In this document: one piece after another, positions 1 to 64,000 of the stretch
Layout of the letters: the number at the start of each line of letters is the position of its first letter
Position numbering within the stretch: position 1 is the stretch's first letter
Source: an uncultured Lachnospiraceae bacterium
GTDB lineage: Bacteria > Bacillota > Clostridia > Lachnospirales > Lachnospiraceae
NCBI GenBank assembly: GCA_910585255.1
Contig: CAJUEI010000003.1
Span: 2,782 to 66,781, forward strand
Length of the DNA stretch: 64,000 nucleotides
Reading direction: 5' to 3'
Notes under the pieces: generated by a model
What the model saw: the letters and a program-made list of their open reading frames with translations, nothing else
Databases searched by the model: none
What the model was told of the DNA's origin: nothing
Position numbers and translations under genes: made by a program

Positions 1-1
1 G

Positions 2-481
2 GAAGCGAATATCGTAGTGGCACACTGTGCGGATTCTAATATTAATATCTGCAGCGGGATTGCTCCTGTACGGCGTTTGGTAAAAGAAGGGGTTTGGGTA
101 ACACTGGGATCGGATATCGCCGGAGGGGCACAGCTTTCTATGGCAGAGGTGATTACTATGACCATTCGCTCTTCTAAGATTAAGGCGATGCAGGAAGGGG
201 AAGAGAAGGAGTTTCTCTCTGTAGCAGAAGGATATTATTTGGGAACGGTTTCAGGACATCGGTATTTTGGAGCGGGGGAAGGATTTTGCAGCGGGGATTT
301 TCTGCATGCAATTGTAGTAGAAGACAGTGACAGGATTTCGCTTGGAAGAGAGATGTCTTTAAAGGAACGATTTGAGCGTGTAATCTATCGGATGAAAAAA
401 GAAAATATTGCAGTAGTCTACTCAGAGGGAAGAAAAGTAATAGATAAAATACAAGTACAAGAAAGGATAAGAGCGGAATGA
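2..481 (+). CDS. C-terminal part of a metal-dependent amidohydrolase (guanine deaminase / chlorohydrolase-like); the 5' end lies upstream of the window
   Basis: The frame is open from nt 2 (EANIVVAHCADSN...). HCADSN...GSDIAGG resembles the His/Asp metal-ligand strands of the amidohydrolase superfamily. The stop overlaps the next start (ATGA at 478-481). Confidence 0.6.
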   Translation, partial: EANIVVAHCADSNINICSGIAPVRRLVKEGVWVTLGSDIAGGAQLSMAEVITMTIRSSKIKAMQEGEEKEFLSVAEGYYLGTVSGHRYFGAGEGFCSGDFLHAIVVEDSDRISLGREMSLKERFERVIYRMKKENIAVVYSEGRKVIDKIQVQERIRAE

Positions 482-1101
482 GTCAGAAGTTTTATGCAGT
501 AAGAAAGGGGAAAGAGCCGGGAGTCTATCAGGATTGGAAAACGTGCAGAGAACAGATCAGCGGGTTTTCTGGAGCGGTTTATAAAAGTTTTTTGACTAGA
601 GAGGAGGCAGAACAGTTTTTGGAGGGAGAGATAGAAGTAGAAGAGTCTTATTTATTAGAAAAGACAACAATTTTTACAAATGAAGAAACCGTGGTTGCCT
701 ATGTGGACGGGAGTTTTGAAAAGATAATTGGAAAATATGCCTATGCCTGTGTGATTTTATTTAAAGGAGAGATAACGGAACTGTCAGGAACAGGAGAGGA
801 AGAGGAGTATTTAAGTATGAATAATGTAGCGGGTGAGATACTGGGAAGTATTTGTGCCATTCAATGGGCAATCGAGCATCAGGCAAAAAAGATTCATATT
901 TATTATGACTATGAAGGAATTGCTAGATGGGCGGATGGGGACTGGAAGGCAAATAAGAAAAAAACAAAAGAGTATCAGGAGTTTGTAAAAGAAAGCCGGA
1001 AAAAAATCGCAATTTGTTTTACAAAGGTAGCGGCCCATACCGGGGTTGAGTTAAATGAACGGGCGGATAAGCTGGCAAAGCAGGCTTTAGGAGTTTTATA
1101 G
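478..1101 (+). CDS. rnhA: Type 1 ribonuclease H with an N-terminal hybrid-binding domain
   Basis: The N-terminus KFYAVRKGKEPGVYQDWKTCREQISGFSGAVYKSFLTREEAEQFL is the RNase H1 / caulimovirus-type hybrid-binding fold. The C-terminal part carries DEDD candidates (YVDGS, AGE, YYDYEG, NERADKLAK). Confidence 0.8.
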   Translation: MSQKFYAVRKGKEPGVYQDWKTCREQISGFSGAVYKSFLTREEAEQFLEGEIEVEESYLLEKTTIFTNEETVVAYVDGSFEKIIGKYAYACVILFKGEITELSGTGEEEEYLSMNNVAGEILGSICAIQWAIEHQAKKIHIYYDYEGIARWADGDWKANKKKTKEYQEFVKESRKKIAICFTKVAAHTGVELNERADKLAKQALGVL

Positions 1102-1117
1102 GAAAGAGGGAGAAGAG

Positions 1118-3760
1118 ATGGATATTAATCAGGTATTGGATACGTATGATGCTATGTTTGGAGCTTATAGTTTGGAACAGATAGATGCTTTTTTAGAAAA
1201 GATGATAGAGGAGGCACTGGCAGAAGGAGATGTTTCTTCGATTATTACTTTAGTAAATGAAATGATTGGATTCTGCCGGGATACTGGTAAGGAAGAGCGG
1301 GGAATTGCGTACTGCAGTCAGTTAATTACATTAATGCGGGATTTGGAGATGGAAGGTACCATTCCCTATGCAACTTCTATGCTGAATATAGGAAATGCCT
1401 ATCGGGCTTTTGGATGGTTAGAAGAGGCAATGGAGTGCTATCAGACGGTAGAAGTGATCTATGATCAGGATTTGGATGAATATGATTTTCGGTTTGCAAG
1501 TCTTTATAATAATTGGAGTCTGCTTTATCAGGAGATGGGGGAATTTGTCTATGCAAAGAAAGCACTTTATAAAGCACTTGCTATTGTTTTACTCTATGAT
1601 GAGGCTAAGATAGAACAGGCTGCAACACATACAAATTTGGCGGTTACACTGCTGCGGCTGGGGGAGATAGAGGAAGCAGAAAAACATTTAAAGCAGGGGC
1701 TTGAAATTTATGAAGAAAATGGAGGAGAAGATTTTCATTACAGCGGAGCATTAGCGGCAGCCGGAGATGCCTGTTATCTCAGGGGAAGGCAAGAAGAAGC
1801 CATTCACTATTATAAGACGGCAATGGAAAAATTGGAGAAACAGGTAGGAAGGACAGAGGCATATAAGCGGATTTCTGAAAATTGCCAAAAGGCGGAGGAA
1901 GAGCTTAAGCGGCAGAAGGAAGAAAAGCAGAAGCAGCAGGACAAAAAGGCAGAGATAATACAAAGCAGAGAAACAGAGAAAGAAGAAGAAAAGGACGAAG
2001 AAGAGAATAAAAATAGAATAATTAAAAAAGAAAAGGCAATAACAAAAGAAAAAACCATAGAAAAAGAAGCAGCGATAACAAAAGAAGAGCCTATAACAAA
2101 AGAGGAAGCACTTTCACCTACAAAAGAACGAACAGGGGTTTATTTAGAAAAGTGCAGAGAGTTCTATATGCAATATGCTGCTCCAATGATTCATGCACGT
2201 TTTCCAGAGTATGAACAGCAGATAGCGGTGGGGCTTGCAGGAGAGGGTTCAGAGTGCTTTGGATATGAGGACGAGATTTCAGCAGATCATGACTTTGCAC
2301 TAGGGCTTTGTCTTTGGATACCGGAGGAATTAAACTGGACAATAGGAAAAGAATTGGAGGCGGCTTATCAGGAACTTTTAAGCCATTCTGTATTAAAAGG
2401 AGAGAAGACAGCGGAATATTCGTCTGCTTTTCGGGAAAATCAACGGCGGGGCGTGATCACGATAAATGAGTTTTACCGCTATTTTTTAAGACAGCCGGGA
2501 CTGCCTGAACAACTTAAGGAATGGATGCAGATACCAGACGGAGCCTTGGCGGCAGCTACAAACGGGGCAGTATTTCGGGATGATGCTGGGATTTTTTCTG
2601 GTGTTCGGAAGAAGCTGAAGGAATATTATCCAGAGGAAGTATTTCGCTGCCGATTAGCAGAAGAACTTACGTATTTTTCTCAATACGGACAATATAATTA
2701 TTCTCGTATGATGGCAAGACAGGATTATGTAACAGCAAAGGTTTCTCTGTCTGAATGGATGGTGCATACCATGCGGATTGTATATTTGCTCAATCGAGCC
2801 TATGAGCCTTATTACAAATGGCTGCGGAAGGGGCTGCTCTCTTTGTCGATTTTACCGGAGATTGGGGATATTTTGGATGCAGTGGCAGATATGCCGGATC
2901 AGCGGGAGGCATGGAAAGATGTGCATTATTGTGCAGGCGAAGTAAATGGTGCTGATCAGATTGCACTTACGATTGAGCTGGTGGCACGTTATCTTTTGGC
3001 GGAGCTGCAGCGGCAGGGACTGGTCAGGGAAGAGAGTACGTATCTGGCTTTTCATGCAGAGGAATTGCTGCTGAATAAAAAGAAAAAAGGGTTTGAGCTG
3101 CAGGGAAAACCAAAAGAGCAGACAGAACAAAATAAGACAGAGTATATGGATTTAATTTCTAGAATTGTCCATCTGGAGTGGCAGCAGTTTTATAATGTGC
3201 AGCAAGAAGGAGAAAGGGCAGAGTGCCAGAGTGATTGGAAGACATTTCAGATTATGCGGAAGAGTCAGTATCTGACATGGAATCGGGAACTGCTAGTCAG
3301 CTATTTAGAAGATCTTTTGGAATCGGAAAAGAATGGATGGAATCTGATTATGGAGAAGTATGCCCGTATGATGGAATCGACAGCACCAGAAGAATATCAG
3401 AAGTTAAAGCCGCTGCTTCCTAAGCGTGAAATAGAAAGGATTGTCTTGCAGGAAGAGATTATTAAAATTCAGGTAAGCTGGATGGAGGAGTTTTCAAAAA
3501 AGTATCCTTTTATGGCAAGAAATGCAAGAAACATCTACAGTGTGCAGGATACGCCATGGGAGACCTCATATGAGACATATCTTCGCGGAGAACTTGGAAT
3601 TTATTCGGATCGAACGTTGGAACTTTATGGACGGTTTGTAGTTGAGCTGGCACAAAAGAAGAAAAATTTGGCTGAGATGATTATGGAAAATACAGCTGAA
3701 TTTTATGGCTATTCGTCAATAGATGAGGCAGAACAATCTCTGTTAAAAAAGCAGGAATAA
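1118..3760 (+). CDS. 880-aa fusion protein: TPR repeats, K/E-rich repeat linker, minimal nucleotidyltransferase-like domain (DUF4037-like), DUF4125-like C-terminus
   Basis: TPR-like helices at the N-terminus (NIGNAYRAFGWLEEAMECYQ, NLAVTLLRLGEIEEAEKHLKQ). GLAGEGSECFGYEDEISADHDF fits the G-S...D-x-D nucleotidyltransferase motif. RBS GGGAGAAGAG lies before the ATG. Confidence 0.6.
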   Translation: MDINQVLDTYDAMFGAYSLEQIDAFLEKMIEEALAEGDVSSIITLVNEMIGFCRDTGKEERGIAYCSQLITLMRDLEMEGTIPYATSMLNIGNAYRAFGWLEEAMECYQTVEVIYDQDLDEYDFRFASLYNNWSLLYQEMGEFVYAKKALYKALAIVLLYDEAKIEQAATHTNLAVTLLRLGEIEEAEKHLKQGLEIYEENGGEDFHYSGALAAAGDACYLRGRQEEAIHYYKTAMEKLEKQVGRTEAYKRISENCQKAEEELKRQKEEKQKQQDKKAEIIQSRETEKEEEKDEEENKNRIIKKEKAITKEKTIEKEAAITKEEPITKEEALSPTKERTGVYLEKCREFYMQYAAPMIHARFPEYEQQIAVGLAGEGSECFGYEDEISADHDFALGLCLWIPEELNWTIGKELEAAYQELLSHSVLKGEKTAEYSSAFRENQRRGVITINEFYRYFLRQPGLPEQLKEWMQIPDGALAAATNGAVFRDDAGIFSGVRKKLKEYYPEEVFRCRLAEELTYFSQYGQYNYSRMMARQDYVTAKVSLSEWMVHTMRIVYLLNRAYEPYYKWLRKGLLSLSILPEIGDILDAVADMPDQREAWKDVHYCAGEVNGADQIALTIELVARYLLAELQRQGLVREESTYLAFHAEELLLNKKKKGFELQGKPKEQTEQNKTEYMDLISRIVHLEWQQFYNVQQEGERAECQSDWKTFQIMRKSQYLTWNRELLVSYLEDLLESEKNGWNLIMEKYARMMESTAPEEYQKLKPLLPKREIERIVLQEEIIKIQVSWMEEFSKKYPFMARNARNIYSVQDTPWETSYETYLRGELGIYSDRTLELYGRFVVELAQKKKNLAEMIMENTAEFYGYSSIDEAEQSLLKKQE
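1900..2110 (+). repeat. Low-complexity A/G-rich coding repeat encoding the K/E-rich linker, with reiterated xITKE(E/K) units
   Basis: GCAATAACAAAAGAA, GCGATAACAAAAGAA and CCTATAACAAAAGAG recur within about 70 nt. The peptide reads KEKAITKEKTIEKEAAITKEEPITKEEA. Confidence 0.6.
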
Positions 3761-3854
3761 AGTGGTATTTTTTTAAAAAATAAAATAAACTGCTTGTATA
3801 ATAGAAGAAATTGTGTCAAAATATTGGGGAATAAATGAAAGGGAGTATTATGTA

Positions 3855-5171
3855 ATGGGAAAAAGTAATCAAAACAGGCAAGGAAAAGGAAGGCAGTCAT
3901 CAGAAGGAAAAGAAGGTGCAGAAAAGATTGTAACAAAGTACGATCGGAAGATGGAAGCCAGACGAATTCAGGCAGAAAAAGAAAGACTTGCGGCAAGACG
4001 CTGGAAGATTGGTACTTTAGCAGCAGGGCTTTGTCTGGTCTGTATTTTGGCAGGGGTAACCATTCGCTCTGTTGTAAAAAAACAGGCAGCCTTAAAGGAT
4101 GTCTATATTACGGTGGGCAGTCATGAACTGACCCAGTTAGAATATGACTATTATTATAACAGTGCGGTAAATAGTTATATTAATACGTATTATTCTTATC
4201 TCTCCTATATGGGACTGGATCTTTCAAAGGATTTTGCAGAGCAGAACTATAGTGATACTCTGACTTGGAAGGACAATTTTGATCAGATGGCAGTGGATAG
4301 TATAACAGAGATAAAGGCAGTAATGGACGATGCAAAGGCACAGGGATTTGAATATGATGTAACAGAAGACTATCAGTCTTATTTGGAGAATATAAAAAAT
4401 TCGGCATCGGAAGCAAAGATTTCTGTTGCCAAATATTACACTTCTTCTTTTGGAACCTATGCTACAGAGAGTAATATGGAGCCGTTTATAAAAGAGATGC
4501 TGTTTGCATCTGCTTATTATGAACATCTAAAAGAACTCTATGCCCCATCAGAAGAAGAAATTACCACTTATTACGAAGAAAATAAAAATAGTTATGATAA
4601 AGTGGACTATCATGAATTTTCATTTCAGGCGGAACTAGAAGAGGGGGCTTCTGAGGAAGCGATAACAACGGCTATGCGTGATTTGAATACACAGGCAGAC
4701 GAGATGATTCAGCGGTTAAAGGCAGGGGAAGATTTTGAGATTTTGTGTGAGGAATATGCAAAAGAGGATCAGAAAGCAGAGTACAGTGATCCAGAGACAG
4801 AAAAATCTTTCCATGCAGATGCTACTTATTTTTCGGTATCTTCTCAGTATGCCGAGTGGATATATGAAGAAGGACGTGCTGCAGGAGAGATAACAAAGGT
4901 AGAGGATACGGAAAATCATGCAGTTTATGTAGTACAGTTAGATGAGAGAAAATATGACGAGACCTGCCGCACTACAATTTCTGAACGGCTGGTCAATCAG
5001 ACAGTAAGCGAATATGTAGGCGGATTAAAAGAAAATTATTTGGTAACAGATAAAAAAGGAGAATTAACGTATTTAGTAAAGCAGCAGACAACATCAGAGG
5101 AAGGAGAATCTAGTTCAGGAGAAACAGATTCTTCCGAGGAGGGATCTGAAACACAGACAGCAGCAGAATAG
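3855..5171 (+). CDS. Membrane-anchored SurA/PrsA-like (degenerate parvulin-type) foldase, putative
   Basis: One N-terminal TM helix (IGTLAAGLCLVCILAGVTI) is followed by an extracytoplasmic domain ending in a parvulin-like ...GEITKVEDTENHAVYVVQL. I chose the ATG at 3855 behind GGGAG rather than the track GTG at 3813. The C-terminal tail is S/E-rich. Confidence 0.45.
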   Translation: MGKSNQNRQGKGRQSSEGKEGAEKIVTKYDRKMEARRIQAEKERLAARRWKIGTLAAGLCLVCILAGVTIRSVVKKQAALKDVYITVGSHELTQLEYDYYYNSAVNSYINTYYSYLSYMGLDLSKDFAEQNYSDTLTWKDNFDQMAVDSITEIKAVMDDAKAQGFEYDVTEDYQSYLENIKNSASEAKISVAKYYTSSFGTYATESNMEPFIKEMLFASAYYEHLKELYAPSEEEITTYYEENKNSYDKVDYHEFSFQAELEEGASEEAITTAMRDLNTQADEMIQRLKAGEDFEILCEEYAKEDQKAEYSDPETEKSFHADATYFSVSSQYAEWIYEEGRAAGEITKVEDTENHAVYVVQLDERKYDETCRTTISERLVNQTVSEYVGGLKENYLVTDKKGELTYLVKQQTTSEEGESSSGETDSSEEGSETQTAAE

Positions 5172-5190
5172 ACAGTAGATTGGAGAAGAA

Positions 5191-5237
5191 AAAGACTTTA
5201 GTAAAAGGGATAAGAACCCCCTACTAAAGTCTTTTTC
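5191..5237 (+). terminator. Rho-independent terminator
   Basis: AAAGACTTTAGTA (5191-5203) pairs with TACTAAAGTCTTT (5222-5234) and is followed by TT, directly after the stop at 5171. Confidence 0.7.
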
Positions 5238-5466
5238 CATCCATAAGGATAAGTATCGAATTGAATGTAAAAAAATGGATGCGGTTTCCCGCATTTATTA
5301 AGTAAAAGAAGAAATACAAAGGATAGAAAAATTGTAACATAAGAATAATAGATTGACAATCTTTTATCTATAGAATAGGTTTAAAAATTATTCTTATAGC
5401 TAACAAAGGCGAGAAAAAGCAGAAATAGTGACAAAATTCGACAAAATTCTTGTAATAAAATGCTAA

Positions 5467-5495
5467 TTGACACCTTTTCTTTGTTATAGAATAAT
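5467..5495 (+). promoter_or_regulatory. Candidate sigma-A promoter upstream of the XRE regulator
   Basis: TTGACA (5467-5472), 17 nt, AATAAT (5490-5495). A related TTGACA...TATAGAATA motif also occurs at 5353-5377. Confidence 0.3.
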
Positions 5496-5603
5496 AGAAC
5501 ATAGAAAAAATAAGGAAAAGGGAAAACGGGGAAGCAGTAAGATTAGAAATTTAAAAGCTGCGAAGCAATTAGGGAATGTCAACGGAAACGAGGGGAAAAT
5601 TTT

Positions 5604-5840
5604 ATGAACAATAATTACAGGGGAACAGATTATGAGGAAAAAACTGTAGGAGAGCGAATTGTGGAACTAAGCAGAGAAAAGGCGGTGACATATTATCGGA
5701 TTGCCGATAGAGCAGATATTCCTATGTCAACCATTATGAATCTGATTAGCGGTCGAATTAAAAATCCCACTTTAGATACACTGCAGGGAATCTGTCGTGG
5801 TTTGGAAGTCTCTTTAAACGAATTCTTTGCTGAAATGTAG
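5604..5840 (+). CDS. XRE-family helix-turn-helix transcriptional regulator
   Basis: 78 aa. VGERIVELSREKAVTYYRIADRADIPMSTIMNLISG is a typical Cro/C1 HTH. RBS GAGGGG lies before the ATG. Confidence 0.8.
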   Translation: MNNNYRGTDYEEKTVGERIVELSREKAVTYYRIADRADIPMSTIMNLISGRIKNPTLDTLQGICRGLEVSLNEFFAEM

Positions 5841-5934
5841 CTTCTATCGGAAAATGATTGAATTAAATTACAGAATCGGGTAAAATAAGACTAATTTGAT
5901 TTGTTCAAGTAAATTTTACCAGGAGGATGTGACC

Positions 5935-7887
5935 ATGAGGATAAAAGTATCGAATTATATTGCTCAATTATTGGTGGAACATGGGATTTCCCATGTATTT
6001 ACCGTTACAGGCGGAGGTGCTATGCATTTAAATGATGGATTAGGACATCAAGAGGGATTGACCTGTGTATATAATCATCATGAACAGGCTTGTGCCATTG
6101 CAGCGGAGAGTTATGCCAGAATTTATAATAAAATAGCAGCTGTCTGCGTTACGACAGGACCGGGGGGAACGAATGCCATTACAGGGGTAGTAGGAGGATA
6201 TTTGGATTCGATTCCTATGTTTATCTTGTCAGGGCAGGTGCGTTATGATACAACAGCCCGCAGCACGGGATTAAATTTGCGTGCGATGGGAGATCAGGAA
6301 TTTGATATTACAAAAGCAGTCAGCAGTATGACAAAGTATTGCGAAATGGTAATTGATACCAAGAAGATTCGCTATTGTGTAGAGAAAGCACTTTATATTG
6401 CACAGAGCGGAAGACCAGGACCTTGCTGGCTGGATATTCCAGTGGATATTCAGGGAAGCTATATTGATACAGAGGAGCAGACGGCGTTTGATCCAGAAGA
6501 ATATCAAAGAGAAAATAGGACAATCCTTCCTTCTTTGACAGAAGAAAAAACCGTACAGGCTGTACTTGCAAAGATAAAAGAGGCGAAAAGGCCCATATTT
6601 TATGCCGGAAACGGAATTCGGATTGCAGGAGCACATGCGGTTTTTCGGCGAGTAACAGAGAAACTAAATATTCCGGTCGTTACGGCATGGGACAGTATTG
6701 ATGCAATAGAGGATGCTCATCCTCTCTATGTGGGACGCGGCGGGATTATGGGAGATCGTGCAGGAAACTTTGCTGTACAAAACAGTGATTGCATTTTGGC
6801 TGTTGGAAACCGGCTGAGTATTCGTCAAGTTGGCTATCATGTAAAGACATGGGCAAGAGAGGCATTTGTGATTATGGTAGATGCTGATGCGGAAGAGATG
6901 AAGAAGCCAGTTCTTCACTGTGAGATGCCAATCCATGCCGATGCAAAAGAGTTTTTGGAAAAATTAGAAAAGGAATTGGAAAAGGAATTAGAGGGAAAAG
7001 AGACAAAATGGTTTCAGCAAGAAAAATGGCTGACCATATGCCAAAACTGGAAACAGAACTATCCAGTGGTACAGCAAAAGCACTATCAGCCGCAGCCTTG
7101 TGTCAATGTCTATGCATTTATTAAGGAGTTAAGCAGCCGGCTTTTGGAAAACCAAGTTACTGTTGTAGGAAACGGTTCGGCATGTGTAGTCGGAAGCCAT
7201 GGCTATATAATAAAAAAGGGACAGCGGTTTATTATTAATTCTGCAATCGCTTCAATGGGATATGATCTGCCGGCGGCAATCGGAGCATGTGTAGCTTTAT
7301 ACGGCAATCGGGTTTTAAAGAGGGCAAGACCAACGATAGATTCCTGCGGAAATCCTATTAAAACAGAAAAAGATATAGAAGAGCGGAAAGAAAAGAGTGA
7401 TTTGGATCTTATTTTAGTAACAGGAGACGGCAGTATTCAGATGAATCTGCAGGAGCTGCAGACCATTATTCACCATCGGATGCCGATTAAGATCTTTTTA
7501 ATTAATAATAATGGCTATCATTCCATTCGGCAGACACAGAGCAACTTTTTTGGAGAGCCTTTGGTTGGAATCGGATATGACAGCGGAGATTTAAGTTTTC
7601 CTGAGATGGAGAAACTAGCAGGGGCATATGGCTATCCCTATAGGAGAATCGAGAAAAATGAGCAGTTAGGGGAGCGGATAGAGGAGACATTGGCCATGGA
7701 AGGACCCGTTATCTGTGAGGTAATGGTCTCAATGGATCAGAAATTCGAACCAAAGTCTGCTACTCGGCGATTGGAGGACGGCACGTTGGTTTCTCCTCCT
7801 TTAGAGGATTTAGCACCATTTTTAGATCGGGAGGAATTAGAGAAAAATATGCTGATTCCTTTGGTGGAGGAATCTTATGGCAAGTAG
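5935..7887 (+). CDS. Thiamine-diphosphate-dependent enzyme, acetolactate-synthase large-subunit-like
   Basis: N-terminal pyrimidine-binding domain (VFTVTGGGAMHL, HEQACAIAAESYAR, TTGPGGTNAITG). C-terminal TPP motif GDGSIQMNLQELQT...INNNGY. I chose the ATG at 5935 behind AGGAGG instead of the TTG at 5896. Confidence 0.85.
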   Translation: MRIKVSNYIAQLLVEHGISHVFTVTGGGAMHLNDGLGHQEGLTCVYNHHEQACAIAAESYARIYNKIAAVCVTTGPGGTNAITGVVGGYLDSIPMFILSGQVRYDTTARSTGLNLRAMGDQEFDITKAVSSMTKYCEMVIDTKKIRYCVEKALYIAQSGRPGPCWLDIPVDIQGSYIDTEEQTAFDPEEYQRENRTILPSLTEEKTVQAVLAKIKEAKRPIFYAGNGIRIAGAHAVFRRVTEKLNIPVVTAWDSIDAIEDAHPLYVGRGGIMGDRAGNFAVQNSDCILAVGNRLSIRQVGYHVKTWAREAFVIMVDADAEEMKKPVLHCEMPIHADAKEFLEKLEKELEKELEGKETKWFQQEKWLTICQNWKQNYPVVQQKHYQPQPCVNVYAFIKELSSRLLENQVTVVGNGSACVVGSHGYIIKKGQRFIINSAIASMGYDLPAAIGACVALYGNRVLKRARPTIDSCGNPIKTEKDIEERKEKSDLDLILVTGDGSIQMNLQELQTIIHHRMPIKIFLINNNGYHSIRQTQSNFFGEPLVGIGYDSGDLSFPEMEKLAGAYGYPYRRIEKNEQLGERIEETLAMEGPVICEVMVSMDQKFEPKSATRRLEDGTLVSPPLEDLAPFLDREELEKNMLIPLVEESYGK

Positions 7888-8842
7888 GATAGAACATGCT
7901 GTCGTAACAGGAGCGACCGGAATGATTGGGATAGCACTGACAGACTATCTGCTAAGCCAGGGAGCTTGTGTAACAGCTTTGATAAGAAAAGGCTCAAAGA
8001 GGGCAGGGCGGCTTTCTGATCGGAAGGGATTAAAAAAAATAGAGTTGGATTTAACGGAACTTTCAAAGGAAGAAGTTTTATTGTCAAGCGGGGGAATAGA
8101 GCAGAAGCAGGACGTATTTTTTCATCTGGGGTGGGAGGGGACATTTGGAGATTCCCGAAATGATATGGACTTGCAAAATAACAATATTCGTTATACACTA
8201 GATGCAGTGCGGCTGGCAGCCCGTCTGGGCTGTCAGGTGTTTGTGGGTGCTGGTTCACAGGCGGAGTATGGACGGACGGAACAGAAACTGACGTCTGCTA
8301 CACCGGCATTTCCTGAGAATGGATATGGCATTGCAAAATTGGCAGCGGGGCAGATGAGCCGTATTTTGTGTCAATCTTTGGGGATGCGGCATGAGTGGGT
8401 AAGAATATTAAGTATCTATGGAGCATTTGATCTAGAGCGAACGATGATTATGTCAGCGATCCGCAAGTTTGCAGCAAAAGAGACGGCAGGATTTTCAAAA
8501 GCAGAACAGCTTTGGGACTATCTCTATGTAAAAGATGCGGCACGTGCATTATATTTAATTGCGGAGCGGGGAAGGGACGGAGCAGTTTATCCAATTGGAA
8601 GCGGAACAGCACGACCGCTGAAAGAATATATTTTTACGATTTGGGACAAGATGGATAGGGAAGGAGAGATTGCTCTTGGAGCAGTTCCTTATGCAAAAAA
8701 TCAGGTGATGTATTTGTGTGCCGATATTTCTGAACTGACAGAGGATACGGGGTTTGTGCCAAAGTATACATTTGAAGAGGGAATAGAAGAGACGATACAG
8801 TGGTATGGGAAAGGAACAGGTTTGATTCATGAAAAAGGTTAG
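7877..8842 (+). CDS. NAD(P)-dependent epimerase/dehydratase/reductase (extended SDR)
   Basis: VVTGATGMIGIAL Rossmann motif and YGIAK (YxxxK) catalytic motif. Overlaps the upstream gene by 11 nt. Confidence 0.8.
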   Translation: MASRIEHAVVTGATGMIGIALTDYLLSQGACVTALIRKGSKRAGRLSDRKGLKKIELDLTELSKEEVLLSSGGIEQKQDVFFHLGWEGTFGDSRNDMDLQNNNIRYTLDAVRLAARLGCQVFVGAGSQAEYGRTEQKLTSATPAFPENGYGIAKLAAGQMSRILCQSLGMRHEWVRILSIYGAFDLERTMIMSAIRKFAAKETAGFSKAEQLWDYLYVKDAARALYLIAERGRDGAVYPIGSGTARPLKEYIFTIWDKMDREGEIALGAVPYAKNQVMYLCADISELTEDTGFVPKYTFEEGIEETIQWYGKGTGLIHEKG

Positions 8843-9782
8843 TATTGTGGTTCCTTGTTTTAATGAGGAGGAGAATGTAGTTCCGTTAAGTGAAGCAATT
8901 ATTCGTACATTTCAGGAAGAGCTGCCTGGTTATGACTATGAGATTATTTTTATTGATAATGATTCTCAGGATAAAACACGAGGATTGCTAAAGGAAATGT
9001 GTGCGGGAAATTCGAAAATTAAGGCTATTTTAAATGCTAAAAATTTCGGACAGTTTAATTCTCCTTATTATGGGCTTTTGCAGATTACAGGGGACTGCGG
9101 TATTTTGGTAGCGGCAGATTTTCAGGACCCGATTGAGATGATTCCTAAATTTGTAAAGGAGTGGGAGAAAGGGTATAAGATTGTCTGTGGAATTAAGACC
9201 AGCAGCCGGGAGAGCAAATGGATGTATTTTTTTAGGAGCTGTTATTATAAGATGATTAAGAGGCTTTCTCAGGTGGAGCAGATTGAGCATTTTACGGGGT
9301 TTGGGCTGTATGACAGGAAGTTTATCGAGGTGTTAAAGCAGTTAGATGATCCGACACCTTTTTTGCGGGGGATTGTAGCGGAGCTGGGCTTTCGCAGAAA
9401 GGATTTGGAGTATACACAGCCTAAGAGGAGGGCTGGGAAGACCAGTAATAATTTTTACCGGCTTTATGATGCGGCGATGCTGAGTATTACTTCTTATACG
9501 AAGGTAGGGCTTCGACTGGCAACTTTGGTGGGGTTTTTGTGTGCGGCTTTTAGTATGGCGGTGGCAGCGGTTTATTTGGTGCTGAAGCTGATCTATTGGG
9601 ATCGCTTTATTGCCGGAACGGCACCTATTTTGATTGGGATGTTTTTGCTTGGATCGGTGCAGTTGTTTTTTATTGGGATGCTGGGGGAGTATGTGCTTAC
9701 GATTAATTCTAGGGTGATGAAGAGACCGCTTGTGGTGGAAGAGGAGAGGATTAATTTTGATTTGGAAGAGGATGGGGAATAA
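8829..9782 (+). CDS. GT2 glycosyltransferase, polyprenyl-phosphate sugar synthase type (GtrB/CsbB/DPM1-like) with two C-terminal TM helices
   Basis: VSIVVPCFNEEENV, FIDNDSQDKT and VAADFQDP motifs. The C-terminal hydrophobic segments are LATLVGFLCAAFSMAVAAVYLVL and ILIGMFLLGSVQLFFIGMLG. Confidence 0.8.
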   Translation: MKKVSIVVPCFNEEENVVPLSEAIIRTFQEELPGYDYEIIFIDNDSQDKTRGLLKEMCAGNSKIKAILNAKNFGQFNSPYYGLLQITGDCGILVAADFQDPIEMIPKFVKEWEKGYKIVCGIKTSSRESKWMYFFRSCYYKMIKRLSQVEQIEHFTGFGLYDRKFIEVLKQLDDPTPFLRGIVAELGFRRKDLEYTQPKRRAGKTSNNFYRLYDAAMLSITSYTKVGLRLATLVGFLCAAFSMAVAAVYLVLKLIYWDRFIAGTAPILIGMFLLGSVQLFFIGMLGEYVLTINSRVMKRPLVVEEERINFDLEEDGE

Positions 9783-9822
9783 AGGGAAAGAGGTCGATAG
9801 CGAGAGGTGGTTCCGAGGGGAC

Positions 9823-10066
9823 GATAGATGGGGAAGGCATCTTCTCACTGATACTCCGGTCTCCAGAAAGTAAGAAGTTCTAAGACTTCTGCATATTGGT
9901 GCATCCAGCCGGACGGACCGGGGTGCAATTCGCCCGTGCAACGGGCTAAACACACCCCTTTTTCGGGCACAAGTGCCCTCAAATCCTTTGTTTTCTAGCA
10001 GAAGTCAAAAACTTCTAACTTTCTTCCGAAGTCGTATCAGTGGGAAGATGCCTCCCCCATCTATCT
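9823..10066 (+). repeat. Copy A of a ~243-nt hairpin-forming intergenic element (long imperfect inverted arms plus a conserved asymmetric core)
   Basis: The arm at 9823-9892 pairs with 9998-10066. The core contains GGGGTGCAATTCGCCCGTGCAACGGGCTAAACACACCCCTTTTT. Related copies lie at 13752-13996 (inverted) and 24741-24981. Confidence 0.8.
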
Positions 10067-10181
10067 GTTTTCTGGATTAATAGGATGGTGGATTAGAGGT
10101 AAGAGAGAGTATGAGGAATTTTATTGTTTGGTTTAGGTAGGGATGGTTGGAGATTAAAAGATTACTGGAGATTAGGAAATT

Positions 10182-11414
10182 GTGAAAAAGAAATTGTGGA
10201 GAGGAAAAGAAGGTTTTCTGATAAAGTTGTTGGGGAATAAGATGCTTCAGGATGGAATTTTGTCGATTGGGGCAAAGTGTATTTTTTTTCTGGTTTTAAA
10301 GGGGTTGATTGAGCCTTGGATGAATCGGACATTAGGAGATGCGGCATTTGGGGATTATGTGGTGTATTATGGGTATATTTGTATTTTTTCTTATAGCTGC
10401 GGAGAGGCATTGAATCATATTCGGGTATTGAATCAGGAGACGGATCGGGAGCGGGCTAGGGACTATCGGCGGATTATAGCGGCGGAGGCTTTGATTAGTG
10501 TTTTGATTTTGTTCTGTTTTGGAATGGCTGTAGAACAGATGGGGGTGAGAGAAAGTGTTTTGTTTGGGATAACCTCTGTGGTGCTGATGGTGCGGCTGTA
10601 TTCGGAGTGTGTATTTCGGATTGAGATTAATTATAAGAAGATTTTGCTTTCTTCTGTACTGATGTCATTTGGATATTTGGCTGGTTATTTGGGGTTTCGG
10701 GCAACAGGGCAGTGGTATGTTATTTTTTTGATTGGAGAGACAGTTGCGGTTATTTATGCTGCTGTATCAGGAAAGTTATTTTGGGTGGATAGAAAAAAGG
10801 GAGTCAGTCAGTATTTTCTGCAGACTACGAAAAATGCAGCGACTCTGACAGGTTCTTATCTGATTAGCTATGCATTGATCTATATGGATCGGTTTTTGGT
10901 GCAGTTTCTTTTGGGGAGTGAGCAGGTGTCTACTTATTATATTGCGACTACTTATGGGAAATGTGTTGCATTAGTGATTCCTCCGATTACGGCGGTGCTG
11001 TTAAGCAATATTTCAAAGGGCACAATTTCGTTGGATAAGAAGATGGTTTATAAGGTGGTAGCGGGTTCTTTGGGGGCAGTTTTGTTGTTCTTTTTGGCGG
11101 GGATTCCTATGTCTAGAATCATGATTGGGATTCTTTATCCGGGGGCTTATAGGAACTGTTTGGCTGTGATGGATATGGGAAATCTGGCACAGATTGTATA
11201 TTATAGTTGTAGTATTGTAAATATGATGGCAATTCGGCTTTGTGATATGAAACTTCAGGTATTTGTGGAAACAGCCTATGCCATCCTTTATATTTTATTT
11301 GCTGTTATTGGTGCTGCGGCTGGCGGCTTGGTCGGGCTTGCAGTTGGAACATTGGGTGCCAATATTCTTCGGTTTATTTTATTAACCGTTCCGGTATATA
11401 GAAAGGTGAGGTAG
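10182..11414 (+). CDS. Polytopic membrane protein, oligosaccharide flippase (Wzx/MOP-like), putative
   Basis: About 12 hydrophobic segments, roughly 400 aa, located in a glycan locus. The start is uncertain (GTG 10182 or ATG 10242). Confidence 0.5.
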   Translation: MKKKLWRGKEGFLIKLLGNKMLQDGILSIGAKCIFFLVLKGLIEPWMNRTLGDAAFGDYVVYYGYICIFSYSCGEALNHIRVLNQETDRERARDYRRIIAAEALISVLILFCFGMAVEQMGVRESVLFGITSVVLMVRLYSECVFRIEINYKKILLSSVLMSFGYLAGYLGFRATGQWYVIFLIGETVAVIYAAVSGKLFWVDRKKGVSQYFLQTTKNAATLTGSYLISYALIYMDRFLVQFLLGSEQVSTYYIATTYGKCVALVIPPITAVLLSNISKGTISLDKKMVYKVVAGSLGAVLLFFLAGIPMSRIMIGILYPGAYRNCLAVMDMGNLAQIVYYSCSIVNMMAIRLCDMKLQVFVETAYAILYILFAVIGAAAGGLVGLAVGTLGANILRFILLTVPVYRKVR

Positions 11415-11415
11415 A

Positions 11416-12636
11416 ATGAAGCGTTCACAGGTATTTACATTGGTATTTTGTATTTCTATGTTTACATTGGGATTGATTACATTGACGTTATTTTTGCAGA
11501 ATCCGCAGGGAAGCCAGAGAAGTCTTCTTTTTCCGGATCAGGATGATTATTTTATGGATTTTTTTAATACTTTAAATTATACGGCAAATCGAAATCCCTA
11601 TCAGGACGGATATGGCGGATTGGTCAACCGGAATTATCTGCCTCTGGCATATTTGATTTTGTATCCATTTTCTAAATTGGGAGATTTTATTCATGAGCTG
11701 CCCAAAGAGATTCGCCCCGAACAGGCGGCAATGATCGGCTGTTTTGTATTTTTGCTGCTTTCTTTTGGGCTGTTTTTTTATTTGATGTATGAGGGAAAAA
11801 GCGGAAGGCGATTAGAAAAACTTTTTACTACTTTGGCATGTGCCTGTTCGGGGCTGATTCTTTATAATATTGACAGAGCCAATACAATCATTTTAGCGGT
11901 TGCTTTTTTATGGCTGTATCTATTGTTTTATCGGGATGAAAATCCAGTTTATCGCCATATTGCTTTAGTAGGGCTGGCGATTTCCGCTGCATTAAAAGTC
12001 TATCCGGCAATCTTTGGCGTGCTGCTTTTATATGAAAAACGTTGGAAAGATACAGCATGGGCAATTTTGTATGGGGTTATTGCGGTATTTCTGCCGTTTT
12101 TATTTTTTGAAGAAGGTTTTGCAGCCGTTCCTCAATTACTCTATAATGTACAATTAAACAGTAAAAAATATTATGGGGGAAGCTTCAGTATTGTAACCAA
12201 TCATATCTTAGATACGACCAATCTATTGTCCATTGGTTTTGGAATAGCAAAAGTACTGATGGTTCTTATTGCGGCAATGGCATGGCTTCAGGAAAAGTTT
12301 TGGAAAAGAATTTTGCTGCTGACCTGTGCACTGCTGCTTTCTCCGACACACAGCGGGTATTACTGCGGACTCTATCTGTTTATTCCGCTGATTTTCTTTT
12401 TAAACGAAGAAGATCACAGCAATTTAGACTGGCTGTATTTAGTTCTATTTATTTTGGCAGTTAGTCCGCTGCAGTTTCGTATCTCATTGCCTGAAACACG
12501 CTTGTTTCGGACACAGTTTGATAATTTTATGCTTCAAAATATGGCAGCAATAGGAATCTATCTAAGTTTAATTATAGAGACACTCTATTCAGCAGTAAAA
12601 CAATGGAATCTAAGAAAAAGACAGGTAGTTACATGA
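11416..12636 (+). CDS. Polytopic membrane protein, candidate polymerase (Wzy-like) or GT-C glycosyltransferase
   Basis: Ten or more TM segments with one larger loop. The ATG follows the preceding stop by 1 nt. No soluble domain is present. Confidence 0.4.
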   Translation: MKRSQVFTLVFCISMFTLGLITLTLFLQNPQGSQRSLLFPDQDDYFMDFFNTLNYTANRNPYQDGYGGLVNRNYLPLAYLILYPFSKLGDFIHELPKEIRPEQAAMIGCFVFLLLSFGLFFYLMYEGKSGRRLEKLFTTLACACSGLILYNIDRANTIILAVAFLWLYLLFYRDENPVYRHIALVGLAISAALKVYPAIFGVLLLYEKRWKDTAWAILYGVIAVFLPFLFFEEGFAAVPQLLYNVQLNSKKYYGGSFSIVTNHILDTTNLLSIGFGIAKVLMVLIAAMAWLQEKFWKRILLLTCALLLSPTHSGYYCGLYLFIPLIFFLNEEDHSNLDWLYLVLFILAVSPLQFRISLPETRLFRTQFDNFMLQNMAAIGIYLSLIIETLYSAVKQWNLRKRQVVT

Positions 12637-13565
12637 AAGAGAAAACGAGTTTAAAGAAAAAAATAGTAAAGATCGGCGGAATTCTGCTTGCAGCAGTAAT
12701 TCTAGGATTTATGGTAAAAGAATTTATACAAAACTGGCAGGATATCCGTCCCTATCTGGAAAATGCAAAACTAGGAATATTAGGAATTGCCATTTTACTC
12801 TATGCGGCTGCTTTTCTAGCAACCGGATATAATTGGGCATATCTGCTTTGGAGAATGGACAGCCGGCTGGAAAAAAGAGAATATCTGCATATTCATATGG
12901 TATCTGCTCTGGCACGCTATATTCCGGGAGGGATTTGGAATATTGTAGGAAAGGCATATATGTGTACAGAAAAAGGAGTAGAAAAATCGGCTACTACAGC
13001 CAGCATGATATTGGAATATGTATTTCAGATTTTATCAAGCGGCTTATTCCTGCTCTTTTTTTTACCAGTATTGATACAAGAATTTTTAACACCAATTTTA
13101 ACAGCAGGATTTATCCTAATTACCATTTTAATTCTTATCTTCCTTCCATGGATAGTCCGAATAGGAATCAAAATACTTGGAAAAGTATTCCGAGAAGATC
13201 TATCTGGGATGCAGATAAAAAATCGCTATGTTTATCAAATCTTAGCCCAATATGTCGGAGTCTGGCTATTTACTGGATTTGGATTAATTGTATTAGTAAG
13301 AGCCTTTGAAAACATTAGCTGGCTGCAGGGACTCTATCTTATGCTGTCCTATCCGATTTCCTGGGTAGCCGGTTTTTTAAGCCCCTCTCCCAATGGAATG
13401 GGAGTCCGGGAGGGAGTCCTTCGCCTGCTGTTAGGAGAACGCTACTCTTATGAACTATTACTATTAATTACATTAACAACCAGAATATGGACAATATTAG
13501 GAGAAGTAGTGGCATTTGCCGGATTTGAAAGTTACTATCATCTTAGAACCAAAAAGAGAAAATAA
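12633..13565 (+). CDS. Flippase-like / lysylphosphatidylglycerol-synthase TM-region family membrane protein
   Basis: The multi-TM protein with RYIPGGIWNIVGK and SPSPNGMGVREG motifs is typical of the UPF0104/LPG_synthase_TM family. I chose the ATG at 12633, which overlaps the upstream stop (ATGA). Confidence 0.6.
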   Translation: MKEKTSLKKKIVKIGGILLAAVILGFMVKEFIQNWQDIRPYLENAKLGILGIAILLYAAAFLATGYNWAYLLWRMDSRLEKREYLHIHMVSALARYIPGGIWNIVGKAYMCTEKGVEKSATTASMILEYVFQILSSGLFLLFFLPVLIQEFLTPILTAGFILITILILIFLPWIVRIGIKILGKVFREDLSGMQIKNRYVYQILAQYVGVWLFTGFGLIVLVRAFENISWLQGLYLMLSYPISWVAGFLSPSPNGMGVREGVLRLLLGERYSYELLLLITLTTRIWTILGEVVAFAGFESYYHLRTKKRK

Positions 13566-13751
13566 AAAAAGGAAATTCAGAATCTACTCCGCCACTTCCT
13601 CATAATCCCATGCTGCTATTGCAGCTTGTCAGATGGGACTTGCACCCTACCTGACACAAGGAAGTCCCTCAACCCACCGCTTTCGCCTTCACGGCTTAGA
13701 AACAGGGGACTTCCTCGATAGGTTAAAAAATGTACATTGCTGAAAAAACAA

Positions 13752-13996
13752 CCGGGTTTTGGAATTGGTCTTTTTCTGCTGTGACTTCGGAAGAAAGTTA
13801 GAAGGTCTTAGGCTTCTGCTCAAAAATCAGGATTTTTTGCCATCATCTGATGGCAAAAAAAGGGGTGTGTTTAGCCTCCTGCAGAGGCGAATTGCACCCC
13901 GTTCCGTCTGGTTGGATGCATGTTCCTGCAGAAGCCTTAGTCCTTCTTACTTTCTGGAGAGCGGAACAGCAGAAAAAGACCAATTCCAAAACCTGG
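13752..13996 (-). repeat. Copy B of the ~243-nt hairpin element, inverted relative to copies A and C
   Basis: The arm at 13752-13819 pairs with 13928-13996. The reverse complement of the core reads GGGGTGCAATTCGCCTCTGCAGGAGGCTAAACACACCCCTTTTTTT. Confidence 0.8.
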
Positions 13997-14144
13997 TGTC
14001 CTGCCCGGAAAAATCCAATAGGCAGAAAATAGATGCAGTAAGATACCAATCTTACCCCCAGTATTCTGCCCAAAAACACTTTTCCAGATTAAACCAGAGA
14101 CGAAAAATCAAAACCAAAACTAATTTAAGAAGGGACCCGTAAAA

Positions 14145-15101
14145 TTGAAGAAAAAAACACTATTTATCACAACCAAAAACTTAGACTACCTACGCAATAC
14201 ACAAGAAATCAATCTATTAAAAAAGCAGAATCAAGAAGTAAAAATAATAGGTTCTCTTTCCAAAAGCTATCCAAAACGGCTTCTTACCGTCTATACCAAA
14301 CTTTTCTTTCAAAACCTAAAAAAATATGATGAAGTTTTTATAGGCTTTGCCCCTCAGCTTATTCTCCCCTTTTGGCAGTGGAAATTTCGTAAAAAATCAG
14401 TTACAATCGATTTTTTTATTTCTATGTATGATACATTTATATTTGATCGAAAAAAATTCAAAAAAAACAGTCTATTTAGTAAATTTTTTCACTATTTAGA
14501 TCAAAAAACCATTTCCCTTGCCGATACTATTATCTGTGATACCAAGGAACATGGAAAATATTTTACAGAAGAATTCAACGCTTCTCCTAAACAACTGCAT
14601 ACTTTATATCTAGAGGCAGATACTACTATATATTATCCAAGAGAGAAGAAAAAAGAAAATGATTTTTTTGAGGTACTTTATTTTGGAAGTATTCTGCCTT
14701 TACAAGGCGTGGATATTGTGTTAAAATCAGCACAGATTTTGCGGAGAAATTCTGCCGTTCATTTTACTTTAATAGGACCAATTGAAAAGAAATATCAAAA
14801 AATAGAGAGTGATACCATTACGTATCTGTCCTGGCTTCCACAAGAGCAGCTTGCCGAAGCGATTGCTCAGGCGGATCTGTGTCTAGCCGGACATTTTAAT
14901 GGAGAGATCCAGAAAGCAAAGCGAACGATTCCAGGAAAGGCTTATATCTATCAGGCAATGAAAAAACCAATGATATTAGGCGACAATCCCGCTAATAGAG
15001 AACTCTATTCAGAGGACATGGAAGGGATTTATTTTGTAGAAATGGGTAATCCGCAGGCACTTGCTGAGAAAATTCTTGAGGTTAAAGGAGAAGACAAATG
15101 A
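14145..15101 (+). CDS. GT-B fold glycosyltransferase (GT4/GT1-like)
   Basis: TTG start. The C-terminal half FGSILPLQGVDIVLKSA...FTLIGP...PGKAYIYQAMKKPMILGD resembles the GT1/GT4 nucleotide-sugar binding domain. Confidence 0.55.
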   Translation: MKKKTLFITTKNLDYLRNTQEINLLKKQNQEVKIIGSLSKSYPKRLLTVYTKLFFQNLKKYDEVFIGFAPQLILPFWQWKFRKKSVTIDFFISMYDTFIFDRKKFKKNSLFSKFFHYLDQKTISLADTIICDTKEHGKYFTEEFNASPKQLHTLYLEADTTIYYPREKKKENDFFEVLYFGSILPLQGVDIVLKSAQILRRNSAVHFTLIGPIEKKYQKIESDTITYLSWLPQEQLAEAIAQADLCLAGHFNGEIQKAKRTIPGKAYIYQAMKKPMILGDNPANRELYSEDMEGIYFVEMGNPQALAEKILEVKGEDK

Positions 15102-16060
15102 AACTGATTATTCAGATACCGTGCTATAATGAAGAAGAGACGCTTCATATCGCACTAAACGATTTGCCCAAGCAGATCGATGGAATTGATAAAATTGAAT
15201 ATTTGATTATTAATGACGGAAGTAAGGATAAGACAGTAGAAGTAGCAAAAAAATGGGGTGTTAATTATGTCGTAAATTTTAAACGAAATAAAGGGCTTGC
15301 CTATGGATTTATGGCAGGATTAGACGCCTGTCTGCGAAATGGGGCAGATATTATTGTAAATACCGATGCCGATAACCAATATGTAGCAGAAGATATTGAA
15401 AAATTGGTCAGACCCATTTTGGAGGGAAAGACCGATATTGTGATTGGAGAGCGGCCGATTGATCAGACAGCACATTTTTCACCGCTGAAAAAGAAACTAC
15501 AGCATTTTGGAAGCTATGTGGTGCGAATTGCTTCTAAAACTGATATTCCAGATGCCCCAAGTGGTTTTCGTGCCTTTAGCCGGGAAGCGGCACTTCGTCT
15601 GAATGTGGTAAATGAGTATACCTATACTCTAGAGACAATCGTACAGGCAGGACGGGAGAAAATCGCTATGACCTCCGTACCGATTCGTACCAATCCCGAG
15701 CTTCGGAAGTCTCGTCTGTTTAAAAGTATGTTTGGATATGTAAAAAAGTCTATTGTAACCATTGTCCGTGCCTTTGTGATGTATAAACCCATGCAGTTTT
15801 TTTCTCTGGTAGGAGGAACCGTGTTTGCACTTGGGTTTATTCTTGGCGTGCGGTTTTTGGTATTTATTGCAATGGGAGAAGGGAATGGACATGTACAGTC
15901 CCTTATCTTAGCAAGTACACTGATGATGCTTGGATTTCAGACTTTTATTGTGGGGCTTCAGGCAGATATTATTGCAGCAAACAGAAAGATTTTAGAAGAT
16001 ATTCAATATCGAGTAAGAAAGATGGATTACGACAATGATGCAGAAAAAGAAAATAAATAA
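15098..16060 (+). CDS. GT2 polyprenyl-phosphate sugar synthase (CsbB/GtrB-like) with C-terminal TM helices
   Basis: IIQIPCYNEEETL, INDGSKDKT and NTDADNQY motifs, plus two C-terminal TM segments. ATGA overlap with the upstream gene. Overlaps the yfhO-like gene downstream. Confidence 0.8.
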   Translation: MKLIIQIPCYNEEETLHIALNDLPKQIDGIDKIEYLIINDGSKDKTVEVAKKWGVNYVVNFKRNKGLAYGFMAGLDACLRNGADIIVNTDADNQYVAEDIEKLVRPILEGKTDIVIGERPIDQTAHFSPLKKKLQHFGSYVVRIASKTDIPDAPSGFRAFSREAALRLNVVNEYTYTLETIVQAGREKIAMTSVPIRTNPELRKSRLFKSMFGYVKKSIVTIVRAFVMYKPMQFFSLVGGTVFALGFILGVRFLVFIAMGEGNGHVQSLILASTLMMLGFQTFIVGLQADIIAANRKILEDIQYRVRKMDYDNDAEKENK

Positions 16061-18854
16061 TTTTTTAAAGGCGAACTGGCCAATTCTTCTGGGAATTTTT
16101 GGGGCGGTTCTTTATGTATATCGGGATATGATCTTTGGGGTATACCGCTTGTCTTACTCAAATCTAGTTTATCGTATGATGCCTTGGAAAAGTCTGGGAG
16201 TAGCTACAAAGGGACCGATTCTTTCGGATACGATGGACAACCTGATTCAGACTATTTTTTCTACGATGAGAAGCGGAGAACCTTATCAGTTTTGGAACAA
16301 TATGATTGGAATGGGGGCAAAAGAAGATATTTCGATTGTGATGTACCCGCTCTATCTGCTCTATCTGCTTCCGCTGGGGGCTGCTACCTTTATAAAATCG
16401 GTATTTCAGTTTATTATGGCATTTTTTGCAATGTATTGCCTGGTGCGGGAGTTTGGGTGCAGAAAACTGCCGTCAGTTGTGAGCGGAATTTTATATACAT
16501 TTTGTTCCTCATTAGTATGCTGGCATAGCTGGCCTCACAGCGATGTGGCGTTGTTTGCTCCTTTTGCATTTTTGCTGGTATGGCGGTTGGTTCAGAATCG
16601 GAAAGTATCGGACAGTATTTGGCTTGCATTCGTGCTTTATCTTATGCTGGCAGCAGGGATGCCGACTTTTGCTGCCTATTTTTTATATTTGCTGGGTCTT
16701 TGGATTGTGGTGCTTACGATTCACCGCTATCGGACAGAGATACGAAAGATTTTGGTGGTTTTTTGTGAATTCGGCAGCTCGGTTGTGATAGCAGGACTGA
16801 TGAGTTTTCCTTATACAGCACAGCTTTTGTTTTCAGTTGGTTCAAATGGCTATACTGAATCTAGGAGAAATCAGGGGTTTGATACATTGGAGACATTTTA
16901 TCTATCCCTTTCTTATTATCCAGACTGGACACAGGAATTAGCACGTCATTTTAATGAGTGTACCTTTTATATTGGAATGTTGGGGCTGATTTTGTTGCTC
17001 TGTACATTTATTCGGCTGCATAAGCGGAAGAATATTTGGTATTGGGCGGGAGCGGCGGTGGTGCTGCTGCTTTTAACTTATACACATACATTGGATTTTA
17101 TCTATACACGGCTGCCGGCTGTCAATACTTCGAATAAGTTTCGGGTACTGGTGCTTTTAAATTTTACGATTTCTATTCTTGCCGGGTTTCATATAGAGGA
17201 TTTGATAGAAAATCGGGCATACTATAAAAAACATTGGTATCTGTTCTTGCCGGCTGTTTTGATTGTACTGGGCGGATGGGTATATTTTTCTGAATTAGAT
17301 ATCAAGATGCTGTCAGAGACACTTACTGATACAAAAATCATTACACTGTGCTATATTTTGGCAAGTGCTCTGTGTTTGATTTTTTATGCATGGTGGGGGA
17401 GAAAGGAAATTTTAGCGGTGCTCTGTATAGTTGCTGTCTTGGATTTAGGAGGATTTGCCAGCAGCTATCTGCCCTTTATTGAAAAGGGAGAAAAGGATGT
17501 TCCCGATCCGACTGATTCCATTGCCTACCTGCAGGAACATACGCCGAATGGGGAGCGGATTACGGCAGTGGATACCTGGACGCTGTTTCCAAATATGAAT
17601 GTGTTTTATGGGCTAAAGGATACTCGTTCACATAATTTAATTAATACGAATCCAGATTTGACGTTGTACTTTACGGTAATGGATGAGTGGTATTATACAA
17701 CGCCGACTCGGACGGCTGTCTGGGAGATTCAGAATTATAATCTGTTAAAATATCTGGGGGTGAAGTATATTGCGGATACGACCAAGTATGAGACAGAGGT
17801 CTATGTAGAGAATCGGGACGGACAGACTTCTGTAGGGGATCTGCATGGAGAAAAGTATGTAAGGCAGACGTTTACGGTAGAGAGGGACGGATTTTCATCT
17901 CTTCAGATACAGGCGGCTACGTTTGGAAACGTCTATGACAGTTTGGAGGAGCTTCGGGTGCAGCTGACCGAGAAGGGCAGCGGACGGGTGATTTGTGAAG
18001 AGGCATACCCGCTTGCTACATTTCAGGATAATGATTATCTATTAATGGAGTTTGATACGGTTGCTGATTCGGCAGGGAGGGTCTATGAATTGTATATTTA
18101 TAATTCGGCACAGGACGAAAAGCTGCCGGTTACAGTGTGGCGTGCGGGAAAAGATGTATATAAGGGGGATTTAATTGTAAATGGAGAGACGGTGGATGGG
18201 GATTTGATTTTAATTGCCGGGTTTGTCAATGAGAATTGGATGCCTGTCTATGACGGAAAGGATGGTTTATTTATTAAACAGATGAATGAGTGGACAGAGC
18301 GATTTACGCTTTGTGATACGGCATTTATCGGGGATTCGGAGAAGACAACGATTGCTTGGATGGCAGAGGAGTTTTTGCCGCATACGGTGTTTATTTCTAC
18401 GGATTATTACAGCGGGAGCGTGACGGAAGCACAGTTGTGGGATCGGGTGGATACCGTAAAATCGACTGATCCACGCAATGCACCTTATGGACGGATTGCG
18501 TTTTCGAAGTTGGGGGAGGAGGAGCAGGTTACGCTGGTTTCGGAGCGGGATGACTGTACCGTTTTGGAGGTTTCGGTTTCGGAGGGAAGGTTTTTGCTGT
18601 TTAATGAGTATTATGATGATGAGTGGGCGGTTTATATCGATGGAGAGAGAGCGGAGTTGTTAAAGGCGAATTTTTTGATGCGGGCGGTTTATCTGCCGGA
18701 GAGGGGAGTACATCAGGTGGAGTTTCGGTATGAGCCGGTATCGGTTTGGAGGATGATTGGGGTTGCTGGGTGCGGCGTGTTGATTTTATTGGGGGTTTTG
18801 GTGTTTCGGAGGAGGATTCAAATGGGGGTGGATAGGGTTTCAAATAGGAGATAG
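16035..18854 (+). CDS. YfhO-family GT-C membrane glycosyltransferase
   Basis: 939 aa, with many N-terminal TM helices, a large extracytoplasmic C-terminal domain and a final TM anchor. This architecture, and the pairing with a CsbB-like GT2, is typical of YfhO. Confidence 0.75.
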   Translation: MMQKKKINNFLKANWPILLGIFGAVLYVYRDMIFGVYRLSYSNLVYRMMPWKSLGVATKGPILSDTMDNLIQTIFSTMRSGEPYQFWNNMIGMGAKEDISIVMYPLYLLYLLPLGAATFIKSVFQFIMAFFAMYCLVREFGCRKLPSVVSGILYTFCSSLVCWHSWPHSDVALFAPFAFLLVWRLVQNRKVSDSIWLAFVLYLMLAAGMPTFAAYFLYLLGLWIVVLTIHRYRTEIRKILVVFCEFGSSVVIAGLMSFPYTAQLLFSVGSNGYTESRRNQGFDTLETFYLSLSYYPDWTQELARHFNECTFYIGMLGLILLLCTFIRLHKRKNIWYWAGAAVVLLLLTYTHTLDFIYTRLPAVNTSNKFRVLVLLNFTISILAGFHIEDLIENRAYYKKHWYLFLPAVLIVLGGWVYFSELDIKMLSETLTDTKIITLCYILASALCLIFYAWWGRKEILAVLCIVAVLDLGGFASSYLPFIEKGEKDVPDPTDSIAYLQEHTPNGERITAVDTWTLFPNMNVFYGLKDTRSHNLINTNPDLTLYFTVMDEWYYTTPTRTAVWEIQNYNLLKYLGVKYIADTTKYETEVYVENRDGQTSVGDLHGEKYVRQTFTVERDGFSSLQIQAATFGNVYDSLEELRVQLTEKGSGRVICEEAYPLATFQDNDYLLMEFDTVADSAGRVYELYIYNSAQDEKLPVTVWRAGKDVYKGDLIVNGETVDGDLILIAGFVNENWMPVYDGKDGLFIKQMNEWTERFTLCDTAFIGDSEKTTIAWMAEEFLPHTVFISTDYYSGSVTEAQLWDRVDTVKSTDPRNAPYGRIAFSKLGEEEQVTLVSERDDCTVLEVSVSEGRFLLFNEYYDDEWAVYIDGERAELLKANFLMRAVYLPERGVHQVEFRYEPVSVWRMIGVAGCGVLILLGVLVFRRRIQMGVDRVSNRR

Positions 18855-18894
18855 ATGGTTTGGGTAGGTTTCAAATGGGAGACAGATGGTTTGG
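18835..18894 (+). repeat. Tandem ~30-bp duplication spanning the yfhO-like stop codon
   Basis: GGGTTTCAAATAGGAGATAGATGGTTTGG (18835-18863) is followed by AGGTTTCAAATGGGAGACAGATGGTTTGG (18866-18894). Confidence 0.7.
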
Positions 18895-18908
18895 ATAGTA
18901 GTCAGGAC

Positions 18909-19048
18909 GCAGACAGCCTAGAGGGAATCTCTGCTGGGGCCGTTTGCACTAAGGCTTCCTCGCAGCGGGCACATAAGATGCTAAAAGACAGCATCTAAGT
19001 GCCGGCGGGAAGCAATACCCCTGCAGAGATTCCCTCTAGGCTGTCTGC
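18909..19048. repeat. ~140-nt long imperfect palindrome (a second type of hairpin element)
   Basis: GCAGACAGCCTAGAGGGAATCTCTGC (from 18909) is the reverse complement of GCAGAGATTCCCTCTAGGCTGTCTGC (ending at 19048). An inner hairpin reads GGCACATAAGATGCT...AGCATCTAAGTGCC. Confidence 0.75.
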
Positions 19049-19210
19049 TGTGTGTTCCGGGCGGTATGAAATCTTTATGAGAAGTGGAGACGTGGGATAT
19101 TTCGGGGGTAATGAAAGATAGATTGTTTTTGGTGGTTGGAAGGGAAAGGAGAAGATGCTCTTTCTATTTAAAGATAGTTTAAGAATAGTTGGGTGTGCGG
19201 AGGGTGTTTT

Positions 19211-21079
19211 ATGAAGAATATTCCAAAGAAGTGTATAAAGGCGGTTAGGATTTTGATGAGGGAAGGTCCTTCTGTGTTGATGAAGAAGGTGGCAAGTCAG
19301 TTAAAACCGCAGATGGATTATATGGAGTGGCGGAAGGCGGGACTTCCTTCTAGGGAGGAATTGCTTCGTCAAAGTGGGGAGCAGTTCGAGAGACAGGTAA
19401 AATTTAGTATTTTGGTGCCTCTTTATAATACCCCGCTTTCTTTTTTAGAAGAGATGGTGCAGTCGGTTTTGGATCAGAGTTATTCGGATTGGCAATTGTG
19501 TCTGGCGGATGGAAGTGATTCGGAGCACGGAGAGGTTGGGGACTGGTGCAGGGCACTGGTTCAGAGGGAGAATCGGGTAAGGTATCAGAAACTGGAGAAG
19601 AATGGAGGAATTTCGGAGAATACCAATGCCTGTATTTTAATGGCTTCGGGAACGTATTTGGCGTTGTTTGATCATGATGATTTGCTGGCACCGGATGCCT
19701 TGTATGAAGTGTATCAGGCTATTGAGAATCGGCAGGCGGAGATTGTTTATACGGATGAAGATAAGGTGAATGAAGAGGGGACTTTGTATTCGGAGCCGCA
19801 TTTTAAGTCTGATTTCAATTTGGATCTGCTGCGGTCTAATAATTATATCTGTCATTTTTTTGTAGTGAAGCGGGAGATTGTGGAACGGGTCGGAGGATTC
19901 CGCAGTGAATATAATGGCTCGCAGGACTATGATTTTATCTTTCGCTGTGTGGAGCAGACAAAACAGATTGTGCATATTCCTAAGGTGCTGTATCACTGGC
20001 GGATGCATAGAAATTCTACGGCGGCGAATCAGCAGAGTAAGATGTACTGTTATACGGCGGGGCAGAGGGCGATTGCTTCTCATTTGGAACGCTGCGGGGT
20101 AAAAGGGGAAGTTGCGATGCAGGAACATCTTGGATTTTATCGGGTTACTTATCCGGTACAGGGGGAACCGCTGATTTCGATTTTGATTCCGAATAAGGAT
20201 GAAAGGGAGACGTTAAAGACTTGTATCGATTCGATTTTGGAGAAATCTACGTATCGAAATTTTGAAATTATTGTGATAGAAAATAATAGTGTTCAGGCAG
20301 AGACGTTTGCTTTTTATCGGGAGTTGGAGCAGAGGGATAAAGGGAATCGGATTCGGGTAGTGGAGTGGAAAGGGAAATTTAATTTTTCTGAAATTAATAA
20401 TTATGGGGTGTCGTTTGCAGAGGGAGAATATCTGTTGTTTTTAAATAACGATATGGAAGTGATTTCAGAGGATTGGATGGAGCGGATGCTTTCAAATTGT
20501 CAGAGAGAAGAGGTTGGGATTGTCGGAGCGAAGCTGTATTATCCCGATAAGACGATTCAGCATGGCGGGGTAATTCTTGGGCTTGGAGGAATTGCCGGAC
20601 ATGCTTTTTCTAGACAGCTTGGAATGGAACCTGGGTATTTTGCAAGGGCGGTGTGTCAGCAAAACCTTTCGGCAGTTACGGCGGCTTGTATGATGGTTTC
20701 GAAGCAGGATTTTGAGAAGGTAGGGGGATTGGATCAGGAGCTTGCGGTTGCGTTTAATGATGTGGATTTTTGTTTGAAGGTAAGGCATTTGTTGGGAAAA
20801 TTGGTGGTGTATGATCCGGGCGTGGAGTTGTTTCATTATGAATCAAAATCACGGGGAGCAGAGGATACGCCGCAGAAACAGAGACGGTTTCATCGGGAGA
20901 TTGTACGGTTTGCAGAGAAGTGGGAGGAGGATTTAAAGGGGGATCCTTATTATAATCCGAATCTGACCTTGATTGCTGGAGATTTTTCTTTGAAGAGACC
21001 AGAGGAGCGGTTTCGGAAGGATTTGGAGTATGTACAGATGATTCGAGGGATGTTGGAAAAGGAAGGTGACAAGGTATGA
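19211..21079 (+). CDS. Two-domain GT2 glycosyltransferase
   Basis: Two GT-A modules: FSILVPLYNTPLSFL...CLADGSD...FDHDD, then ISILIPNKDERETL...IENNS...LNNDME. I chose the ATG at 19211 behind GGAGGG. Confidence 0.8.
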   Translation: MKNIPKKCIKAVRILMREGPSVLMKKVASQLKPQMDYMEWRKAGLPSREELLRQSGEQFERQVKFSILVPLYNTPLSFLEEMVQSVLDQSYSDWQLCLADGSDSEHGEVGDWCRALVQRENRVRYQKLEKNGGISENTNACILMASGTYLALFDHDDLLAPDALYEVYQAIENRQAEIVYTDEDKVNEEGTLYSEPHFKSDFNLDLLRSNNYICHFFVVKREIVERVGGFRSEYNGSQDYDFIFRCVEQTKQIVHIPKVLYHWRMHRNSTAANQQSKMYCYTAGQRAIASHLERCGVKGEVAMQEHLGFYRVTYPVQGEPLISILIPNKDERETLKTCIDSILEKSTYRNFEIIVIENNSVQAETFAFYRELEQRDKGNRIRVVEWKGKFNFSEINNYGVSFAEGEYLLFLNNDMEVISEDWMERMLSNCQREEVGIVGAKLYYPDKTIQHGGVILGLGGIAGHAFSRQLGMEPGYFARAVCQQNLSAVTAACMMVSKQDFEKVGGLDQELAVAFNDVDFCLKVRHLLGKLVVYDPGVELFHYESKSRGAEDTPQKQRRFHREIVRFAEKWEEDLKGDPYYNPNLTLIAGDFSLKRPEERFRKDLEYVQMIRGMLEKEGDKV

Positions 21080-22050
21080 AGACAACGGTAATTATTCCAA
21101 ATTATAATGGGAAGCATTTTTTAGAGGATTGTCTGAAGGCACTTTCTAAGCAGACACAGACAGATTTTTATACCTTGGTTATTGACAATGGTTCTTCGGA
21201 TGGCAGTGTAGAGTATATTCGGGAGTATTTTCCGAAGGTAGAGGTGGTTTCTTGTAAAAAGAATTACGGGTTTTGCGGGGCGGTGAATCGGGGGATTCGA
21301 ATGGCAAAGACGCCTTATGTGTTGCTGCTAAATAATGATACAGAGGCGGAGGCGGGGTTGATTGAGGAGTTAGAGAGGGCGATAGAGCGGCATCCTAAGG
21401 CATTTTCGGTCAGCAGTAAGATTCTTCAGTTTCGGGAGAGGGAGCGGATGGATGATGCCGGTGATATGTATTGTCTGGTGGGGTGGCAGTTTCAGCGTGG
21501 GGTGGCACGATCGGAGAAGTATTTTGTAAAAGAGGAGCGGATATTTTCTGCCTGTGCTGCTGCTGCGATTTACCGCAGGAAAGTATTTGAGAAAATCGGA
21601 TATTTTGACGAACAGCATTTTGCTTATTTAGAGGATATGGATATTGGGTTTCGTGCTCGGATTTATGGGTATCAGAATTGGTTTTGTCCGGCAGCTCGGG
21701 TTTATCATGTGGGGAGCGGAACAAGCGGTTCAAAATATAATTCATTTAAAGTGAAACTTTCTGCAAGAAACAGCGTGTATATGAATTATAAGAATATGCC
21801 GTCTGGAATGTTGGCTGTTAATTTTCTTCCTCTGCTGATTGGATATCTGGTAAAATGGGGGTTTTTTATTCGAAACGGATTTGGAAAGGACTATGGTGCC
21901 GGGGTGTTGGAGGGAATACGAAAGAGGAAAAAATTAAGAAAAGTTTCATTTGCTTTTTCCCGGATTTGGAATTATATTGAAATCGAGTGGGAATTGTTTC
22001 GAAATTGTTTTCTTTATGTTTATGAGTTTATACAGCGGCGGGTGGAATAA
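21076..22050 (+). CDS. GT2 glycosyltransferase (rhamnosyltransferase-like subgroup)
   Basis: TVIIPNYNGKHFL, IDNGSSDGS and LLNNDTE motifs. ATGA overlap with the upstream gene. Confidence 0.75.
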   Translation: MKTTVIIPNYNGKHFLEDCLKALSKQTQTDFYTLVIDNGSSDGSVEYIREYFPKVEVVSCKKNYGFCGAVNRGIRMAKTPYVLLLNNDTEAEAGLIEELERAIERHPKAFSVSSKILQFRERERMDDAGDMYCLVGWQFQRGVARSEKYFVKEERIFSACAAAAIYRRKVFEKIGYFDEQHFAYLEDMDIGFRARIYGYQNWFCPAARVYHVGSGTSGSKYNSFKVKLSARNSVYMNYKNMPSGMLAVNFLPLLIGYLVKWGFFIRNGFGKDYGAGVLEGIRKRKKLRKVSFAFSRIWNYIEIEWELFRNCFLYVYEFIQRRVE

Positions 22051-22097
22051 ATCAAGACAAAAGTTTGGAAACTGGGAAAGGACTTGTGTGAGGAATC

Positions 22098-23495
22098 GTG
22101 ATAAAAGATAATCAAAAGTATTTTAACCGTATGCATGTGGTATTAGACGGGATTATTATTTTAATTTCATATTTGCTTGCTTACTATATTCGGCTGGAGT
22201 CAGGACTGTTTCCGCAGAAGGCAGAAGAGGGGATGCGGATGCGGGAATATATGCTGATGATCAGCATTATTGTGCCCTATTATTTGGTGCTTTATGCGAT
22301 CTTTCATTTATATACGCCAAAGCGGGTGCAGGGCAGGCGGCTGGAGCTTTCTAATATTGTAAAGGCAAATACGGTTGGATTGATGATCTTTATTGTCGGG
22401 CTTTATATTCTTCGGCTGATGGAGTTTTCCCGGCAGATGATGTTTATCTTTTATGTGATTAATATTTTCTTTGAGACATTGGAGCGAAATTTGATTCGGA
22501 TGGTTCTGCGATCGTTTCGAAAGAAAGGATTTAATTTAAAGCATATTCTTTTGGTGGGCTATAGCCGGGCAGCAGAAGGGTATATTGATCGGATTCATGC
22601 AAATCCGCAGTGGGGGTATATTGTGCGGGGAATTTTGGATGATGAAGTGGAGGCAGGTACGGTCTATAAGGGCGTGAAAGTGTTGGGATGTATTGACAAT
22701 TTGAATATTATACTGCCTGAGAATAAATTGGACGAGATTGCGATTACGCTTGGGATTACACAGTATGCACGGTTAGAAGAGGTTGTAAATATGTGTGAGA
22801 AGTCTGGAGTGCATACAAAGTTTATTCCCGATTATAATCATATTATTCCTACTAAGCCGTATACAGAGGATTTATTGGGGCTTCCTGTAATTAATATTCG
22901 TTATGTGCCGCTTTCTAATACGGTAAATATGGTGGTAAAGCGGATTGTGGATCTGATTGGATCGATTGTGGCTTTGGTGCTTTTTTCTCCAGTTATGCTG
23001 GTGACGGCGATTGCCATTAAGTGCACTTCTCCCGGACCGATATTTTACAGTCAGGAACGGGTGGGGCTGCACAATCGTCCTTTTAAAATGTATAAATTTC
23101 GGTCTATGCAGGCAGCGGAAGTAAAGGATGGGTGGACGACAAAGAATGATCCTAGAGTAACCGGGGTGGGGCGGTTTATTCGAAAGACCAGTATTGACGA
23201 GCTGCCGCAGCTTTACAATGTGCTTCGGGGAGATATGAGTCTGGTAGGTCCCAGACCGGAACGGCCTTTTTATGTGGAGAAGTTTAAGGAGGAGATTCCT
23301 AGGTATATGGTAAAACATCAGGTTCGCCCGGGGATGACAGGATGGGCACAGATTAATGGGTATCGGGGGGATACTTCGATACGGAAGCGGATCGATTGTG
23401 ATCTCTATTATATTGAGAATTGGACAATTGGGCTGGATTTTAAGATCTTGTTTTTAACGTTTTTTAAGGGGTTTATTAATAAAAATGCTTATTAG
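22098..23495 (+). CDS. Polyprenyl-phosphate hexose-1-phosphate transferase (WcaJ/CpsE-type priming glycosyltransferase)
   Basis: N-terminal TM helices, a central Rossmann-like region and the C-terminal bacterial sugar transferase domain (KRIVDLIGS..., PGPIFYSQERVG, FKMYKFRSM, DELPQLYNVLRGDMSLVGPRP). GTG start. Confidence 0.85.
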   Translation: MIKDNQKYFNRMHVVLDGIIILISYLLAYYIRLESGLFPQKAEEGMRMREYMLMISIIVPYYLVLYAIFHLYTPKRVQGRRLELSNIVKANTVGLMIFIVGLYILRLMEFSRQMMFIFYVINIFFETLERNLIRMVLRSFRKKGFNLKHILLVGYSRAAEGYIDRIHANPQWGYIVRGILDDEVEAGTVYKGVKVLGCIDNLNIILPENKLDEIAITLGITQYARLEEVVNMCEKSGVHTKFIPDYNHIIPTKPYTEDLLGLPVINIRYVPLSNTVNMVVKRIVDLIGSIVALVLFSPVMLVTAIAIKCTSPGPIFYSQERVGLHNRPFKMYKFRSMQAAEVKDGWTTKNDPRVTGVGRFIRKTSIDELPQLYNVLRGDMSLVGPRPERPFYVEKFKEEIPRYMVKHQVRPGMTGWAQINGYRGDTSIRKRIDCDLYYIENWTIGLDFKILFLTFFKGFINKNAY

Positions 23496-23581
23496 GGTGA
23501 TCTGGGATTGATTAGAGGGTGCCAGGGTGGAATAGAAATAACAGAAGAAATTGGGTATGGCGGAAAGGAAAAGGTTGAAAT

Positions 23582-24688
23582 ATGAGTAAGAAAAAGTTGA
23601 CGGGACAGCAGAGGAAGAAGAAACTGGCAAGACGCAGAAGGCGGAAAAAGATTCTGATTGTTGTGGAACTTTTGATTTTGCTGGTGCTGGGGGTGGGGGT
23701 TTATGCTGCTTCTAAGTTTAATCTGTTGGAGGTCAATCCGATTGCTGATTCGGATGTGATGATGAATGAGGAAGTGACAAAGAATAAGGAGTTAAAGGCA
23801 TATACCAATATTGCTTTATTTGGAATTGATTCTAGGGATGAGTCGCTGGGGGACGGGAATCGGAGTGATACGATTATAGTGGCTAGTATTAATAATAAGA
23901 CAAAGGAAATTAAGATGGTTTCTGTCTATCGGGATACGTATCTTCTGATTCCAAAGGAGGATCGTACATATGACAAGGCAAATTTGGGGTATTTTTATGG
24001 GGGACCGGAATTGGCGATTAATGAGTTAAATCGAAACTTGGATTTGGATATTACGGATTATGTGTCGGTGAACTTTTCAGCTTTAATTGATACGATTGAT
24101 GCTTTGGGTGGGATTGATGTAGAGATTACGGAGAAGGAATGTTTTTATATTAATGGATATATGACGGAGACGGCGGAAATTACCGGGAAAGAGAAGGTGG
24201 AGCTTTATGAAAGCGGGCTGGTGCATCTCAATGGGATGCAGGCAACGGCTTTTTGTCGAATTCGATATGTGCCTACTGTGAATGGGACAAATGATGACTA
24301 TGGGAGGACGGAGCGGCAGAGATTGGTGATTAGTAAGATTGCGGAAAAGGCGAAGAAGGCGGATCTGCTTACGTTGAATAAGGTGGTGGATACGGTGCTG
24401 CCTAATATTTCGACCAGTTTGACTGCAGGGGAGATTTTGGGGTTGATTTCTGGGGTTGCAAAGTATGAATTGGTGGATAATGCGGGGTTTCCATTTGAGA
24501 AGGTGGGGACTGGAATGGGGAGCAAGGGGGATTGTGTGGTGCCTGTGGATTTGGAGTATAATGTGGAGGAACTGCATCGATTTTTGTTTGGGGTGGAGGA
24601 TTATGCTGTGTCGGAGACGGTGAAGGAGATTAGTGAACGGATTGTTGAGGTGTCTGGGCTGAGACATAAGGAAGTTGGAGTGGAATAA
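23582..24688 (+). CDS. LytR-CpsA-Psr (LCP) family glycopolymer ligase
   Basis: Basic N-terminus plus a TM helix, then NIALFGIDSRDE...GNRSDTIIVASIN, typical of the LCP domain. Confidence 0.85.
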   Translation: MSKKKLTGQQRKKKLARRRRRKKILIVVELLILLVLGVGVYAASKFNLLEVNPIADSDVMMNEEVTKNKELKAYTNIALFGIDSRDESLGDGNRSDTIIVASINNKTKEIKMVSVYRDTYLLIPKEDRTYDKANLGYFYGGPELAINELNRNLDLDITDYVSVNFSALIDTIDALGGIDVEITEKECFYINGYMTETAEITGKEKVELYESGLVHLNGMQATAFCRIRYVPTVNGTNDDYGRTERQRLVISKIAEKAKKADLLTLNKVVDTVLPNISTSLTAGEILGLISGVAKYELVDNAGFPFEKVGTGMGSKGDCVVPVDLEYNVEELHRFLFGVEDYAVSETVKEISERIVEVSGLRHKEVGVE

Positions 24689-24740
24689 ATGGGGGAGATT
24701 GGGAGATTAGGAGGGAATTGACAGTGGGGGAGGGGACGCT

Positions 24741-24981
24741 AGAGTGGGGAAGTGCTCCCTTCCTGCTGTTCCGCTCTCCGAAAAGTAAGAAAGTCTTATG
24801 CCTCTGAGTCTGGATGCATCCAACCGGACGAACCGGCACGCAATTCGCCTCTGCAGGAGGCTAAACACGTGCCTTTTTTTGTCATCAGGAGATGACAAAA
24901 AATTCTAGGGAGCTGACAGAGGCATAAGACTTTCTTACTTTTCTCCGAAGTTACAGCAGGAAGGGAGCACTTTCCCACTCT
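24741..24981 (+). repeat. Copy C of the ~243-nt hairpin element
   Basis: The arm at 24741-24806 pairs with 24917-24981. The core reads GGCACGCAATTCGCCTCTGCAGGAGGCTAAACACGTGCCTTTTTTT followed by GTCATCAGGAGATGAC. Confidence 0.8.
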
Positions 24982-25155
24982 GGCTGTTTTTTTCTGCTTG
25001 TAGAGTTGTTGTGGGTGTGCCTTTGGATTATTGGATTGTGTTTGATTGGGGATGATAGAGTGTTTGTTGGGGTGCAGCGGTGGTTAGGGAAAATCCTTTG
25101 TTTTTAGGCATGGGGTGTGTCAATAGAATGGATAGAGTAAGTGAGGAAATTTGGA

Positions 25156-27474
25156 ATGAATCCACAGATGATATTAAAACAATACTTTGGTTATGATAAT
25201 TTTCGTGAGGGGCAGCGGGAATTGATTGATTGGATTTTAGAGGGTGGAGATGTACTTGGGATTATGCCTACGGGTGCTGGTAAGTCGATTTGTTATCAGG
25301 TGCCGGCTTTGATGTTTTCGGGGATTACGGTTGTGATTTCACCGCTGATTTCTCTTATGAAGGACCAGGTTTATTCGTTATCACAGGCAGGAATTTCTGC
25401 TGCTTATATTAATAGTTCTTTGAGTGATGCACAGATATATAGAACGTTTAAAAATGCCGGATTGGGAAAGTATAAAATTCTTTATATTGCACCGGAACGG
25501 CTGGATACTTCATTATTTTTGGAGTTTATTGCTTATGCGGATATTTCTTTGGTGGCGGTGGACGAGGCACACTGTGTTTCGCAGTGGGGGCAGGATTTTA
25601 GACCTAGTTATCTGAATATTGCACCGTTTGTAGCACAGCTTCAAAAGCGACCAGTTTTGTGTGCATTTACTGCTACTGCTACCAGTGAGGTAAAAGATGA
25701 TATTTTATGTATTTTAGGATTGAGACAGCCGAAGTTGTTAATTACGGGGTTTGATCGGAAGAATCTGTATTTTGCGGTAAAGCATGTGAAAAAGAAGAAG
25801 CAGGAAATCTTGGGTTATGTGAAGGAACATCGGGATCAGTGTGGGATTATTTATTGTTCTACTAGAAATAATGTAGATGAAGTGTATCAGATGTTATGTG
25901 AGAACGGGATAGATGCAGCCCGGTATCATGCCGGAATGAGTAAGGAAGAGCGGACGAAGAGTCAGGAGGAGTTTATCTATGATGTAGAGACGGTTATGGT
26001 TGCTACAAATGCATTTGGTATGGGGATTGATAAATCAAATGTTCGTTATGTTCTGCATTACAATATGCCGCAGAGTATGGAGAATTATTATCAGGAAGCG
26101 GGAAGGGCAGGGAGAGACGGAGAAAATTCGGAGTGTATTTTGTTTTATGAGCCAAGGGATGTGCATATTAATAAGTTTTTAATTGAGAATAAAGAGTCAA
26201 AAAAGGAACTGACAGAAGAGGAAGAGGCGGCGATTCGGGAACGGGATTATAAGCGGCTTCGGGAGATGACGTTTTATTGTACAACCAAGGAATGTCTTCG
26301 AAATTTTATTTTAAAGTATTTTGGAGAGCGGACTGGGGCAGATTGTAATAACTGCAGTAACTGTCTGACTGATTATGAGAAGACGGATGTAACTGAGTTA
26401 AGCCGGAAGATTTTAAATTGTGTTTATGAATTGAGACAGCGTTTTGGGATTAATATTGTGATAGGAGTGTTAAGAGGGAGCAAGGCGGCTCGGATATTGG
26501 AGAATGGGTTTGATAAGTACCGAACGTATGGAACATTGACAGAGTATGCGGAGAGTTCGCTTCGGCAGATTATTGATGCACTGATTCAGGAGAATATGCT
26601 GATTCAGACAGAGGATCAATATCCGGTGCTGCGGCTGGGGGCGGATTATCTGAAATTAAAGGATGAGGCAAATCGAATTTATATAAGAAGTGAAGTTCGC
26701 CGGGCAAAGGAAGTGGCAAAGCCGGTGGATGGAAAGAAGAGCATTTTAACCAATAAAGGATATGCCTTATTTGAGAAGCTGCGTCTTTTGCGGATGGAGA
26801 TTGCAAAGGAGGAGAATATCCCTCCTTATATTGTATTTTCGGATAAGACGTTAAGTGATATGTGCAGGAAGCTGCCGTTTACGCCGGAAGAGATGCTTTC
26901 AGTAACCGGGGTGGGACAAAATAAGAAGGAAAAGTATGGGCGGCGGTTTTCTGAATTGATTTTGCAGGTGACAGGCGGGGATAGGGAAGGTTATTCCTGG
27001 ACAGAACCGAATTCGTCTGTTGGGCAGAAAGAGGCAGAGATAGTAAAGAAGAAAAAGGAATTAGAGAGGAGGGAATTGGAAAAGAAAAAAGAGTTAGAAA
27101 AAAAGACAGAAAATCATGCAGTAGGAAAGAAGGGAAAGGAAGAGTTTTATTTTACAAGGTGGATGGCGGAGCGGATTAACTGTAGAGGGGATTGTATGCT
27201 GGCTGAATTTGTAAAGAAATTAAATGAACAAATTGATGCAGAGCAGGTAAAAAGACTGACAACTTCTTTTATAGAAAGACGATTAGAAGAGGGAGGGTAT
27301 ATTCACTGTGAACATCATATGCGTTCGGTTGTGATTGTAAAAGAGAAAGGAAAAAGGCAGGGATTTTTTGTTGCACAGCGGATTAGTCAGAATGGAAATA
27401 AGTATGATGTACTGATGTTAAATGAGCAGTCACAGAGGTGGTTATTGGGGAAGGTTGTAGAGAAAAATCTGTAA
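25156..27474 (+). CDS. recQ: ATP-dependent DNA helicase RecQ with an extra C-terminal domain
   Basis: FGYDNFREGQRE, MPTGAGKS, VAVDEAHC (DEAH box), SQWGQDFRP, a zinc-binding C...C..C..C cluster and an HRDC-like segment (YIVFSDKTLSDM). I chose the ATG at 25156. Confidence 0.9.
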   Translation: MNPQMILKQYFGYDNFREGQRELIDWILEGGDVLGIMPTGAGKSICYQVPALMFSGITVVISPLISLMKDQVYSLSQAGISAAYINSSLSDAQIYRTFKNAGLGKYKILYIAPERLDTSLFLEFIAYADISLVAVDEAHCVSQWGQDFRPSYLNIAPFVAQLQKRPVLCAFTATATSEVKDDILCILGLRQPKLLITGFDRKNLYFAVKHVKKKKQEILGYVKEHRDQCGIIYCSTRNNVDEVYQMLCENGIDAARYHAGMSKEERTKSQEEFIYDVETVMVATNAFGMGIDKSNVRYVLHYNMPQSMENYYQEAGRAGRDGENSECILFYEPRDVHINKFLIENKESKKELTEEEEAAIRERDYKRLREMTFYCTTKECLRNFILKYFGERTGADCNNCSNCLTDYEKTDVTELSRKILNCVYELRQRFGINIVIGVLRGSKAARILENGFDKYRTYGTLTEYAESSLRQIIDALIQENMLIQTEDQYPVLRLGADYLKLKDEANRIYIRSEVRRAKEVAKPVDGKKSILTNKGYALFEKLRLLRMEIAKEENIPPYIVFSDKTLSDMCRKLPFTPEEMLSVTGVGQNKKEKYGRRFSELILQVTGGDREGYSWTEPNSSVGQKEAEIVKKKKELERRELEKKKELEKKTENHAVGKKGKEEFYFTRWMAERINCRGDCMLAEFVKKLNEQIDAEQVKRLTTSFIERRLEEGGYIHCEHHMRSVVIVKEKGKRQGFFVAQRISQNGNKYDVLMLNEQSQRWLLGKVVEKNL

Positions 27475-27482
27475 TATCACTG

Positions 27483-27509
27483 TAAATTATTTATTAAATC
27501 TACCGATAT
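27483..27509 (+). promoter_or_regulatory. Sigma-28 (SigD/FliA) type promoter for flaG-fliD-fliS
   Basis: TAAA (27483-27486), a 15-nt spacer, then ACCGATAT (27502-27509), against the consensus TAAA-N15-GCCGATAT. Confidence 0.75.
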
Positions 27510-27586
27510 GTATAGTAGAAATGGAGAACACGGATGTACTCCTTTATTTATAATAGTTTTATTAAAAATACACGGAGGTGATTTTA

Positions 27587-28033
27587 ATGGCAATCGAATC
27601 AGTTGCGAATGTAGGAATGGGAAATGCAGCATCTTATCAAACAACTGTATCCAAGGCACCAAAAGCAGTGGAGGCTGTGACAGAGCCGGTAAAGGTAGCA
27701 CCGAAGCCAGCGGTAAAGTCACAGATTACAGAAGGAGTAACACCGAACAGCAGTGAGGGAAAGGAATTTTCGGCTAGTAGTGCAGCAGATACATTAAAGA
27801 TGCAGAATGAGATGACACAAGAAAAAGTGCATAAAGCATTGGACGATATCAATAGAAAATTGTCTTCTACATCTTGTGAGTATGGTTACGATGATACAAC
27901 AAACCGAGTAACAATTAAAATTATTGATAAGGAAACAGATGAAGTAATCAGAGAACTTCCGCCGGAGAAAACATTGGAAATGATTGCAAAGGCATGGGAG
28001 CTGGCTGGATTGTTGGTAGATGAGCGGTTGTAA
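27587..28033 (+). CDS. flaG: Flagellar protein FlaG
   Basis: The C-terminal YGYDDTTNRVTIKIIDKETDEVIRELPPEKTLEMI is the FlaG signature. I chose the ATG at 27587, 10 nt after GGAGG. Confidence 0.8.
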   Translation: MAIESVANVGMGNAASYQTTVSKAPKAVEAVTEPVKVAPKPAVKSQITEGVTPNSSEGKEFSASSAADTLKMQNEMTQEKVHKALDDINRKLSSTSCEYGYDDTTNRVTIKIIDKETDEVIRELPPEKTLEMIAKAWELAGLLVDERL

Positions 28034-28045
28034 GGAGGGAAAAAT

Positions 28046-29563
28046 ATGCCAATTAGAATATCGGGTATGATATCAGGTATGGATACCGATGCTATGGTAA
28101 AAGAATTAGTATCGGCATATCAGACTAAAACAGACAAATATAAGAAAGCACAAACAAAATTAGAGTGGAAGCAGGATGCGTGGAAGGAACTAAATTCAAA
28201 GATATATAAGTTATATACAAATATGTTTAGTCGGACGTTATCTTCAAATTATAATAAAAAGAAGACGGTAAGTTCAGATGAATCAAAGGCATCTGTAGTA
28301 GCTGCGAATGGTTCTGTAATAGGAACACAAACATTAAAAATTAACAAACTTGCAAAATCTGGTTATTTAACAGGTGCAGAAATTGAGACAGAGAGTGGAG
28401 AACATGCGACAGCTGATACAACTCTTAGTGAGCTTGGAATTACAGATGCAACTAGTTTTAAAATTAAAGTAGGTAAGGAAGAACAGACAATTGAGTTGAC
28501 TGGTTCAATGAAAATCGGTGATTTGGTTAAGGAATTAAATAAAACAGGTGTAACAGCTAGTTTTGATGAAAAGAATCAAAGATTTTTTATTAGTTCCAAG
28601 TCTAGTGGAGGAGCAAATAATTTTGAAATTGATTCAGATGATACACAAGCATTAGAAGCATTAGGTTTAAAATATTCTACTAAAGATAGTGAAAATGTAG
28701 GTTCAAAGGAAGCTCATAAGGTTACAGGTACTGATGCAGAGATTGTATTAAATGGAGCAACATTTACTTCTGAAACAAATAGTTTTAGTATTAATGGATT
28801 GACTATTACAGCAAAAGCAGTAACAGATAAAGATACAAATGAGACTCTTACTTTATCAACAGATACAGATGTAGATGCAATTTATGATTCTATTAAAGAG
28901 TTTATAAAAGAATATAATGAATTGATTAAGGAAATGGATACTCTTTATAATGCAAAATCAGCAAAGGGTTATGAACCATTGACAGATGAAGAAAAAGATG
29001 CTATGTCTGATACGGAAGTGGAAAAGTGGGAAAGTAAGATTAAGGATTCATTATTAAGAAGAGATCAGACTTTGGGCAGCGTAACTTCTCTTATGAAAAA
29101 TGTAATGCAGAAATCTTTTGAAATAGATGGAGAAAAATTATCTCTTTCAAGTTTTGGAATAGCAACGGCAGGATATTTTGATTCTGGTGAAAATGAAAAA
29201 GGTTTGTATCATATTGATGGAGATCCAAATGATTCTTCAACAAAAGGAAACAGTGACAAATTAAAGACAATGATTGCATCTGATCCAGATAAAGTAGCAT
29301 CTTTCTTCAGTCAATTGTCGAAGAGTCTTTATGACGAATTAGGAAAAAAGATGACTTCCACTTCATTAAGCAGTGCGTTTACTGTATATAATGATAAACA
29401 GATGAAGAGTGAGTATGATAACTATACAAAAACGATTAAGAAATGGGAAGATTATGTAACAGAGCAAGAAGAGAAATGGTTTAAAAAATTTTCCGCAATG
29501 GAGTCTGCACTTGCAAAATTACAGTCTAGTACATCTGCTTTATCAGGATTATTAGGCAGTTAA
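28046..29563 (+). CDS. fliD: Flagellar filament cap protein FliD (hook-associated protein 2)
   Basis: N-terminal ISGMISGMDTDAMVKELV and C-terminal FSAMESALAKLQSSTSALSG coiled-coil signatures. Position next to fliS. Confidence 0.9.
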   Translation: MPIRISGMISGMDTDAMVKELVSAYQTKTDKYKKAQTKLEWKQDAWKELNSKIYKLYTNMFSRTLSSNYNKKKTVSSDESKASVVAANGSVIGTQTLKINKLAKSGYLTGAEIETESGEHATADTTLSELGITDATSFKIKVGKEEQTIELTGSMKIGDLVKELNKTGVTASFDEKNQRFFISSKSSGGANNFEIDSDDTQALEALGLKYSTKDSENVGSKEAHKVTGTDAEIVLNGATFTSETNSFSINGLTITAKAVTDKDTNETLTLSTDTDVDAIYDSIKEFIKEYNELIKEMDTLYNAKSAKGYEPLTDEEKDAMSDTEVEKWESKIKDSLLRRDQTLGSVTSLMKNVMQKSFEIDGEKLSLSSFGIATAGYFDSGENEKGLYHIDGDPNDSSTKGNSDKLKTMIASDPDKVASFFSQLSKSLYDELGKKMTSTSLSSAFTVYNDKQMKSEYDNYTKTIKKWEDYVTEQEEKWFKKFSAMESALAKLQSSTSALSGLLGS

Positions 29564-29577
29564 AGGAGGAACCAAAT

Positions 29578-29955
29578 ATGGCAGCATCTGGGTATAATGC
29601 ATACCAGCAGAATAAAATTGCAACAGCGTCACCAGCAGATCTTACACTTATGCTTTATGAGGGAGCAATTAAGTTTTGTAATATAGCAATAGTAGGGATT
29701 GAGCAAAAGGATATTCAAAAGGCACATGATAATATTAAAAAAGTAGAAGCTATTATTGTAGAATTTCGTTCTACATTAGATTTTAAATATGAGGTAGCAA
29801 AGGATTTTGACAATGTGTATGAATATCTTTATGACCGTCTGATAGAAGCAAATATTAAGAAAGATAAAGAAATACTGGAAGAAGTATTGGGGCATTTACG
29901 TGGGATGCGTGATACTTGGAAAGAAGTTATGGTAAGGGCAAAACAAAAATCATAA
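29578..29955 (+). CDS. fliS: Flagellin-specific export chaperone FliS
   Basis: YQQNKIATASPADLTLMLYEGAIKF is the typical FliS N-terminus. 125 aa. Confidence 0.9.
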   Translation: MAASGYNAYQQNKIATASPADLTLMLYEGAIKFCNIAIVGIEQKDIQKAHDNIKKVEAIIVEFRSTLDFKYEVAKDFDNVYEYLYDRLIEANIKKDKEILEEVLGHLRGMRDTWKEVMVRAKQKS

Positions 29956-29964
29956 AAAGTGATA

Positions 29965-30030
29965 GAAAGTTTCCTGTTTATATTAATTTGTTGTATTGAA
30001 TTAATATAACAGGAAAATTTCTTATTTATA
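29965..30030 (+). terminator. Long AT-rich hairpin, probable terminator or attenuator after fliS
   Basis: GAAAGTTTCCTGTTTATATTAATT pairs with GAATTAATATAACAGGAAAATTTC (one bulge, one mismatch) and is followed by TTCTTATTT. Confidence 0.55.
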
Positions 30031-30049
30031 GAAAGAGGTAAGAACGGGG

Positions 30050-30526
30050 ATGGAAAAAAATTATTTAAAGATTATGATTGGTAGTTTATATAAGAAAATT
30101 GCAGTTTTGGATGATATTTCAGAAGAAAATGAAAAACAGAGATTATTGTTTCTGAAGGAGGATATAGAACCAGAGGATTTAGAAGAAACATTAGAAAGGA
30201 AACAAGAGTTGATCGATAAATTAAATGAGTTAGATGAAGGTTTTCAGTCAATTTATGATAGATTAAAAGAAGAGTTGCAAGGACATCCAGAAAAGTATAA
30301 AGATGAAGTAAAAGAAATGAAAGAATTAATTAGTCAAATTACAGGAAAAAGTATGGTGGTACAGACAGAGGAGGAACGAAATAAATTGGCAGTACAGGAA
30401 TACTTTAGCAGGTTTAAGAGCGGGATTCGTCAGGCAAGAACCAGTCAGAAGGCAGCAGTAAATTATTATAATAATATGAATAAATTAAATCATATAGGAG
30501 CACAGTTTATGGATCGGAAGAAATAG
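30050..30526 (+). CDS. Small coiled-coil protein, FlgN/FliT-like flagellar chaperone, putative
   Basis: 158 aa, all-helical and E/K-rich, positioned between fliS and a flagellin gene. I recognised no sharper motif. Confidence 0.4.
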   Translation: MEKNYLKIMIGSLYKKIAVLDDISEENEKQRLLFLKEDIEPEDLEETLERKQELIDKLNELDEGFQSIYDRLKEELQGHPEKYKDEVKEMKELISQITGKSMVVQTEEERNKLAVQEYFSRFKSGIRQARTSQKAAVNYYNNMNKLNHIGAQFMDRKK

Positions 30527-30702
30527 TATTAGGAAGAGTATTTTTATGTTGATGTAAAATTGAAGATATAAAAAAGTTATAAATTTTTAATTTGAAATAA
30601 TGTTAAATATAGTGGGAAATTAAATTAAGCAATTATTGTGTATGATAAAAGAAGAAATAATCAAGGATAAGATTAATTTTAAGATTGCAGGGAGGCTGAC
30701 AT

Positions 30703-33700
30703 ATGCAAATAATAGCACACAATTTAGCATCTATGTTTACAAACAGACAACTAAATATTACAACAAAGAATAAGTCTAAAGCTGTAGAAAAGTTATCGTC
30801 TGGTTATCGAGTAAATCGAGCGGCAGATGATGCGGCAGGTTTATCAATTTCAGAAAAAATGCGTTATCAAATTCGGGGGTTAGATCGAGGAAGCAAAAAT
30901 ACAGAGGAAGGTATCTCTTTTATTCAAGTAGCAGATGGAGCAATGCAGGAAATTCATTCTATGATTCAACGGATTAGAGAACTTTCAGTACAAGCATCAA
31001 ATGATACAAATACAACATCTGATAAACAATGTATTAATGAAGAAATTAAACATATCAGAAATGAAATTAACAGAGTTTGTGCAGATACAGAATTTAATAA
31101 TCAACCAGTATTTGAAAATTCTGCAGTATCAATAGAAATTGGGAGAAGACCAGAAGATTTACAGATATTTGATGCTACTTATGATGATGGAACAGGACAA
31201 GTGACGTATGGAGGTTTTATTTTTCATGGGGAAAGACTTACTTGGGACATGATAGATCCTGATATGGTAAAAACGGATACAATAACGGGAGAACAAATTT
31301 TTTTAGGTGGAGATTATACTTATACGGATCAGGATACAGGATATACATTTCAGATTTCTTGTAATGTTGGTGATACTGTTCCTAAAATTAGTAGAACAAT
31401 TAATATTTCTGCAGATAATAAAGGGGTTATAGTAGATGGAAAACATTTTTCTTGGTATCATTTAAGTGATAAAGATGGAAAATTACTTTCAGATCATACT
31501 ATTCATGCTGGAATATGGAATTTAAATTATCAAGGAACAAATATTGAATTTCAAGTGGGAGCAAGTGCTAATACTGTTTCGGATATGGCAAAAGCGATTA
31601 ATTCTATGGATTATGTATGTGAAATCATATATAGTGGTGTGACTGAAGAAAAGGCAGTAGATGCAGATGTAATAAAAAATTTACGTGTTTCGAACAATTT
31701 ACTTAATATTTTGGGTGGCTCAGATAAATTGGATATCCGGGTTAGAGCAGGGAAGGATGCAGTAAATCAACAGGATGGTATTTGGTTGGAAAAGAGTGAT
31801 GGGACAGTGATAGCAGGTTCTTATCGAACATGGGCAAGTATGGGAATTACTTCATGGGATTCAGGAAAAGATATTAATAGTTCTTATAGTTATATTTACC
31901 ATGATGATGATGGAAGTAATGATACTTATTTTTCATTTGAATATAATTTATCAGATGTAACAAGTGTTGATTCTGTAATTGATGGATTGGATAATATGGT
32001 GATTTGTTCAGATGGAGTTACAACGAAATATGGGATTAATACAAGTGTAACAATTCCGAAAGATGGAAATTTAATTTCTGCAACACATAATCATAATGGA
32101 GAAAATATTTCTTTTCAAGAAGAGAAAGTTTTAGGAAGAGATTTTGATAAGAAGCAGATTAATGGAGTAGCAAGTACAGATCTTGTATATGATTCAAAAA
32201 GTAGCAACGTAAAAGCTATATTTGCAGATGCAAATGGAAATCCAGTCATTACCTATAATGGAAGTACAACACAAATAGAAAAGGAATTGTATACCGATTT
32301 AACATCTTATATTTCTTATGTATTAAGCAGAAAAAAGGCTCTTGCACTTAATGGAAAAGATCCGCAGAAAGAGGATTTAACAAAAGGAGATTTGTCACAG
32401 ATAGTAGGAGCAGGAAATATTACATCATCTGGTTATTTTGATGAAGTAATAACAATTGATAGTACTTCTATGAAGCTGACAAATGGAGCTCCTGGAGTAG
32501 ATGGTGTAAAATATCCGGGTGCATATATTGATTTTTCTGATTTTGGAAATACTTATACAGCCGATACTTTGATTGGATTAGGATTTAATTCTACTTGTAA
32601 GACGTGTTCGAATCACTATAGTATTGTATTTGTAGAAGATGCATCTTTAAGTACTACACCACAGGGATATAAATATAATTATAAGTCACAGAATAATGAT
32701 TATGCACTTCAGATTGATATAAATTCTATCAATGCAAAGAATGGAGAAGAATTAGCAAGTGCTTTAATTGATATTGTTTCAGAGTGTTTTGATTTTCATT
32801 TTACACAATATGCAGCAGAAGGAAGTAAATTGTATATTTATGATAATAGACCAAGTAATAGTGGAACCATGGATGCAACTTTTGAAACAAAACCACATCT
32901 TGATATTTATAAGGATGTATTTTCTGTTTCTTTAAATACTAATGATGGGAAAACTTTAAATTTTAACTATACTTATGATTATGAAGATATAAAAGATGAT
33001 GTTATTGTAGAGATGGTACAGGATAATAATGGAGATTATATACAAAGGGGAGATGGAAGCTACGAGAAATACGATTCTTCAGATGCGTCTATGGTAGGAA
33101 GTCAAAGATATAATTTAAATGTGAGTTATAAAAAACATTCGGATTCATCTGTTGCAGTGGGGATAGATGAACTGATTCGTGATTGTACAGAAGGTGCATT
33201 AACAGAAATGATTCAAAATTCACATGTCCGGTTAGATGCAAAAGATTATACTTATATGCAAATTTCTGGTGATGAGAGTCCAAATGTTGCAATTAAGGCT
33301 GTATTTACTCCTAATATAGCAGAAAAATATCTGGATAAGGGATTAATTATTCAGAATAGTTCTAATAGCAAAGACATTGTTAAAATTCCAAGATTTTCGG
33401 TTAATACATCACTCCTAAAATTAGATGATATTGATGTGGAGAGTTATGAGGCAGCACAAAATACGATTCGCTGTTCTGATTATGCAATTAATTATATTTC
33501 AAGTAAGAGAAGTTTGTATGGGGATTACCAGAATCGTTTAGAATATATATATAATAATAGTAGGAACACTTTGGAAAATACACAGGCAGCAGAGTCACGA
33601 ATTCGTGATGCAGATATGGCAAAGGAAATGGTATCTTATTCTAAAAGTATATTGTTAGAACAAGTGACACAAACGATGCTTTCTCAGGCAAATCAGCAAA

Positions 33701-33732
33701 AAGATAGTGTGATGCAATTATTACAAGAATAA
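30703..33732 (+). CDS. Giant flagellin (1009 aa) with conserved D0/D1 termini and a ~750-aa unique central region
   Basis: The N-terminus is IAHNLASMFTNRQLN...KLSSGYRVNRAADDAAGLSISEKM. The C-terminus is YQNRLEYIYNN...TQAAESRIRDADMAKEMVSYSKSILLEQVTQTMLSQANQQ. RBS GGGAGG. Confidence 0.9.
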   Translation: MQIIAHNLASMFTNRQLNITTKNKSKAVEKLSSGYRVNRAADDAAGLSISEKMRYQIRGLDRGSKNTEEGISFIQVADGAMQEIHSMIQRIRELSVQASNDTNTTSDKQCINEEIKHIRNEINRVCADTEFNNQPVFENSAVSIEIGRRPEDLQIFDATYDDGTGQVTYGGFIFHGERLTWDMIDPDMVKTDTITGEQIFLGGDYTYTDQDTGYTFQISCNVGDTVPKISRTINISADNKGVIVDGKHFSWYHLSDKDGKLLSDHTIHAGIWNLNYQGTNIEFQVGASANTVSDMAKAINSMDYVCEIIYSGVTEEKAVDADVIKNLRVSNNLLNILGGSDKLDIRVRAGKDAVNQQDGIWLEKSDGTVIAGSYRTWASMGITSWDSGKDINSSYSYIYHDDDGSNDTYFSFEYNLSDVTSVDSVIDGLDNMVICSDGVTTKYGINTSVTIPKDGNLISATHNHNGENISFQEEKVLGRDFDKKQINGVASTDLVYDSKSSNVKAIFADANGNPVITYNGSTTQIEKELYTDLTSYISYVLSRKKALALNGKDPQKEDLTKGDLSQIVGAGNITSSGYFDEVITIDSTSMKLTNGAPGVDGVKYPGAYIDFSDFGNTYTADTLIGLGFNSTCKTCSNHYSIVFVEDASLSTTPQGYKYNYKSQNNDYALQIDINSINAKNGEELASALIDIVSECFDFHFTQYAAEGSKLYIYDNRPSNSGTMDATFETKPHLDIYKDVFSVSLNTNDGKTLNFNYTYDYEDIKDDVIVEMVQDNNGDYIQRGDGSYEKYDSSDASMVGSQRYNLNVSYKKHSDSSVAVGIDELIRDCTEGALTEMIQNSHVRLDAKDYTYMQISGDESPNVAIKAVFTPNIAEKYLDKGLIIQNSSNSKDIVKIPRFSVNTSLLKLDDIDVESYEAAQNTIRCSDYAINYISSKRSLYGDYQNRLEYIYNNSRNTLENTQAAESRIRDADMAKEMVSYSKSILLEQVTQTMLSQANQQKDSVMQLLQE

Positions 33733-33789
33733 TTAAAAGGAGAATTTTATAATTTCCAAATTTTAATATAAAAAATTTTAAAAAGAGTC

Positions 33790-33816
33790 TAAAGTATTTT
33801 GAATTAAACCCGATAT
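33790..33816 (+). promoter_or_regulatory. Sigma-28 (SigD/FliA) type promoter of the canonical flagellin gene
   Basis: TAAA (33790-33793), a 15-nt spacer, then CCCGATAT (33809-33816). Confidence 0.8.
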
Positions 33817-33904
33817 ATAAGGTGTAAATAACTTAAAGAGTTAAATAAAATGAAGCGCGCAATCATTAAGAGAACTTTAAGGTTATTAAAGAAATCAGAT
33901 AAGT

Positions 33905-33945
33905 GCAGCAAGGAAGCTGCTAGTCAAATCAAATTTCAAGGAGGA
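33905..33945 (+). promoter_or_regulatory. Candidate CsrA-binding sites in the flagellin 5' leader
   Basis: The hairpin GCAGC-AAGGAA-GCTGC (33905-33920) presents GGA in its loop. A second GGA lies in the Shine-Dalgarno AAGGAGG (33938-33944). Confidence 0.5.
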
Positions 33946-33952
33946 AACAATT

Positions 33953-35161
33953 ATGTCTATGGTAGTACAACACAATCTTACAGCGATGAACGCTAACAGA
34001 CAGTTGGGTGTCACAACTAGTTCCCAGGCAAAAGCAACTGAAAAATTATCTTCTGGTTATAGAATCAATCGTGCAGGTGATGATGCTGCTGGATTAAAGA
34101 TTTCTGAAAAAATGAGAAGTCAGGTTAGAGGTCTTACTAAAGCATCTACAAATGCACAGGATGGAGTATCTCTTATTCAGACAGCAGAAGGTGCTTTAAA
34201 TGAAGCTCATTCTATTCTTCAGAGAATGAATGAATTAGCAGTACAGGGTGCTAATGATACAAATGAAAGCATTGACCGTGATGCAATTAATGAGGAATTG
34301 GAAGCATTGACAACGGAATTAGATAGAATTTCTTCTACAACGCAGTTTAATAAGCAAAATTTATTAGATGGTAGTTTTCAGGATAAAAATCTTCATGTTG
34401 GAGCAAATGCTAATCAGAGAATTGCAATTAGTATTGGCAATATGGACGCTACAACTTTAGGATTAAGAAAGATTACGGGTAGTGATGGAGAAGCAAAAGC
34501 TCAGGAAGGTTTAAAGCCGAATAAATATGTTTATGGTACAGTTTCTGGAACTTATGATTCAACTAGTTCTATGAATTGGAATAAGAAGGCTGCTATTTCA
34601 GCAGTTAAACAACAAGTAAGTACGGTAATTACTGCTAGCCAATATGCACCAAAGTTTGATACTTCTGTTTATTATGTAGCTAATTCTGATAGTCAGAAAT
34701 ATGCTACTCTTTCAAAGGCAATGGCGGCGGATAAATCTGCATATAAACAAACTGTTAGTAAAGATATAACAGCTAATTTTACAAATTATATTACAACTTC
34801 TGCTGTTGAGGCGAAAAGTGCAAGTCCATTAACTCCAAGTGGAGATTTTGATTTAAAGGCACCAAATGTAAGTACTTATGCAAGAGCAAATGCAACTATT
34901 TCTGCAGTTCAGGAAGCTATTAATAGGGTTTCTTCTCAAAGATCTGCTCTTGGTGCATTACAGAATAGATTAGAGCATACAATTGCTAATTTGGATAATG
35001 TTGCTGAAAATACTCAAGCAGCAGAATCGCGTATTCGTGATACAGATATGGCTTCTCAGATGGTTGAATATAGTAAGAATAATATTCTTGCTCAGGCTGG
35101 ACAGTCTATGTTGGCACAAGCAAATCAATCAAATCAGGGTGTATTATCATTACTTGGTTAG
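33953..35161 (+). CDS. fliC: Flagellin (canonical size, 402 aa)
   Basis: VQHNLTAMNANRQLG...KLSSGYRINRAGDDAAGLKISEKM at the N-terminus, LQNRLEHTIANLDN...AESRIRDTDMASQMVEYSKNNILAQAGQSMLAQANQ at the C-terminus. Strong RBS and its own sigma-28 promoter. Confidence 0.95.
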   Translation: MSMVVQHNLTAMNANRQLGVTTSSQAKATEKLSSGYRINRAGDDAAGLKISEKMRSQVRGLTKASTNAQDGVSLIQTAEGALNEAHSILQRMNELAVQGANDTNESIDRDAINEELEALTTELDRISSTTQFNKQNLLDGSFQDKNLHVGANANQRIAISIGNMDATTLGLRKITGSDGEAKAQEGLKPNKYVYGTVSGTYDSTSSMNWNKKAAISAVKQQVSTVITASQYAPKFDTSVYYVANSDSQKYATLSKAMAADKSAYKQTVSKDITANFTNYITTSAVEAKSASPLTPSGDFDLKAPNVSTYARANATISAVQEAINRVSSQRSALGALQNRLEHTIANLDNVAENTQAAESRIRDTDMASQMVEYSKNNILAQAGQSMLAQANQSNQGVLSLLG

Positions 35162-35186
35162 TAATTGAGTAAAGATGAAAAAGAAT

Positions 35187-35220
35187 AAAAGAGTTGGTGA
35201 AACCAACTCTTTTATTTTAT
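35187..35220 (+). terminator. Rho-independent terminator of the flagellin gene
   Basis: AAAAGAGTTGGT - GAA - ACCAACTCTTTT followed by ATTTTAT. Confidence 0.85.
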
Positions 35221-35238
35221 AAATATTGGAGATAGATT

Positions 35239-35574
35239 ATGTATGATAATATAAAAAAATTGGAACAACAAATAGATGATATTGCTGTTGGATATTTATT
35301 TAGACAAGAAAGAAAGAATATAGAATTAGTAAAGAAGATTGTTCCACAAATACAAGAATTTGTTTTTTGGTTTTTAAATGGGAATAGATATGGGATAGAA
35401 GAAAAATTATACAAAGATTTGAGTAATAATTTGATTTATATTTTAGAGGATATATTGGAAGCTTTAGAACAGGGAGATAGAGTACTTTTGCATGATGCTT
35501 TAACATATGGATTGAAAGAATATTTATTATTATTTTTACAAAAGAAGGAGGATAACATAAATGAATATATATGA
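35239..35574 (+). CDS. Hypothetical 111-aa helical protein, translationally coupled to the Maf-like gene
   Basis: The ORF overlaps the next gene by 14 nt. I recognised no family. Confidence 0.4.
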   Translation: MYDNIKKLEQQIDDIAVGYLFRQERKNIELVKKIVPQIQEFVFWFLNGNRYGIEEKLYKDLSNNLIYILEDILEALEQGDRVLLHDALTYGLKEYLLLFLQKKEDNINEYI

Positions 35575-37420
35575 AAAGAATCTTAAAACATTAACTAAAT
35601 ATTATCCTCGAATAGATGAATTAATTGAAGATGCAAAGATAAATTTAAAACCGGAATTAGAGGTAATAGAAGATTATGCGGATAATAAAGAGATAATTTT
35701 AAAAGTTAAAAAAGATGGGAAAACTTTTTATTTGAATGGAAAACGAAATACACAAGAACCTGCACAGATATGGGTAGATAGTTTAGGAGAATTACAAAGC
35801 AATGCTCCAATATTTATGATGGGGATTGGAAATCCAACTTATTTACAAAGATTAGTAAATCAAGTAGAAAAAAAAATAGTAATTGTTATATATGAGCCAT
35901 CTATTCAAATATTTCTTAAATTTTTAGAGATATATGATTTAGAAAAATGGATGGATAAGCATGTGATTATATTTTGGGTAAAAGGATTAGAAGGAATGGA
36001 TGAAGAAAATATGAAGAGAATAATGGTACAACTATTAAGATACGAGATGCTGATGTATTTTAGAAGTTTAGTTTTACCCAATTATGATGTTCTATTTTCA
36101 GAAGAAGCAGTTAAATTTATGAAAATATGTAGAGATGTTGCAAAAGATCAGATAATTGAATATAACACAAATAATAAATATAATACTGTAGTAACAAAAA
36201 ATTTATTATATAATGCAAAATATTTATGTGACGGATATAAGACAACACAACTTGTAGATGTAATACCAAGAGATATTCCAGGAATAGTGGTTGCTGCAGG
36301 TCCATCTTTGAATAGGAATATTAATAATTTAAAAAAAGCAAAAGGAAAAGCATTTATTATAGCTGTGGATACTGCATTAAAACCACTTTTAAAACAAGGA
36401 ATTATGCCAGATATGTTTGTGTTAGTAGATCCTAAAAAACCATTAGATTTAGTTAGTTTAGAAGCAGTAAAAACAATTCCACTTCTTACATCAATAAGTG
36501 CATCTAGTGATATTTTACAGTTTCATACAGGAATGAAATTTTTTTACAATGAAGGATATTTATTTGCAGAAAAGATTCTTTTAAAAAGTTCATTAAAGAT
36601 TGGAAAAGTAGAGTGTGGGGGTTCAGTTGCAACAGCTGCATTTTCTTTATTATACAAAATTGGTATAAATCATATTATATTAGTTGGTCAAGATCTTGCA
36701 TATACAAATAATAAATCTCATGCAGACGGAACATTTCATGAGATTATGGAAGAAGCGGATACTAGTAATTTTATAACTGTAGAGGGAAATTTTGAGGAAA
36801 AAGTACCTACACGACCAGATTTTAAAATATATCTTGATTGGTATAATATGTATATTAAGGGCTGTAAGGAACAAGTAAAAGAATTATATGTGATTAATGC
36901 GACAGAAGGAGGTGCTAAGATTGAAAATACAGATGTAATGACCTTAGAAGATGCAATTAATCAAGAGTGTAAAAAAGAAATAAATATTCAAGAATGTTTG
37001 GAAAAACTTTCTCCTATGTTAGATGAAAAAAATAGAGAGTGGGCAAAAGAATATTTAAAAAATTTACCAAAGGATTTTTATAAATTAGTAATTAATTCTA
37101 AAAAAGCAAAAAAAATGTATCAAAAATTGGATAAGGTATGTGATAAAAAGAAAATTGATAAAAAAGAATATCAAAGTATTTTAAAAAAATTAGGAATTAT
37201 AATAAAAAATATTGAAGAACAAAGTGTATATCAGCTTATTACATTAACAATAGTTAATGCACAATGTATTTTAAAAAATGAGCAGTTTATGCAAGAAGAT
37301 ACGATACAAAAAGAAGGAAAAGAAATTGCAAGAAAAGGAATATTGTATATGGAAACTGTACAAAAATTAGCAGAATTGTTTGAAGAAATAGCAGGAGAGG
37401 CCTTTAATAATTGGAATTAA
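35561..37420 (+). CDS. Motility-accessory-factor (Maf, DUF115/MptE-like) putative flagellin glycosyltransferase
   Basis: The central IVVAAGPSLNRNI...AFIIAVDTALKPL...PDMFVLVDP...GGSVATAAFSLL...ILVGQDLAY matches the Maf/DUF115 core. Located directly after the flagellin genes. Confidence 0.75.
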   Translation: MNIYEKNLKTLTKYYPRIDELIEDAKINLKPELEVIEDYADNKEIILKVKKDGKTFYLNGKRNTQEPAQIWVDSLGELQSNAPIFMMGIGNPTYLQRLVNQVEKKIVIVIYEPSIQIFLKFLEIYDLEKWMDKHVIIFWVKGLEGMDEENMKRIMVQLLRYEMLMYFRSLVLPNYDVLFSEEAVKFMKICRDVAKDQIIEYNTNNKYNTVVTKNLLYNAKYLCDGYKTTQLVDVIPRDIPGIVVAAGPSLNRNINNLKKAKGKAFIIAVDTALKPLLKQGIMPDMFVLVDPKKPLDLVSLEAVKTIPLLTSISASSDILQFHTGMKFFYNEGYLFAEKILLKSSLKIGKVECGGSVATAAFSLLYKIGINHIILVGQDLAYTNNKSHADGTFHEIMEEADTSNFITVEGNFEEKVPTRPDFKIYLDWYNMYIKGCKEQVKELYVINATEGGAKIENTDVMTLEDAINQECKKEINIQECLEKLSPMLDEKNREWAKEYLKNLPKDFYKLVINSKKAKKMYQKLDKVCDKKKIDKKEYQSILKKLGIIIKNIEEQSVYQLITLTIVNAQCILKNEQFMQEDTIQKEGKEIARKGILYMETVQKLAELFEEIAGEAFNNWN

Positions 37421-37493
37421 AGAGTGTAATTGTATAGTATAATATTTTTCTTGTTATGTTAAAGAACATAGAATAGTTATAAAGAGGGAAAAA

Positions 37494-38702
37494 ATGAATT
37501 ATAAAGTCATATTTTTATATAATCAAGAATTACGCCAAGAAGTTGTAGATTTATGGAATTTGTTTAGAGAAGTGGAAATGCAAGTAGAAGATAAAGAACT
37601 ATTGATTAAAATAGTTGATGAATTAAAGAAAATGGAACATATGTTAGGACTTGGATTAGAAGAAAAATTTTTTGAGATATTAAAACAATGGATTCAAGAA
37701 GATGAATGGTTAGTTGCAAAAAAGAATATATTACAGTATTTAATTAATTTATTAGAATTATTAGATTCTTTTTCATGTAAAAATATAATTGACGATAAAT
37801 TTTGTGATATATATAGATATATACTAAATTTAGGAGTAGATGGATTATATGAACAAATGATACAAGAATTTAATCAGTATTGTGAGAAGGAACCAGTAAA
37901 ATCAAGATTCTTAATGAAGTCTTATAATCGAGTGTTATACTGGGGGGGTATTGATTATGATAGAGGAAATTATGAAATGCTTAGAAATCGGGCTGAATCT
38001 TTGGTAGACAATGCTAACGAATTTATATGGATGTATTTAAAATTAAGTGATTATACATCTAAGAGAATATTAAATAACATAATTATAAATTGGATTACGT
38101 TTTCACATGAAGTTTTAGATAAAATACCTCGTAATCAATATGATCAATATTTTGATTTTGATATTATAAGTGATGCTGGTAAAGTATTTGTAGATGCAGG
38201 TGCTTGTAAAGGAGATACGATAGAGTCTTTTATAAGAAATTATAGAAATTATGAAAAAATATATTCATATGAGATAACGCCAGATACGTTTCAGATATTA
38301 TTAGGTAATGTTTCAAGGTATGAAAATGTGGATTGTAGATGTAAAGGAGTATCGAATAAGTCGGGATTAATGTATGTTACTATATGTGAAGATATAGGGG
38401 GAAATCGATTAGGAGAGAATGGAGATATAGAAGTGCCAGTTGTTACATTAGACGAGGATATTGTTGAAAAAATTGATTTTATAAAAATGGATATTGAAGG
38501 GGCAGAATATAATGCATTATTAGGAGCAAAGGGGCATATTCAGAAGGAACATCCATGTCTTGCTATAGCAGCATATCATAATAATGTTGATATTTTTCGA
38601 TTAGCAAAATTAATTTATGAGATGGATGAAAATTATAAATTTTATTATCGTTATTATGGCGGTTCATTGTATCCAAATGATTATGTATTATATGCAATTT
38701 AA
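37494..38702 (+). CDS. FkbM-family SAM-dependent methyltransferase with a ~200-aa N-terminal extension
   Basis: VFVDAGACKGDT (SAM motif I) and IDFIKMDIEGAEYNAL are typical of FkbM. Confidence 0.7.
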   Translation: MNYKVIFLYNQELRQEVVDLWNLFREVEMQVEDKELLIKIVDELKKMEHMLGLGLEEKFFEILKQWIQEDEWLVAKKNILQYLINLLELLDSFSCKNIIDDKFCDIYRYILNLGVDGLYEQMIQEFNQYCEKEPVKSRFLMKSYNRVLYWGGIDYDRGNYEMLRNRAESLVDNANEFIWMYLKLSDYTSKRILNNIIINWITFSHEVLDKIPRNQYDQYFDFDIISDAGKVFVDAGACKGDTIESFIRNYRNYEKIYSYEITPDTFQILLGNVSRYENVDCRCKGVSNKSGLMYVTICEDIGGNRLGENGDIEVPVVTLDEDIVEKIDFIKMDIEGAEYNALLGAKGHIQKEHPCLAIAAYHNNVDIFRLAKLIYEMDENYKFYYRYYGGSLYPNDYVLYAI

Positions 38703-38854
38703 AGGCTTAATAATAGAAAATGAAAAATATTTTAGCGTTTAAATGTATCATTTTAAAAGATAAATAGCAATGTAAAAGACAAGGTTTTTGTAAAAAAGAA
38801 AGGAATTTAGTTATTAAATATATTAATTTTAATAATTATGGTATGAGAAAATAA

Positions 38855-39895
38855 ATGAATAGATATGATGAATTATATAATTTTAGAATTGCTTCCCGAA
38901 AGGATATTGATTCTGTTATGCTGTTTTTAAAGACAGAGTGGGGAGAAAACCATATTTTAGCAAATGATAAAGAATTTTTTATCTGGCAGTATGGAAATGA
39001 ACAATATGGAGATCATAGTACCATTAATTTTGTATTAATGGAAGATAAAAAGGGAACTCTTGTAGGGGTAAATGGTTTTATTCCATATGCCCCGGCAGGA
39101 AAAAGACGTTATGTATCAAGTGCAATTACAAAAGTGAAATCAGATATAAAGATACCAATGGCAGGGATAGAGTTAATCAAGAGATTTAAAGAATTAGTAC
39201 CGGCAGATGCTTATTATAGTTCAGGTACAAATCCAAAAACAATGATTCCTATAGGGGCAAAAGTATTTCATTATACAACCGGAATTTTACAACAGTATTA
39301 TGTATTAAATCCTACCAGAAAGGAGTTTAAAATTGCATTTTTAAAAGAAGAATTGCTAGAGAAAAAAATGCTAAAGGATATCTGGAAATTAAGAGAAATT
39401 CTATCATTTCATGAGATAAACGAACATTATGATTTACAAAAACAATATGCTTATCAGGGGTATAAATCACCAGAATATATAGAAAAGCGTTATTTTCAGC
39501 ATCCAATTTATAAATATAAAGCATTTGGTCTATATCAGGAAGATCAGATAGAGTATAGTGGAATATTAGTAGCAAGAGAAATTCAGGTAAATGACAGTAA
39601 AATATTACGATTTGTTGACTATTTAGGAGAAATTCGTAATTTATCGGGGATCGGTGTTTCTTTACAAAATTTATTGATACAATCGGGATATGAATATGCA
39701 GATTTTGTAGTAGGTTCTATAGAAGAGGAACTATTGGAAGGTTCTGGTTTTAGATTAAGAAAAGAAGAAGCAATTATTCCTATGTATTTTGATCCATTTC
39801 TTAGAGAAAATATAGAAATTTGGTATCAAAAAAGTAAAGAGGAAATTGTAATATTTAAAGCAGACGGCGATCAGGATCGACCGAATCATCGCTAG
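38855..39895 (+). CDS. Hypothetical protein, possibly a GNAT-fold acyltransferase
   Basis: The N-terminal IASRKDIDSVMLFLKTEWGENHIL...LVGVNGFIP resembles GNAT beginnings. This is a weak assignment. Confidence 0.3.
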   Translation: MNRYDELYNFRIASRKDIDSVMLFLKTEWGENHILANDKEFFIWQYGNEQYGDHSTINFVLMEDKKGTLVGVNGFIPYAPAGKRRYVSSAITKVKSDIKIPMAGIELIKRFKELVPADAYYSSGTNPKTMIPIGAKVFHYTTGILQQYYVLNPTRKEFKIAFLKEELLEKKMLKDIWKLREILSFHEINEHYDLQKQYAYQGYKSPEYIEKRYFQHPIYKYKAFGLYQEDQIEYSGILVAREIQVNDSKILRFVDYLGEIRNLSGIGVSLQNLLIQSGYEYADFVVGSIEEELLEGSGFRLRKEEAIIPMYFDPFLRENIEIWYQKSKEEIVIFKADGDQDRPNHR

Positions 39896-39934
39896 TATCT
39901 TTTAATAGTCAAATGAAGATGTAGGAGATAAAAT

Positions 39935-41359
39935 ATGGCATTTTATAATGAATTAAGTAAGTATGGTGATAGAGCAGCATTGATAGGAGAAGAGGGAACG
40001 ACAATTACTTATCAGGAATTGGAAAATTTGTCAAATGATTTTGGGAAAATAATACCAGAAAGAGAATTGGTATTTGTTCTTTGTAGGAATATACCAGGGT
40101 CAGTGGGTGGTTATTTATCATTTTTGGCTAAAGATATTGTTCCTCTTTTATTAAGTGCAGAAATTAATAAAGATCTTTTAGAGAATTTACTTTCTATTTA
40201 TCAGCCCTCTTATTTATATGTACCAGAACAAATGAGTCAGGAATTTGATAAGTCAGAGTTGTTATATAAGAAATATGGATATTGTTTATTATGTATAGAT
40301 AGTAGAGAAGAGGTAAAATTATATCCTGATTTGGCATTGCTTCTTACTACTTCTGGCTCTACTGGGAGTCCTAAATTAGTACGTCAAAGTTATACGAATA
40401 TTCAAGCGAATGCAGAATCAATTGCTTCTTATCTTCATTTAGATGAAAGAGAACGTCCAATTACAACATTACCTATGAATTATACGTATGGGCTTTCTAT
40501 TATTAATAGTCATATTTTGGTAGGAGCAACGATTTTAATGACAGAACAGACTTTAGTAAATCGGAATTTCTGGAATTTCTTTCGTGAACAGGAAGCAACT
40601 TCATTTGGCGGAGTCCCTTATACTTATGAAATTTTAAAGAAGTTAAAATTTTTCCATATGGAACTTCCAAGTTTAAGAACATTTACACAGGCGGGAGGGA
40701 AATTACCTCCTTCTTTGCATCAGGAATTTGCGGAGTATGCAGAGGAAACAAATAAAAATTTTGTTGTAATGTATGGACAAACAGAAGCAACGGCAAGAAT
40801 GGGATATTTACCTCCAGAGTATGCATTAGAGAAAAAAGGTAGTATGGGGATTGCTATACCAGGTGGAACGCTTTGGTTAAAAGATATAGAAGGAAATGAA
40901 ATTACAGAAGCAGATAAAGTGGGAGAATTGGTATATGAGGGAAAAAATGTAACATTGGGATATGCAGAGTGTAGGGAAGATCTGCAAAAAGGGGATGAGC
41001 GTAATGGAATATTGGAAACAGGAGATATGGCAAAGCGTGATAAAGATGGATTTTTTTATATTGTGGGAAGAAAGAAACGTTTTTTAAAGATTTATGGGAA
41101 TCGTGTAAATTTAGATGAGACAGAGCGAATGATTCAGGCAGAATATTTGGACATGGATTGTGCCTGTGCAGGTATGGATGATAAATTATATGTATTTATT
41201 ACGAATCAATCAGAGGAAAGAAGAGAAGAAGTGCAGCATTTTCTTTCTAATAAGACAGGATTAAATCCAATTGCTTTTTATGTAAAGTCCATATCAGAAA
41301 TTCCAAAAAGCGATGCAGGAAAGACATTATATATAAAGTTGGAGGAGTATTATGATTGA
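39935..41359 (+). CDS. AMP-forming adenylating enzyme (acyl/aminoacyl-carrier-protein or CoA ligase, ANL superfamily)
   Basis: LLTTSGSTGSPKLV (A3), YGQTEA (A5), TGDMAKRDKDGFFYIVGRKKRFLKIYGNRV (A8) core motifs. Confidence 0.85.
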   Translation: MAFYNELSKYGDRAALIGEEGTTITYQELENLSNDFGKIIPERELVFVLCRNIPGSVGGYLSFLAKDIVPLLLSAEINKDLLENLLSIYQPSYLYVPEQMSQEFDKSELLYKKYGYCLLCIDSREEVKLYPDLALLLTTSGSTGSPKLVRQSYTNIQANAESIASYLHLDERERPITTLPMNYTYGLSIINSHILVGATILMTEQTLVNRNFWNFFREQEATSFGGVPYTYEILKKLKFFHMELPSLRTFTQAGGKLPPSLHQEFAEYAEETNKNFVVMYGQTEATARMGYLPPEYALEKKGSMGIAIPGGTLWLKDIEGNEITEADKVGELVYEGKNVTLGYAECREDLQKGDERNGILETGDMAKRDKDGFFYIVGRKKRFLKIYGNRVNLDETERMIQAEYLDMDCACAGMDDKLYVFITNQSEERREEVQHFLSNKTGLNPIAFYVKSISEIPKSDAGKTLYIKLEEYYD

Positions 41360-42431
41360 TTATAAAGAGATCTTAATGATTCCGCCTTATAAATTGGAAA
41401 AAAAAGAGAAACAAGAACAGATGAACCAGCGTATGGTAGAATTAGTTATGCATCATTATCATTCTTGTCCTGCATATAAGAATATTTTGGATGTACTGGG
41501 ATATCGGATAGAAGAAAAATTTGATTATAAACAAATGCCATATTTACCAGTACGTTTATTTAAAGATTTGGAATTAAAAAGTATTTCTTCAGAACAGATA
41601 TTTAAAACAATGACTTCTTCCGGTACAACGGGTCAAGCTGTATCAAAAATATATTTGGATAAAGAAACGGCTTCTAATCAACAAAAGACATTGGTTAAAA
41701 TTGTATCTAGCTTTTTGGGTAGAAATCGTGTGCCAATGTTAATAATGGACTGTCCTTCTGTAATAAAAGATAGAAATAAATTTTCTGCAAGAGGAGCAGG
41801 AATTCTAGGTTTTTCTATTTTCGCATCAGATAGATGGTATGCTTTTACAGACGATATGGAATTAGATTATAGTGGAATAGAAGCATTTTTAGAAAAACAT
41901 AGAGGAGAGAAAATTTTATTATTTGGTTTTACCTTTATGATTTGGCAGTTTTTTTATAAAAGATTGCTAGAAGATAAAAAGAAATTAGATTTGTCTAATG
42001 CAGTTATGATTCATGGAGGTGGATGGAAAAAGTTAATTGCAGAGTCGGTTTCAGCATCTGAATATAAGGAACAATTGCAGAGTGTATGTGGGATTTCTTC
42101 TATTCATGACTACTATGGAATGGTAGAACAGACAGGATGTATTTATATGGAGTGTGAATATGGACATTTACATGCCAGTGTTTTTTCAGATGTAATAACA
42201 AGAAGGGCAAAAGATTTTTCTATTTGTGAATATGGAGAGAAAGGAATTCTTCAGGTAATTTCGATGATACCAGAGTCTTATCCAGGTCATTCTTTATTAA
42301 CAGAAGATGAAGGGATTATTTTAGGAGAAGATGATTGTCCTTGCGGCAGAAAAGGAAAGTATTTTAAGGTAGTAGGAAGAATTAAAAATGCAGAAGTTAG
42401 GGGGTGCAGCGATACATATGAAAAGAGGTGA
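41352..42431 (+). CDS. LuxE-like acyl-protein synthetase
   Basis: MTSSGTTGQ adenylation loop, ~360 aa, immediately upstream of a LuxC-like gene. Overlaps the upstream gene by 8 nt. Confidence 0.65.
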   Translation: MIDYKEILMIPPYKLEKKEKQEQMNQRMVELVMHHYHSCPAYKNILDVLGYRIEEKFDYKQMPYLPVRLFKDLELKSISSEQIFKTMTSSGTTGQAVSKIYLDKETASNQQKTLVKIVSSFLGRNRVPMLIMDCPSVIKDRNKFSARGAGILGFSIFASDRWYAFTDDMELDYSGIEAFLEKHRGEKILLFGFTFMIWQFFYKRLLEDKKKLDLSNAVMIHGGGWKKLIAESVSASEYKEQLQSVCGISSIHDYYGMVEQTGCIYMECEYGHLHASVFSDVITRRAKDFSICEYGEKGILQVISMIPESYPGHSLLTEDEGIILGEDDCPCGRKGKYFKVVGRIKNAEVRGCSDTYEKR

Positions 42432-43602
42432 AGCAGAGTATCTATTTGGAGAAAAGGAGATTCAAGTAATTCCTATGATTCCATTTGAAGATCAGGTATG
42501 TGAATTTTTAGATCGATTATCAAAAGCGTTAAGAGAAGATTTAGAAGCAAAACAATACCCGGATATTATGACATTTGCATTTTGGATTAGAAAAGCAAAT
42601 ATTTTGAAATTAAAAACACTTTATCAAAAAAAAGAAGTACGAGTAGGAAAAGGGCTGATCTTTCATATCGCACCTTCTAATGTGCCGATTAATTTTGCTT
42701 ATACTTTTGTATTTGGTCTACTTTCAGGAAATTCTAATATTGTGAAAGTTTCTTCTAAAAGATTTATACAGACGGATCTAATCTGTAAAATAATGAATCA
42801 GCTTATTTTAGAGGGATTTGATTGGGTAGCTAAGAGAAATGCAATTGTTTTATATAGACAAGAGGAAGTAGAATTAACCAGAGAATTTTCTTATGCATGC
42901 GATGGAAGGGTGATTTGGGGTGGAGATCAGACGATAGCGGAGATAAGAAAAGCACCTTTACAGCCTCGTAGTGTAGAGATAACATTTGCTGATAGATATT
43001 CTTTTGGAATTATCTCAGCAAAGGCGATTTTAGATGCATCCGATAAAGAAAGAGTTATTTTAGCAAAGAATTTTTATAATGATACTTATTTAATGGATCA
43101 AAATGCATGTTCTACGCCGCATCTTATCTGTTGGATGGGAACAGAGGAAGAGGTAGAGGTAGCGAAGGAGTTGTTTTGGAAAGAAGTGTATCAGAAATCG
43201 AAGAGTTATCCATTAGAGGAAATAAAAGCAAGTGAAAAATATACAATATTTTGTGAGATGGCTGCTAATGGAGTATTATCTTCTTGGAAACGATATGATA
43301 ATTTTCTTTATGTTGGTCAATTATTGGAATTGCCAAAGGATATTTGCAGATTACGTGGAAAGTTTGGTTTATTTTATGAATATCATTTAAAAGATTGGAA
43401 AGAATTGTCTGGACATTTAGGAAAGAAAGTACAAACTTGTGCCATATATGGAATTGAGTCATCTGAAGTATCGGAGTGGATTGTAGAAAGTCATAGTATG
43501 GGAGTGGATCGGATTGTTCCATTTGGAAAAACATTGGATATGGGATTAATTTGGGATGGATATGATATAATTTATACATTTTCTCGTTGTATTGTATTAT
43601 AA
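42418..43602 (+). CDS. LuxC-like acyl-CoA/acyl-protein reductase (aldehyde-forming)
   Basis: IFHIAPSNVPINFAYTFVFGLLSGNSNIVKVSSK and NDTYLMDQNACSTPH resemble the LuxC family. I chose the ATG at 42418 behind AGGGGG. Confidence 0.65.
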   Translation: MKRGEAEYLFGEKEIQVIPMIPFEDQVCEFLDRLSKALREDLEAKQYPDIMTFAFWIRKANILKLKTLYQKKEVRVGKGLIFHIAPSNVPINFAYTFVFGLLSGNSNIVKVSSKRFIQTDLICKIMNQLILEGFDWVAKRNAIVLYRQEEVELTREFSYACDGRVIWGGDQTIAEIRKAPLQPRSVEITFADRYSFGIISAKAILDASDKERVILAKNFYNDTYLMDQNACSTPHLICWMGTEEEVEVAKELFWKEVYQKSKSYPLEEIKASEKYTIFCEMAANGVLSSWKRYDNFLYVGQLLELPKDICRLRGKFGLFYEYHLKDWKELSGHLGKKVQTCAIYGIESSEVSEWIVESHSMGVDRIVPFGKTLDMGLIWDGYDIIYTFSRCIVL

Positions 43603-43662
43603 AGACATTTATATAGTTAAAATATAATAGTATTAAAAATAAGAAGAAATTGGAGTAACAGT

Positions 43663-45243
43663 ATGAATGAAATAGAAGTGATTGGTGTATTATGTAGTGA
43701 GATTGAGAATGAATTAATAATTTATGGAGATTATGTTTCGAATAATTTGATAGATAAAACTAATATATTGCTTCAGATTATTGATAAAGCACCAGTAGAA
43801 TATAAAGTAGCAGTAGAAAAACAATTATTAGCATTTACAACTAAAGCACAGGGATATTCAAAGGTATGGTTATATTCAGCGATAATTAGATTAACATATA
43901 ACTCGAAAATATTAGAAGAATTTTTAGATTATATTATTAAAGAAGAAAAATTTAGTGCTAATATTAAGTATTTTATTTATTATCAAATCAAGAGTACAGT
44001 ATTTTGTTATATTAATTTAGATAATGATAATACGAAATATTTAAGATGGAAATTATTAAAACAAGTAGTTGAATTATTTAAAAAAGAAATGATGGATTTA
44101 CTAATACCAATACCTGAAAAAGAAAGAAATCAAAATATGGTATTAGTGATTACAGAACAGGTATTGTCTGAAAAACATGGACCAACTAAAATAGTTTTTG
44201 ATAGGTGTAAAATTCTTATAGAAGAAATGAGGAAAAAGGTATTGTTGGTTAATACTGCAGAAATATTGTCACAAGTTGGTAGTATTCCATATTATAGTCA
44301 AGAAAAAGGAAATTATTTTGAAGAATATTTAACAAAGGAAGAATTAGATTGGAAAGGAACAAAAATTCCATATTTTCAATGTGAAAATAATATGCCTAAT
44401 ATTAATGAATTGCGAGTGTTATTACAAATGGTAAGAAATATAAAGCCAGGATTAGTTGTTACGGTTGGAGGAAGTGGTGTTTTAATAAATTTGATTGATA
44501 CAATTATCCCCGTATTGTGTATTGGATTGGGTCCGTTTGAGTTAGAAACAACAATGGTTACATGTCAAACGTTAAGTCGGTCATTAAAAGAAAAAGATAA
44601 AAAATTACTCGCTCGGATTGGAAAGGATGAGCAAAGCGTTATTCAAAGTATATTTACATCTAGCTTGCAGCCGCAGAGAATTAAAGTTACAAGAACAGAA
44701 TTAGGATTACCAGAGGATAAGTTTATTATAGTTATAGTGGGGTATCGTTTGGATACAGATATTAGTAAGGAATTTATGGAGATGTTGGATGAAGTTGTAG
44801 ATGATAGTATAGTGGTAGCTTTAATTGGTATATTTGAATCTTATAAAAGTTATATGCTGGAATTTCCAAAGCTGAGAGATAAAGTATATTTGTTAGGATT
44901 GACAAATGATATTTTAGCATGGATAGAGGTTTGTGATTTATATGTAAATCCACATCGAAAGGGAGGAGGAACTTCTGGTGTAGAAGCATTGTTCCAAGGA
45001 TTGCCTGTTGTTACAACATATTATGGAGATGTTGCGGTAAATGTTGGAGAAGATTTTTGGACAGAATCATATAAAACGATGCCAGATTTGATTAGAAAAT
45101 ATAAAGATGATAAAGATTTTTATAATCAGATGTCAGCAAAAGCAAGAATGAGAGCAAAGATTTTGTTAGATACAAGAAGTGAGTTTAAGAGTATTATAAA
45201 AGAGTTTGAATATCGAACAAGAAATAAATTACAAGACAAATAA
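43663..45243 (+). CDS. Glycosyltransferase with a GT-B C-terminal domain and an uncharacterised N-terminal region
   Basis: The C-terminal LYVNPHRKGGGTSGVEALFQGLPVVT resembles the GT1/GT4 E-x7-E region. Confidence 0.5.
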   Translation: MNEIEVIGVLCSEIENELIIYGDYVSNNLIDKTNILLQIIDKAPVEYKVAVEKQLLAFTTKAQGYSKVWLYSAIIRLTYNSKILEEFLDYIIKEEKFSANIKYFIYYQIKSTVFCYINLDNDNTKYLRWKLLKQVVELFKKEMMDLLIPIPEKERNQNMVLVITEQVLSEKHGPTKIVFDRCKILIEEMRKKVLLVNTAEILSQVGSIPYYSQEKGNYFEEYLTKEELDWKGTKIPYFQCENNMPNINELRVLLQMVRNIKPGLVVTVGGSGVLINLIDTIIPVLCIGLGPFELETTMVTCQTLSRSLKEKDKKLLARIGKDEQSVIQSIFTSSLQPQRIKVTRTELGLPEDKFIIVIVGYRLDTDISKEFMEMLDEVVDDSIVVALIGIFESYKSYMLEFPKLRDKVYLLGLTNDILAWIEVCDLYVNPHRKGGGTSGVEALFQGLPVVTTYYGDVAVNVGEDFWTESYKTMPDLIRKYKDDKDFYNQMSAKARMRAKILLDTRSEFKSIIKEFEYRTRNKLQDK

Positions 45244-45307
45244 TGTAGTATAATTTAAAATAATTATATATTAAATTAATATATATATTATATGGGAGAT
45301 ATTATTA

Positions 45308-46237
45308 ATGAAAAAAGTATTAATTTTAGGTGGAACGGGGTTTATTGGTATTAATTTGACGCTATATTTTTTAAAGAATTTTGAATATGAAATTACTGTA
45401 TTTGGTCGAAACTTGAATTACTATCCTCTAGATTTACAAGAGGATAGTCGAATAAAAATTGTTAAGGGAGAATTTAGTTCTAGTTGTGATTTTGATAGTT
45501 TGGTAAAAGAAAAAGATATTATTTTTCATTTGATTAGTACAACTGTACCAACTACTTCTAATAGAAATATTGCAAAAGAAATTGCTGAAAATATTGAAAG
45601 TACATCTGTATTGTTAGAGGCATGTTTAAAGTATAAAGTAAAAAAGGTTATATTTCTTTCAAGCGGAGGTACAGTTTATGGAATTACCAGTAATAGGAAA
45701 ATTTTTGAGGATATGCAGACAAATCCGATTACATCTTATGGATTACAAAAACTTTCTATTGAAAAACTTTTTTATTTATATTCTTATATAGGGGAATTGG
45801 ATTATCGAATTGTAAGGTTATCAAATCCTTATGGTCCTTATCAGAAAGTGAATGGATTACAAGGAGTAATTGTTAATTTTATTTATAATTTATTGTATAA
45901 TAAAGAATTACTTGTTTATGGAGATGGAAGTATAGTAAGGGATTATTTATATATAGATGATGCAATTTGTGCTATTATGAATATTTCTGGTGATAATGCG
46001 AAGGAAAAAATATACAATGTTGGAAGTGGGATAGGACTAAGTATTAATGAGATTATTATAAAAATACAACAGATTTTAGGTATAGAAGCTAAAGTGAGAT
46101 ATGTAGAAAATCGAAAAGTTGATGTACCTGTAAATATATTGGATATTAGTAGATATGAAAAGGAATTTGGTCAGGTAAATCTTACTTCATTTCGGGATGG
46201 AATATTAAAAACAACAGCATTTATAAAACAACAATAG
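45308..46237 (+). CDS. NAD-dependent sugar epimerase/dehydratase (extended SDR)
   Basis: ILGGTGFIGINL Rossmann motif and YGLQK (YxxxK). Confidence 0.8.
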   Translation: MKKVLILGGTGFIGINLTLYFLKNFEYEITVFGRNLNYYPLDLQEDSRIKIVKGEFSSSCDFDSLVKEKDIIFHLISTTVPTTSNRNIAKEIAENIESTSVLLEACLKYKVKKVIFLSSGGTVYGITSNRKIFEDMQTNPITSYGLQKLSIEKLFYLYSYIGELDYRIVRLSNPYGPYQKVNGLQGVIVNFIYNLLYNKELLVYGDGSIVRDYLYIDDAICAIMNISGDNAKEKIYNVGSGIGLSINEIIIKIQQILGIEAKVRYVENRKVDVPVNILDISRYEKEFGQVNLTSFRDGILKTTAFIKQQ

Positions 46238-46277
46238 TTATAATGTTCAAATTTTTCTAGGAAGGTAATTTATAAAT

Positions 46278-47192
46278 ATGAGAGTAATTGTTACAGGAGC
46301 GGTAGGTTTTGTTGGAAAATGGTTAGTAGATGAGTTGTTGTATCAAAAAGATGAAATAGTAATTATTGTGAGAGATATTCAATATGTTCCTGAAAACTGG
46401 AAAAATAAGTTGCATATTATAGAAATGTCATTGCAGGATTTGGATAAGTTAGAAGAGTCATATTTTCCCTGGGAGGAAGCAGATATATTTTTTCATTTAT
46501 CATGGGATGGTACATCAGGAGAACATAGAGCAGACATTTCATTGCAGTTAGAAAATATAATAAATACTTGTAATGCTGTTGAGCTTGCTGAAAAATTGAA
46601 ATGTAAGCGATTTGTAAACGCTGGTAGTATTATGGAATATGAAGCAATGCAATATATTCCACTTGAATATGCTAAACCAGGAGAAAAGTATATATATAGT
46701 ACAGCTAAGCTTGCAGCGGATTTTATTGCAAAGATAATGACTGTTAATAAATATATGGAATATATTAATGTGGTAATTTCAAATATATATGGTCCAGGTG
46801 AGCGGTCGGAGCGATTCATTAATTCTACAATCAGAAAAATGCTAAAAAATGAAAAGATTTTTTTTACGCATGCAATGCAATTGTATGATTTTATTTATAT
46901 TAAAGATGCAGTAAAAGAAATTATATTGGCAGGAAAAAAAGGAGAAAGGAATAGTGTTTATTATATTGGGAATGGAGAACCTAAGATATTAAAATATTTT
47001 ATTTTGCAGATGAAGGAAGTATTACATAGTGAGTCAGAATTATTTTTTGGTAGTATACCATTTCAAGGTGTAATGCTTACATATAAGGAGTTTGATACGA
47101 GAAAAGTATTGAAATTAGGATTTGTACCTGAAATTACATTTGAAGAAGGAATTATATTATTACAAAAATGGATTTTAGAGGAGGAAAAATGA
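46278..47192 (+). CDS. NAD(P)-dependent sugar epimerase/reductase (extended SDR)
   Basis: VTGAVGFVGKWL Rossmann motif and YSTAK (YxxxK). Confidence 0.8.
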   Translation: MRVIVTGAVGFVGKWLVDELLYQKDEIVIIVRDIQYVPENWKNKLHIIEMSLQDLDKLEESYFPWEEADIFFHLSWDGTSGEHRADISLQLENIINTCNAVELAEKLKCKRFVNAGSIMEYEAMQYIPLEYAKPGEKYIYSTAKLAADFIAKIMTVNKYMEYINVVISNIYGPGERSERFINSTIRKMLKNEKIFFTHAMQLYDFIYIKDAVKEIILAGKKGERNSVYYIGNGEPKILKYFILQMKEVLHSESELFFGSIPFQGVMLTYKEFDTRKVLKLGFVPEITFEEGIILLQKWILEEEK

Positions 47193-47749
47193 ATATTGAT
47201 TTTGAAATACAGGAACAGAAGATAGAAGGAATAAAATTGATTAATCCTTTTTATATAGAGGATAAACGGGGGTATTTTATGAAAAGTTTTGAAAAGGATA
47301 TTTTTAAAAGTTTTGGTATACAGACAGAAATATATGAAGATTTTGAATCTTATTCCATTGGGGGGGTAATACGTGGATTGCATTTTCAAACACAATATCC
47401 TCAAAGTAAACTTGTACGAGTAATAAAGGGAGAGATACGAGATGTTGTTGTAGATTTACGAAAAAATTCAAAAACTTTTGGCAAGTATATGGATATAGTG
47501 TTAAATGAAAAAAATCATTATATGTTATGGATTCCTGCAGGGTTTGCACATGGATTTGAAGTTTTATCAGAAAATGCAATTATGTCATATAAATGTTTTG
47601 GAAAATATAGAAAAGAGTATGATACAGGTATCCGATGGAATGATAAAGATATTTCAGTAGAATGGATAACTTTGAATCCGATCCTTTCAGAAAAAGATAT
47701 GTTTTTAATGACGTTTGATGAATTTGTAAGGAAATATATAGGATTATAG
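47189..47749 (+). CDS. dTDP-4-dehydrorhamnose 3,5-epimerase-like cupin (RmlC family)
   Basis: DKRGYFMKSF, RGLHFQ, KLVRVIKGEIRDVVVDLR and IPAGFAHGF motifs. I chose the ATG at 47189, which overlaps the upstream stop (ATGA). Confidence 0.85.
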   Translation: MNIDFEIQEQKIEGIKLINPFYIEDKRGYFMKSFEKDIFKSFGIQTEIYEDFESYSIGGVIRGLHFQTQYPQSKLVRVIKGEIRDVVVDLRKNSKTFGKYMDIVLNEKNHYMLWIPAGFAHGFEVLSENAIMSYKCFGKYRKEYDTGIRWNDKDISVEWITLNPILSEKDMFLMTFDEFVRKYIGL

Positions 47750-47760
47750 GAGAAAAAGAT

Positions 47761-49194
47761 ATGGATTCAAATGTTATATTTAGTATTTTTATGTGTGCAA
47801 GAAATGCTGAAAAAACAATTAATCGTGCAATAGATTCCGTGATATTTCAAAATTGTAAAAATTGGGAATTGATAATGATAGATAATGGTAGTGAAGATAA
47901 AACCTGGTTATTAATGCAAGCAGCTATGGAAAGGGATTCAAGAATACATGGAATTCATTTAGAGCATGGAATTGGTTGGCCTAAAGGGGTAAGTATATGT
48001 ATGGAATATGCTGTCGGGAAATATATGACATTTCTTGCAGCAGATGATTTTTTTGTAAGTCCAGGAAGTTTATATGCAGTAGAATGTGTGTTATCAGAAA
48101 ATCCAGATATAGTTTTCTGTGGTCATATGACAGTACAATTAAATAAAAATATGTATAATATATGTAATGGAATTATTCCGGAAAGAAAGATATATCAGGG
48201 TAAAGATAAGATTTTTGAATTGTTTGATATTATGACTAGTGTTTATTATAATTCATTTTTTCATTTTGTTAGTTTAGAGGTTCTTAGGAAAAATAAAATT
48301 GATTTTTATGAACCTTTTTATGCAGATTATGAGGGCATGACAGAAGCGATTTGTAGATCGTCTAAAATTATTGTTATAGATTATGCAATATATGCATTAA
48401 CGATTAATACTTCACAGAGTAAAGGAATGATATGGAAAAATTATGTTATGCAATGGAGAAGTGTAAAACGTACAATAATAGAAAATGGAAAATTTGATAA
48501 GGATAGATTATGTCATATTGCATTTATAATTTTTAATAATAATTTTTCAATTTTAAAAAATATGTGTTTTGGAGGGAAAATCCAAGATAAAGAAATGAAT
48601 TTTATAACTATTTCTTGTATGGAGAAGTTGAGATTTGTGGAAGAGTTATTGGAAAAAGAAGAAACAGTGGAAATGCTTTTCTTTACAAAAAGAAGATATT
48701 ATACAGAAAAAATTTTTGAATGTGCTAAATATGTATATTCTCAGGGTATATTAGCAGGAGATTCAAATAATGTAGTTAAGATAAAATGGATTGATAAACT
48801 TATATTGGGATTATGTTTTTTTGATGGAGAAAAATTTATTGATAAAACAGAGTTTTATAAACAAGACTTTCAAAATGTCTATTATGCTTTGTGCAATGAA
48901 AATAATATAGGAATGTTTGGCTATGAATTAATTAGTGTTATGCAAATATTTGTTACACCGGAAGTAGAAAAAATTTGGCTAGAAATATTTGTAAGATATA
49001 TAGACTTGATAAAACAGAAGATATATGAATTTTTGTTTATGGCGACAGAAATTAAAAAGCGTGGAAGATGGCAAGAGGTTGTGATTATTCTGAAAGAAAG
49101 TATAAGTCTCTTACAACAAATTGCACCTTATTTAGTAGAAAAAGATTTAATGCAGATTAAAAATGATTTGAAAATGGTTATTGATAGAGGATAG
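47761..49194 (+). CDS. GT2 glycosyltransferase with a ~230-aa C-terminal extension
   Basis: FSIFMCARNAEKTI, MIDNGSEDKT and LAADDF motifs. Confidence 0.7.
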   Translation: MDSNVIFSIFMCARNAEKTINRAIDSVIFQNCKNWELIMIDNGSEDKTWLLMQAAMERDSRIHGIHLEHGIGWPKGVSICMEYAVGKYMTFLAADDFFVSPGSLYAVECVLSENPDIVFCGHMTVQLNKNMYNICNGIIPERKIYQGKDKIFELFDIMTSVYYNSFFHFVSLEVLRKNKIDFYEPFYADYEGMTEAICRSSKIIVIDYAIYALTINTSQSKGMIWKNYVMQWRSVKRTIIENGKFDKDRLCHIAFIIFNNNFSILKNMCFGGKIQDKEMNFITISCMEKLRFVEELLEKEETVEMLFFTKRRYYTEKIFECAKYVYSQGILAGDSNNVVKIKWIDKLILGLCFFDGEKFIDKTEFYKQDFQNVYYALCNENNIGMFGYELISVMQIFVTPEVEKIWLEIFVRYIDLIKQKIYEFLFMATEIKKRGRWQEVVIILKESISLLQQIAPYLVEKDLMQIKNDLKMVIDRG

Positions 49195-49310
49195 ATTTTT
49201 GTATTGATTAATAATTATATTAAAAATGAATAAGTTGATATTTTCATAATAAATGAAATATAAGTTGAAATATTTTTATAATATGAAAAAGTCAGAAAGG
49301 ATATCATATT

Positions 49311-50273
49311 GTGAATAAAATATATATTGTTATGTATCACTATGTACGCAATTTAAAAGGAAGTCGTTATCCAGAAATAAAAGGTTTGGATTATGCACTT
49401 TTTAAAAAGCAGATTCAATTTTTTTCTGAGAACTTTCATGTAATAACAATGGAAGATGTGATTCATTATTATACAGAAGGTTATCCGCTTCCACCGAATG
49501 CACTTTTATTAACATTTGATGATGGCTATATTGATAATTATACTTATGTTTGGCCTGTGCTTTTGGAATATAAAATGCAAGGTTCATTTTTTGTTCCTGC
49601 GAAAACATTTTGTGAAAATTGCTTATTGGATGTAAATAAAATTCATTTTATTTTAGCAAGTACTCCTATTGAAGAATTGTGCAGAGAGTTATATGAACAA
49701 TTAGATTATTATCGTAGCAAAGAATGGGATTATCCGTCTAATGAGGAACTTTTCCATAAGTATGCAATAGCAAATAGGTTTGATACAAAAGAAACTATTT
49801 TTTTTAAACGAATTTTACAAGCAGTTTTACCAGAAGAGCTAAGAGGGATTATATCAAGTAGTATATTTAAAAAATATGTAGGGATTTCGGAAGAAGTAAT
49901 GGCACAGGAACTTTATATGAATTATGATCAAATGAAAGTAATAAAAAGACAAGGTGGTTTTTTTGGAATTCATGGATATAATCATTATTGGATGAATCGT
50001 TTAGAAAAGAATGAATTATTAACAGATATTGATTTGGCATTAGATTCAATGAGTGAATTGGTTGATAGAAAGCAGTGGGTAATTAATTATCCATATGGAT
50101 CTTACAGTGAAAAGGTAATAGAATGGATTCAAGGGAAAGGGTGTTTGCTTGGCTTATCTACAGATGTAAAGGTAGCAGATTTGGAAAGAGATAACCAATT
50201 TGTGCTACTGAGATTAGATACAAATGATTTTCCACCTAAAAGTGAAAATTTTAAATCTTATGATATTGGATAA
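49311..50273 (+). CDS. Polysaccharide deacetylase (NodB homology, CE4)
   Basis: LLTFDDGYIDNYTYVWPVL (the DD metal/catalytic motif) and HGYNHYWM. GTG start behind AAAGGA. Confidence 0.75.
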   Translation: MNKIYIVMYHYVRNLKGSRYPEIKGLDYALFKKQIQFFSENFHVITMEDVIHYYTEGYPLPPNALLLTFDDGYIDNYTYVWPVLLEYKMQGSFFVPAKTFCENCLLDVNKIHFILASTPIEELCRELYEQLDYYRSKEWDYPSNEELFHKYAIANRFDTKETIFFKRILQAVLPEELRGIISSSIFKKYVGISEEVMAQELYMNYDQMKVIKRQGGFFGIHGYNHYWMNRLEKNELLTDIDLALDSMSELVDRKQWVINYPYGSYSEKVIEWIQGKGCLLGLSTDVKVADLERDNQFVLLRLDTNDFPPKSENFKSYDIG

Positions 50274-50357
50274 TTTTGGTTATCAATGGTTTAGATTTTA
50301 ATAGAGGATAAGATTTAATCAATAAAAATAAATAAGAATAATTTTAACATTTTTATT

Positions 50358-50396
50358 AAAAGCCTAGACTCTTTAACAGAGAGTCTAGGCTTTTAG
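50358..50396. terminator. Bidirectional rho-independent terminator between convergent operons
   Basis: AAAAGCCTAGACTCT - TTAACAG - AGAGTCTAGGCTTTT, flanked by T/A runs on both sides. Confidence 0.85.
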
Positions 50397-50455
50397 AAAA
50401 ATATTTTTATAATGTGTTATGTGAAATACAGTAACTTATTGTTAATATAATTCCA

Positions 50456-50716
50456 TTAAATTTCTATTTTATATGTTTCTTTAAGAATTTCAATTCCTTT
50501 TTCATAGGAACTGAGATCAATAATATCGTCAGTATCCATTGTAATTTCAAAACTGTCTTCTAATTCTGCAATTAAGGACATATGACCGACAGAATCCCAT
50601 TCTGGAATACTCATATACTCTAAGCCAGTTAGTTTATTTTTTTCAATTGCAAATGTTTCCATAAAAGCTGCATCATATTTTTCCCTATTAGTCATAATTA
50701 AGTTCCTCTCTTTCAA
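50456..50716 (-). CDS. Acyl/peptidyl carrier protein (ACP-1)
   Basis: 86 aa, acidic. EWDSVGHMSLIAELE contains the phosphopantetheine serine context. Confidence 0.75.
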   Translation of the reverse strand: MKERNLIMTNREKYDAAFMETFAIEKNKLTGLEYMSIPEWDSVGHMSLIAELEDSFEITMDTDDIIDLSSYEKGIEILKETYKIEI

Positions 50717-50730
50717 TTTTATATAATTAA

Positions 50731-51771
50731 TTATATTTCGTTAGCAATGGCATTTTCTTGGATTAAGGTATCTTCTTCTACATCAATTAATAGCTTTTTA
50801 CCTATAAGCCATTCAATTTTATCAGGACTTAAACCGGTGCCAGGGCGTTTTAGATCGAGATCGTCTTCTGAAAGTATTGTCCCAGCTTTTAGATTTCTTT
50901 TGCTTACGATACTTCTCCGCATTTTTAACCTTTGTTCTAATTCTTCAGAAGAAACACATCTTTCTTCACTTCCTAAGGCAATTGACACAGAGTGACAATT
51001 TTTTACTAATTGCTTCATTTCTTCTTTTTCTATTGCCATCTGGTTATCCATACCAATTTTAGAACGATCTAAAGTAAAGTGTTTTTCTATTAAGCTTGCT
51101 CCTAAAGCAATAGAGGCGGGAGCTAATTCTATTCCAAGGGAATGATCGGAAAAACCAATTGGATAATTAGGAAAATATTTTTTTAGCCCCAAAATATTTT
51201 TTAGATAAATTTTATCTTTTGTTGTTGGATAAATGGAAGTACAATGTAAAATACAAATATTATAATTATCAGCATCTTCTATTGTTTTAATTGCTGCACG
51301 TATTTCTTCTAAACTACCCATTCCAGTAGATAAAACAATAGGAGCTTTTGTTTTTGCTATATATTTAAGAAAAGGATAATTATTTAAGTCCATAGAAGCT
51401 ATCTTAATATATGGTACATCACAGTATTCTAAAAGAAAATCTACTTCTTTTTCAGAGTATGGAGTGGATGCAAATGCAATTTTTTTCTCTTTACTATATT
51501 TGGCAACTTCTAAAAGTTGTTCATTAGAGAAAGCAAATTTTTTTACAAAACGTTCTGCTATAGGGTTTTCTTTATAATAGCTTTTAGAATAAAGGGTTTT
51601 AGAGGACCAAGATTGAAATTTTACACAATCACAGCCAGCTTGTTTAATTTCATCAATCATCTTTTTAGCTGTTTCTACACTTCCATTGTGACTGGTATTT
51701 ACTTCAGCTACAATATAAGGAGAATAAGAGTTACCAATTTTTCTTTTATCTAGGAATACACATTCTGTCAT
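50731..51771 (-). CDS. NeuB-family PEP-condensing synthase (NeuB/PseI/LegI-like) with a C-terminal SAF domain
   Basis: YIVAEVNTSHNGSVETAKKMIDEIKQAGCDCVKFQSW, ILHCTSIYPT, GFSDHS, EKHFTLDR, then a SAF-like RSIVSKRNLKAGTIL...LKRPGTGL. Confidence 0.85.
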   Translation of the reverse strand: MTECVFLDKRKIGNSYSPYIVAEVNTSHNGSVETAKKMIDEIKQAGCDCVKFQSWSSKTLYSKSYYKENPIAERFVKKFAFSNEQLLEVAKYSKEKKIAFASTPYSEKEVDFLLEYCDVPYIKIASMDLNNYPFLKYIAKTKAPIVLSTGMGSLEEIRAAIKTIEDADNYNICILHCTSIYPTTKDKIYLKNILGLKKYFPNYPIGFSDHSLGIELAPASIALGASLIEKHFTLDRSKIGMDNQMAIEKEEMKQLVKNCHSVSIALGSEERCVSSEELEQRLKMRRSIVSKRNLKAGTILSEDDLDLKRPGTGLSPDKIEWLIGKKLLIDVEEDTLIQENAIANEI

Positions 51772-51788
51772 TTTTGTAACCTCCTTTC

Positions 51789-53576
51789 TTATTGATCAAT
51801 GGGTTCTATTATCATTTCTGATAGAAATAGTTCTCTATCTAAAAAAGGAGCCTGATCTTCAAGTGGTCTACGTACAATCTTTTTAGATTGGTTTCTAGCA
51901 TATGAATTACAAATATATTCTTGATTTTCTACCCCTATAATTTCACAAAGTACAGAAGAATCTAATTGCAGAATACTGGATAATTGTTCTTCTAGATTTT
52001 TACTGGTTTCTATTTTGATATAAGTCATATCGAAACATTCAGCGATTTTCTTGAAGTTAGGACAACTAACACCATTATTGGAGTCTGTACCAATTGTTCG
52101 AGTTCTGAAAAGATCTTGTTGTCTTTTTCGTATAATGGAGTATATATTATTATTAATAACAAATATTTTTATAGGAAATTGATGATAACGGATGGTTTCT
52201 AATTCTTGGAGATTCATCATAATAGAACCATCACCAATTACAGCTATTACATTTTTATTGCCAGTTGAAGCAATACCAATTGTTCCAGGAAGTGCAAATC
52301 CCATGGCACCTTGCATAGGAGAATGAATACATCTCATATTTTTTTTAAATGAGATATTAGATGGAAGAATAAGTTCCTCTAGTCCAGCATCGCATAAAAA
52401 TACAGAATTTTCAGGTAAAGTATTAGTAAAACCTTCCGCTAAACGATAAAGATCTACTTTTGATTGATTTTTATATTTATCTTCACATTTTGGAAAGATA
52501 TTTTTCCAATGGAGACATTTTTCTTGCCATTCTATTGATGTAGTTTTTATTTTTTTATCTAATATAGATGTAAGGAAATATTTTATATCTACAATCAGCA
52601 GTTTATCAATTTGAACAGATCTTTTGGAATGTTCTATTTTATCAATATCAATAACAATGATTTTAGCAGCACGTGCAAATTTTTCATATTCTTCGCCAGT
52701 TGTCATAGAAGATAAACGACATCCTAGAATAAGTAATAAATCGGAATTTTGTACAGCAAAATTTCCTGCCCTTGTTCCACATAAACTACCTACAGTTCCA
52801 ATTGATAAAGGATTTTCTAATCCATATAAATCTGTAGCTGTATGTGAATAGGTAACAGGTATTTTAGTTTTTTCTACAAATTTATAAAATAATTCTTTAG
52901 AATTTGAGGTTCTTACTCCACTGCCAATTAATAAAATAGGTCTTTTTGCAGTATTAATTGCTTGGCAGATTTCTTCTATATTTGTATCTAGGTAATTAAA
53001 ATTTTCTTTTTTTTCTTCAGGGATATATCGTTCTAGTTTTTCTGGTTCAATTCTCATATTTTGAATATTAATTGGAATGTCTATCCAAACAGGTCCTTTT
53101 CTTTCTGAATTTGCATAATAAAAAGCTTTATCTAATTCATATGCAATTTGCTCAGCAGAGGTAATCATAGTTGCATATTTTGTAATTGACTTAACAATTG
53201 GAATAATATTTGTTTCTTGTGAACCGTATGTTCGAATAGGTATTTTTGTGTAATTTACAGTTTCATTTAATATATTTTGTCCGGAAATAAAGATACAAGG
53301 TATTCCATCTTGCCAAGCTTCCAATACGCCTGTGATTGTATTCGTAGATGCACAACCTGTAGATACAAGACAAGCACCAATTTTTTCAGTATATTGAGCA
53401 TTAGCGGTTGCAGCAAAGGCGGCAGCCTGTTCATGATGCATAGAAATATTTTTAATTTTTTCAAATTTTGCTACTGCATCTGATAAATACAGTATTCCTC
53501 TTCCTGTAATAGAAAAGATATTTTTTACTCCTTCTTCATAAAGTCTTTCTATGATATAATCGGCTACTCTAATCAT
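51789..53576 (-). CDS. Thiamine-diphosphate-dependent enzyme, acetolactate-synthase-like (second copy in the window)
   Basis: HHEQAAAFAATANAQ and STGCASTNTITG in the N-domain. GDGSIMMNLQELET...INNNIY is the TPP motif. Confidence 0.85.
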   Translation of the reverse strand: MIRVADYIIERLYEEGVKNIFSITGRGILYLSDAVAKFEKIKNISMHHEQAAAFAATANAQYTEKIGACLVSTGCASTNTITGVLEAWQDGIPCIFISGQNILNETVNYTKIPIRTYGSQETNIIPIVKSITKYATMITSAEQIAYELDKAFYYANSERKGPVWIDIPINIQNMRIEPEKLERYIPEEKKENFNYLDTNIEEICQAINTAKRPILLIGSGVRTSNSKELFYKFVEKTKIPVTYSHTATDLYGLENPLSIGTVGSLCGTRAGNFAVQNSDLLLILGCRLSSMTTGEEYEKFARAAKIIVIDIDKIEHSKRSVQIDKLLIVDIKYFLTSILDKKIKTTSIEWQEKCLHWKNIFPKCEDKYKNQSKVDLYRLAEGFTNTLPENSVFLCDAGLEELILPSNISFKKNMRCIHSPMQGAMGFALPGTIGIASTGNKNVIAVIGDGSIMMNLQELETIRYHQFPIKIFVINNNIYSIIRKRQQDLFRTRTIGTDSNNGVSCPNFKKIAECFDMTYIKIETSKNLEEQLSSILQLDSSVLCEIIGVENQEYICNSYARNQSKKIVRRPLEDQAPFLDRELFLSEMIIEPIDQ

Positions 53577-53607
53577 TATATATTCCTTTCTATATGAATT
53601 AGTTTTT

Positions 53608-54084
53608 TTATTTTTTTGGTTTAAAAGAATTTAAAATATCTGGAATAGCTATTACGAATTCTGCTGAACAAGCTTCTTCATCATTAACAAAACTTTTTAC
53701 ATATCCTTTAGCAATACCTCTTCGGAAGGACAAAAGTTCTGCATAAATATCAAGTTGATCTCCTGGAATAATTTTACGTTTAAATTTTATATTATTGGCA
53801 CTTACAAAACTTGTTTTTTTCCCTTTATATTCATCCATACATAAAAAAGTCATAATAAATGTTTGGGCAAGACATTCTATCTGAATAAAACCTGGAACAT
53901 TGGGATCATCTGCGAAATGTGCAGGAAAATACCATTCATTATAACTAAAATTTTTTATACCATGTGCCGTTTTTCCTGGTTCGATTGCTATTATTTTATC
54001 AATGAATAATAGAGGATATCTGTTTTGTTGGGAATTTTGAATGTCTATTATCCCTAAATTAGTTAGAATTTCATTATTTTTCAT
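53608..54084 (-). CDS. FabZ/FabA-like hotdog-fold dehydratase (FabZ-like 1)
   Basis: NRYPLLFIDKI, FPAHFADDPNVPG (catalytic His) and IECLAQ (catalytic Glu). Confidence 0.75.
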   Translation of the reverse strand: MKNNEILTNLGIIDIQNSQQNRYPLLFIDKIIAIEPGKTAHGIKNFSYNEWYFPAHFADDPNVPGFIQIECLAQTFIMTFLCMDEYKGKKTSFVSANNIKFKRKIIPGDQLDIYAELLSFRRGIAKGYVKSFVNDEEACSAEFVIAIPDILNSFKPKK

Positions 54085-54192
54085 AGTGATTTTATCCTTT
54101 TTATTTATAATAATCTTAATTTTATTATTATGTGTATTTTTATTAAATTTTATTTTTGATATGCTTATAAAATTTTTTTAGATTTGTTAAAA

Positions 54193-54389
54193 AATATTTT
54201 ATGGTTTCGAGAAAAGTGTACTTTTTCCAAAACTTGTACTTGTATAATTTTAATATAAAATTTAAAAAAAATCAAGAGCATCATTAACCTTTTTAGCAAA
54301 AATATTGTTTAAATTTGTGTTTATAAAGAATATAATTTTATATTTTATAGTTTTGGAAAAAGTACACTTTTTACGAAACTATAAAATAT
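54193..54389. promoter_or_regulatory. 41-bp inverted repeat pair (54193-54233 and 54349-54389) bracketing a 115-bp AT-rich segment in the divergent promoter region
   Basis: The arms are reverse complements at 38/41 positions (hand alignment). Each arm contains the palindrome AAAAGT-GT-ACTTTT. Inside the bracketed segment a leftward TTGATT-17-TAAAAT promoter-like match lies at 54274-54246. Confidence 0.8.
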
Positions 54390-54453
54390 GAAAAAAGTAG
54401 TTATTTCCAAGGTTTGAAAGGATTCAAATTATAATTTCAGGAGGAAGATTAAA

Positions 54454-54699
54454 ATGACAAATTATGAAAAATATGTAGAAGCATTTAAAACAGGGCTTGG
54501 CATTGATGGAGATAAGGTAACAAAGGAGTTGACATATCAATCTGTAATGGAATGGGATTCAGTAGGGCATATGGAATTAGTTGCTGAATTGGAAGAAGTA
54601 TTTAACATTTCTATGGATACGGATGATATTGTTGACTTTAATTCATTTGAGGCAGGAATAAAGATCCTTAAAAAATATAATATAAAGATTGAGGAATAA
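54454..54699 (+). CDS. Acyl/peptidyl carrier protein (ACP-2), paralogue of ACP-1
   Basis: 81 aa. EWDSVGHMELVAELEEVF...MDTDDIVDF is closely parallel to the 50456-50716 product. RBS GGAGGAAG. Confidence 0.75.
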   Translation: MTNYEKYVEAFKTGLGIDGDKVTKELTYQSVMEWDSVGHMELVAELEEVFNISMDTDDIVDFNSFEAGIKILKKYNIKIEE

Positions 54700-54705
54700 A
54701 CAGAG

Positions 54706-55446
54706 ATGATTAAAGATAAGTATGCTGTTGTAACAGGAACAAGCAGAGGAATTGGGCGTGCAGTAGCAGAAAAATTAGCACAGTGTGGGGCTGATCTATT
54801 TGTGTGTGCAAGAACCAGAACAGATGAATTTGAAGAGTGGGTAACACAACTTCAGATTCAGACAAATAGAAAAATTATGTCTGTTTATTTTGATTTACAG
54901 GATGAAAATCAGATAAAAGAAGCATTTTTACAGATTAAAAAGGCGTCTGTTCCTATTGATATTTTAGTAAATGTAGCAGGCTGTGTGTATAGTGCAAATT
55001 TTCAAATGACCGGAATAAGTAAAATGAAGGAATTATTTGCAATTAATTATTTTAACCAAATACAGTTTACGCAATATATTTTAAAGCTTATGTTAAAACA
55101 ACATAAAGGAAGTATTGTAAATATTGCATCAAGTGGCGGAATAGATGGAAATCCAGGCAGAACTGCTTATAATGCTACAAAGGCATCCATTATTTCTACT
55201 ACTAGAACAATGGCAAAAGAATTGGGTAAAAATGGAATTCGAGTAAATGCTATTGCTCCAGGATTAATTGATACAGATATGGCAAGAAATTATACTCCCG
55301 ATTCTATTATGAAACTTGAATTAGAAAATACTTGTATGGGACGTATAGGAAAAGCAGAGGAAGTTGCAAATGTGGTAGAATTTCTTGCATCTGATGCAGC
55401 ATCTTATGTAACAGGACAGGTATGGCGTGTGGACGGAGGAATGTAG
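54706..55446 (+). CDS. Short-chain dehydrogenase, 3-oxoacyl-ACP reductase (FabG)-like
   Basis: VVTGTSRGIGRAVA, NVAG, S...YNATK catalytic residues and PGLIDTDM. Confidence 0.85.
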   Translation: MIKDKYAVVTGTSRGIGRAVAEKLAQCGADLFVCARTRTDEFEEWVTQLQIQTNRKIMSVYFDLQDENQIKEAFLQIKKASVPIDILVNVAGCVYSANFQMTGISKMKELFAINYFNQIQFTQYILKLMLKQHKGSIVNIASSGGIDGNPGRTAYNATKASIISTTRTMAKELGKNGIRVNAIAPGLIDTDMARNYTPDSIMKLELENTCMGRIGKAEEVANVVEFLASDAASYVTGQVWRVDGGM

Positions 55447-55448
55447 TT

Positions 55449-56303
55449 TTGGATGAGAAAACGATCAATAAGATAAGTGAATTTGCTTTTCATATGAGAA
55501 AGCATGCTCTAACTATGTCATATGCATCTGGGAATCATGCAGTTCATTTTGGTGGTGGTATGTCTGTAATTGATATTTTGGCAGTTTTATATGCAGAGAT
55601 ATTAAAATTGGATAGGGAGAATCCTGTTTGGGAAGACAGAGATAGATTTATTATGAGTAAAGGTCATGGTGTAATTGGATATTATGCGGCATTAGCAGAA
55701 GTTGGTTATATCCCTTTAGAAGAGCTGAAAAAATTTGAACAAGAGAATTCTTATTTAATGGGTCATCCTGTTTATACTCCTAAATATGGAATCGAATTTA
55801 CAAACGGAAGCCTTGGTATGGGAGTTTCCCTTGGAATAGGAACAGCATTGTCAGCTAAAAAGAAAGGAAAAAACTATAAAACTTATATATTAATCGGTGA
55901 TGGAGAAGCAGATGAAGGTTCCATATGGGAAGCTGCTATGTCTGCAGTTCAGTTTCAGTTAGATAATTTATGTGTGATTATAGATCGGAATCGTCTACAA
56001 CTTGGCGGGGATACAGAAGAAATTATGGCACATGGTGATTTAAGAAAGAAATATGAGATATTTGGATGGAATTCTTATGAAGTGAATGGGCATAATGTGA
56101 AAGAATTGTGTCATGTATTTCATGAAATACCAGTAAATAAAAAACCATCAATTATTATTGCTAATACGATAAAAGGAAAAGGATTTCATTTTTCAGAAAA
56201 TAATAATTCCTGGCATCATGCAGTAATGACAGAATCACAATATGAAGCAGCATTAAAAGAGCTGGAGGATAGCTATTATGGAAATAACAGCAAAAAATGT
56301 TAA
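55449..56303 (+). CDS. Split transketolase, N-terminal (TPP-binding) subunit
   Basis: HFGGGMSVIDILAVLY, RDRFIMSKGHG and GDGEADEGSIWEA. The likely start is TTG 55449, 9 nt after GGAGG; the track ORF begins at 55422. Confidence 0.8.
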   Translation: MDEKTINKISEFAFHMRKHALTMSYASGNHAVHFGGGMSVIDILAVLYAEILKLDRENPVWEDRDRFIMSKGHGVIGYYAALAEVGYIPLEELKKFEQENSYLMGHPVYTPKYGIEFTNGSLGMGVSLGIGTALSAKKKGKNYKTYILIGDGEADEGSIWEAAMSAVQFQLDNLCVIIDRNRLQLGGDTEEIMAHGDLRKKYEIFGWNSYEVNGHNVKELCHVFHEIPVNKKPSIIIANTIKGKGFHFSENNNSWHHAVMTESQYEAALKELEDSYYGNNSKKC

Positions 56304-57243
56304 AAAATGGTCTACGGTAGGAGCACGACCTACATTTGGAATGACTATGGTGGAATTAGCGAAGACAAATCCAAATATGATAGTACTTACTGCAGATGTA
56401 TCTACTTCAGCAGGATTAGAACGTTATAAAAAGATGTTTCCAGAGCAATTTATTGATGTGGGTATTGCAGAACAAAATATGATGGGAATTGCGACAGCTC
56501 TTTCAAAAGAAGGATATTGTGTGGTTACAACAACATTTGCACCATTTCAATCTATGAGGTGTTTAGAGCAGATTCGAGTAAATCAAGGATATATGGGTCT
56601 GCCTGTTATTATGGTTGGACTTTCAAGCGGATTATATCATTGTTATTTAGGAAATACACACTGTTGTTTTGAAGATGCAGCTATTTTACGCTCTATTCCT
56701 AATATTGCAGTTGTGACACCTGCAGATGGTGCTGAGATTGTAAAAACATTTGAATATGCTGTTAATTATCATAAATCAATATATGTTCGTTTGATTGAGG
56801 GAAAAAATCTTCCAATTATATATAAGGAAGACTTTTCATTTTCAATAGGAAAAGCAAATATTTTAAGAGAAGGACAGGATATTGTAATATTGGCAAATGG
56901 TACTATGGTGGCTCAGGCTTTAACAGCAGCAGATATTTTACAAGAAAGGGGTATATCCTGTAAAGTTATTGATTTTCATACGATAAAACCATTAGATACA
57001 GAGTTATTGGATTCTGTTATAGATTATCCATTATTAATTACCATAGAAGAACATAGCGTAATTGGAGGATTAGGTTCCGCTGTAGCAGAGTATATGATAC
57101 AAAAGAGAAGAAAACCAAGGCAGCTTTTCATGGGAATTCAAGATTTTTATCCACATTCTAGTGACTATGAGACCGTGTTAAAGCAGTGTGGATTGACGGC
57201 AAAGCAGATTGCAGAAAAAATAGTAAGCGAGATAGGTGAGTAA
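56278..57243 (+). CDS. Split transketolase, C-terminal (pyrimidine-binding) subunit
   Basis: FIDVGIAEQNMMGIATALS, TFAPF, and the C-terminal domain IDFHTIKPLD. Confidence 0.8.
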   Translation: MEITAKNVKKWSTVGARPTFGMTMVELAKTNPNMIVLTADVSTSAGLERYKKMFPEQFIDVGIAEQNMMGIATALSKEGYCVVTTTFAPFQSMRCLEQIRVNQGYMGLPVIMVGLSSGLYHCYLGNTHCCFEDAAILRSIPNIAVVTPADGAEIVKTFEYAVNYHKSIYVRLIEGKNLPIIYKEDFSFSIGKANILREGQDIVILANGTMVAQALTAADILQERGISCKVIDFHTIKPLDTELLDSVIDYPLLITIEEHSVIGGLGSAVAEYMIQKRRKPRQLFMGIQDFYPHSSDYETVLKQCGLTAKQIAEKIVSEIGE

Positions 57244-57247
57244 AAAT

Positions 57248-58276
57248 ATGGGTTACGTAGATAAAAAAAGAGTGCTTCAAAAACTTCACAATTTTCATAA
57301 GGCTGTAAAAGAAAATGGCGGGAAAATTGGAACAGCACCAAGAATTATTGATTTAAGTTATGATAATGCATGTAATTTTAAATGTCAGCATTGTTTTACA
57401 AAAGCACCAGAAGGAATTAATACATTAAAACATATGCCAATGGAAATGATAACGAAATTAGCGGATGAAGCAGATACCTTAGGATTTTATGAGTTTGATT
57501 TACAGGGAGGAGAATTATTGATTCGTCCTGAACAATTTTTTGATTTGGTAAAAGCAGTAGGAGCAGAAAGATTTTATATTTATTTAACAACGAATGGGTA
57601 TTTTCTAGATCAAAATATGGCACATCGATTAGCTCAGGCAGGAATTGACAGGGTATCTGTCAGCATTGATGGCTTAGATGCAAAAGAACATGATTCTTTT
57701 CGAGGAAAAAGTGGAGCATTTGATAGGGCAATTCATGCATTAAAGTATGTAAAAGAAGAAGGAATGGAACCTTTTATGAATATTACAATAGGTCATTACA
57801 ATGCCTTCTCAAAAGAATTAGAAGAACAACTTGCTTATTCCTATGAAAATGGTTTTAAATCAATTTTAAACGCAGCTGTTCCGGCTGGATGCTGGAAAAA
57901 TAATTATGATATTATGCTGACAGAGGAAGATACAAAACATATTGAACAGTTGAGAAAAAAGTATCCCAATATGATAAGGGATATATGGGATCCTTTTGAT
58001 CGGAAACAAGAAAAAATATTGGGATGTAATGCAGGAAATATTTTATACATTACTCCTTGGGGAGACGTTTTGCCATGTCCATTTATTCATATAAAATTAG
58101 GAAATATTTATGAAATGAGTTTAGAAGAGATTGTAAATTATACATTTTCATTGGATGCGTTTTCTGAATATTCGGATAAATGTTTAGCCGGGGAAGACAA
58201 AGATTTTGTGAAAAAATATATGAGTGGAGATATATCAACTCAAAATCCTGTAAGTGCGGCAGAAATTTTTAGATAA
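57248..58276 (+). CDS. Radical SAM enzyme with a SPASM/twitch-like C-terminal Cys cluster
   Basis: CNFKCQHC (CxxxCxxC) near the N-terminus. The C-terminus has GCNAG...PWGDVLPCPF. I chose the ATG at 57248 behind AGGTGAG. Confidence 0.8.
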   Translation: MGYVDKKRVLQKLHNFHKAVKENGGKIGTAPRIIDLSYDNACNFKCQHCFTKAPEGINTLKHMPMEMITKLADEADTLGFYEFDLQGGELLIRPEQFFDLVKAVGAERFYIYLTTNGYFLDQNMAHRLAQAGIDRVSVSIDGLDAKEHDSFRGKSGAFDRAIHALKYVKEEGMEPFMNITIGHYNAFSKELEEQLAYSYENGFKSILNAAVPAGCWKNNYDIMLTEEDTKHIEQLRKKYPNMIRDIWDPFDRKQEKILGCNAGNILYITPWGDVLPCPFIHIKLGNIYEMSLEEIVNYTFSLDAFSEYSDKCLAGEDKDFVKKYMSGDISTQNPVSAAEIFR

Positions 58277-58291
58277 GTAGGAGGAAATGGT

Positions 58292-58765
58292 ATGGAGGAA
58301 AAGTTGAGTTTGGATATTGTTCAGATTCAGGAATATGAAGCGAATCGTTATCCATATTTATTAATTGATAAAGTAACAGAAATTGTTCCGGGAAAGTATG
58401 CAAAGGGATATAAAAATCTTACATTTAATGAATGGTTTTTTCCCTGTCATTTTGAAGGGTGTCCGAATATGCCAGGGATGCTTCAAATAGAAGCATTATC
58501 TCATGTATTTATTTTATTATTTCTAACATTACCTGGAAATAAAGGAAAAATTACTAATATTCTAGGGGCAAATAATTTAAAATTTTATCAAAGGGTATTA
58601 CCAGGAGATAGATTAGAGATAGAAGCAGAATTGAATTCATGGAAACGTGGAATTGGAATTGGACCTGCACGGGGATATGTAGATGGAAAATTGGTATGTG
58701 AAGCAGAATTTAAAATTTGTATCCCAGAAATTTTACAGCAATATACACCTAAAAGTAATAAATAG
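58292..58765 (+). CDS. FabZ/FabA-like hotdog-fold dehydratase (FabZ-like 2)
   Basis: NRYPYLLIDKV, FPCHFEGCPNMPG and IEALSH. The C-terminus parallels FabZ-like 1. Confidence 0.75.
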   Translation: MEEKLSLDIVQIQEYEANRYPYLLIDKVTEIVPGKYAKGYKNLTFNEWFFPCHFEGCPNMPGMLQIEALSHVFILLFLTLPGNKGKITNILGANNLKFYQRVLPGDRLEIEAELNSWKRGIGIGPARGYVDGKLVCEAEFKICIPEILQQYTPKSNK

Positions 58766-58773
58766 TAAGGGAA

Positions 58774-59934
58774 ATGGTATTGTTATATGAAGTAATGATT
58801 AGAGAGGATGGGAATACGGTGTTAGAATTATCAGAAATAACTTTTTCAATGGATAAAACGCAAAGTTATATTATTTATGGACCAGGTGAAAATGGAAGAA
58901 TGTTAAAGCGGGTGCTAGATATATTAAATCAAAAAGTTTCTTGCTTTATTTGTAGTACTGGACATAAGAAAGTAACTGAAATAGATGGAATTCCAGTATT
59001 TGAATTGTCAGAGTATTTAAATTCTAAAGAAAAGAATTTGGACAAAATCTTAATGACTGTATGTGGGGGGGTAGACTCTATTTTAGAGGGGTTGAAGAGG
59101 CAACTGGAAAATGTGATTTGCCAAATTAATTCATCACAAGATATTTGTAAAGTATATGAATATTTTTATAGAAATTATTTTTTACAAAGAGGGGTTGATT
59201 TGAGCGGAGATTTTATAAAGCTAAAGGAAATGGAATTTATTAATCCGTTTAAAGCAGAACTATCTTATTCATTGGCTTTTTATATGTCGTGTGGGGATAT
59301 TATTCTTCCAACTATATATAAGGATTTATCTTGTAGTTGGGAGGGATCATATGAAGTATCTCCTGTTCTGTTGCAGGAAAATGATATTGTTATAGATTGT
59401 GGAAGCAATATGGGACTTTTTTCAATTATAGCAGCTAATCGATGTGCAAAATCATATGCATTTGAATGTGTGCCATCTACTTATCATTATATCAATCAAA
59501 TTTGTAAAAAATACAATAACATAGAATTGGTAAAGAAAGCGATAGGAGCATTTGTAGGTAAGGTTAGATTTTCTATGGATGAGGATCTTAATTGTAATAA
59601 TCGGATTGTATGGGAGGATGGAGAAATTGGACATAATCCAGTAAAATTTGGTGCTCCTGAAAACTTTCAATTAGTTGATATGATAACAATAGATGAATTT
59701 GTAAAAGAATATAAATTAGATAAAGTAGATTTTATAAAAGCTGATATTGAAGGGGCAGAGCGAGATATGCTTAGAGGGGCACAAGAGACTTTGAGAAAAT
59801 ATTCTCCTAAATTGGCTATATGTGAATATCATATGCTAGATGATCCGGAAGTGCTTGAAAAGATTATATTGGATGCAAATCCAAATTATGTTGTTTTTCA
59901 TAAATATAAAAAATTATATGCTTATGTACCTTAA
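58774..59934 (+). CDS. FkbM-family methyltransferase (second copy) with an N-terminal extension
   Basis: VIDCGSNMGLFS (SAM motif I) and VDFIKADIEGAERDML. Confidence 0.7.
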   Translation: MVLLYEVMIREDGNTVLELSEITFSMDKTQSYIIYGPGENGRMLKRVLDILNQKVSCFICSTGHKKVTEIDGIPVFELSEYLNSKEKNLDKILMTVCGGVDSILEGLKRQLENVICQINSSQDICKVYEYFYRNYFLQRGVDLSGDFIKLKEMEFINPFKAELSYSLAFYMSCGDIILPTIYKDLSCSWEGSYEVSPVLLQENDIVIDCGSNMGLFSIIAANRCAKSYAFECVPSTYHYINQICKKYNNIELVKKAIGAFVGKVRFSMDEDLNCNNRIVWEDGEIGHNPVKFGAPENFQLVDMITIDEFVKEYKLDKVDFIKADIEGAERDMLRGAQETLRKYSPKLAICEYHMLDDPEVLEKIILDANPNYVVFHKYKKLYAYVP

Positions 59935-60009
59935 GATTAGGATAAGCTGTTTTGATTTTGTGGTTGTATAAAAAGTTTATAAAAATTGGTATATTAAAGG
60001 AAATTATAA

Positions 60010-60953
60010 TGATGAAAGAAATTCAAGATAAAATTAAGAGAATTTGTTCTATGCTTCAAATTGATATTCCTATTTTACAAGGGGCAATGGCTTATATTGC
60101 TAATTATAAATTGGCGGCAGCAGTTTCTGAATATGGTGGATTAGGAATTCTTGCAGCAGGTGGATTGAAATCAGAGCAGCTAGAATATGAAATTAATGAA
60201 TTAAAGAAGTGTACTAAAAAAAGTTATGCAGTTAATATTGCATTAAAAAGTGATAATGTAGAAGAGATTATTTGTATTTTAAAAGATCAGAAAGTGCCTA
60301 TTGTTGTTACAGGAGCGGGAAATCCTGAAAAATATATTTCTGAATTAAAGGGATATGGAGCGAAAGTGATTCCTGTAGTTGCTTCTGTAGCATTGGCAAA
60401 AAGAATGGCTAGATATGGTGCGGACGCAGTAATAGCTGAAGGAAGTGAATCAGGTGGTCATATTGGAAATACAAATACTATGTGTTTAATACCGCAAGTT
60501 GTAGATGCAGTAGATATTCCTGTTATAGCAGCTGGTGGAATCGCTGATGGGCGTGGAGCAGCTGCTTCTTTTATTCTTGGAGCTTGTGCCGTTCAGATGG
60601 GAACACGGTTTCTTGTATCAAGTGAAAGTCCAGCTCATAAAAATTACAAGGAATTACTTTTAAGGGCAAAAGATATTTCAACTGTTGTATTAAATACTAC
60701 ACAAAATGATCAGGATAATATTAGGGCAGTAAAGAGTTTATTGACGGGACAATATTTAGAGGCAGAATTTCGTGGTAGGGAAAATCCAGGATGGATGTTA
60801 AAAGATGCTTTAAAAAAAGCAGCTAAGAATGGAGACAGCAGTCAAGGTCTTTTTATGGCAGGACAATGTGCGGGTTTGATAAAAGAGGAAATGTCAGTTG
60901 AAGAAATTTTAAAACAAGTATGGGGAGATGTTTGTAAATATTTAGAATTATAA
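60010..60953 (+). CDS. FMN-dependent enoyl-ACP reductase II (FabK) / nitronate monooxygenase family protein
   Basis: PILQGAMAYIANYKLAAAVSEYGGLGILAAG, DAVIAEGSESGGHIG and IAAGGIADGRG. I chose the ATG at 60010. Confidence 0.75.
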
Positions 60954-60997
60954 GTGTTTGATTAATAGATAAAAAATAGTTTAAGTTGGGAGAAAAG

Positions 60998-61435
60998 ATG
61001 GAGGAGATAAAATTAGATATAGAGGGAATTAAAAAATATATAAAAATTAGATATCCTGTTTTAATGCTAGATGGAGCAACAGTAATTCCTGGTGTTAGTG
61101 CAGAAGGATTTAAAATATTAGATGGAAAAGAGGAATTTTGGAAAGGACATTATCCAGAATATCCTATTATGCCTGGAACTTATCAATTAGAAGCATTGGC
61201 ACAGCTTTTTTCATTGAGTTTTTTGGTTTTAAATGATTATAGTGAGATAATTCCTAAATTGGTTGGGTTTGAGAAAGTACGATTTTATAAAGAAGTAAAA
61301 CCAGGAGAAAAAAATCATAGCTTAATAATGTCAGCAAAATTACTTTCCTTTAAGCATAATGTTGCAAAAGGAGAAGCAAAAGGAATGGTTAATGGAGAGA
61401 TTGTATGTAGTGCAGAAATTAAGACCTTTTTATAG
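60998..61435 (+). CDS. FabZ/FabA-like hotdog-fold dehydratase (FabZ-like 3, most divergent)
   Basis: IRYPVLMLD, GHYPEYPIMPG and LEALAQ. I chose the ATG at 60998 behind GGGAGAAAAG. Confidence 0.65.
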   Translation: MEEIKLDIEGIKKYIKIRYPVLMLDGATVIPGVSAEGFKILDGKEEFWKGHYPEYPIMPGTYQLEALAQLFSLSFLVLNDYSEIIPKLVGFEKVRFYKEVKPGEKNHSLIMSAKLLSFKHNVAKGEAKGMVNGEIVCSAEIKTFL

Positions 61436-61577
61436 TAAACGGGATAAGTTTTTAATTTAATTGGATAAGAATTATGATTGATTTTATAATAAAAATTAAT
61501 TTATCTCAATTTCAAAATATATAAGAATATAATTTTTTATTATAAAGTTTTAAATATAGTAGCTTAGAAAAAATTTT

Positions 61578-61670
61578 TGTAGTGGGTGGATTGAAATCAG
61601 AATAGTTTTCGTATGAAATTAGTAAACAAAAGAAATAGACTAAAAAGACATGTAATTAATAATATATTTA
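61578..61670 (+). pseudogene. Decayed fragment homologous to an internal part of the FabK-like gene (compare 60157-60245)
   Basis: GGTGGATTGAAATCAGA is identical to 60159-60175. It is followed by TATGAAATTA, AAAGAA and ACTAAAAA blocks in the same order as in the gene. The fragment is interrupted by stops. Confidence 0.5.
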
Positions 61671-61680
61671 GAAAATGTAT

Positions 61681-61730
61681 TATATAAACAAGGGCAAAAT
61701 CGATTTTAAGGTTTTGTCCTTGTTTATATA
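61681..61730 (+). other. Hairpin (possible operon-end terminator, no clear U-tract)
   Basis: TATATAAACAAGGGCAAAAT ... GTTTTGTCCTTGTTTATATA, about 19 bp with one mismatch. Confidence 0.4.
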
Positions 61731-62168
61731 GGACAAACTTATAAACTAAATTTTTTATAAAATCACCATTTTTTATCGTATTTTCAGAATAAGTTTTTTG
61801 AAATATTGAAATTTTTATCTTAAAGATCGTATACAGAAGAGCAATTTAACACTTTTGTAATTTTATAAGTTTATCGTTTATATAATACATGTTGTATCAT
61901 TTTTTAAATTTGTGTTATAATAAGGATTAAAAATAATAATCTTTATTTTAACTAATTATTTTAGAAAAATTCTATCAATACTATTTGTAAAATTGGTATT
62001 ATTAAAGGTTTTTTCTTTTAAAGAAAATCTAAAAAATTGATAATATAATGTTTTTATATAAAAGTATTTGTCCTAAAAATATGATAAATTTTTTGTTCGA
62101 ATGATTAGTTTGTTGAGATATAGAGTGAGTTAAGGTTTTGGATTTTGGAAAAATAAAAGGAGGAATTT

Positions 62169-63764
62169 ATGGGAATTTATCTGAATCCAGGAAATGAAGC
62201 GTTTCAAATTTCAATTGCTAGTGAGATATATGTAGATAAGACAGAAATGATTTCTTTTGTTAATAAAAGATTAGGACAAGAGAAGAGATTTTTGTGTGTA
62301 AGCAGACCACGTAGATTTGGAAAGTCTATGGCAGCAAATATGCTTTGTGCTTATTATGATAGAGAATGTGATTCCAAGGAATTGTTTAAAAGGTTCAGTA
62401 TAGCAAAAGAGATTTCTTTTGAACAACATCTTAATCAATATGATGTAATTTTTTTAAATATTCGGCAATTGATACATACAGCTGATAAGATAGAAAATTT
62501 AGTTGATACAATAGAAGGACAAGTTTTAGAAGAGATAAAAGAGAACTATAAAGAATTTTTAAATGATTCCATTACAACTTTACCACTTGCACTTACTACT
62601 ATTTTTACAAAAGAGAGCAGATTAAAAAAAGGATTTATATTTATTGTGGATGAATGGGACTGCATTTTTCGTGAAGCAAAAGAAAATGTACAAGTTCAAA
62701 AAAAATATTTAGATTTTCTACAAGATTTATTTAAAGATCGGACTTATGTAAAATTAGTGTATATGACAGGTATTTTACCTATAAAAAAGTATGGAACACA
62801 TTCTGCACTTAATATTTTTGATGAGTTTTCTATGACAGCACCAAAAAAATTAGCAAAATATGTTGGTTTTACAGAGGAGGAAGTAAAGGAATTATGTTAT
62901 ACTTTTTCCATGAATTTTGAAGATATGAAACGTTGGTATGATGGATATCATTTAAGACAAGGTATTCATATCTATAATCCTAAATCAATAGTGGATGCTA
63001 TTATGGAAGAGGAAATTCATAGTTATTGGAATAATACAGAAACTTATGAGGCACTTAAGATTTATATTGATATGAATTTTTCTGATTTAAAAAACTCTGT
63101 GATAACTTTATTAGGAGGAGGAAAATGTAAAATTAATTCAAGAAAATTTCAGAATGATATGACAAGTTTTGAAAGTAAAGATGATATTTTTACACTTTTG
63201 GTACATTTAGGTTATCTCTCTTTTGATGAAGAAACACAAGAAGTTTGTATTCCTAATCAAGAAATTGGAGAGGAGTTTAAGAATGTGATAGAAGGAGAAA
63301 GTGGATGGGGAATATTAGCGGATATGTTACAATATTCAGAAAAATTATTAGAAGCAACCTTACGTCATGATACAAATATAGTAACAAGCATATTAAATAA
63401 AGTTCATGTGGAACAAACTTCTGTTTTATCTTATAATGACGAGAATTCTTTAAGTTGTGTAATAACACTTGCTTATTTTAGTGCGAAAAAAGATTATATA
63501 TTTATAAGAGAGTTTCCTACAGGAAAAGGATTTGCAGATATAGTGTTGCTTCCACGTAAACAGTCAGATAAACCAGCAATAGTGATAGAATTGAAGTGGA
63601 ATCATTCTGTTAATGGAGCGATTCAGCAGATAAAGGAAAAAGCATATATTTCGGCATTGGAAAATTATACAGGAGAAATTTTGCTTGTTGGAATTAATTA
63701 TAGTAAGAAAACAAAAGAGCATCAATGTATAATAGAAACATATAAAAAAAGTAAAGGAAAATAA
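62169..63764 (+). CDS. AAA-ATPase-like N-domain fused to a PD-(D/E)xK nuclease-like C-domain (the family formerly named DUF1703)
   Basis: The N-terminal YVDKTEMI...VSRPRRFGKSM is a P-loop. The C-terminal GKGFADIVLLP...AIVIELKW is a D...E-x-K motif. RBS AAAGGAGG. Confidence 0.7.
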   Translation: MGIYLNPGNEAFQISIASEIYVDKTEMISFVNKRLGQEKRFLCVSRPRRFGKSMAANMLCAYYDRECDSKELFKRFSIAKEISFEQHLNQYDVIFLNIRQLIHTADKIENLVDTIEGQVLEEIKENYKEFLNDSITTLPLALTTIFTKESRLKKGFIFIVDEWDCIFREAKENVQVQKKYLDFLQDLFKDRTYVKLVYMTGILPIKKYGTHSALNIFDEFSMTAPKKLAKYVGFTEEEVKELCYTFSMNFEDMKRWYDGYHLRQGIHIYNPKSIVDAIMEEEIHSYWNNTETYEALKIYIDMNFSDLKNSVITLLGGGKCKINSRKFQNDMTSFESKDDIFTLLVHLGYLSFDEETQEVCIPNQEIGEEFKNVIEGESGWGILADMLQYSEKLLEATLRHDTNIVTSILNKVHVEQTSVLSYNDENSLSCVITLAYFSAKKDYIFIREFPTGKGFADIVLLPRKQSDKPAIVIELKWNHSVNGAIQQIKEKAYISALENYTGEILLVGINYSKKTKEHQCIIETYKKSKGK

Positions 63765-63768
63765 TAGA

Positions 63769-63810
63769 AAATCCCTGCATATTATTTAAAAAATAAAGAT
63801 GCAGGGATTT
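63769..63810. terminator. Hairpin between convergent genes; on the minus strand it is followed by a T-run
   Basis: AAATCCCTGCAT ... ATGCAGGGATTT. On the minus strand it is followed by TTTTCT. Confidence 0.55.
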
Positions 63811-63823
63811 AAAAATATCAATA

Positions 63824-64000
63824 TTATAGTTTGAAATTTTTTCGAGGATGTTTTGTGGTTAATATATCTTTTTGTTTAGCCATAGCTACATGAGTATAAA
63901 TTTGTGTTACACTGATAGAACTGTGTCCAAGCATTTCTTGAATATAACGGATATCTACATCAGCTTCTAATAGGTAAGTAGCAAAGGAGTGGCGAAACAT
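63824..64000 (-). CDS. 3' end of a tyrosine site-specific recombinase/integrase (XerC/D-like); it continues beyond the window and is absent from the ORF track
   Basis: My translation of the reverse complement reads [58 protein letters not shown]-stop. It contains the RHSFAT (H-x-x-R), LGH and catalytic Y (IYTHV) box II motifs. Confidence 0.8.

What the first reader, a model, noticed from the sequence alone, without database searches (positions are those of the whole stretch)
9823..10066. Family of ~243-nt hairpin-forming intergenic elements punctuating the glycan locus (copy A; family description)
**Copies and architecture**
- Three copies share one architecture: 9823-10066, 13752-13996 (inverted) and 24741-24981.
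- Each has about 65-70-nt imperfect inverted arms enclosing an asymmetric core of about 100 nt. The core consensus is ...GCATCCA(A/G)CC(G/A)GACG(G/A)ACCGG - helix - TTTTT - small hairpin.
- Each copy sits exactly at a gene-module boundary: after the GT2, after the flippase-like gene, and after the LCP gene.

**Why this does not look like a MITE**
- The distal parts of the arms differ between copies but remain self-complementary within each copy.
- A MITE would be expected to show the opposite, with termini conserved between copies. The pattern instead resembles selection on a structure.

**Consequence for ORF calling**
- The spurious ORFs in the track that cross these copies all translate a shared peptide of the form LQRRIAPRSVWLDA.
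Basis: seen in the sequence. Interest (0 to 1): 0.75.

Follow-up and report, generated by a model that had tools for sequence, protein, structure and literature searches.

The report
Repeated hairpin DNA elements between genes
The three ~250-base hairpin-forming stretches are real; they belong to a many-copy family of gut Lachnospiraceae repeats already catalogued as the "TwoAYGGAY RNA" motif, and they look more like small mobile DNA hairpins that can stop transcription than like a dedicated regulatory RNA.

Summary
Three homologous ~250-nt elements lie at 9819-10073 (+), 13743-14001 (-) and 24734-24993 (+). Each folds into a 65-70-bp stem around an asymmetric three-hairpin core (z -11 to -15).

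They are not new in kind. With permissive filters, Rfam RF01731 (TwoAYGGAY) hits copies A and B at 59.6 and 65.0 bits (cut-off 43). The name-giving AYGGAY loops are absent, and copy C is missed.

The family is multi-copy. One Lachnospiraceae MAG holds at least 27 full copies in 107 kb, in two subfamilies that form fixed doublets, alongside deletion derivatives. Relatives of the window's organism carry different elements at the same gene junctions.

Covariation is strong: 97% of cells are paired, 48 of 84 pairs change on both sides, and 0 of 500 shuffles reach this. It is almost purely Watson-Crick.

A second hairpin family with another core shares this terminal design, including one copy at 18905-19052.

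My best reading is a MITE/REPIN-like mobile hairpin. Only the distal stem is free to vary, provided it pairs. In the orientation of A and C it also carries a canonical terminator (hairpin plus U5-7).

The parts
9819..10073 (+). Copy A, whole element. Strand is given in 'element orientation', with the GGAC terminus as the 5' end. The Rfam TwoAYGGAY match lies on the opposite strand at 9859-10030.
   Evidence: (I8).
13743..14001 (-). Copy B, whole element, inverted relative to A and C. The Rfam TwoAYGGAY match is on the + strand at 13786-13961.
   Evidence: (I7).
24734..24993 (+). Copy C, whole element. It is homologous to A and B but is not detected by the Rfam model.
   Evidence: (I10).
9819..9828 (+). 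Copy A left terminus, GGACGATAGA. The family consensus is GGACRCYAGA, and a G-rich flank precedes it.
   Evidence: Conserved in all 31 aligned copies.
9823..9854 (+). Copy A left distal stem. It is hypervariable between copies and pairs with 10034-10065.
   Evidence: I8, 94% complementary.
9865..9892 (+). Copy A left inner arm, conserved in sequence (AGAAAGTAAGAAGTTCTAAGACTTCTGC). It pairs with 9998-10023.
   Evidence: (helices 2-3).
9920..9963 (+). Copy A hairpin 2 (GGGGTG..CACCCC with the conserved internal loop CAATTC/TAAACA) followed by T5. In this orientation it has the form of an intrinsic terminator.
   Evidence: -20.2 kcal/mol plus U5. The stem covaries with copy C (GGCACG/CGTGCC).
9964..9978 (+). 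Copy A hairpin 3, a small hairpin whose stem differs between copies but stays paired.
   Evidence: helix 6.
9998..10023 (+). Copy A right inner arm.
10034..10065 (+). Copy A right distal stem.
   Evidence: I8.
10059..10073 (+). Copy A right terminus and T-rich tail, ATCTATCTGTTTTCT. The family consensus is TCTRGCTGTTT.
18905..19052 (+). A related 'family 2' hairpin element. It has the same terminal design (GGACGC.. / ..GCTGTGT) and a complementary variable distal stem, but an unrelated core. It lies after the 939-aa gene.
   Evidence: (I9). No Rfam family matches it.

Best explanation
**What it is**
- The three copies belong to a multi-copy, non-coding, palindromic intergenic repeat family of gut Lachnospiraceae.
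- By sequence and architecture it is the Bacillota branch of the Rfam 'TwoAYGGAY RNA' motif (RF01731).
- Here it lacks the AYGGAY loops and has an extra ~32-bp distal stem. Some genomes also carry a ~75-nt insertion in one hairpin.

**How I think it works**
- I read it as a mobile, or recently mobile, DNA hairpin element of the MITE/REPIN kind.
- The two non-identical termini and the core are the sequence-specific parts, presumably recognised by a mobilising or binding protein.
- The distal stem only has to pair.
- Its arms are kept exactly complementary at the DNA level. Either template switching or gene conversion within the quasi-palindrome does this, or a hairpin in single-stranded DNA is needed for mobilisation.

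**Effect on transcription**
- In the orientation of A and C (the same sense as the upstream gene), the transcript meets an -18 to -20 kcal/mol hairpin followed by U5-7. That is an intrinsic terminator, so these copies probably end or attenuate the upstream transcript.
- In the opposite orientation (B), no terminator is read. The whole 65-70-bp hairpin would form in the RNA, where it could act as a processing or stability site.

**Shown versus inferred**
- Shown: family membership, copy number, conserved termini, Watson-Crick covariation, turnover between relatives, and the terminator-like sequence.
- Inferred: the mobilisation mechanism, DNA-level maintenance of the arms, and actual termination.
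For: **Known family**
- RF01731 hits copy A at 59.6 bits, copy B at 65.0 bits and L012 at 70.2 bits, against a cut-off of 43. All three are full-length matches to the model.
- The literature describes TwoAYGGAY as multi-copy, with divergent doublets, as mobile-like, and with an elongated basal stem in Bacillota (bioRxiv 10.64898/2026.09.22.753630).

**Copy number**
- Those loci hold at least 27 full copies in 107 kb.

**Mobile-like organisation**
- Two subfamilies form fixed pairs across a conserved spacer. The pairs are convergent in element orientation, which is divergent in Rfam orientation.
- A core-less derivative and collapsed derivatives exist.
- Assemblies break inside the elements.

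**Termini**
- The termini are conserved.
- A second family with another core shares the same terminal design.

**Turnover between relatives**
- Relatives whose LCP protein is 90% identical carry a family-2 copy at a junction that is empty in the window.
- At the LCP-RecQ junction they carry different elements in a different orientation.
- More distant relatives have none.

**Covariation**
- 97.1% of cells are paired, 48 of 84 pairs change on both sides (375 cells), and 0 of 500 shuffles reach this. Slid controls give 40-52% paired.
- One-sided (G-U type) changes are rare inside the stems.

**Gene context and terminator**
- Eleven of 14-16 singleton copies are co-oriented with the gene whose stop codon lies 5-100 nt upstream.
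- Hairpin 2 plus the U-tract has terminator form.
- No consistent promoter lies next to the window copies.
Against: **Mobility is not proven**
- No target-site duplication or clean empty site was seen.
- No partner transposase was identified.
- No phage, plasmid or viral copies were found.
- Near-identical strains all keep A, B and C, so there is no evidence of very recent movement.

**The core looks RNA-like**
- It has conserved unpaired nucleotides and small covarying helices, as a structured RNA would.

**Strand asymmetry gives mixed signals**
- Inside the stems, A-C outnumbers G-U 40 to 14 in element orientation, which favours the Rfam strand.
- At the stem base there are 58 G-U against 8 A-C, which favours the other strand.
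- These counts are not independent events: 18 columns against 11.

**Limits of the covariation sample**
- Twenty-six of the 31 aligned copies come from one genome, so the covariation cells are not independent events.

**The terminator reading does not cover all copies**
- It does not explain copy B or the other antisense copies.
Confidence: 0.55

Rival explanations
1. The element is a gene for, or part of, a structured RNA whose fold is under selection. It would be read on the Rfam strand (antisense to the upstream gene for A and C) and act in trans, for example by binding or sequestering a protein such as CsrA.
For: - RF01731 matches above the cut-off on one strand only.
- The core has conserved unpaired nucleotides and a multi-helix junction.
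- The small inner helices covary.
- Intermediate states inside the stems are mostly G-U on the Rfam strand (40 against 14).
- The conserved CAATTC/TAAACA loop becomes mostly paired through G-U pairs on that strand (read from the sequence).
- The CsrA-sponge hypothesis for this family is published (PMC4333381).
Against: **GGA loop motifs are absent or on the wrong strand**
- AYGGAY or GGA loop motifs are absent from A and B and are not conserved.
- In the MAG copies the AUGGAA loop lies on the opposite strand.

**No signals for an independent transcript**
- No promoter or terminator signals suit such a transcript in the window copies.

**Pairing and copy pattern do not fit**
- Stems are about 97% Watson-Crick, with 0.6-1.8% wobble pairs.
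- The 32-bp distal stem lies outside the Rfam model.
- Dozens of copies with deletion derivatives fit a repeat better than a gene.
- One strain variant has lost the hairpin-2 tip and 'hairpin 1' while keeping intact arms.
Confidence: 0.2
2. The element is a domesticated cis-acting 'punctuation' device. Its main role is as a transcription terminator, insulator and mRNA 3'-end protection or RNase III processing hairpin that divides long operons such as the glycan locus into modules. The copies persist because of that role, whatever their origin.
For: - Copies sit 5-183 nt after stop codons, often leaving no room for another terminator.
- Most singleton copies are co-oriented with the upstream gene.
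- Hairpin 2 plus U5-7 has terminator form, and the T-run is invariant in 31 copies.
- A T-rich tail follows the giant hairpin.
- Doublets would terminate transcription in both directions.
Against: - B and several other copies are antisense to both neighbours, and in that direction no hairpin is followed by a U-run.
- A terminator does not need 65-bp arms, conserved termini or a conserved multi-hairpin core.
- Relatives lack elements at the same junctions, so they are dispensable there.
- The T-run is also paired with a conserved A-run in hairpin 3, so its conservation is ambiguous.
Confidence: 0.15
3. The element is a recombination site that marks exchangeable gene cassettes, like an integron attC site or another structured single-strand recombination site. 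Modules of the glycan locus would be swapped or inverted at these hairpins.
For: - Like attC sites, the elements are imperfect palindromes with conserved ends and a variable paired middle, and they lie at gene boundaries.
- One strain (sample ERZ779632) differs from the window from inside the distal arm of B to 100 nt beyond it.
- The LCP-RecQ junction is variable among relatives.
Against: - No RYYYAAC/GTTRRRY core sites are present (read from the sequence).
- The elements are 250-335 nt long, against 57-141 nt for attC (general knowledge).
- No integrase was found among the ORFs scanned.
- Copies lie next to unrelated housekeeping-type genes all over a genome.
- The ERZ779632 contigs have only 1.6-2.4x coverage and may be chimeric.
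Confidence: 0.04

Closest known systems
TwoAYGGAY RNA motif (Rfam RF01731; Weinberg et al. 2010, PMC2864571; extended in bioRxiv 10.64898/2026.09.22.753630)
   Same: - Copies A and B score above the family cut-off over the full model.
- Both have a basal stem carrying two successive hairpins.
- The host range matches: human gut and Clostridiales.
- Both are multi-copy, with doublets that are divergent in Rfam orientation.
- Bacillota members are reported to have an elongated basal stem.
   Different: - Neither terminal loop carries AYGGAY.
- There is an extra ~32-bp hypervariable distal stem, plus conserved termini outside the Rfam model.
- Copy C, copy D and the ~335-nt insertion variants are not detected by the model.
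- The Pseudomonas-type extensions and upstream 5-mer arrays were not seen.
MITEs with long hairpins that are co-transcribed, such as Neisseria Correia elements and enterobacterial ERIC, and REPIN/REP elements (from my own knowledge)
   Same: - Small, non-coding and multi-copy.
- Nearly palindromic and intergenic, usually just downstream of genes.
- Conserved ends.
- Can act as terminators or RNase III targets when transcribed.
- REPINs also keep their hairpin through compensated changes.
   Different: - No target-site duplication was seen.
- The termini are not true inverted copies of each other (GGAC.. versus ..TGTTT).
- The core is large, asymmetric and conserved.
- No matching transposase or RAYT has been identified.
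Rho-independent (intrinsic) terminators
   Same: In one orientation there is a G+C-rich hairpin of -18 to -20 kcal/mol directly followed by 5-8 U. It is placed shortly after stop codons.
   Different: - The terminator-like hairpin is embedded in a much larger palindrome.
- It occurs in the antisense orientation in several copies.
- The U-run is also one strand of the next hairpin.
Integron attC sites
   Same: Both are structured, imperfect palindromes at gene boundaries whose middle varies in sequence but keeps its pairing.
   Different: - No R/L core motifs are present.
- The elements are much longer.
- No integron integrase is nearby.
- They are not arranged as a cassette array.

Membership tests
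TwoAYGGAY RNA (RF01731) | Covariance-model score at or above the Rfam gathering cut-off (43 bits) | tested here: met
   - Copy A scores 59.6 bits, B 65.0 bits and L012 70.2 bits, each over model positions 1-168 of 168.
- These hits appear only with permissive filters. The default gathering scan of the 64-kb window missed them.
TwoAYGGAY RNA (RF01731) | The same cut-off applied to copy C, to the related copy D (L011) and to a ~335-nt MAG copy | tested here: not met
   There is no RF01731 hit even at E<=10. They are linked to the family only through their clear homology to A and B.
TwoAYGGAY RNA (RF01731) | [quoted passage not shown] | tested here: met
   Seen in the folds, in the cmscan alignment to the consensus structure, and in the covarying helices 4-6.
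TwoAYGGAY RNA (RF01731) | AYGGAY in both terminal loops | tested here: not met
   **On the Rfam strand**
- The hairpin-2 loop is UUGCA or CUGCA.
- The hairpin-3 loop is UU in A, AUCU in B and UCCU in C.

**On the opposite strand**
- One short copy (C) has AGGA.
- The MAG copies have AUGGAA.
TwoAYGGAY RNA (RF01731) | Multi-copy, with an excess of divergent doublets (as described in the 2026 preprint for Pseudomonas) | tested here: met
   - At least 27 copies were found in 14 loci of one MAG.
- Six complete doublets and three partly decayed or cut-off ones are all divergent in Rfam orientation.
- The window itself has singletons only.
MITE | Small, non-coding and present in many copies | tested here: met
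   - The elements are 250-335 nt long.
- Only short ORFs in inconsistent frames cross them.
- Their translations find only 3 proteins among 5.8 billion.
MITE | Terminal inverted repeats conserved between copies | tested here: inconclusive
   - The termini are conserved (GGACRCYAGA / TCTRGCTGTTT).
- The shared inverted part is only about 7 nt (GCCAGA / TCTGGC).
- The outermost bases differ (GGAC versus TGTTT).
MITE | Target-site duplication flanking each copy | tested here: not met
   - No direct repeat is seen at the edges of 31 copies or of the doublets.
- The one filled-versus-empty comparison is too diverged to decide.
MITE | Presence/absence polymorphism at orthologous sites | tested here: met
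   - L045 and L046 (LCP 90% identical) carry different elements at two junctions. L047-L049 carry none.
- Near-identical strains do not differ.
MITE | An autonomous insertion sequence with matching ends | not tested
   - Whole genomes were not available.
- The only transposase seen is an IS200/IS605 in L047, and its end region does not resemble the hairpin termini.
REPIN / REP-RAYT system | A hairpin made of two inverted REP sequences, plus a RAYT (Y1 HUH) gene in the genome | not tested
   The hairpin and the compensated changes resemble REPINs. No genome-wide search for a RAYT was possible.
Intrinsic terminator | A G+C-rich hairpin directly followed by a U-tract on the transcribed strand | tested here: met
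   - Hairpin 2 folds at -18.1 to -20.2 kcal/mol and is followed by U5 (A) or U7 (B, C) in element orientation.
- For B this lies on the strand opposite to the neighbouring genes.
Intrinsic terminator | Transcripts end at the U-tract in vivo | not testable with these tools
   This needs Term-seq or 3' RACE.
CsrA/Rsm-sequestering sRNA | Several GGA motifs presented in hairpin loops | tested here: not met
   - Copies A and B have no GGA in any terminal loop.
- No csrA gene was found among the window ORFs scanned, but that scan was not exhaustive.
Integron attC site | R''/R' core sites (RYYYAAC / GTTRRRY) and an integron integrase nearby | tested here: not met
   The motifs are absent from the termini. 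No integrase domain appears in the Pfam annotations of the locus.

The most novel reading that the evidence does not exclude
- The TwoAYGGAY-type core and the uncatalogued 'family 2' core would both be interchangeable cargo.
- They would sit in one superfamily of bacterial hairpin elements defined by shared asymmetric termini (GGACGC... / ...GCTGTKT) and a free-to-vary, self-complementary distal stem.
- An as yet unidentified enzyme would move these elements through a folded single-stranded intermediate.
- That would recast the 'TwoAYGGAY RNA' of Bacillota as a new class of mobile DNA hairpin rather than an sRNA.
Probability: 0.25. Interest if true: 0.65.

Novelty: new variant of a known kind. 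Interest (0 to 1): 0.4.

Why it matters
TwoAYGGAY has been an orphan 'RNA motif' since 2010. Its only functional idea is a CsrA sponge, resting on the AYGGAY loops.

**What this lineage adds**
- It keeps the architecture but lacks those loops.
- Its covariation is Watson-Crick only.
- Its termini are conserved and shared with a second hairpin family.
- It turns over between close relatives.

Together these points favour a DNA-level mobile hairpin and weaken the sponge idea, at least in Bacillota.

**Practical consequences**
- The elements break short-read assemblies.
- They produce spurious ORFs.
- They escape default Rfam scans.
- They probably terminate or structure transcripts inside surface-glycan and other operons of abundant gut bacteria.

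The family as such, and its mobile-like behaviour, are already described, so the gain is incremental.

Tried and rejected
**Searches that returned nothing or were uninformative**
- The default Rfam gathering scan of the window found nothing. This was a false negative of the speed filters, corrected.
- Three viral, phage and plasmid searches for the element found nothing.
- The simple terminator scan cannot see hairpins with long loops, so it was uninformative for the elements.
- No tRNA or tmRNA genes are present.

**Attempts to find more copies or empty sites**
- Searching proteins with the spurious ORF gave only two further copies.
- Near-identical strains all carry A, B and C, so they gave no empty site.
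- The protein-based metagenome scan gave three loci without elements and one possible rearrangement.

**Ideas rejected**
- miRNA-family 'hits' (MIR2646, mir-786) are generic long-hairpin matches far below their cut-offs.
- The AAGAAGTTCTAAGACTTCT sub-palindrome as a protein operator: it is not conserved in copies B and C.
- IS200/IS605 as the mobiliser: the end region of the only copy seen is unrelated.
- An attC site: the motifs are absent.
- The supplement of the 2026 preprint on Bacillota copies was not available.

Full report
**1.

- The three stretches at about 9819-10073, 13743-14001 (inverted) and 24734-24993 align over their whole length with 80% mean column identity.
- A 20-base core pattern occurs exactly three times in the window, against none in 100 shuffles. 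A profile built later from 31 copies finds no further copy in the window.
- Each copy has outer 32-nt arms that are 94-97% complementary (I7, I8, I10).
- As a single strand each folds into one 65-70-bp stem, interrupted by a conserved asymmetric internal loop. The stem encloses a core with up to three hairpins; the first of them is weak and is not kept in all copies.
- The folding energies are -132, -131 and -160 kcal/mol, with z-scores of -11.3, -13.9 and -15.0.
- The genes upstream are a GT2 glycosyltransferase, an LPG_synthase_TM ('flippase-like') protein and a LytR_cpsA_psr (LCP) protein.
- The shared peptide of the spurious ORFs is real for B and C and partial for A.

**2. It belongs to a known family**

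- The default Rfam scan of the window was empty.
- With permissive filters, RF01731 (TwoAYGGAY RNA) matches copy A (9859-10030, minus strand, 59.6 bits) and copy B (13786-13961, plus strand, 65.0 bits). Both matches span the full 168-position model, and the cut-off is 43 bits.
- A strain variant of B scores 70.2 bits.
- Shared unpaired residues support homology rather than a generic hairpin match. Examples are UUCGGAAG at the start, AAG between the hairpins, and the GCC/GGC and CGUC motifs.
- Copy C, a fourth copy from another metagenome (L011) and the long copies described below get no hit at all. The Rfam model therefore covers this lineage only patchily.
- The Rfam model spans only the inner arms and the core. 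The 32-bp distal stem and the termini lie outside it.
- The name-giving feature, AYGGAY in both terminal loops, is absent.
- TwoAYGGAY was reported in 2010 from human gut, Clostridiales and gamma-proteobacteria as a probable RNA of unknown function (PMC2864571).
- It was later proposed as a CsrA sponge because of its loops (PMC4333381).
- A September 2026 preprint shows that in Pseudomonas it is multi-copy, variable in number, enriched as divergent doublets and 'mobile-element-like'. The preprint also says Bacillota members have an elongated basal stem (10.64898/2026.09.22.753630).

**3. The family is abundant and has internal organisation**

- Contigs from many metagenomes end inside copy A or B.
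- Those 107 kb hold at least 27 full copies.
- There the element is about 335 nt long, because a variable ~75-nt domain replaces the tip of hairpin 2.
- Two subfamilies differ in their distal stems and tails. They occur as fixed pairs across a conserved ~100-nt spacer. The pairs are convergent in element orientation, which is divergent in Rfam orientation, as reported for Pseudomonas.
- Decay products exist:
  - a 126-nt copy with arms only;
  - two collapsed subfamily-2 remnants next to intact subfamily-1 copies.
- The window's organism is also a Lachnospiraceae bacterium, according to the source name of a 99% identical LCP protein.

**4.

- All 31 aligned copies start with GGACRCYAGA, preceded by a G-rich flank, and end with TCTRGCTGTTT.
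- Mean pairwise identity by segment:

| Segment | Mean pairwise identity between copies |
|---|---|
| Termini | 0.80-0.89 |
| Inner arms | 0.83 |
| Flanks of hairpin 2 | 0.94-0.95 |
| Two distal stem segments | 0.46-0.47 |

- The variable part is therefore an internal ~21-bp window of the stem, not the ends.
- A second, unrelated-core hairpin family has the same design: GGACGC..GA.. / ..TC..GCTGTGT plus a variable complementary stem.
  - One copy lies in the window at 18905-19052, after the 939-aa gene.
  - Several lie in the MAG, including a convergent doublet.
  - Two lie in a relative.
  - It matches no Rfam family.
- No target-site duplication is visible around any copy or doublet.

**5. 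Covariation is strong but of a particular kind**

- The test used the 31-copy alignment with a consensus structure of 84 pairs.
  - 97.1% of cells form standard pairs, against 81.8% in shuffles and 40-52% when partners are slid.
  - 48 pairs show changes on both sides, in 375 cells.
  - No shuffle out of 500 reaches the observed values.
- In the distal stem most pairs occur as three or four different Watson-Crick types.
- Closely related copies differ by several compensated double changes. Examples are AAAACCCTAGG/CCTAGGGTTTT, AAACCCCTAGG/CCTAGGGGTTT and AAAACTCCAGG/CCTGGAGTTTT.
- One-sided changes are rare. Inside the stems there are 14 G-U and 40 A-C cells among about 2200 Watson-Crick cells.
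- RNA helices under selection usually tolerate many G-U pairs (general knowledge). An almost purely Watson-Crick pattern is instead what one expects in either of two cases:
  - both DNA strands must form the hairpin;
  - one arm is copied from the other, by template switching or gene conversion within quasi-palindromes, a known mutational process.
- The strand signal is mixed.
  - The 40:14 excess of A-C in element orientation equals an excess of G-U on the Rfam strand. It rests on 18 columns against 11 and on non-independent copies.
  - The base of the stem carries 58 G-U against 8 A-C on the other strand.
- Caveats: 26 of the 31 aligned copies come from one genome, and the shuffle control ignores relatedness.

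**6. Turnover between relatives**

- Near-identical strains all keep A, B and C. The differences are small:
  - the window's copy A carries two arm mismatches that are absent in strains L002 and L003;
  - strains L002 and L006 carry a cluster of eight G>A/C>T changes in 'hairpin 1' and a 9-nt deletion of the hairpin-2 tip, with intact arms.
- A relative with a 90% identical LCP protein (L045/L046) differs at two junctions:
  - it has a family-2 element starting 2-3 nt after the stop codon of the sugar-transferase gene, where the window has none;
  - between LCP and RecQ it has a family-2 copy and a long family-1 copy in the opposite orientation, where the window has the short copy C.
- Relatives at 87% and 78% identity have no element after LCP.
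- This is gain/loss polymorphism. The flanks are too diverged to define exact insertion ends.
- One low-coverage strain (sample ERZ779632) differs from the window from inside B's distal arm to 100 nt beyond it. This is either a rearrangement at the element or an assembly chimera.

**7. Position and transcription**

- In the MAG and the window the elements lie 5-183 nt after stop codons.
- Eleven of 14-16 singleton copies are co-oriented (element orientation) with the upstream gene. B and a few others are antisense.
- In element orientation, hairpin 2 (-18 to -20 kcal/mol) is directly followed by U5-7, the form of an intrinsic terminator.
  - The T-run is invariant in the alignment.
  - It also pairs with an A-run in hairpin 3.
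- On the opposite strand no hairpin is followed by a U-run, so the whole giant hairpin would be transcribed.
- No consistent promoter accompanies the window copies.
- The + strand has strong positive GC skew throughout. The orientation bias relative to genes therefore cannot be separated from a bias relative to replication.

**8. Verdict**

However, the element is a variant of a catalogued family whose repeat-like, mobile-like nature has been described.
- The best-supported reading is a MITE/REPIN-like mobile hairpin:
  - sequence-constrained termini and core;
  - a structurally constrained, freely drifting distal stem;
  - a built-in terminator in one orientation.
- The structured-sRNA reading remains possible, mainly because of the conserved multi-helix core. 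It loses its main functional argument here, because the AYGGAY loops are missing.
- The novelty lies in four points: the loop-less Lachnospiraceae variant, the hypervariable stem between conserved asymmetric termini, the insertion variant, and the sister family with another core.

Noticed in passing
window 18905-19052; also L024 1260-1408 and 1488-1650, L015 513-627 and 4849-4977, L045 3731-3879 and 5175-5322: A second hairpin family of about 148 nt. It has the same terminal design and a variable complementary distal stem as the reported family, but an unrelated conserved core. It is multi-copy, forms a convergent doublet in the MAG, and matches no Rfam family.
   Followed up: partly
window 13600-13745, minus strand: The stretch between the flippase-like gene and copy B folds into a three-hairpin structure (-54.6 kcal/mol, z -3.9). 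Five independent assemblies end at about 13630-13665, which hints at another repeated or structured element. It has no Rfam match and no other copy in the loci held.
   Followed up: partly
L002 and L006, orthologues of window 9905-9945: In two strains copy A carries eight clustered G>A / C>T changes that erase 'hairpin 1', plus a 9-nt deletion of the hairpin-2 tip. The long arms stay intact. This looks like local hypermutation or conversion from another copy.
   Followed up: no
L012 and L027 (sample ERZ779632), against window 13976-14101: These contigs match the window up to a point inside B's distal arm and again from 14102, but carry different sequence in between. This is either a rearrangement with a breakpoint in the element or a chimeric low-coverage assembly (1.6-2.4x).
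   Followed up: partly
L049 5162-7033; L047 5268-7952: The LCP-RecQ junction is a variable spot among relatives. One relative has an AAA_15 plus DUF3226 gene pair there. Another has a hexapeptide transferase and a chemoreceptor in place of RecQ.
   Followed up: no
window 10074-10181, 24690-24733, 24994-25140: The long intergenic stretches around the elements are strikingly purine-rich on the coding strand, with repeated GGAG/GGGA/GATTAG-like words. The same G-rich run directly precedes the GGAC terminus of most copies.
   Followed up: no
window 18836-18897: Two tandem copies of a 31-nt unit, 90% identical, lie at the very end of the 939-aa ORF, just upstream of the family-2 hairpin.
   Followed up: no
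window about 28000-64000: G+C drops from about 0.42 to about 0.30 at roughly 28 kb. The region holds FlaG, FliD, FliS and a flagellin, followed by many sugar and fatty-acid-type genes, so it is probably a flagellin-glycosylation island. It contains none of the hairpin elements. A 126-nt inverted pair (50477-50602 / 54550-54675, 73% complementary) brackets a 3.9-kb minus-strand module.
   Followed up: no
L047 8642-9137: A relative carries an IS200/IS605-type tnpA (Y1_Tnp) plus tnpB about 3.5 kb from the LCP gene. The sequence upstream of it does not resemble the hairpin termini.
   Followed up: partly

What the first reader, a model, noticed from the sequence alone, without database searches (positions are those of the whole stretch)
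24741..24981. Compensatory base changes in three nested helices of the hairpin-element core (copy C versus copies A and B)
**Helix P1**
- In copies A and B it reads GGGGTG...CACCCC. In copy C it reads GGCACG...CGTGCC.
- All three changed positions are compensated.

**Inner helix P2**
- In copy A it reads GCCCGT-GCA-ACGGGC. In copies B and C it reads GCCTCT-GCA-GGAGGC.
- Two pairs are swapped compensatorily and one becomes a wobble pair.

**Following small hairpin P3**
- It has a different sequence in every copy: GGGCAC/GTGCCC, GCCATCA/TGATGGC and GTCATC/GATGAC.
- It is nevertheless always a hairpin, flanked by T- and A-runs that can also pair.

**Interpretation**
- P1 and P2 followed by T5-T7 look like an intrinsic terminator, and its U-tract can alternatively pair into the extended P3.
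- This covariation is what a functional RNA, or a structured single-stranded DNA, would be expected to show.
Basis: seen in the sequence. Interest (0 to 1): 0.7.

Follow-up and report, generated by a model that had tools for sequence, protein, structure and literature searches.

The report
Dispersed 250-base hairpin repeat family
The compensatory base changes are real, but they belong to a previously uncatalogued family of about 250-base palindromic repeats scattered between genes in a narrow group of gut Lachnospiraceae, whose pairing pattern fits a folded DNA element with a built-in terminator-like core better than a classical functional RNA.

Summary
Copy C (24738-24984) and its two relatives in the window (A 9824-10064 +, B 13752-13996 -) carry exactly the P1, P2 and P3 variants described.

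With about 46 distinct copies collected from related metagenome contigs, base pairing is kept far beyond the shuffle and slide controls:
- Whole hairpin: 97% of cells paired, against 83% when shuffled. 45 of 78 pairs change on both sides.
- P1, P2 and P3: 99% or more paired.

- **Dispersed repeat:** the element is not a single-copy RNA gene. It lies between unrelated genes, in both orientations, and close neighbours always form convergent pairs. It is absent from the syntenic cluster of a sister species.
- **Pairing pattern:** pairing is almost purely Watson-Crick. G.U (18) is no commoner than A.C (34), in both genomic orientations. This argues against ordinary one-strand RNA selection and for a hairpin needed in DNA.
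- **Terminator:** the P1-P2 plus T5-8 module remains a plausible forward-strand terminator.
- **Arm-to-arm conversion:** recent alleles give no support (0 of 21 stem changes are two-sided).
- **Core inversion:** the one apparent case is probably an assembly artefact.

My best reading is a new REP/BIME/MITE-like palindromic repeat family. Its mobilising enzyme is unknown.

The parts
24738..24984 (+). Copy C, whole hairpin element. It is type I, with a long outer stem, and lies between the LytR-CpsA-Psr gene (23582-24688) and recQ (25156-27474).
   Evidence: Inverted repeat I8. Fold energy is -159.8 kcal/mol with z -15. nhmmer match at 24739-24983.
24798..24926 (+). Copy C, conserved branched core: inner stem end, P0, P1-P2, T-run, P3 and P4.
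   Evidence: Covariance-model match of 138.3 bits, E 5e-32.
24835..24873 (+). Copy C, P1-P2 hairpin:
- P1: GGCACG (24835-24840) with CGTGCC (24868-24873).
- Invariant internal loop: CAATTC (24841-24846) and TAAACA (24862-24867).
- P2: GCCTCT (24847-24852) with GGAGGC (24856-24861).
- Apical loop: GCA.
   Evidence: Sequence. Fold energy -19.5 kcal/mol. Pair counts.
24874..24880 (+). Copy C, T7 run directly after P1. It is a candidate terminator U-tract.
   Evidence: Sequence. A T-run of 5-8 is present in all copies.
24881..24902 (+). Copy C, P3 hairpin GTCATC-AGGA-GATGAC followed by A6.
   Evidence: Sequence. All six P3 pairs covary across copies.
9824..10064 (+). Copy A, whole hairpin element, between a GT2 glycosyltransferase gene (8829-9782) and a flippase-like gene (10182-11414). 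Core helices:
- P1: 9920-9925 with 9953-9958.
- P2: 9932-9937 with 9941-9946.
- T5: 9959-9963.
- P3: 9965-9978.
   Evidence: nhmmer. Covariance-model core at 9883-10008, 129 bits. Sequence.
13752..13996 (-). Copy B, whole hairpin element in the opposite orientation, between an LPG_synthase_TM gene (12603-13565) and a GT1 gene (14145-15101).
   Evidence: Inverted repeat I6, 97% complementary. nhmmer. Covariance-model core at 13809-13937, 139 bits.

Best explanation
The three copies belong to a lineage-restricted family of dispersed, intergenic, palindromic DNA repeats of about 250 bp. They are the same general kind as REP/BIME/REPIN elements and hairpin-forming MITEs.

**Anatomy (shown)**
- A 60-75 bp stem. 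It has conserved termini (GACGCYRGAG ... CTCYRGCTGT), a fast-evolving middle segment and a conserved inner segment.
- The stem carries a roughly 110-nt branched core: P0, P1-P2, a T-run, P3 and P4.
- The unpaired bases of the core are invariant (CAATTC/TAAACA, ACCGGACGGACCGG), while the helices vary.

**Mechanism (inferred)**
- The element has to fold as a hairpin in single-stranded or extruded DNA, so strict Watson-Crick complementarity is kept.
- The invariant loops, presented on variable helices, act as the recognition module for a trans-acting protein. This is most plausibly an enzyme that mobilises or maintains the repeats and acts on single-stranded DNA.
- New mutations hit one arm at a time. 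They are then lost or compensated.
- When RNA polymerase reads a copy in its forward orientation, the P1-P2 hairpin plus U5-8 probably terminates transcription, followed by the whole hairpin with its T-rich tail in type I copies. A convergent pair would therefore block transcription from both sides.
For: **Dispersed multi-copy family**
- There are 3 copies in the window and none expected by chance.
- 41 spurious 'protein' clusters were called across the core, in Lachnospiraceae metagenome-assembled genomes.
- About 46 distinct cores occur in 25 loci, up to 4 per 20 kb.
- The neighbouring genes are unrelated (MatE/PTS, MutS/AlaS, RecJ, FTHFS and others).

**Narrow range**
- Only 26 representatives exist among 1.84 billion protein clusters.
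- There are 2 exact-pattern hits in the metagenome contigs and none in viral contigs, plasmids or phages.
- There is no copy in 22 kb of the syntenic cluster of a species whose RecQ is 82% identical.

**REP/BIME-like organisation**
- All 9 pairs of copies lying within about 1.3 kb of each other are convergent.
- In the six pairs of short-form copies, one member is type I and the other type II.
- Tandem arrays that vary in copy number lie between the members of a pair.
- The literature reports the same habits for REPs and REPINs: compensatory changes in the hairpin, inverted dimers that are mostly heterodimers, and clusters (PMC3116915; PMC3733652).
- Two other hairpin repeat families sit in the same genomes.

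**DNA-type pairing**
- Cell counts are 1481 Watson-Crick, 34 A.C, 18 G.U and 14 other.
- The result is the same whether the element's forward strand is the G-rich or the C-rich genomic strand.
- Many pair changes are transversion flips such as A-U to U-A or G-C to C-G.

**Dispensable at a given site**
- In some strains copy A has lost P2 and carries a mutated P0.

**Terminator module**

**No known RNA family**
- Rfam gives no match at gathering threshold.
Against: - No transposase or other dedicated enzyme was found next to any copy.
- No target-site duplication or empty site was defined. Intergenic DNA of the sister species is too diverged to align.
- No presence/absence polymorphism was seen within the species. 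A, B and C are present in every contig that reaches them.
- Two stem positions carry a fixed forward-strand G.U or U.G: alignment A4 columns 60-240, and the closing pair of P2.
- The T-run is conserved even where it cannot pair. That is an RNA or transcription-level feature.
- The excess of A.C over G.U (34 against 18), the two A.C intermediates in P1 and a fixed C.A in the long-form P3 could instead mean that the reverse strand is the folding RNA.
- Forward-oriented copies do not sit preferentially after gene 3' ends (7 of 11 type I copies, by inspection).
Confidence: 0.5

Rival explanations
1. The element is a cis-acting RNA element selected at the transcript level. It would be an orientation-dependent intrinsic terminator or insulator (P1-P2 plus a U-tract, backed by the whole hairpin plus a U-rich tail), or a 3'-end stabiliser of the upstream mRNA. 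The long stem would then be kept because it has to form in RNA.
For: - P1-P2 folds stably (-19.5 to -21.6 kcal/mol).
- It is followed by T5-8 in every copy, including the alleles without an A-run partner.
- Type I copies end in a T-rich tail.
- C sits at the end of the polysaccharide cluster, before recQ.
- Two positions carry a fixed G.U on the forward strand.
- REP/BIME elements are reported to attenuate transcription (abstracts listed).
Against: - An efficient P1-P2 terminator would stop RNA polymerase before the 3' arm is made. The 60-75 bp stem would then never form in RNA.
- There is no G.U tolerance in the stems (18 G.U against 34 A.C).
- B and half of all copies lie antisense to the flanking genes. 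All six type II members of the short-form pairs face away from the adjacent gene.
- A lies in the middle of what looks like one operon.
- The simple terminator scan does not call it, because of the internal loop.
Confidence: 0.25
2. The arms stay complementary by a purely DNA-level, function-free process: arm-to-arm gene conversion, or template switching that corrects quasi-palindromes. On this view the covariation says nothing about function.
For: - Pairing is almost exclusively Watson-Crick and strand-symmetric.
- Many double changes are transversion flips, which cannot pass through a wobble intermediate.
- P1 and P2 differ by blocks of adjacent changes.
- Mosaic alleles show that recombination between copies occurs. 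In L034 the 3' arm alone differs at many positions.
Against: - Among within-species alleles, 21 stem changes are one-sided and none is two-sided.
- The unpaired core bases are invariant across very diverged copies. This needs purifying selection, not conversion.
- The 6-bp helices P1 to P3 stay paired across at least four, two and six or more alleles respectively.
Confidence: 0.1
3. Each copy is a gene for a trans-acting small or large structured RNA. The variable stem segment would serve as a specificity or guide region.
For: - The architecture resembles a structured RNA: conserved loops on covarying helices and a four-way core.
- A terminator-like 3' end lies inside the element.
- A promoter-like TTGACA-16-TAGAGT overlaps the 5' end of copy C.
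Against: - No conserved promoter lies inside or in front of the element. The copy C site is not shared by A or B.
- There are many copies per genome, in both orientations.
- There is no G.U signature.
- The variable segment is simply diverged homologous sequence, not a replaced cassette.
- One ortholog has decayed.
Confidence: 0.07
4. The element is an invertible switch. The core, with its one-way terminator, would flip between the inverted-repeat arms to turn downstream genes on or off. A known parallel is the Clostridioides difficile cwpV switch, which I cite from my own knowledge.
For: - One contig of the same species (L016) has the core of copy C in reverse orientation behind an unchanged 5' arm. 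The covariance model confirms this with a match on the minus strand.
- The window copies lie in a surface-polysaccharide and flagellar region.
Against: - The other end of the same contig shows the same kind of flip at an unrelated hairpin, I7. This is what a de Bruijn assembler produces when it runs into inverted repeats at small k.
- All other copies, about 45 of them, have one fixed core orientation relative to the asymmetric arms.
- No flips are seen at A or B in ten other contigs.
- No recombinase gene is adjacent.
- There are too many copies for a dedicated switch.
Confidence: 0.04

Closest known systems
REP / BIME / REPIN elements (repetitive extragenic palindromes, mobilised by RAYT Y1 transposases)
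   Same: - High-copy intergenic palindromes, restricted to a lineage.
- The hairpin is kept by compensatory changes (PMC3116915).
- They occur as inverted dimers, mostly heterodimers of two subtypes, and head-to-tail dimers are rare (PMC3733652).
- They form clusters and tandem arrangements.
- Roles proposed for them include transcription termination and mRNA stability.
   Different: - This element is about 250 bp, against 20-40 bp for a REP and about 100 bp for a REPIN.
- It has a conserved branched core with invariant internal loops.
- It has no unpaired GTAG or CGTC tag.
- No RAYT gene was found in the loci examined.
- The host phylum (Firmicutes, Lachnospiraceae) is not among those listed in PMC3733652.
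Hairpin-forming bacterial MITEs (for example Correia, ERIC, RUP and bcr1; named from my own knowledge)
   Same: - They are 100-400 bp non-coding repeats that fold into long hairpins.
- They are intergenic and can carry terminators or promoters.
- They break short-read assemblies.
   Different: - No target-site duplication, no related autonomous insertion sequence and no insertion polymorphism were demonstrated here.
- Within each copy the arms are far more alike than copies are to each other. That is not expected for passively decaying terminal inverted repeats.
Rho-independent (intrinsic) terminators
   Same: The P1-P2 module is a G+C-rich hairpin directly followed by T5-8.
   Different: - The hairpin carries an invariant 6 x 6 internal loop.
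- It is embedded in the middle of a much larger palindrome.
- Half of the copies are antisense to local transcription.
Integron attC sites and other folded single-stranded-DNA recombination sites
   Same: Structure is conserved while stem sequence is free, and a few unpaired bases act as the identity determinants.
   Different: - attC sites form same-orientation arrays, with one site per cassette, next to an intI gene. Here close copies are convergent and no integrase is adjacent.
- The size also differs (57-141 nt for attC).

Membership tests
Any Rfam RNA family | A match to a curated covariance model at its gathering score | tested here: not met
   There are no matches in the 64-kb window at gathering threshold. 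In the permissive scan of copy C the best hit is a plant miRNA precursor model at 54.6 bits, against a gathering score of 245. This reflects a generic long hairpin.
REP / REPIN / BIME | High-copy intergenic palindromic repeats within a lineage | tested here: met
   There are 3 copies in the window and up to 4 per 20 kb in related contigs. All are intergenic.
REP / REPIN / BIME | Inverted dimers are predominant and head-to-tail dimers rare | tested here: met
   All 9 pairs of copies within about 1.3 kb are convergent. All 6 short-form pairs combine one type I and one type II copy.
REP / REPIN / BIME | A short (20-40 bp) palindrome with an unpaired GTAG or CGTC tag at one end | tested here: not met
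   The unit is about 250 bp with a branched core. Its terminal GACG (the reverse complement of CGTC) is paired inside the stem, not an unpaired tag (definition from PMC3733652).
REP / REPIN / BIME | An associated RAYT (Y1 HUH) transposase gene in the genome | not testable with these tools
   Only stretches of 20 kb or less around the copies were available, and none of them carries PF01797. The only Y1_Tnp gene seen is in the sister species that lacks the element.
MITE | Terminal inverted repeats | tested here: met
   The termini GACGCYRGAG ... CTCYRGCTGT are conserved and complementary.
MITE | A target-site duplication and an empty site in a relative | tested here: inconclusive
   The flanks share a conserved composition but no direct repeat. 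The sister species lacks the element, but its intergenic DNA does not align, so no clean empty site can be defined.
MITE | A parent autonomous insertion sequence with the same ends | tested here: not met
   Nothing in the fetched loci, including the IS200/IS605 copy in L055, matches the element by nhmmer or by the covariance model. Whole genomes were not searched.
Intrinsic terminator | A stable G+C-rich hairpin immediately followed by a U-tract | tested here: met
   P1-P2 folds at -19.5 to -21.6 kcal/mol and is followed by T5-8 in all copies.
Intrinsic terminator | Position at the 3' end of a transcription unit, in the sense orientation | tested here: inconclusive
   7 of 11 type I copies follow a gene in sense. 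B and all six type II members of the short-form pairs do not.
Intrinsic terminator | Transcripts end at the U-tract | not testable with these tools
   No transcript data are available.
Invertible DNA switch (inverton) | Both orientations of the segment between the inverted repeats are present in natural populations | tested here: inconclusive
   One contig (L016) has a flipped core. Its other end shows the same flip at an unrelated hairpin, which points to an assembly artefact. No flips are seen elsewhere.
Integron attC | Same-orientation arrays, one site per cassette, next to an intI gene | tested here: not met
   Neighbouring copies are convergent and the spacing ranges from 0.1 to 10 kb. 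No integron integrase lies in the window region examined.

The most novel reading that the evidence does not exclude
The element could be the substrate of an undescribed system. It has an invariant asymmetric internal loop (CAATTC/TAAACA) and an invariant ACCGGACGGACCGG segment, presented on freely covarying helices at the tip of a 60-75 bp stem. These would be the recognition module either for a new enzyme that acts on single-stranded DNA (a transposition or recombination system not related to RAYT/IS200), or for a protein partner of a new large structured non-coding RNA class in gut Lachnospiraceae. The obligate convergent type I/type II pair would be the functional unit.
Probability: 0.15. 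Interest if true: 0.75.

Novelty: new variant of a known kind. Interest (0 to 1): 0.42.

Why it matters
If this reading is right, a clade of gut Lachnospiraceae carries at least three families of hairpin repeats.
- The largest is a 250-bp element with unusually clean covariation and a conserved branched core.
- REP-like repeats have mostly been described in Proteobacteria and a few other phyla, and their mobilising enzymes are known only for the GTAG type.
- A large structured family in Firmicutes would widen that picture. It also offers a well-defined substrate for finding its partner protein.

There are two practical consequences.
- These elements break short-read assemblies and create spurious gene calls. 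41 'protein' clusters in public databases are translations of the core.
- They may insulate transcription inside surface-polysaccharide and flagellar loci.

The case also gives a worked example of a general caution: strong covariation alone does not prove a functional RNA.

Tried and rejected
1. **Genome-collection scan.** I scanned with GCAATTCGCC-N9-GGCTAAAC.
2. **Viral contigs, plasmids and phages.** No matches.
3. **Rfam.** Nothing real.
4. **Invertible-switch idea.** It arose from the flipped core in L016. I set it aside when the other end of the same contig showed the same flip at the unrelated hairpin I7. No flips were found at A or B in ten further contigs.
5. **Outermost G-rich/T-rich flank helix of type I copies.** I tested it as evidence for forward-strand RNA pairing with G.U pairs. 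A copy's own flanks pair no better than flanks from different copies (-8.4 against -8.2 kcal/mol), so the effect is compositional.
6. **Empty-site search in a sister species.** The element is absent there, but the intergenic DNA is too diverged and rearranged (MCP gene plus IS200/IS605) to define the insertion boundaries.
7. **Link to the IS200/IS605 copy at the syntenic site.** No sequence similarity to the element.
8. **Internal sigma-70-type promoter.** None is conserved. The one hit at the 5' end of copy C is not shared by A or B.
9. **Coding potential.** Rejected. The open frames across the core have unrelated, non-conserved ends, and the T-run length and indels are not in multiples of three.
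10. **A-B pair as a cassette carrying the three genes between them.** Not supported. Both copies are type I-like, and the compositional anomaly extends past B.

Full report
**What is at the coordinates**

The span 24741-24981 lies inside a long hairpin whose outer arms are 24738-24769 and 24953-24984 (32 nt, 94% complementary). As RNA, the plus strand folds at -159.8 kcal/mol (z = -15) and the minus strand at -151.2 kcal/mol (z = -18).

The window holds two relatives: copy A at 9824-10064 (+) and copy B at 13752-13996 (-). Core motifs occur exactly three times in the window, against zero expected. All three copies lie between plus-strand genes of a cell-surface polysaccharide cluster: glycosyltransferases, a flippase-like protein and LytR-CpsA-Psr. 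Copy C sits just before recQ and a flagellar block.

The one qualification is that the T-run/A-run extension of P3 is weak in copy A.

**Getting more copies**

A stricter pattern found two real copies in the metagenome contigs (L008 and L009) and none in viral contigs.

The productive route was indirect. The core is open in one reverse reading frame, so I searched its translation against the protein collection. This returned 41 clusters of spurious 'proteins' called across the element. The only named sources are Lachnospiraceae metagenome-assembled genomes.

Fetching the contigs behind ten of them gave about 25 further distinct full copies in unrelated intergenic contexts. A long-form subfamily (L027, L039) has about 70 extra nucleotides in place of the P2 tip. 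A covariance model of the core then found 52 matches, 46 of them distinct, in 426 kb of these loci.

**Is the covariation more than chance or phylogeny?**

- *Whole hairpin, 21 distinct full copies:* RNAalifold predicts 78 pairs, and 45 of them change on both sides. 97.0% of cells pair, against 83.1 +/- 0.5% in shuffles and 41-50% when partners are slid. The covariation score is 0.389 against 0.133, and 0 of 500 shuffles reach it.
- *Core, 46 distinct copies:* P1 is 99.2% paired, P2 99.6% and P3 99.6%. Pairs covarying: 3 of 6 in P1, 2 of 6 in P2 and 6 of 6 in P3.
- *P1 alleles:* four Watson-Crick alleles plus two single-mismatch intermediates.
- *Protein-level check:* the two arms of P1 and of P2 are never found in a mismatched combination. 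'GV' always goes with 'HP', 'GT' with 'RA', and the P2 peptide is either 'ARCTG' or 'ASCRG'.

P1 and P2 alone represent only a handful of block events. The strength of the case comes from P3 and the long stem.

**Anatomy**

- The termini are conserved (GACGCYRGAG ... CTCYRGCTGT).
- Next comes a segment of about 20 bp that has diverged heavily between copies yet stays paired.
- Then follow a conserved asymmetric internal loop and a conserved inner stem.
- The core contains P0 (weak), P1-P2, a T-run, P3 and P4 (weak).
- The unpaired core bases are invariant (CAATTC/TAAACA and ACCGGACGGACCGG), while the helices vary.

Two subtypes exist. Type I has the longer outer stem, a G-rich 5' flank and a 3' tail CTGTCTTTTCCTGCCGTAAG.... 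Type II has a shorter stem and a 3' tail GGCTGTATTGTTCCACAATTTACG.

**Genomic behaviour**

- Copies occur in both orientations.
- Every pair of copies within about 1.3 kb is convergent (9 of 9). All six short-form pairs combine one type I with one type II copy.
- The space between the members of a pair often holds tandem arrays of 51-94-nt units. These include duplicated element tails, and their number differs between strains.
- Many contigs end inside the element.
- The family is rare in public data: 26 representatives among 1.84 billion clusters, and nothing in plasmids or phages.
- A sister species (RecQ 82% identical) has the same cluster, LytR and recQ, but no copy in 22 kb. Between LytR and recQ it carries a chemoreceptor gene and an IS200/IS605 element instead.
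- In some strains copy A has a 9-nt deletion that removes P2, together with eight clustered G-to-A and C-to-T changes in P0. An individual copy can therefore decay.

This is the behaviour of a dispersed repeat, not of a conserved single-copy regulator or RNA gene.

**RNA or DNA?**

Outside two fixed positions, the 1547 stem cells comprise 1481 Watson-Crick, 34 A.C, 18 G.U and 14 other pairs. The result is the same whether the element's forward strand is the G-rich or the C-rich genomic strand.

Structured RNAs normally tolerate G.U and reject A.C. Here both are at the level expected of fresh mutations, and A.C is the commoner. Many double changes are transversion flips, which cannot pass through a wobble intermediate. 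This points to a need for strict complementarity, as in a DNA hairpin or cruciform, or in an element that must fold on both strands.

Three items point the other way:
- Two forward-strand G.U pairs are fixed.
- T5-8 follows P1 in all copies, even where no A-run can pair with it.
- P1-P2 is stable.

A forward-strand terminator therefore remains plausible. However, an efficient one would stop RNA polymerase before the 3' arm is transcribed, so it cannot explain the long stem.

Among alleles of the same copy in different strains there are 33 changes at unpaired positions, 21 one-sided stem changes and no two-sided change. New mutations therefore arise on one arm at a time, and pairing is restored, or the mutants are lost, over longer times. 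Conversion is not excluded, but it is not what the recent data show. It also cannot explain the invariant loops.

**Inversion**

One contig (L016) has the core of copy C reversed behind an unchanged 5' arm. That suggested an invertible terminator. However, the other end of the same contig shows the same flip at the unrelated hairpin I7. No other copy or contig shows a flip. I treat it as an assembler artefact until reads are examined.

**Comparison with known systems**

The closest kinds are REP/BIME/REPIN elements and hairpin MITEs. REPIN hairpins show common compensatory changes (PMC3116915). REPs occur mostly as inverted heterodimers, with head-to-tail dimers rare (PMC3733652).

The element fails the defining REP features: it is not 20-40 bp, has no unpaired GTAG or CGTC tag, and no RAYT was seen. 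It also lacks a demonstrated target-site duplication or parent insertion sequence. I therefore file it as a new variant of this kind, not as a member of an existing family. It matches no Rfam family.

**Verdict**

The nucleic acid is structured and constrained, and the terminator module is plausible. It is, however, a repeat family whose pairing looks DNA-like, not a demonstrated functional RNA.
- Confidence in the dispersed palindromic repeat reading is about 0.5.
- Interest is moderate.

Noticed in passing
window 18909-19048: A second, unrelated long hairpin lies between the 939-aa gene and the next glycosyltransferase gene. Its arms are 31 nt and 97% complementary, with a 78-nt core. An 88% identical copy lies in another genome (L042 8969-9122), so it is a second hairpin repeat family.
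   Followed up: partly
window 13655-13720 (next to copy B): A hairpin repeat of about 70 nt, GGAAGTCCC...GGGGACTTCC, lies here. Related copies (80-90% identical) occur many times in the fetched loci, for example 5 in L043 and 3 each in L024 and L041. Some lie between or beside copies of the large element. It is a third, more abundant repeat family and has no Rfam match.
   Followed up: partly
L046 and L050, about 11080-11110 (orthologs of copy A, window 9906-9946): In some strains copy A carries eight clustered transitions in 12 nt (GCCGGACGGACC becomes ATCAAATAAATC; all are G-to-A or C-to-T). It also has a 9-nt deletion that removes P2. This could be hypermutation or a patch copied from a diverged copy.
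   Followed up: no
L020 9560-9830; L031 9575-9850; L043 9600-9930; L024-L026 downstream of copy b: Tandem arrays of 51-94-nt units lie between or beside paired elements. They often begin with a duplicated element tail, and the number of units differs between strains.
   Followed up: partly
L016 1-122 and 5805-5916: Both ends of this MEGAHIT contig run into a hairpin element (I7 and copy C), and in both the core is in reverse orientation. This is probably an assembler artefact at inverted repeats. It is a caution for any inversion call made from contigs.
   Followed up: yes
L055 5867-9851 (syntenic to window 24689-25155): In the sister species the LytR-recQ interval holds a chemoreceptor gene and an IS200/IS605 element (a Y1_Tnp fragment plus TnpB) in place of copy C.
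   Followed up: partly
window 1-64000: GC skew is very strong on the plus strand (0.25-0.44). It dips to about 0.07 at 12-16 kb and to about 0 at 50-54 kb. G+C content drops from 0.40-0.46 to 0.26-0.33 at about 28 kb, which suggests a compositionally foreign flagellar or glycosylation region.
   Followed up: no
window 24718-24745: A promoter-like site, TTGACA-16 nt-TAGAGT, has its second hexamer formed by the 5' terminus of copy C. Copies A and B do not share it.
   Followed up: partly
window 54194-54252 / 54331-54389: Another inverted repeat (59-nt arms, 81% complementary, 78 nt apart) lies in the AT-rich part of the window.
   Followed up: no
L027 / L028 position 9390: Two strains share 99.8% identical sequence from 50 nt upstream of an element pair onwards. 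To the left of that point their genes are completely different (an acetyltransferase region in one, a restriction-modification region in the other). The element pair therefore sits at a synteny breakpoint.
   Followed up: partly

What the first reader, a model, noticed from the sequence alone, without database searches (positions are those of the whole stretch)
30540..33732. Giant 1009-aa flagellin with ten cysteines and no obvious sigma-28 promoter
**Architecture**
- The protein has standard flagellin D0/D1 termini around a central region of about 750 aa.
- I could not match the central region to any family. I looked for HExxH (the flagellinolysin metalloprotease signature) and found none.

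**Cysteine content**
- The protein contains 10 Cys, including a CKTC pair.
- Three of the Cys lie within the conserved helical D1 segments (DKQC, NRVC, IRCS).
- The adjacent canonical flagellin has none, and flagellins are generally cysteine-free.

**Promoter and leader**
- The two neighbouring transcription units have near-consensus TAAA-N15-(G/A/C)CCGATAT promoters.
- The best match upstream of this gene is weak: TAAA at 30621, a 16-nt spacer, then TATGATAA.
- The 5' leader nevertheless has two GGA motifs (30664-30666 and in the SD), as the canonical flagellin leader does.

**Open questions**
- Is it a filament component, a sheath or adhesin-like surface display module, or an enzyme-bearing flagellin?
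Basis: partly seen in the sequence, partly recalled or inferred. Interest (0 to 1): 0.75.

Follow-up and report, generated by a model that had tools for sequence, protein, structure and literature searches.

The report
Giant accessory flagellin, putative zinc-knuckle module
This is an intact 1009-residue "giant" flagellin of an uncultured gut Lachnospiraceae bacterium; its 785-residue surface region is built from three conserved modules with no known relatives, one carrying an almost invariant Cys-x2-Cys/His/His motif that looks like a metal site. It is unusual, but it is a variant of a known kind rather than a new kind of system.

Summary
The ORF at 30703-33732 encodes a 1009-aa protein with full flagellin N- and C-terminal domains, 10 Cys and no HExxH. 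It has no sigma-28 (SigD) promoter of its own, while both neighbouring units have consensus ones.

**What it is**
- It belongs to a family of about 1000-aa flagellins found in 37 genomes, nearly all labelled Lachnospiraceae.
- The family is under purifying selection (dN/dS about 0.12).
- The 785-aa insert has three modules (N, Z, C) that also occur separately in shorter flagellins.
- The insert has no Pfam match and no significant PDB sequence or Foldseek match, although the AlphaFold models are confident (pLDDT 87-91).

**The cysteines**
- Only two of the ten Cys matter family-wide: C632 and C635 (the CKTC pair).
- With H699 (145/146 modules) and H638 (135/146) they form a conserved CxxC-x2-H...H signature. 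I infer a structural metal (zinc) knuckle.
- The three Cys in D1 are lineage-specific.

**Expression**
- Most homologues carry a SigD-type -10 element, so the family is a late flagellar gene.
- In this clade the gene probably relies on read-through from the SigD-driven flaG-fliD-fliS operon, plus a conserved two-GGA (CsrA-type) leader.

**Dispensability**
- A 99.2%-identical sibling lineage carries three inactivating lesions, so the gene is accessory.

The function of the surface region remains unproven.

The parts
27483..27509 (+). SigD (sigma-28)-type promoter TAAATTATTTATTAAATCTACCGATAT ahead of flaG. It is the probable source of read-through transcription into the giant flagellin gene.
   Evidence: 2 matches in the window, 0.23 expected. 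The promoter is conserved in L039, L040 and L041.
27578..30526 (+). flaG (27578-28033), fliD (28046-29563), fliS (29578-29955) and a FlgN-like gene (30050-30526). This is the late flagellar operon directly upstream.
   Evidence: Pfam. FlgN scores 28.6 bits, below the 30.5 cutoff. Synteny is conserved.
30527..30702 (+). Intergenic region and leader. It has no consensus SigD promoter (weak match at 30621-30648) and no detectable intrinsic terminator.
   Evidence: fold z-score 0.36.
30658..30675 (+). Five-bp hairpin UAAUC-AAGGAUAA-GAUUA that presents GGA (30665-30667) in its loop. This is a CsrA-type binding-site-1 candidate. The second GGA lies in the Shine-Dalgarno sequence GGGAGG at 30690-30695.
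   Evidence: Fold. The leader block is conserved down to the 66%-identical homologue L041. The canonical flagellin leader has the same layout.
30703..33732 (+). Giant flagellin CDS: 1009 aa, 112 kDa, pI 4.65.
30703..31122 (+). N-terminal D0/D1 arm (aa 1-140), 53% identical to the neighbouring canonical flagellin.
   Evidence: Pfam; BLASTP; PDB flagellins at E=2e-66.
31123..32367 (+). N-module of the outer region (aa 141-555). It is beta-rich and carries the invariant motifs GG..G.R..W, SWD.G.DI, LSDVTSVDSVIDGLD and EE..LGRDFD. It also occurs without Z and C in other flagellins.
32395..32997 (+). Z-module (aa 565-765). The fold is predicted with confidence (pLDDT 91.4, pTM 0.83) and has no PDB relative. 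It also occurs alone in 450-760-aa flagellins and at the N-terminus of phage tail-cluster proteins.
32596..32616 (+). C632-K-T-C635-S-N-H638: the CxxC knuckle plus the first His of the putative metal site.
   Evidence: Translation. Conservation: C632 145/146, C635 145/146, H638 135/146.
32797..32799 (+). H699 (in CFDFHFTQYA), the distal His of the putative metal site.
   Evidence: Translation. Conserved in 145/146 modules.
32998..33477 (+). C-module of the outer region (aa 766-925).
33478..33729 (+). C-terminal D1/D0 arm (aa 926-1009).
   Evidence: Pfam; 52% identity to the canonical flagellin.
33790..33816 (+). SigD-type promoter of the canonical flagellin gene.
33953..35161 (+). Canonical 402-aa flagellin with no Cys. 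It is the probable main filament protein and stays intact where the giant gene is broken.

Best explanation
The gene encodes an accessory "giant" flagellin.

**Inferred assembly.** It is probably exported through the flagellar type III system with the adjacent FliS chaperone. It would then polymerise under the FliD cap through its standard D0/D1 arms. Its 785-aa acidic outer region would project from D1 as three independently folding modules (N, Z, C) and thicken or coat the filament surface.

**The Z-module.** The conserved CxxC-x2-H...H residues (C632, C635, H638, H699) most likely hold a structural metal ion, probably zinc. This would stabilise an extracellular fold in an anaerobe, where disulfides cannot be relied on.

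**Expression.**
- The family as a whole is a SigD (sigma-28) late flagellar gene.
- In this clade the gene has lost its own promoter.
- It is most likely transcribed by read-through from the SigD promoter at 27483, through flaG-fliD-fliS-flgN-like.
- Translation is probably gated by a CsrA-type two-GGA leader.

**Dispensability.** The gene is not essential for motility and is repeatedly lost.

**Shown:** flagellin identity, modular conserved architecture, residue conservation, purifying selection, promoter layout, pseudogenised siblings.
**Inferred:** filament incorporation, metal binding, read-through, CsrA control, and what the outer surface does.
For: **Flagellin identity**
- Pfam N- and C-terminal domains match over their full length.
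- Flagellin models score far above FlgL.
- The arms are 53% identical to the neighbouring flagellin.

**Family**
- 75 clusters of about 1000 aa share the central region.
- 37 genome loci were found, 36 of them titled as Lachnospiraceae, their genera or unclassified Clostridia.
- An exhaustive search found 394 relatives.

**Modularity**
- Architectures among the fetched proteins: N+Z+C 96, Z only 32, N+C 22, N only 17.
- Shorter Z-only proteins are also flagellins.

**Selection**
- dN/dS is 0.12, 0.12 and 0.22 overall against three relatives, and 0.08-0.09 in the Z-module against the two closest.

**Metal-site signature**
- C632, C635 and H699 are each in 145 of 146 modules; H638 is in 135 of 146.
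- Two modules with H638 changed to Y have gained a His inside the knuckle (C-x-H-G-C).

**Structure prediction**
- Models are confident: pLDDT 86.7 for the whole central region and 91.4 for the Z-module.

**Regulation**
- A SigD-type -10 element lies upstream in 19 of 31 family loci, against 13% of control windows.
- In this clade the two flanking SigD promoters are conserved and none precedes the giant gene.
- No terminator was found between the flgN-like gene and the giant gene.
- The conserved leader has GGA in a hairpin loop and GGA in the Shine-Dalgarno sequence, like the canonical flagellin leader.

**Accessory status**
- Sibling alleles at 99.2% nucleotide identity carry a 4-bp deletion plus Q356* and Q702*, while the canonical flagellin is intact.
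- Further decayed copies exist in L007 and L037.

**Precedent**
- Giant flagellins form thick filaments (PMC6248924).
Against: - There is no expression, proteomic or imaging evidence.
- The tools return no model coordinates, so I could not check whether the four putative ligands are close in space. Metal binding rests on sequence conservation alone.
- About 8% of Z-modules lack H638, and most of those show no compensating His. The site could therefore have three ligands, which would look more like a catalytic site.
- Read-through is argued from absence (no promoter or terminator detected). The terminator scan is tuned to GC-rich stems, and this genome is 35% GC.
- An unrecognised promoter may exist near the semi-conserved TGTGTATGAT.
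- The upstream GGA site is conserved only in this clade, not across the family.
- csrA and fliW were not found in the window.
- Strong purifying selection on a surface region is atypical for a passive coat. It hints at a specific binding or catalytic role that I cannot name.
Confidence: 0.55

Rival explanations
1. Adhesin or lectin display: the outer modules bind a specific ligand (mucin or dietary glycan, or another cell surface). The filament would then act mainly as an adhesive organelle, with the Z-module metal site shaping or forming the binding pocket.
For: - Purifying selection on a surface-exposed region suggests a specific interaction.
- The Z-module also heads phage tail or baseplate-cluster proteins, followed by Ig-like repeats. 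Binding modules are common in that context.
- Weak, non-significant Foldseek similarity to beta-jelly-roll GH12 carbohydrate-active folds.
- Polar residues D610, Q702, D714 and R716 are conserved.
Against: - No significant similarity to any lectin, carbohydrate-binding module or adhesin by sequence or structure.
- The GH12 hits have TM about 0.2 and rmsd about 15 A, so they are noise.
- In phage fibres the N-terminal domain usually anchors the fibre rather than binding the receptor (general knowledge).
- This reading is compatible with, and not exclusive of, the main explanation.
Confidence: 0.2
2. Enzyme-bearing flagellin of a new type: the Cys2His(+His) site is a catalytic metal centre. The filament would display thousands of active sites, as flagellinolysin does, but with different chemistry.
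For: - The Cys/Cys/His core is almost invariant, with a variable fourth ligand, as in some catalytic zinc sites with three ligands plus water.
- D610, D714, R716 and Q702 are conserved nearby in sequence.
- There is precedent for enzymatic flagellins (PMC5595980).
Against: - No HExxH or other recognised catalytic motif.
- No Pfam, NCBIfam, PDB-sequence or Foldseek link to any enzyme.
- A CxxC knuckle with two His is the typical signature of a structural zinc site (general knowledge).
- The Z-module is dispensable in N+C family members such as P0074 and P0075.
Confidence: 0.1
3. The CxxC pair is a redox-active or structural disulfide rather than a metal site.
For: - CxxC is the classic dithiol/disulfide motif (general knowledge).
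- The protein is extracellular.
Against: - Two His co-conserved with the Cys pair are not explained by a disulfide.
- The hosts are strict gut anaerobes, where disulfides are unreliable (general knowledge).
- The C-x-H-G-C variants change the Cys spacing but add a His.
Confidence: 0.12
4. The gene is silent or decaying in this genome. It would be a promoter-less relic on its way to becoming a pseudogene, with no present function.
For: - It has no promoter of its own.
- A 99.2%-identical lineage has three inactivating lesions, and other species carry decayed copies.
Against: - The 3-kb ORF is intact and has a strong Shine-Dalgarno sequence.
- dN/dS of 0.12 against relatives that share the same promoter-less layout shows the layout is compatible with selection for function.
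- The leader is conserved.
- No terminator separates the gene from a SigD operon.
Confidence: 0.08
5. The protein is exported by the flagellar apparatus but does not form the helical filament body. It might be a secreted protein, or a specialised short segment near the hook or the tip.
For: - The C-terminal domain score is lower than in the canonical flagellin (67 against 94 bits).
- A canonical flagellin with its own strong promoter sits next door.
Against: - The D0/D1 arms match over their full length, with 53% identity to the canonical flagellin.
- Flagellin models score well above FlgL models.
- Giant flagellins elsewhere do build filaments (PMC6248924).
Confidence: 0.07

Closest known systems
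Giant flagellins (over 1000 aa; Thomson et al. 2018, PMC6248924; thick filaments in Bermanella marisrubri and Oleibacter marinus)
   Same: - A flagellin of more than 1000 aa, with standard D0/D1 arms and a huge insert.
- The paper already lists a Firmicutes example, Eubacterium plexicaudatum, which to my knowledge is a mouse-gut Lachnospiraceae.
   Different: - That class is defined by size and arose convergently.
- No homology of the insert to any solved or annotated flagellin outer domain was detected.
- Here the insert is a conserved three-module unit with a Cys/His signature, and the gene is an accessory paralogue.
- I did not test whether the E. plexicaudatum protein belongs to this family.
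Structurally characterised flagellin outer domains (Kreutzberger 2022, PMC8931119; Sonani 2024, PMC11532411; for example the 793-aa flagellin 9au6, apparently the Geovibrio thiophilus flagellin of that paper)
   Same: - Outer domains decorate a conserved D0/D1 core.
- The surface is acidic, as described for G. thiophilus (pI 4.65; PMC11532411).
- Domain shuffling between flagellins occurs.
   Different: - 9au6 and all other PDB flagellins match only the D0/D1 arms.
- Foldseek finds no outer-domain relative.
- The terms cysteine, zinc and Lachnospiraceae do not occur in that survey's main text.
Flagellinolysin (proteolytic flagellins; Eckhard 2017, PMC5595980; NCBIfam NF033876)
   Same: A flagellin whose insert carries a conserved putative metal-binding signature.
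   Different: - No HExxH motif.
- NF033876 scores 50 bits against a cutoff of 205 and matches only the D1 flank.
- The ligand set is Cys/Cys/His/His rather than His/His/Glu, and no peptidase fold is detected.
B. subtilis hag regulation (SigD promoter plus the CsrA-FliW partner switch on a two-site leader; my own knowledge)
   Same: - The leader has GGA in a hairpin loop and GGA in the Shine-Dalgarno sequence.
- fliS and fliD are adjacent.
- Most family members carry a SigD-type promoter.
   Different: - This copy lacks its own SigD promoter.
- csrA and fliW are not in the window.
- The upstream GGA site is clade-specific.

Membership tests
Flagellin (FliC/Hag; Pfam PF00669 + PF00700) | N-terminal helical domain (D0/D1) matched over its full length | tested here: met
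   PF00669 at aa 4-140, positions 1-137 of 139, 136 bits against a cutoff of 26.6.
Flagellin (FliC/Hag; Pfam PF00669 + PF00700) | C-terminal helical domain (D1/D0) | tested here: met
   PF00700 at aa 926-1007, positions 5-86 of 86, 66.7 bits against a cutoff of 23.
Flagellin (FliC/Hag; Pfam PF00669 + PF00700) | Closer to flagellins than to the paralogous hook-associated protein FlgL | tested here: met
   Flagellin Hag model 218 bits. FlgL TIGR02550 scores 70.5 bits, below its cutoff of 127.
Flagellin (FliC/Hag; Pfam PF00669 + PF00700) | Polymerises into the flagellar filament | not testable with these tools
   Needs filament proteomics or EM.
Giant flagellins (Thomson 2018) | Length over 1000 aa with the insert between the D1 arms | tested here: met
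   1009 aa, with a 785-aa insert.
Giant flagellins (Thomson 2018) | Produces abnormally thick filaments | not testable with these tools
   Needs EM.
Flagellinolysin (NF033876) | HExxH zinc-peptidase motif in the insert | tested here: not met
   No HExxH anywhere in the protein.
Flagellinolysin (NF033876) | Match to the family model above its cutoff | tested here: not met
   49.9 bits against a cutoff of 205, at aa 869-937 only.
SigD/sigma-28 late flagellar genes | Own TAAA-N15-CCGATAT promoter upstream | tested here: not met
   None in 30527-30702; the best match ends in TATGATAA. It is present in 19 of 31 homologous loci.
SigD/sigma-28 late flagellar genes | Transcribed under SigD control, for example by read-through from the flaG operon promoter | tested here: inconclusive
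   SigD promoter at 27483, same strand, and no terminator detected. No transcript data.
CsrA-controlled flagellin mRNA (B. subtilis hag paradigm) | Two GGA sites, one in a hairpin loop and one overlapping the Shine-Dalgarno sequence | tested here: met
   Hairpin at 30658-30675 with GGA in the loop; Shine-Dalgarno GGGAGG at 30690-30695. Conserved in L039-L041. This is sequence-level evidence only.
CsrA-controlled flagellin mRNA (B. subtilis hag paradigm) | csrA and fliW present, and CsrA binds the leader | not tested
   Neither gene was seen among the window ORFs scanned. The rest of the genome is not available.
Structural zinc knuckle (Cys2His2-type site) | CxxC plus two further conserved ligands | tested here: met
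   C632 and C635 145/146, H699 145/146, H638 135/146.
Structural zinc knuckle (Cys2His2-type site) | The four ligands converge in space and bind a metal | not testable with these tools
   No model coordinates are returned. Needs inspection of a structure and metal analysis.

The most novel reading that the evidence does not exclude
The Z-module may be a previously undescribed metal-dependent functional centre (catalytic or ligand-binding), displayed thousands of times along the flagella of gut Lachnospiraceae.
- That would make the filament an enzymatic or adhesive organelle of a second kind, after flagellinolysin.
- The same module on phage tail proteins would then reflect a shared target, or homotypic docking of flagellotropic phages onto the filament coat.
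Probability: 0.15. Interest if true: 0.8.

Novelty: new variant of a known kind. Interest (0 to 1): 0.45.

Why it matters
- **Immunology:** to my knowledge, Lachnospiraceae flagellins are dominant gut antigens in mouse and human (the CBir1-type flagellins linked to Crohn's disease), and the family is abundant in the gut.
- **Selection pattern:** a conserved 112-kDa flagellin under purifying selection suggests that the filament surface does something specific in the gut beyond propulsion.
- **Cysteine rule:** the Z-module would be an exception to the rule that flagellins avoid cysteine. It is a candidate new domain family with a metal site and with no Pfam or PDB relative.
- **Mobility of the module:** it is shared between flagellins of different sizes and phage tail proteins.
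- **Natural controls:** the intact and pseudogene alleles in one species offer a natural experiment on its fitness role.

Tried and rejected
**Searches that found no relative of the outer region**
- Pfam, PHROGs and NCBIfam on the central region found nothing beyond the flagellin arms.
- Profile searches of the central region (A3) and the Z-module (A6) against PDB sequences found nothing. One hit at E=0.1 (8gsy) is not significant.
- Foldseek of the 785-aa model against PDB and BFVD, and of the Z-module model against PDB, gave no hit with E of 0.001 or better. The GH12 jelly-roll hits have TM about 0.2 and rmsd about 15 A, so I rejected them as noise.

**Hypotheses rejected**
- Flagellinolysin, FlgL and HExxH were rejected.
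- Internal repeats in the insert: none by self-BLAST.
- A sigma-70-type promoter or an intrinsic terminator in 30527-30702: no convincing candidate.
- Family-wide conservation of the upstream GGA site was rejected; only 10 of 31 loci have one, so it is clade-specific.

**Searches that were uninformative**
- The search for homologous proteins with the Z alignment returned only one protein.

**Literature**
- I found no description of this family, or of a Cys/His flagellin domain.

**Limitation**
- I could not measure distances between the putative ligands, because model coordinates are not exposed.


Full report
**1. The observation**

The ORF at 30703..33732 (+) is real and intact. It encodes 1009 aa, starts with ATG and has GGGAGG eight bases upstream.
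It has no HExxH.
- Pfam finds only Flagellin_N (aa 4-140) and Flagellin_C (aa 926-1007), leaving 785 aa unmatched.
- The neighbouring 402-aa flagellin has no Cys.
- TAAA-N15/16-CCGATAT occurs exactly twice in the window, at 27483 and 33790, against 0.23 expected by chance.
- Upstream of the giant gene only the weak TAAA-N16-TATGATAA at 30621 exists.

**2. Identity**

The protein is a flagellin, not FlgL and not a flagellinolysin.
- NCBIfam flagellin Hag scores 218 bits. FlgL scores 70 bits, below its cutoff of 127. Flagellinolysin scores 50 bits, below its cutoff of 205, and touches only the D1 flank.
- PDB flagellins match only aa 2-208 and the C-terminal arm.
- The two arms are 53% and 52% identical to the adjacent canonical flagellin.
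- The mature protein is 112 kDa and acidic, with pI 4.65.

**3. A conserved family, not a one-off**

- Searching with the central 785 aa alone returned 75 clusters. Nearly all are 1000-1080-aa flagellins sharing the whole central region at 30-85% identity.
- A scan of one genome per GTDB species found 37 loci. Of these, 36 are titled as Lachnospiraceae, their genera (Roseburia, Acetatifactor, Eubacterium, Anaerotaenia torta DSM 100431, Lachnospiraceae bacterium JLR.KK009) or unclassified Clostridia or bacteria; one (L016) is binned as Muribaculaceae. Most are metagenome-assembled genomes, and several isolate names point to rabbit, goat or deer gut.
- The window's own species is an uncultured Lachnospiraceae bacterium (cluster members MCX4268326-8).
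- dN/dS against three syntenic relatives is 0.12, 0.12 and 0.22 overall. In the outer modules against the two closest relatives it is 0.08-0.21. The surface region is therefore under purifying selection, not diversifying selection.

**4. Modular anatomy**

An exhaustive profile search of 1.84 billion representatives gave 394 relatives. It showed that the insert consists of three separable modules:
- N, aa 141-555;
- Z, about aa 565-765;
- C, aa 766-925.

Among the fetched proteins the architectures are N+Z+C (96), Z only (32), N+C (22), N only (17), C only (13), Z+C (12) and N+Z (7). Most of the Z-only proteins I checked are ordinary-sized flagellins with both Pfam arms.

AlphaFold2 models are confident: pLDDT 86.7 for the whole insert, and pLDDT 91.4 with pTM 0.83 for Z. 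Yet the following find no relative:
- Foldseek against PDB and BFVD;
- profile searches against PDB sequences;
- Pfam and PHROGs.

The recurring GH12 hits have TM about 0.2 and rmsd about 15 A, and I treat them as noise.

**5. The cysteines**

The answer is split.

| Position | Conservation |
|---|---|
| C632, C635 | 47 of 47 aligned giants; 145 of 146 Z-modules of all kinds |
| C220 | 39 of 49 |
| C695 | 27 of 49 |
| C126 | 10 of 49 |
| C924 | 5 of 49 |
| C110 | 4 of 49 |
| 306, 435, 828 | 4 of 49 or fewer |

- The rare positions, which include all three in D1, are confined to the closest relatives.
- H699 (145/146) and H638 (135/146) co-vary with the Cys pair, within the motif GFNSTC-x-TC-xx-HYS...(helix)...x-H-[YF]-TQYA...LY-x-YDNR.
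- D697 is invariant only within the giants.
- Of about eight modules with H638 changed to Y, two have gained a His inside an expanded knuckle (C-x-H-G-C).

A CxxC knuckle with two distal His is the typical signature of a structural zinc site (general knowledge). That is my inference. I could not check the geometry because model coordinates are not exposed. A disulfide does not explain the His residues. A three-ligand catalytic site cannot be excluded.

**6. Regulation**

- The gene order recQ, flaG, fliD, fliS, flgN-like, giant flagellin, canonical flagellin, small ORF, maf is conserved in the three closest relatives.
- In all four loci the SigD promoters before flaG and before the canonical flagellin are conserved, and none precedes the giant gene.
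- Across the wider family, 19 of 31 loci have a SigD-type -10 element (nCGATAn, usually with TAAA about 15 nt upstream) within 200 nt of the start. Only 13% of control windows do. The family is therefore a late flagellar gene, and this clade's missing promoter is the exception.
- No terminator is detectable between the flgN-like gene and the giant gene. Read-through from 27483 is the simplest model. This is an inference.
- The last 55 nt of the leader are the best-conserved non-coding block. It folds into a 5-bp hairpin with AAGGAUAA in the loop, followed by a GGA-containing Shine-Dalgarno sequence.
- The canonical flagellin leader has the same layout: GCAGC-AAGGA-AGCUGC, then CAAGGAGG. This matches the CsrA two-site arrangement known from B. 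subtilis hag (my own knowledge).
- The arrangement is clade-specific, and csrA and fliW are not in the window.

**7. Dispensability**

- Many assemblies of the same species carry the gene in pieces.
- In L042 and L043 the allele is 99.2% identical in nucleotide sequence. It has a 4-bp deletion at codons 102-103 plus CAA-to-TAA changes at codons 356 and 702.
- In those loci the flanking flaG, fliD and fliS genes and the canonical flagellin are intact.
- This broken allele is listed in 54 blocks of the collection. Full-length alleles were seen on about 19 contigs.
- Other species show an in-frame insertion with a stop (L007) or a frameshifted remnant (L037).

The giant flagellin is therefore an accessory filament protein that is repeatedly lost. 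That pattern fits a costly or immunologically exposed surface structure.

**8. Comparison with what is known**

- Giant flagellins are established. They form thick filaments and arose convergently, and a Firmicutes example (Eubacterium plexicaudatum) is listed without characterisation (PMC6248924).
- Outer-domain diversity is well documented: 682 structural clusters (PMC11532411).
- Enzymatic flagellins exist (PMC5595980).
- What is new here is a conserved three-module insert with no detectable relatives, and a widespread Cys/Cys/His/His module in a protein class that usually avoids cysteine.

I classify it as a new variant of a known kind.
- size and unknown inserts are common among flagellins;
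- the Cys-richness is mostly lineage noise;
- the promoter gap has a simple explanation.

The Z-module is what deserves follow-up.

Noticed in passing
L042:3922-6947 and L043:3922-6947 (the counterpart of window 30703-33732): A sibling lineage at 99.2% nucleotide identity carries the giant flagellin as a pseudogene: a 4-bp deletion at codons 102-103, plus Q356* and Q702*. The canonical flagellin and flaG-fliD-fliS stay intact. The broken allele is listed in 54 blocks of the collection and seems to be seen more often than the intact one.
   Followed up: yes
L038:5799-8135 (P0204); L045:8001-9485 (P0178); L044:959-3109 (P0206): The Z-module (CxxC..H..H) also forms the N-terminus of non-flagellin proteins that continue with Ig-like repeats. 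In L038 and L045 these sit in phage tail or baseplate gene clusters (baseplate wedge/J, virion structural proteins, and a roughly 2000-aa lysozyme/NlpC-P60 protein); L044 is too short to show context. Flagellins and phages therefore appear to share this module. IMG/VR scans found no further examples.
   Followed up: partly
L045:5304-6386: A reverse transcriptase (RVT_1) lies inside the phage tail gene cluster, three genes upstream of the Z-module protein. This may be a diversity-generating retroelement. No template or variable repeats were searched for.
   Followed up: no
window 35239-53576: A large flagellin glycosylation island lies downstream. It holds a conserved small ORF with no family (35239-35574), Maf/MptE-like (35561-37420), an FkbM methyltransferase, AMP-binding + LuxE + LuxC acyl-activation genes (39935-43602), glycosyltransferases, epimerases, a deacetylase, NeuB (50731-51771, minus strand) and a TPP enzyme. 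With 170 Ser and Thr residues, the giant flagellin is a plausible glycosylation substrate.
   Followed up: partly
window 10182-24688: Upstream lies a cell-envelope polysaccharide cluster: GT87-like, GT1 and several GT2 enzymes, a 939-aa ORF with no family, Bac_transf and LytR_cpsA_psr. RecQ follows at 25141-27474.
   Followed up: no
window 30050-30526: A 158-aa coiled-coil protein sits between fliS and the giant flagellin. It matches FlgN just below the Pfam cutoff (28.6 against 30.5 bits) and has no NCBIfam hit. It is syntenic with fliS in many family loci, so it may be a chaperone relevant to the giant flagellin.
   Followed up: partly
L007:7380-8100; L037:7450-9300; L002:7500-8010: Further disrupted copies exist in other species. 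L007 has an insertion carrying a stop between D1 and the N-module. L037 is a multiply frameshifted remnant that keeps a readable Z-module. L002 has a replaced N-terminus.
   Followed up: partly
window 62169-63764: An ORF with AAA-ATPase_like and PD-(D/E)XK (PDDEXK_9) domains lies at the end of the window. It is unrelated to the finding.
   Followed up: no
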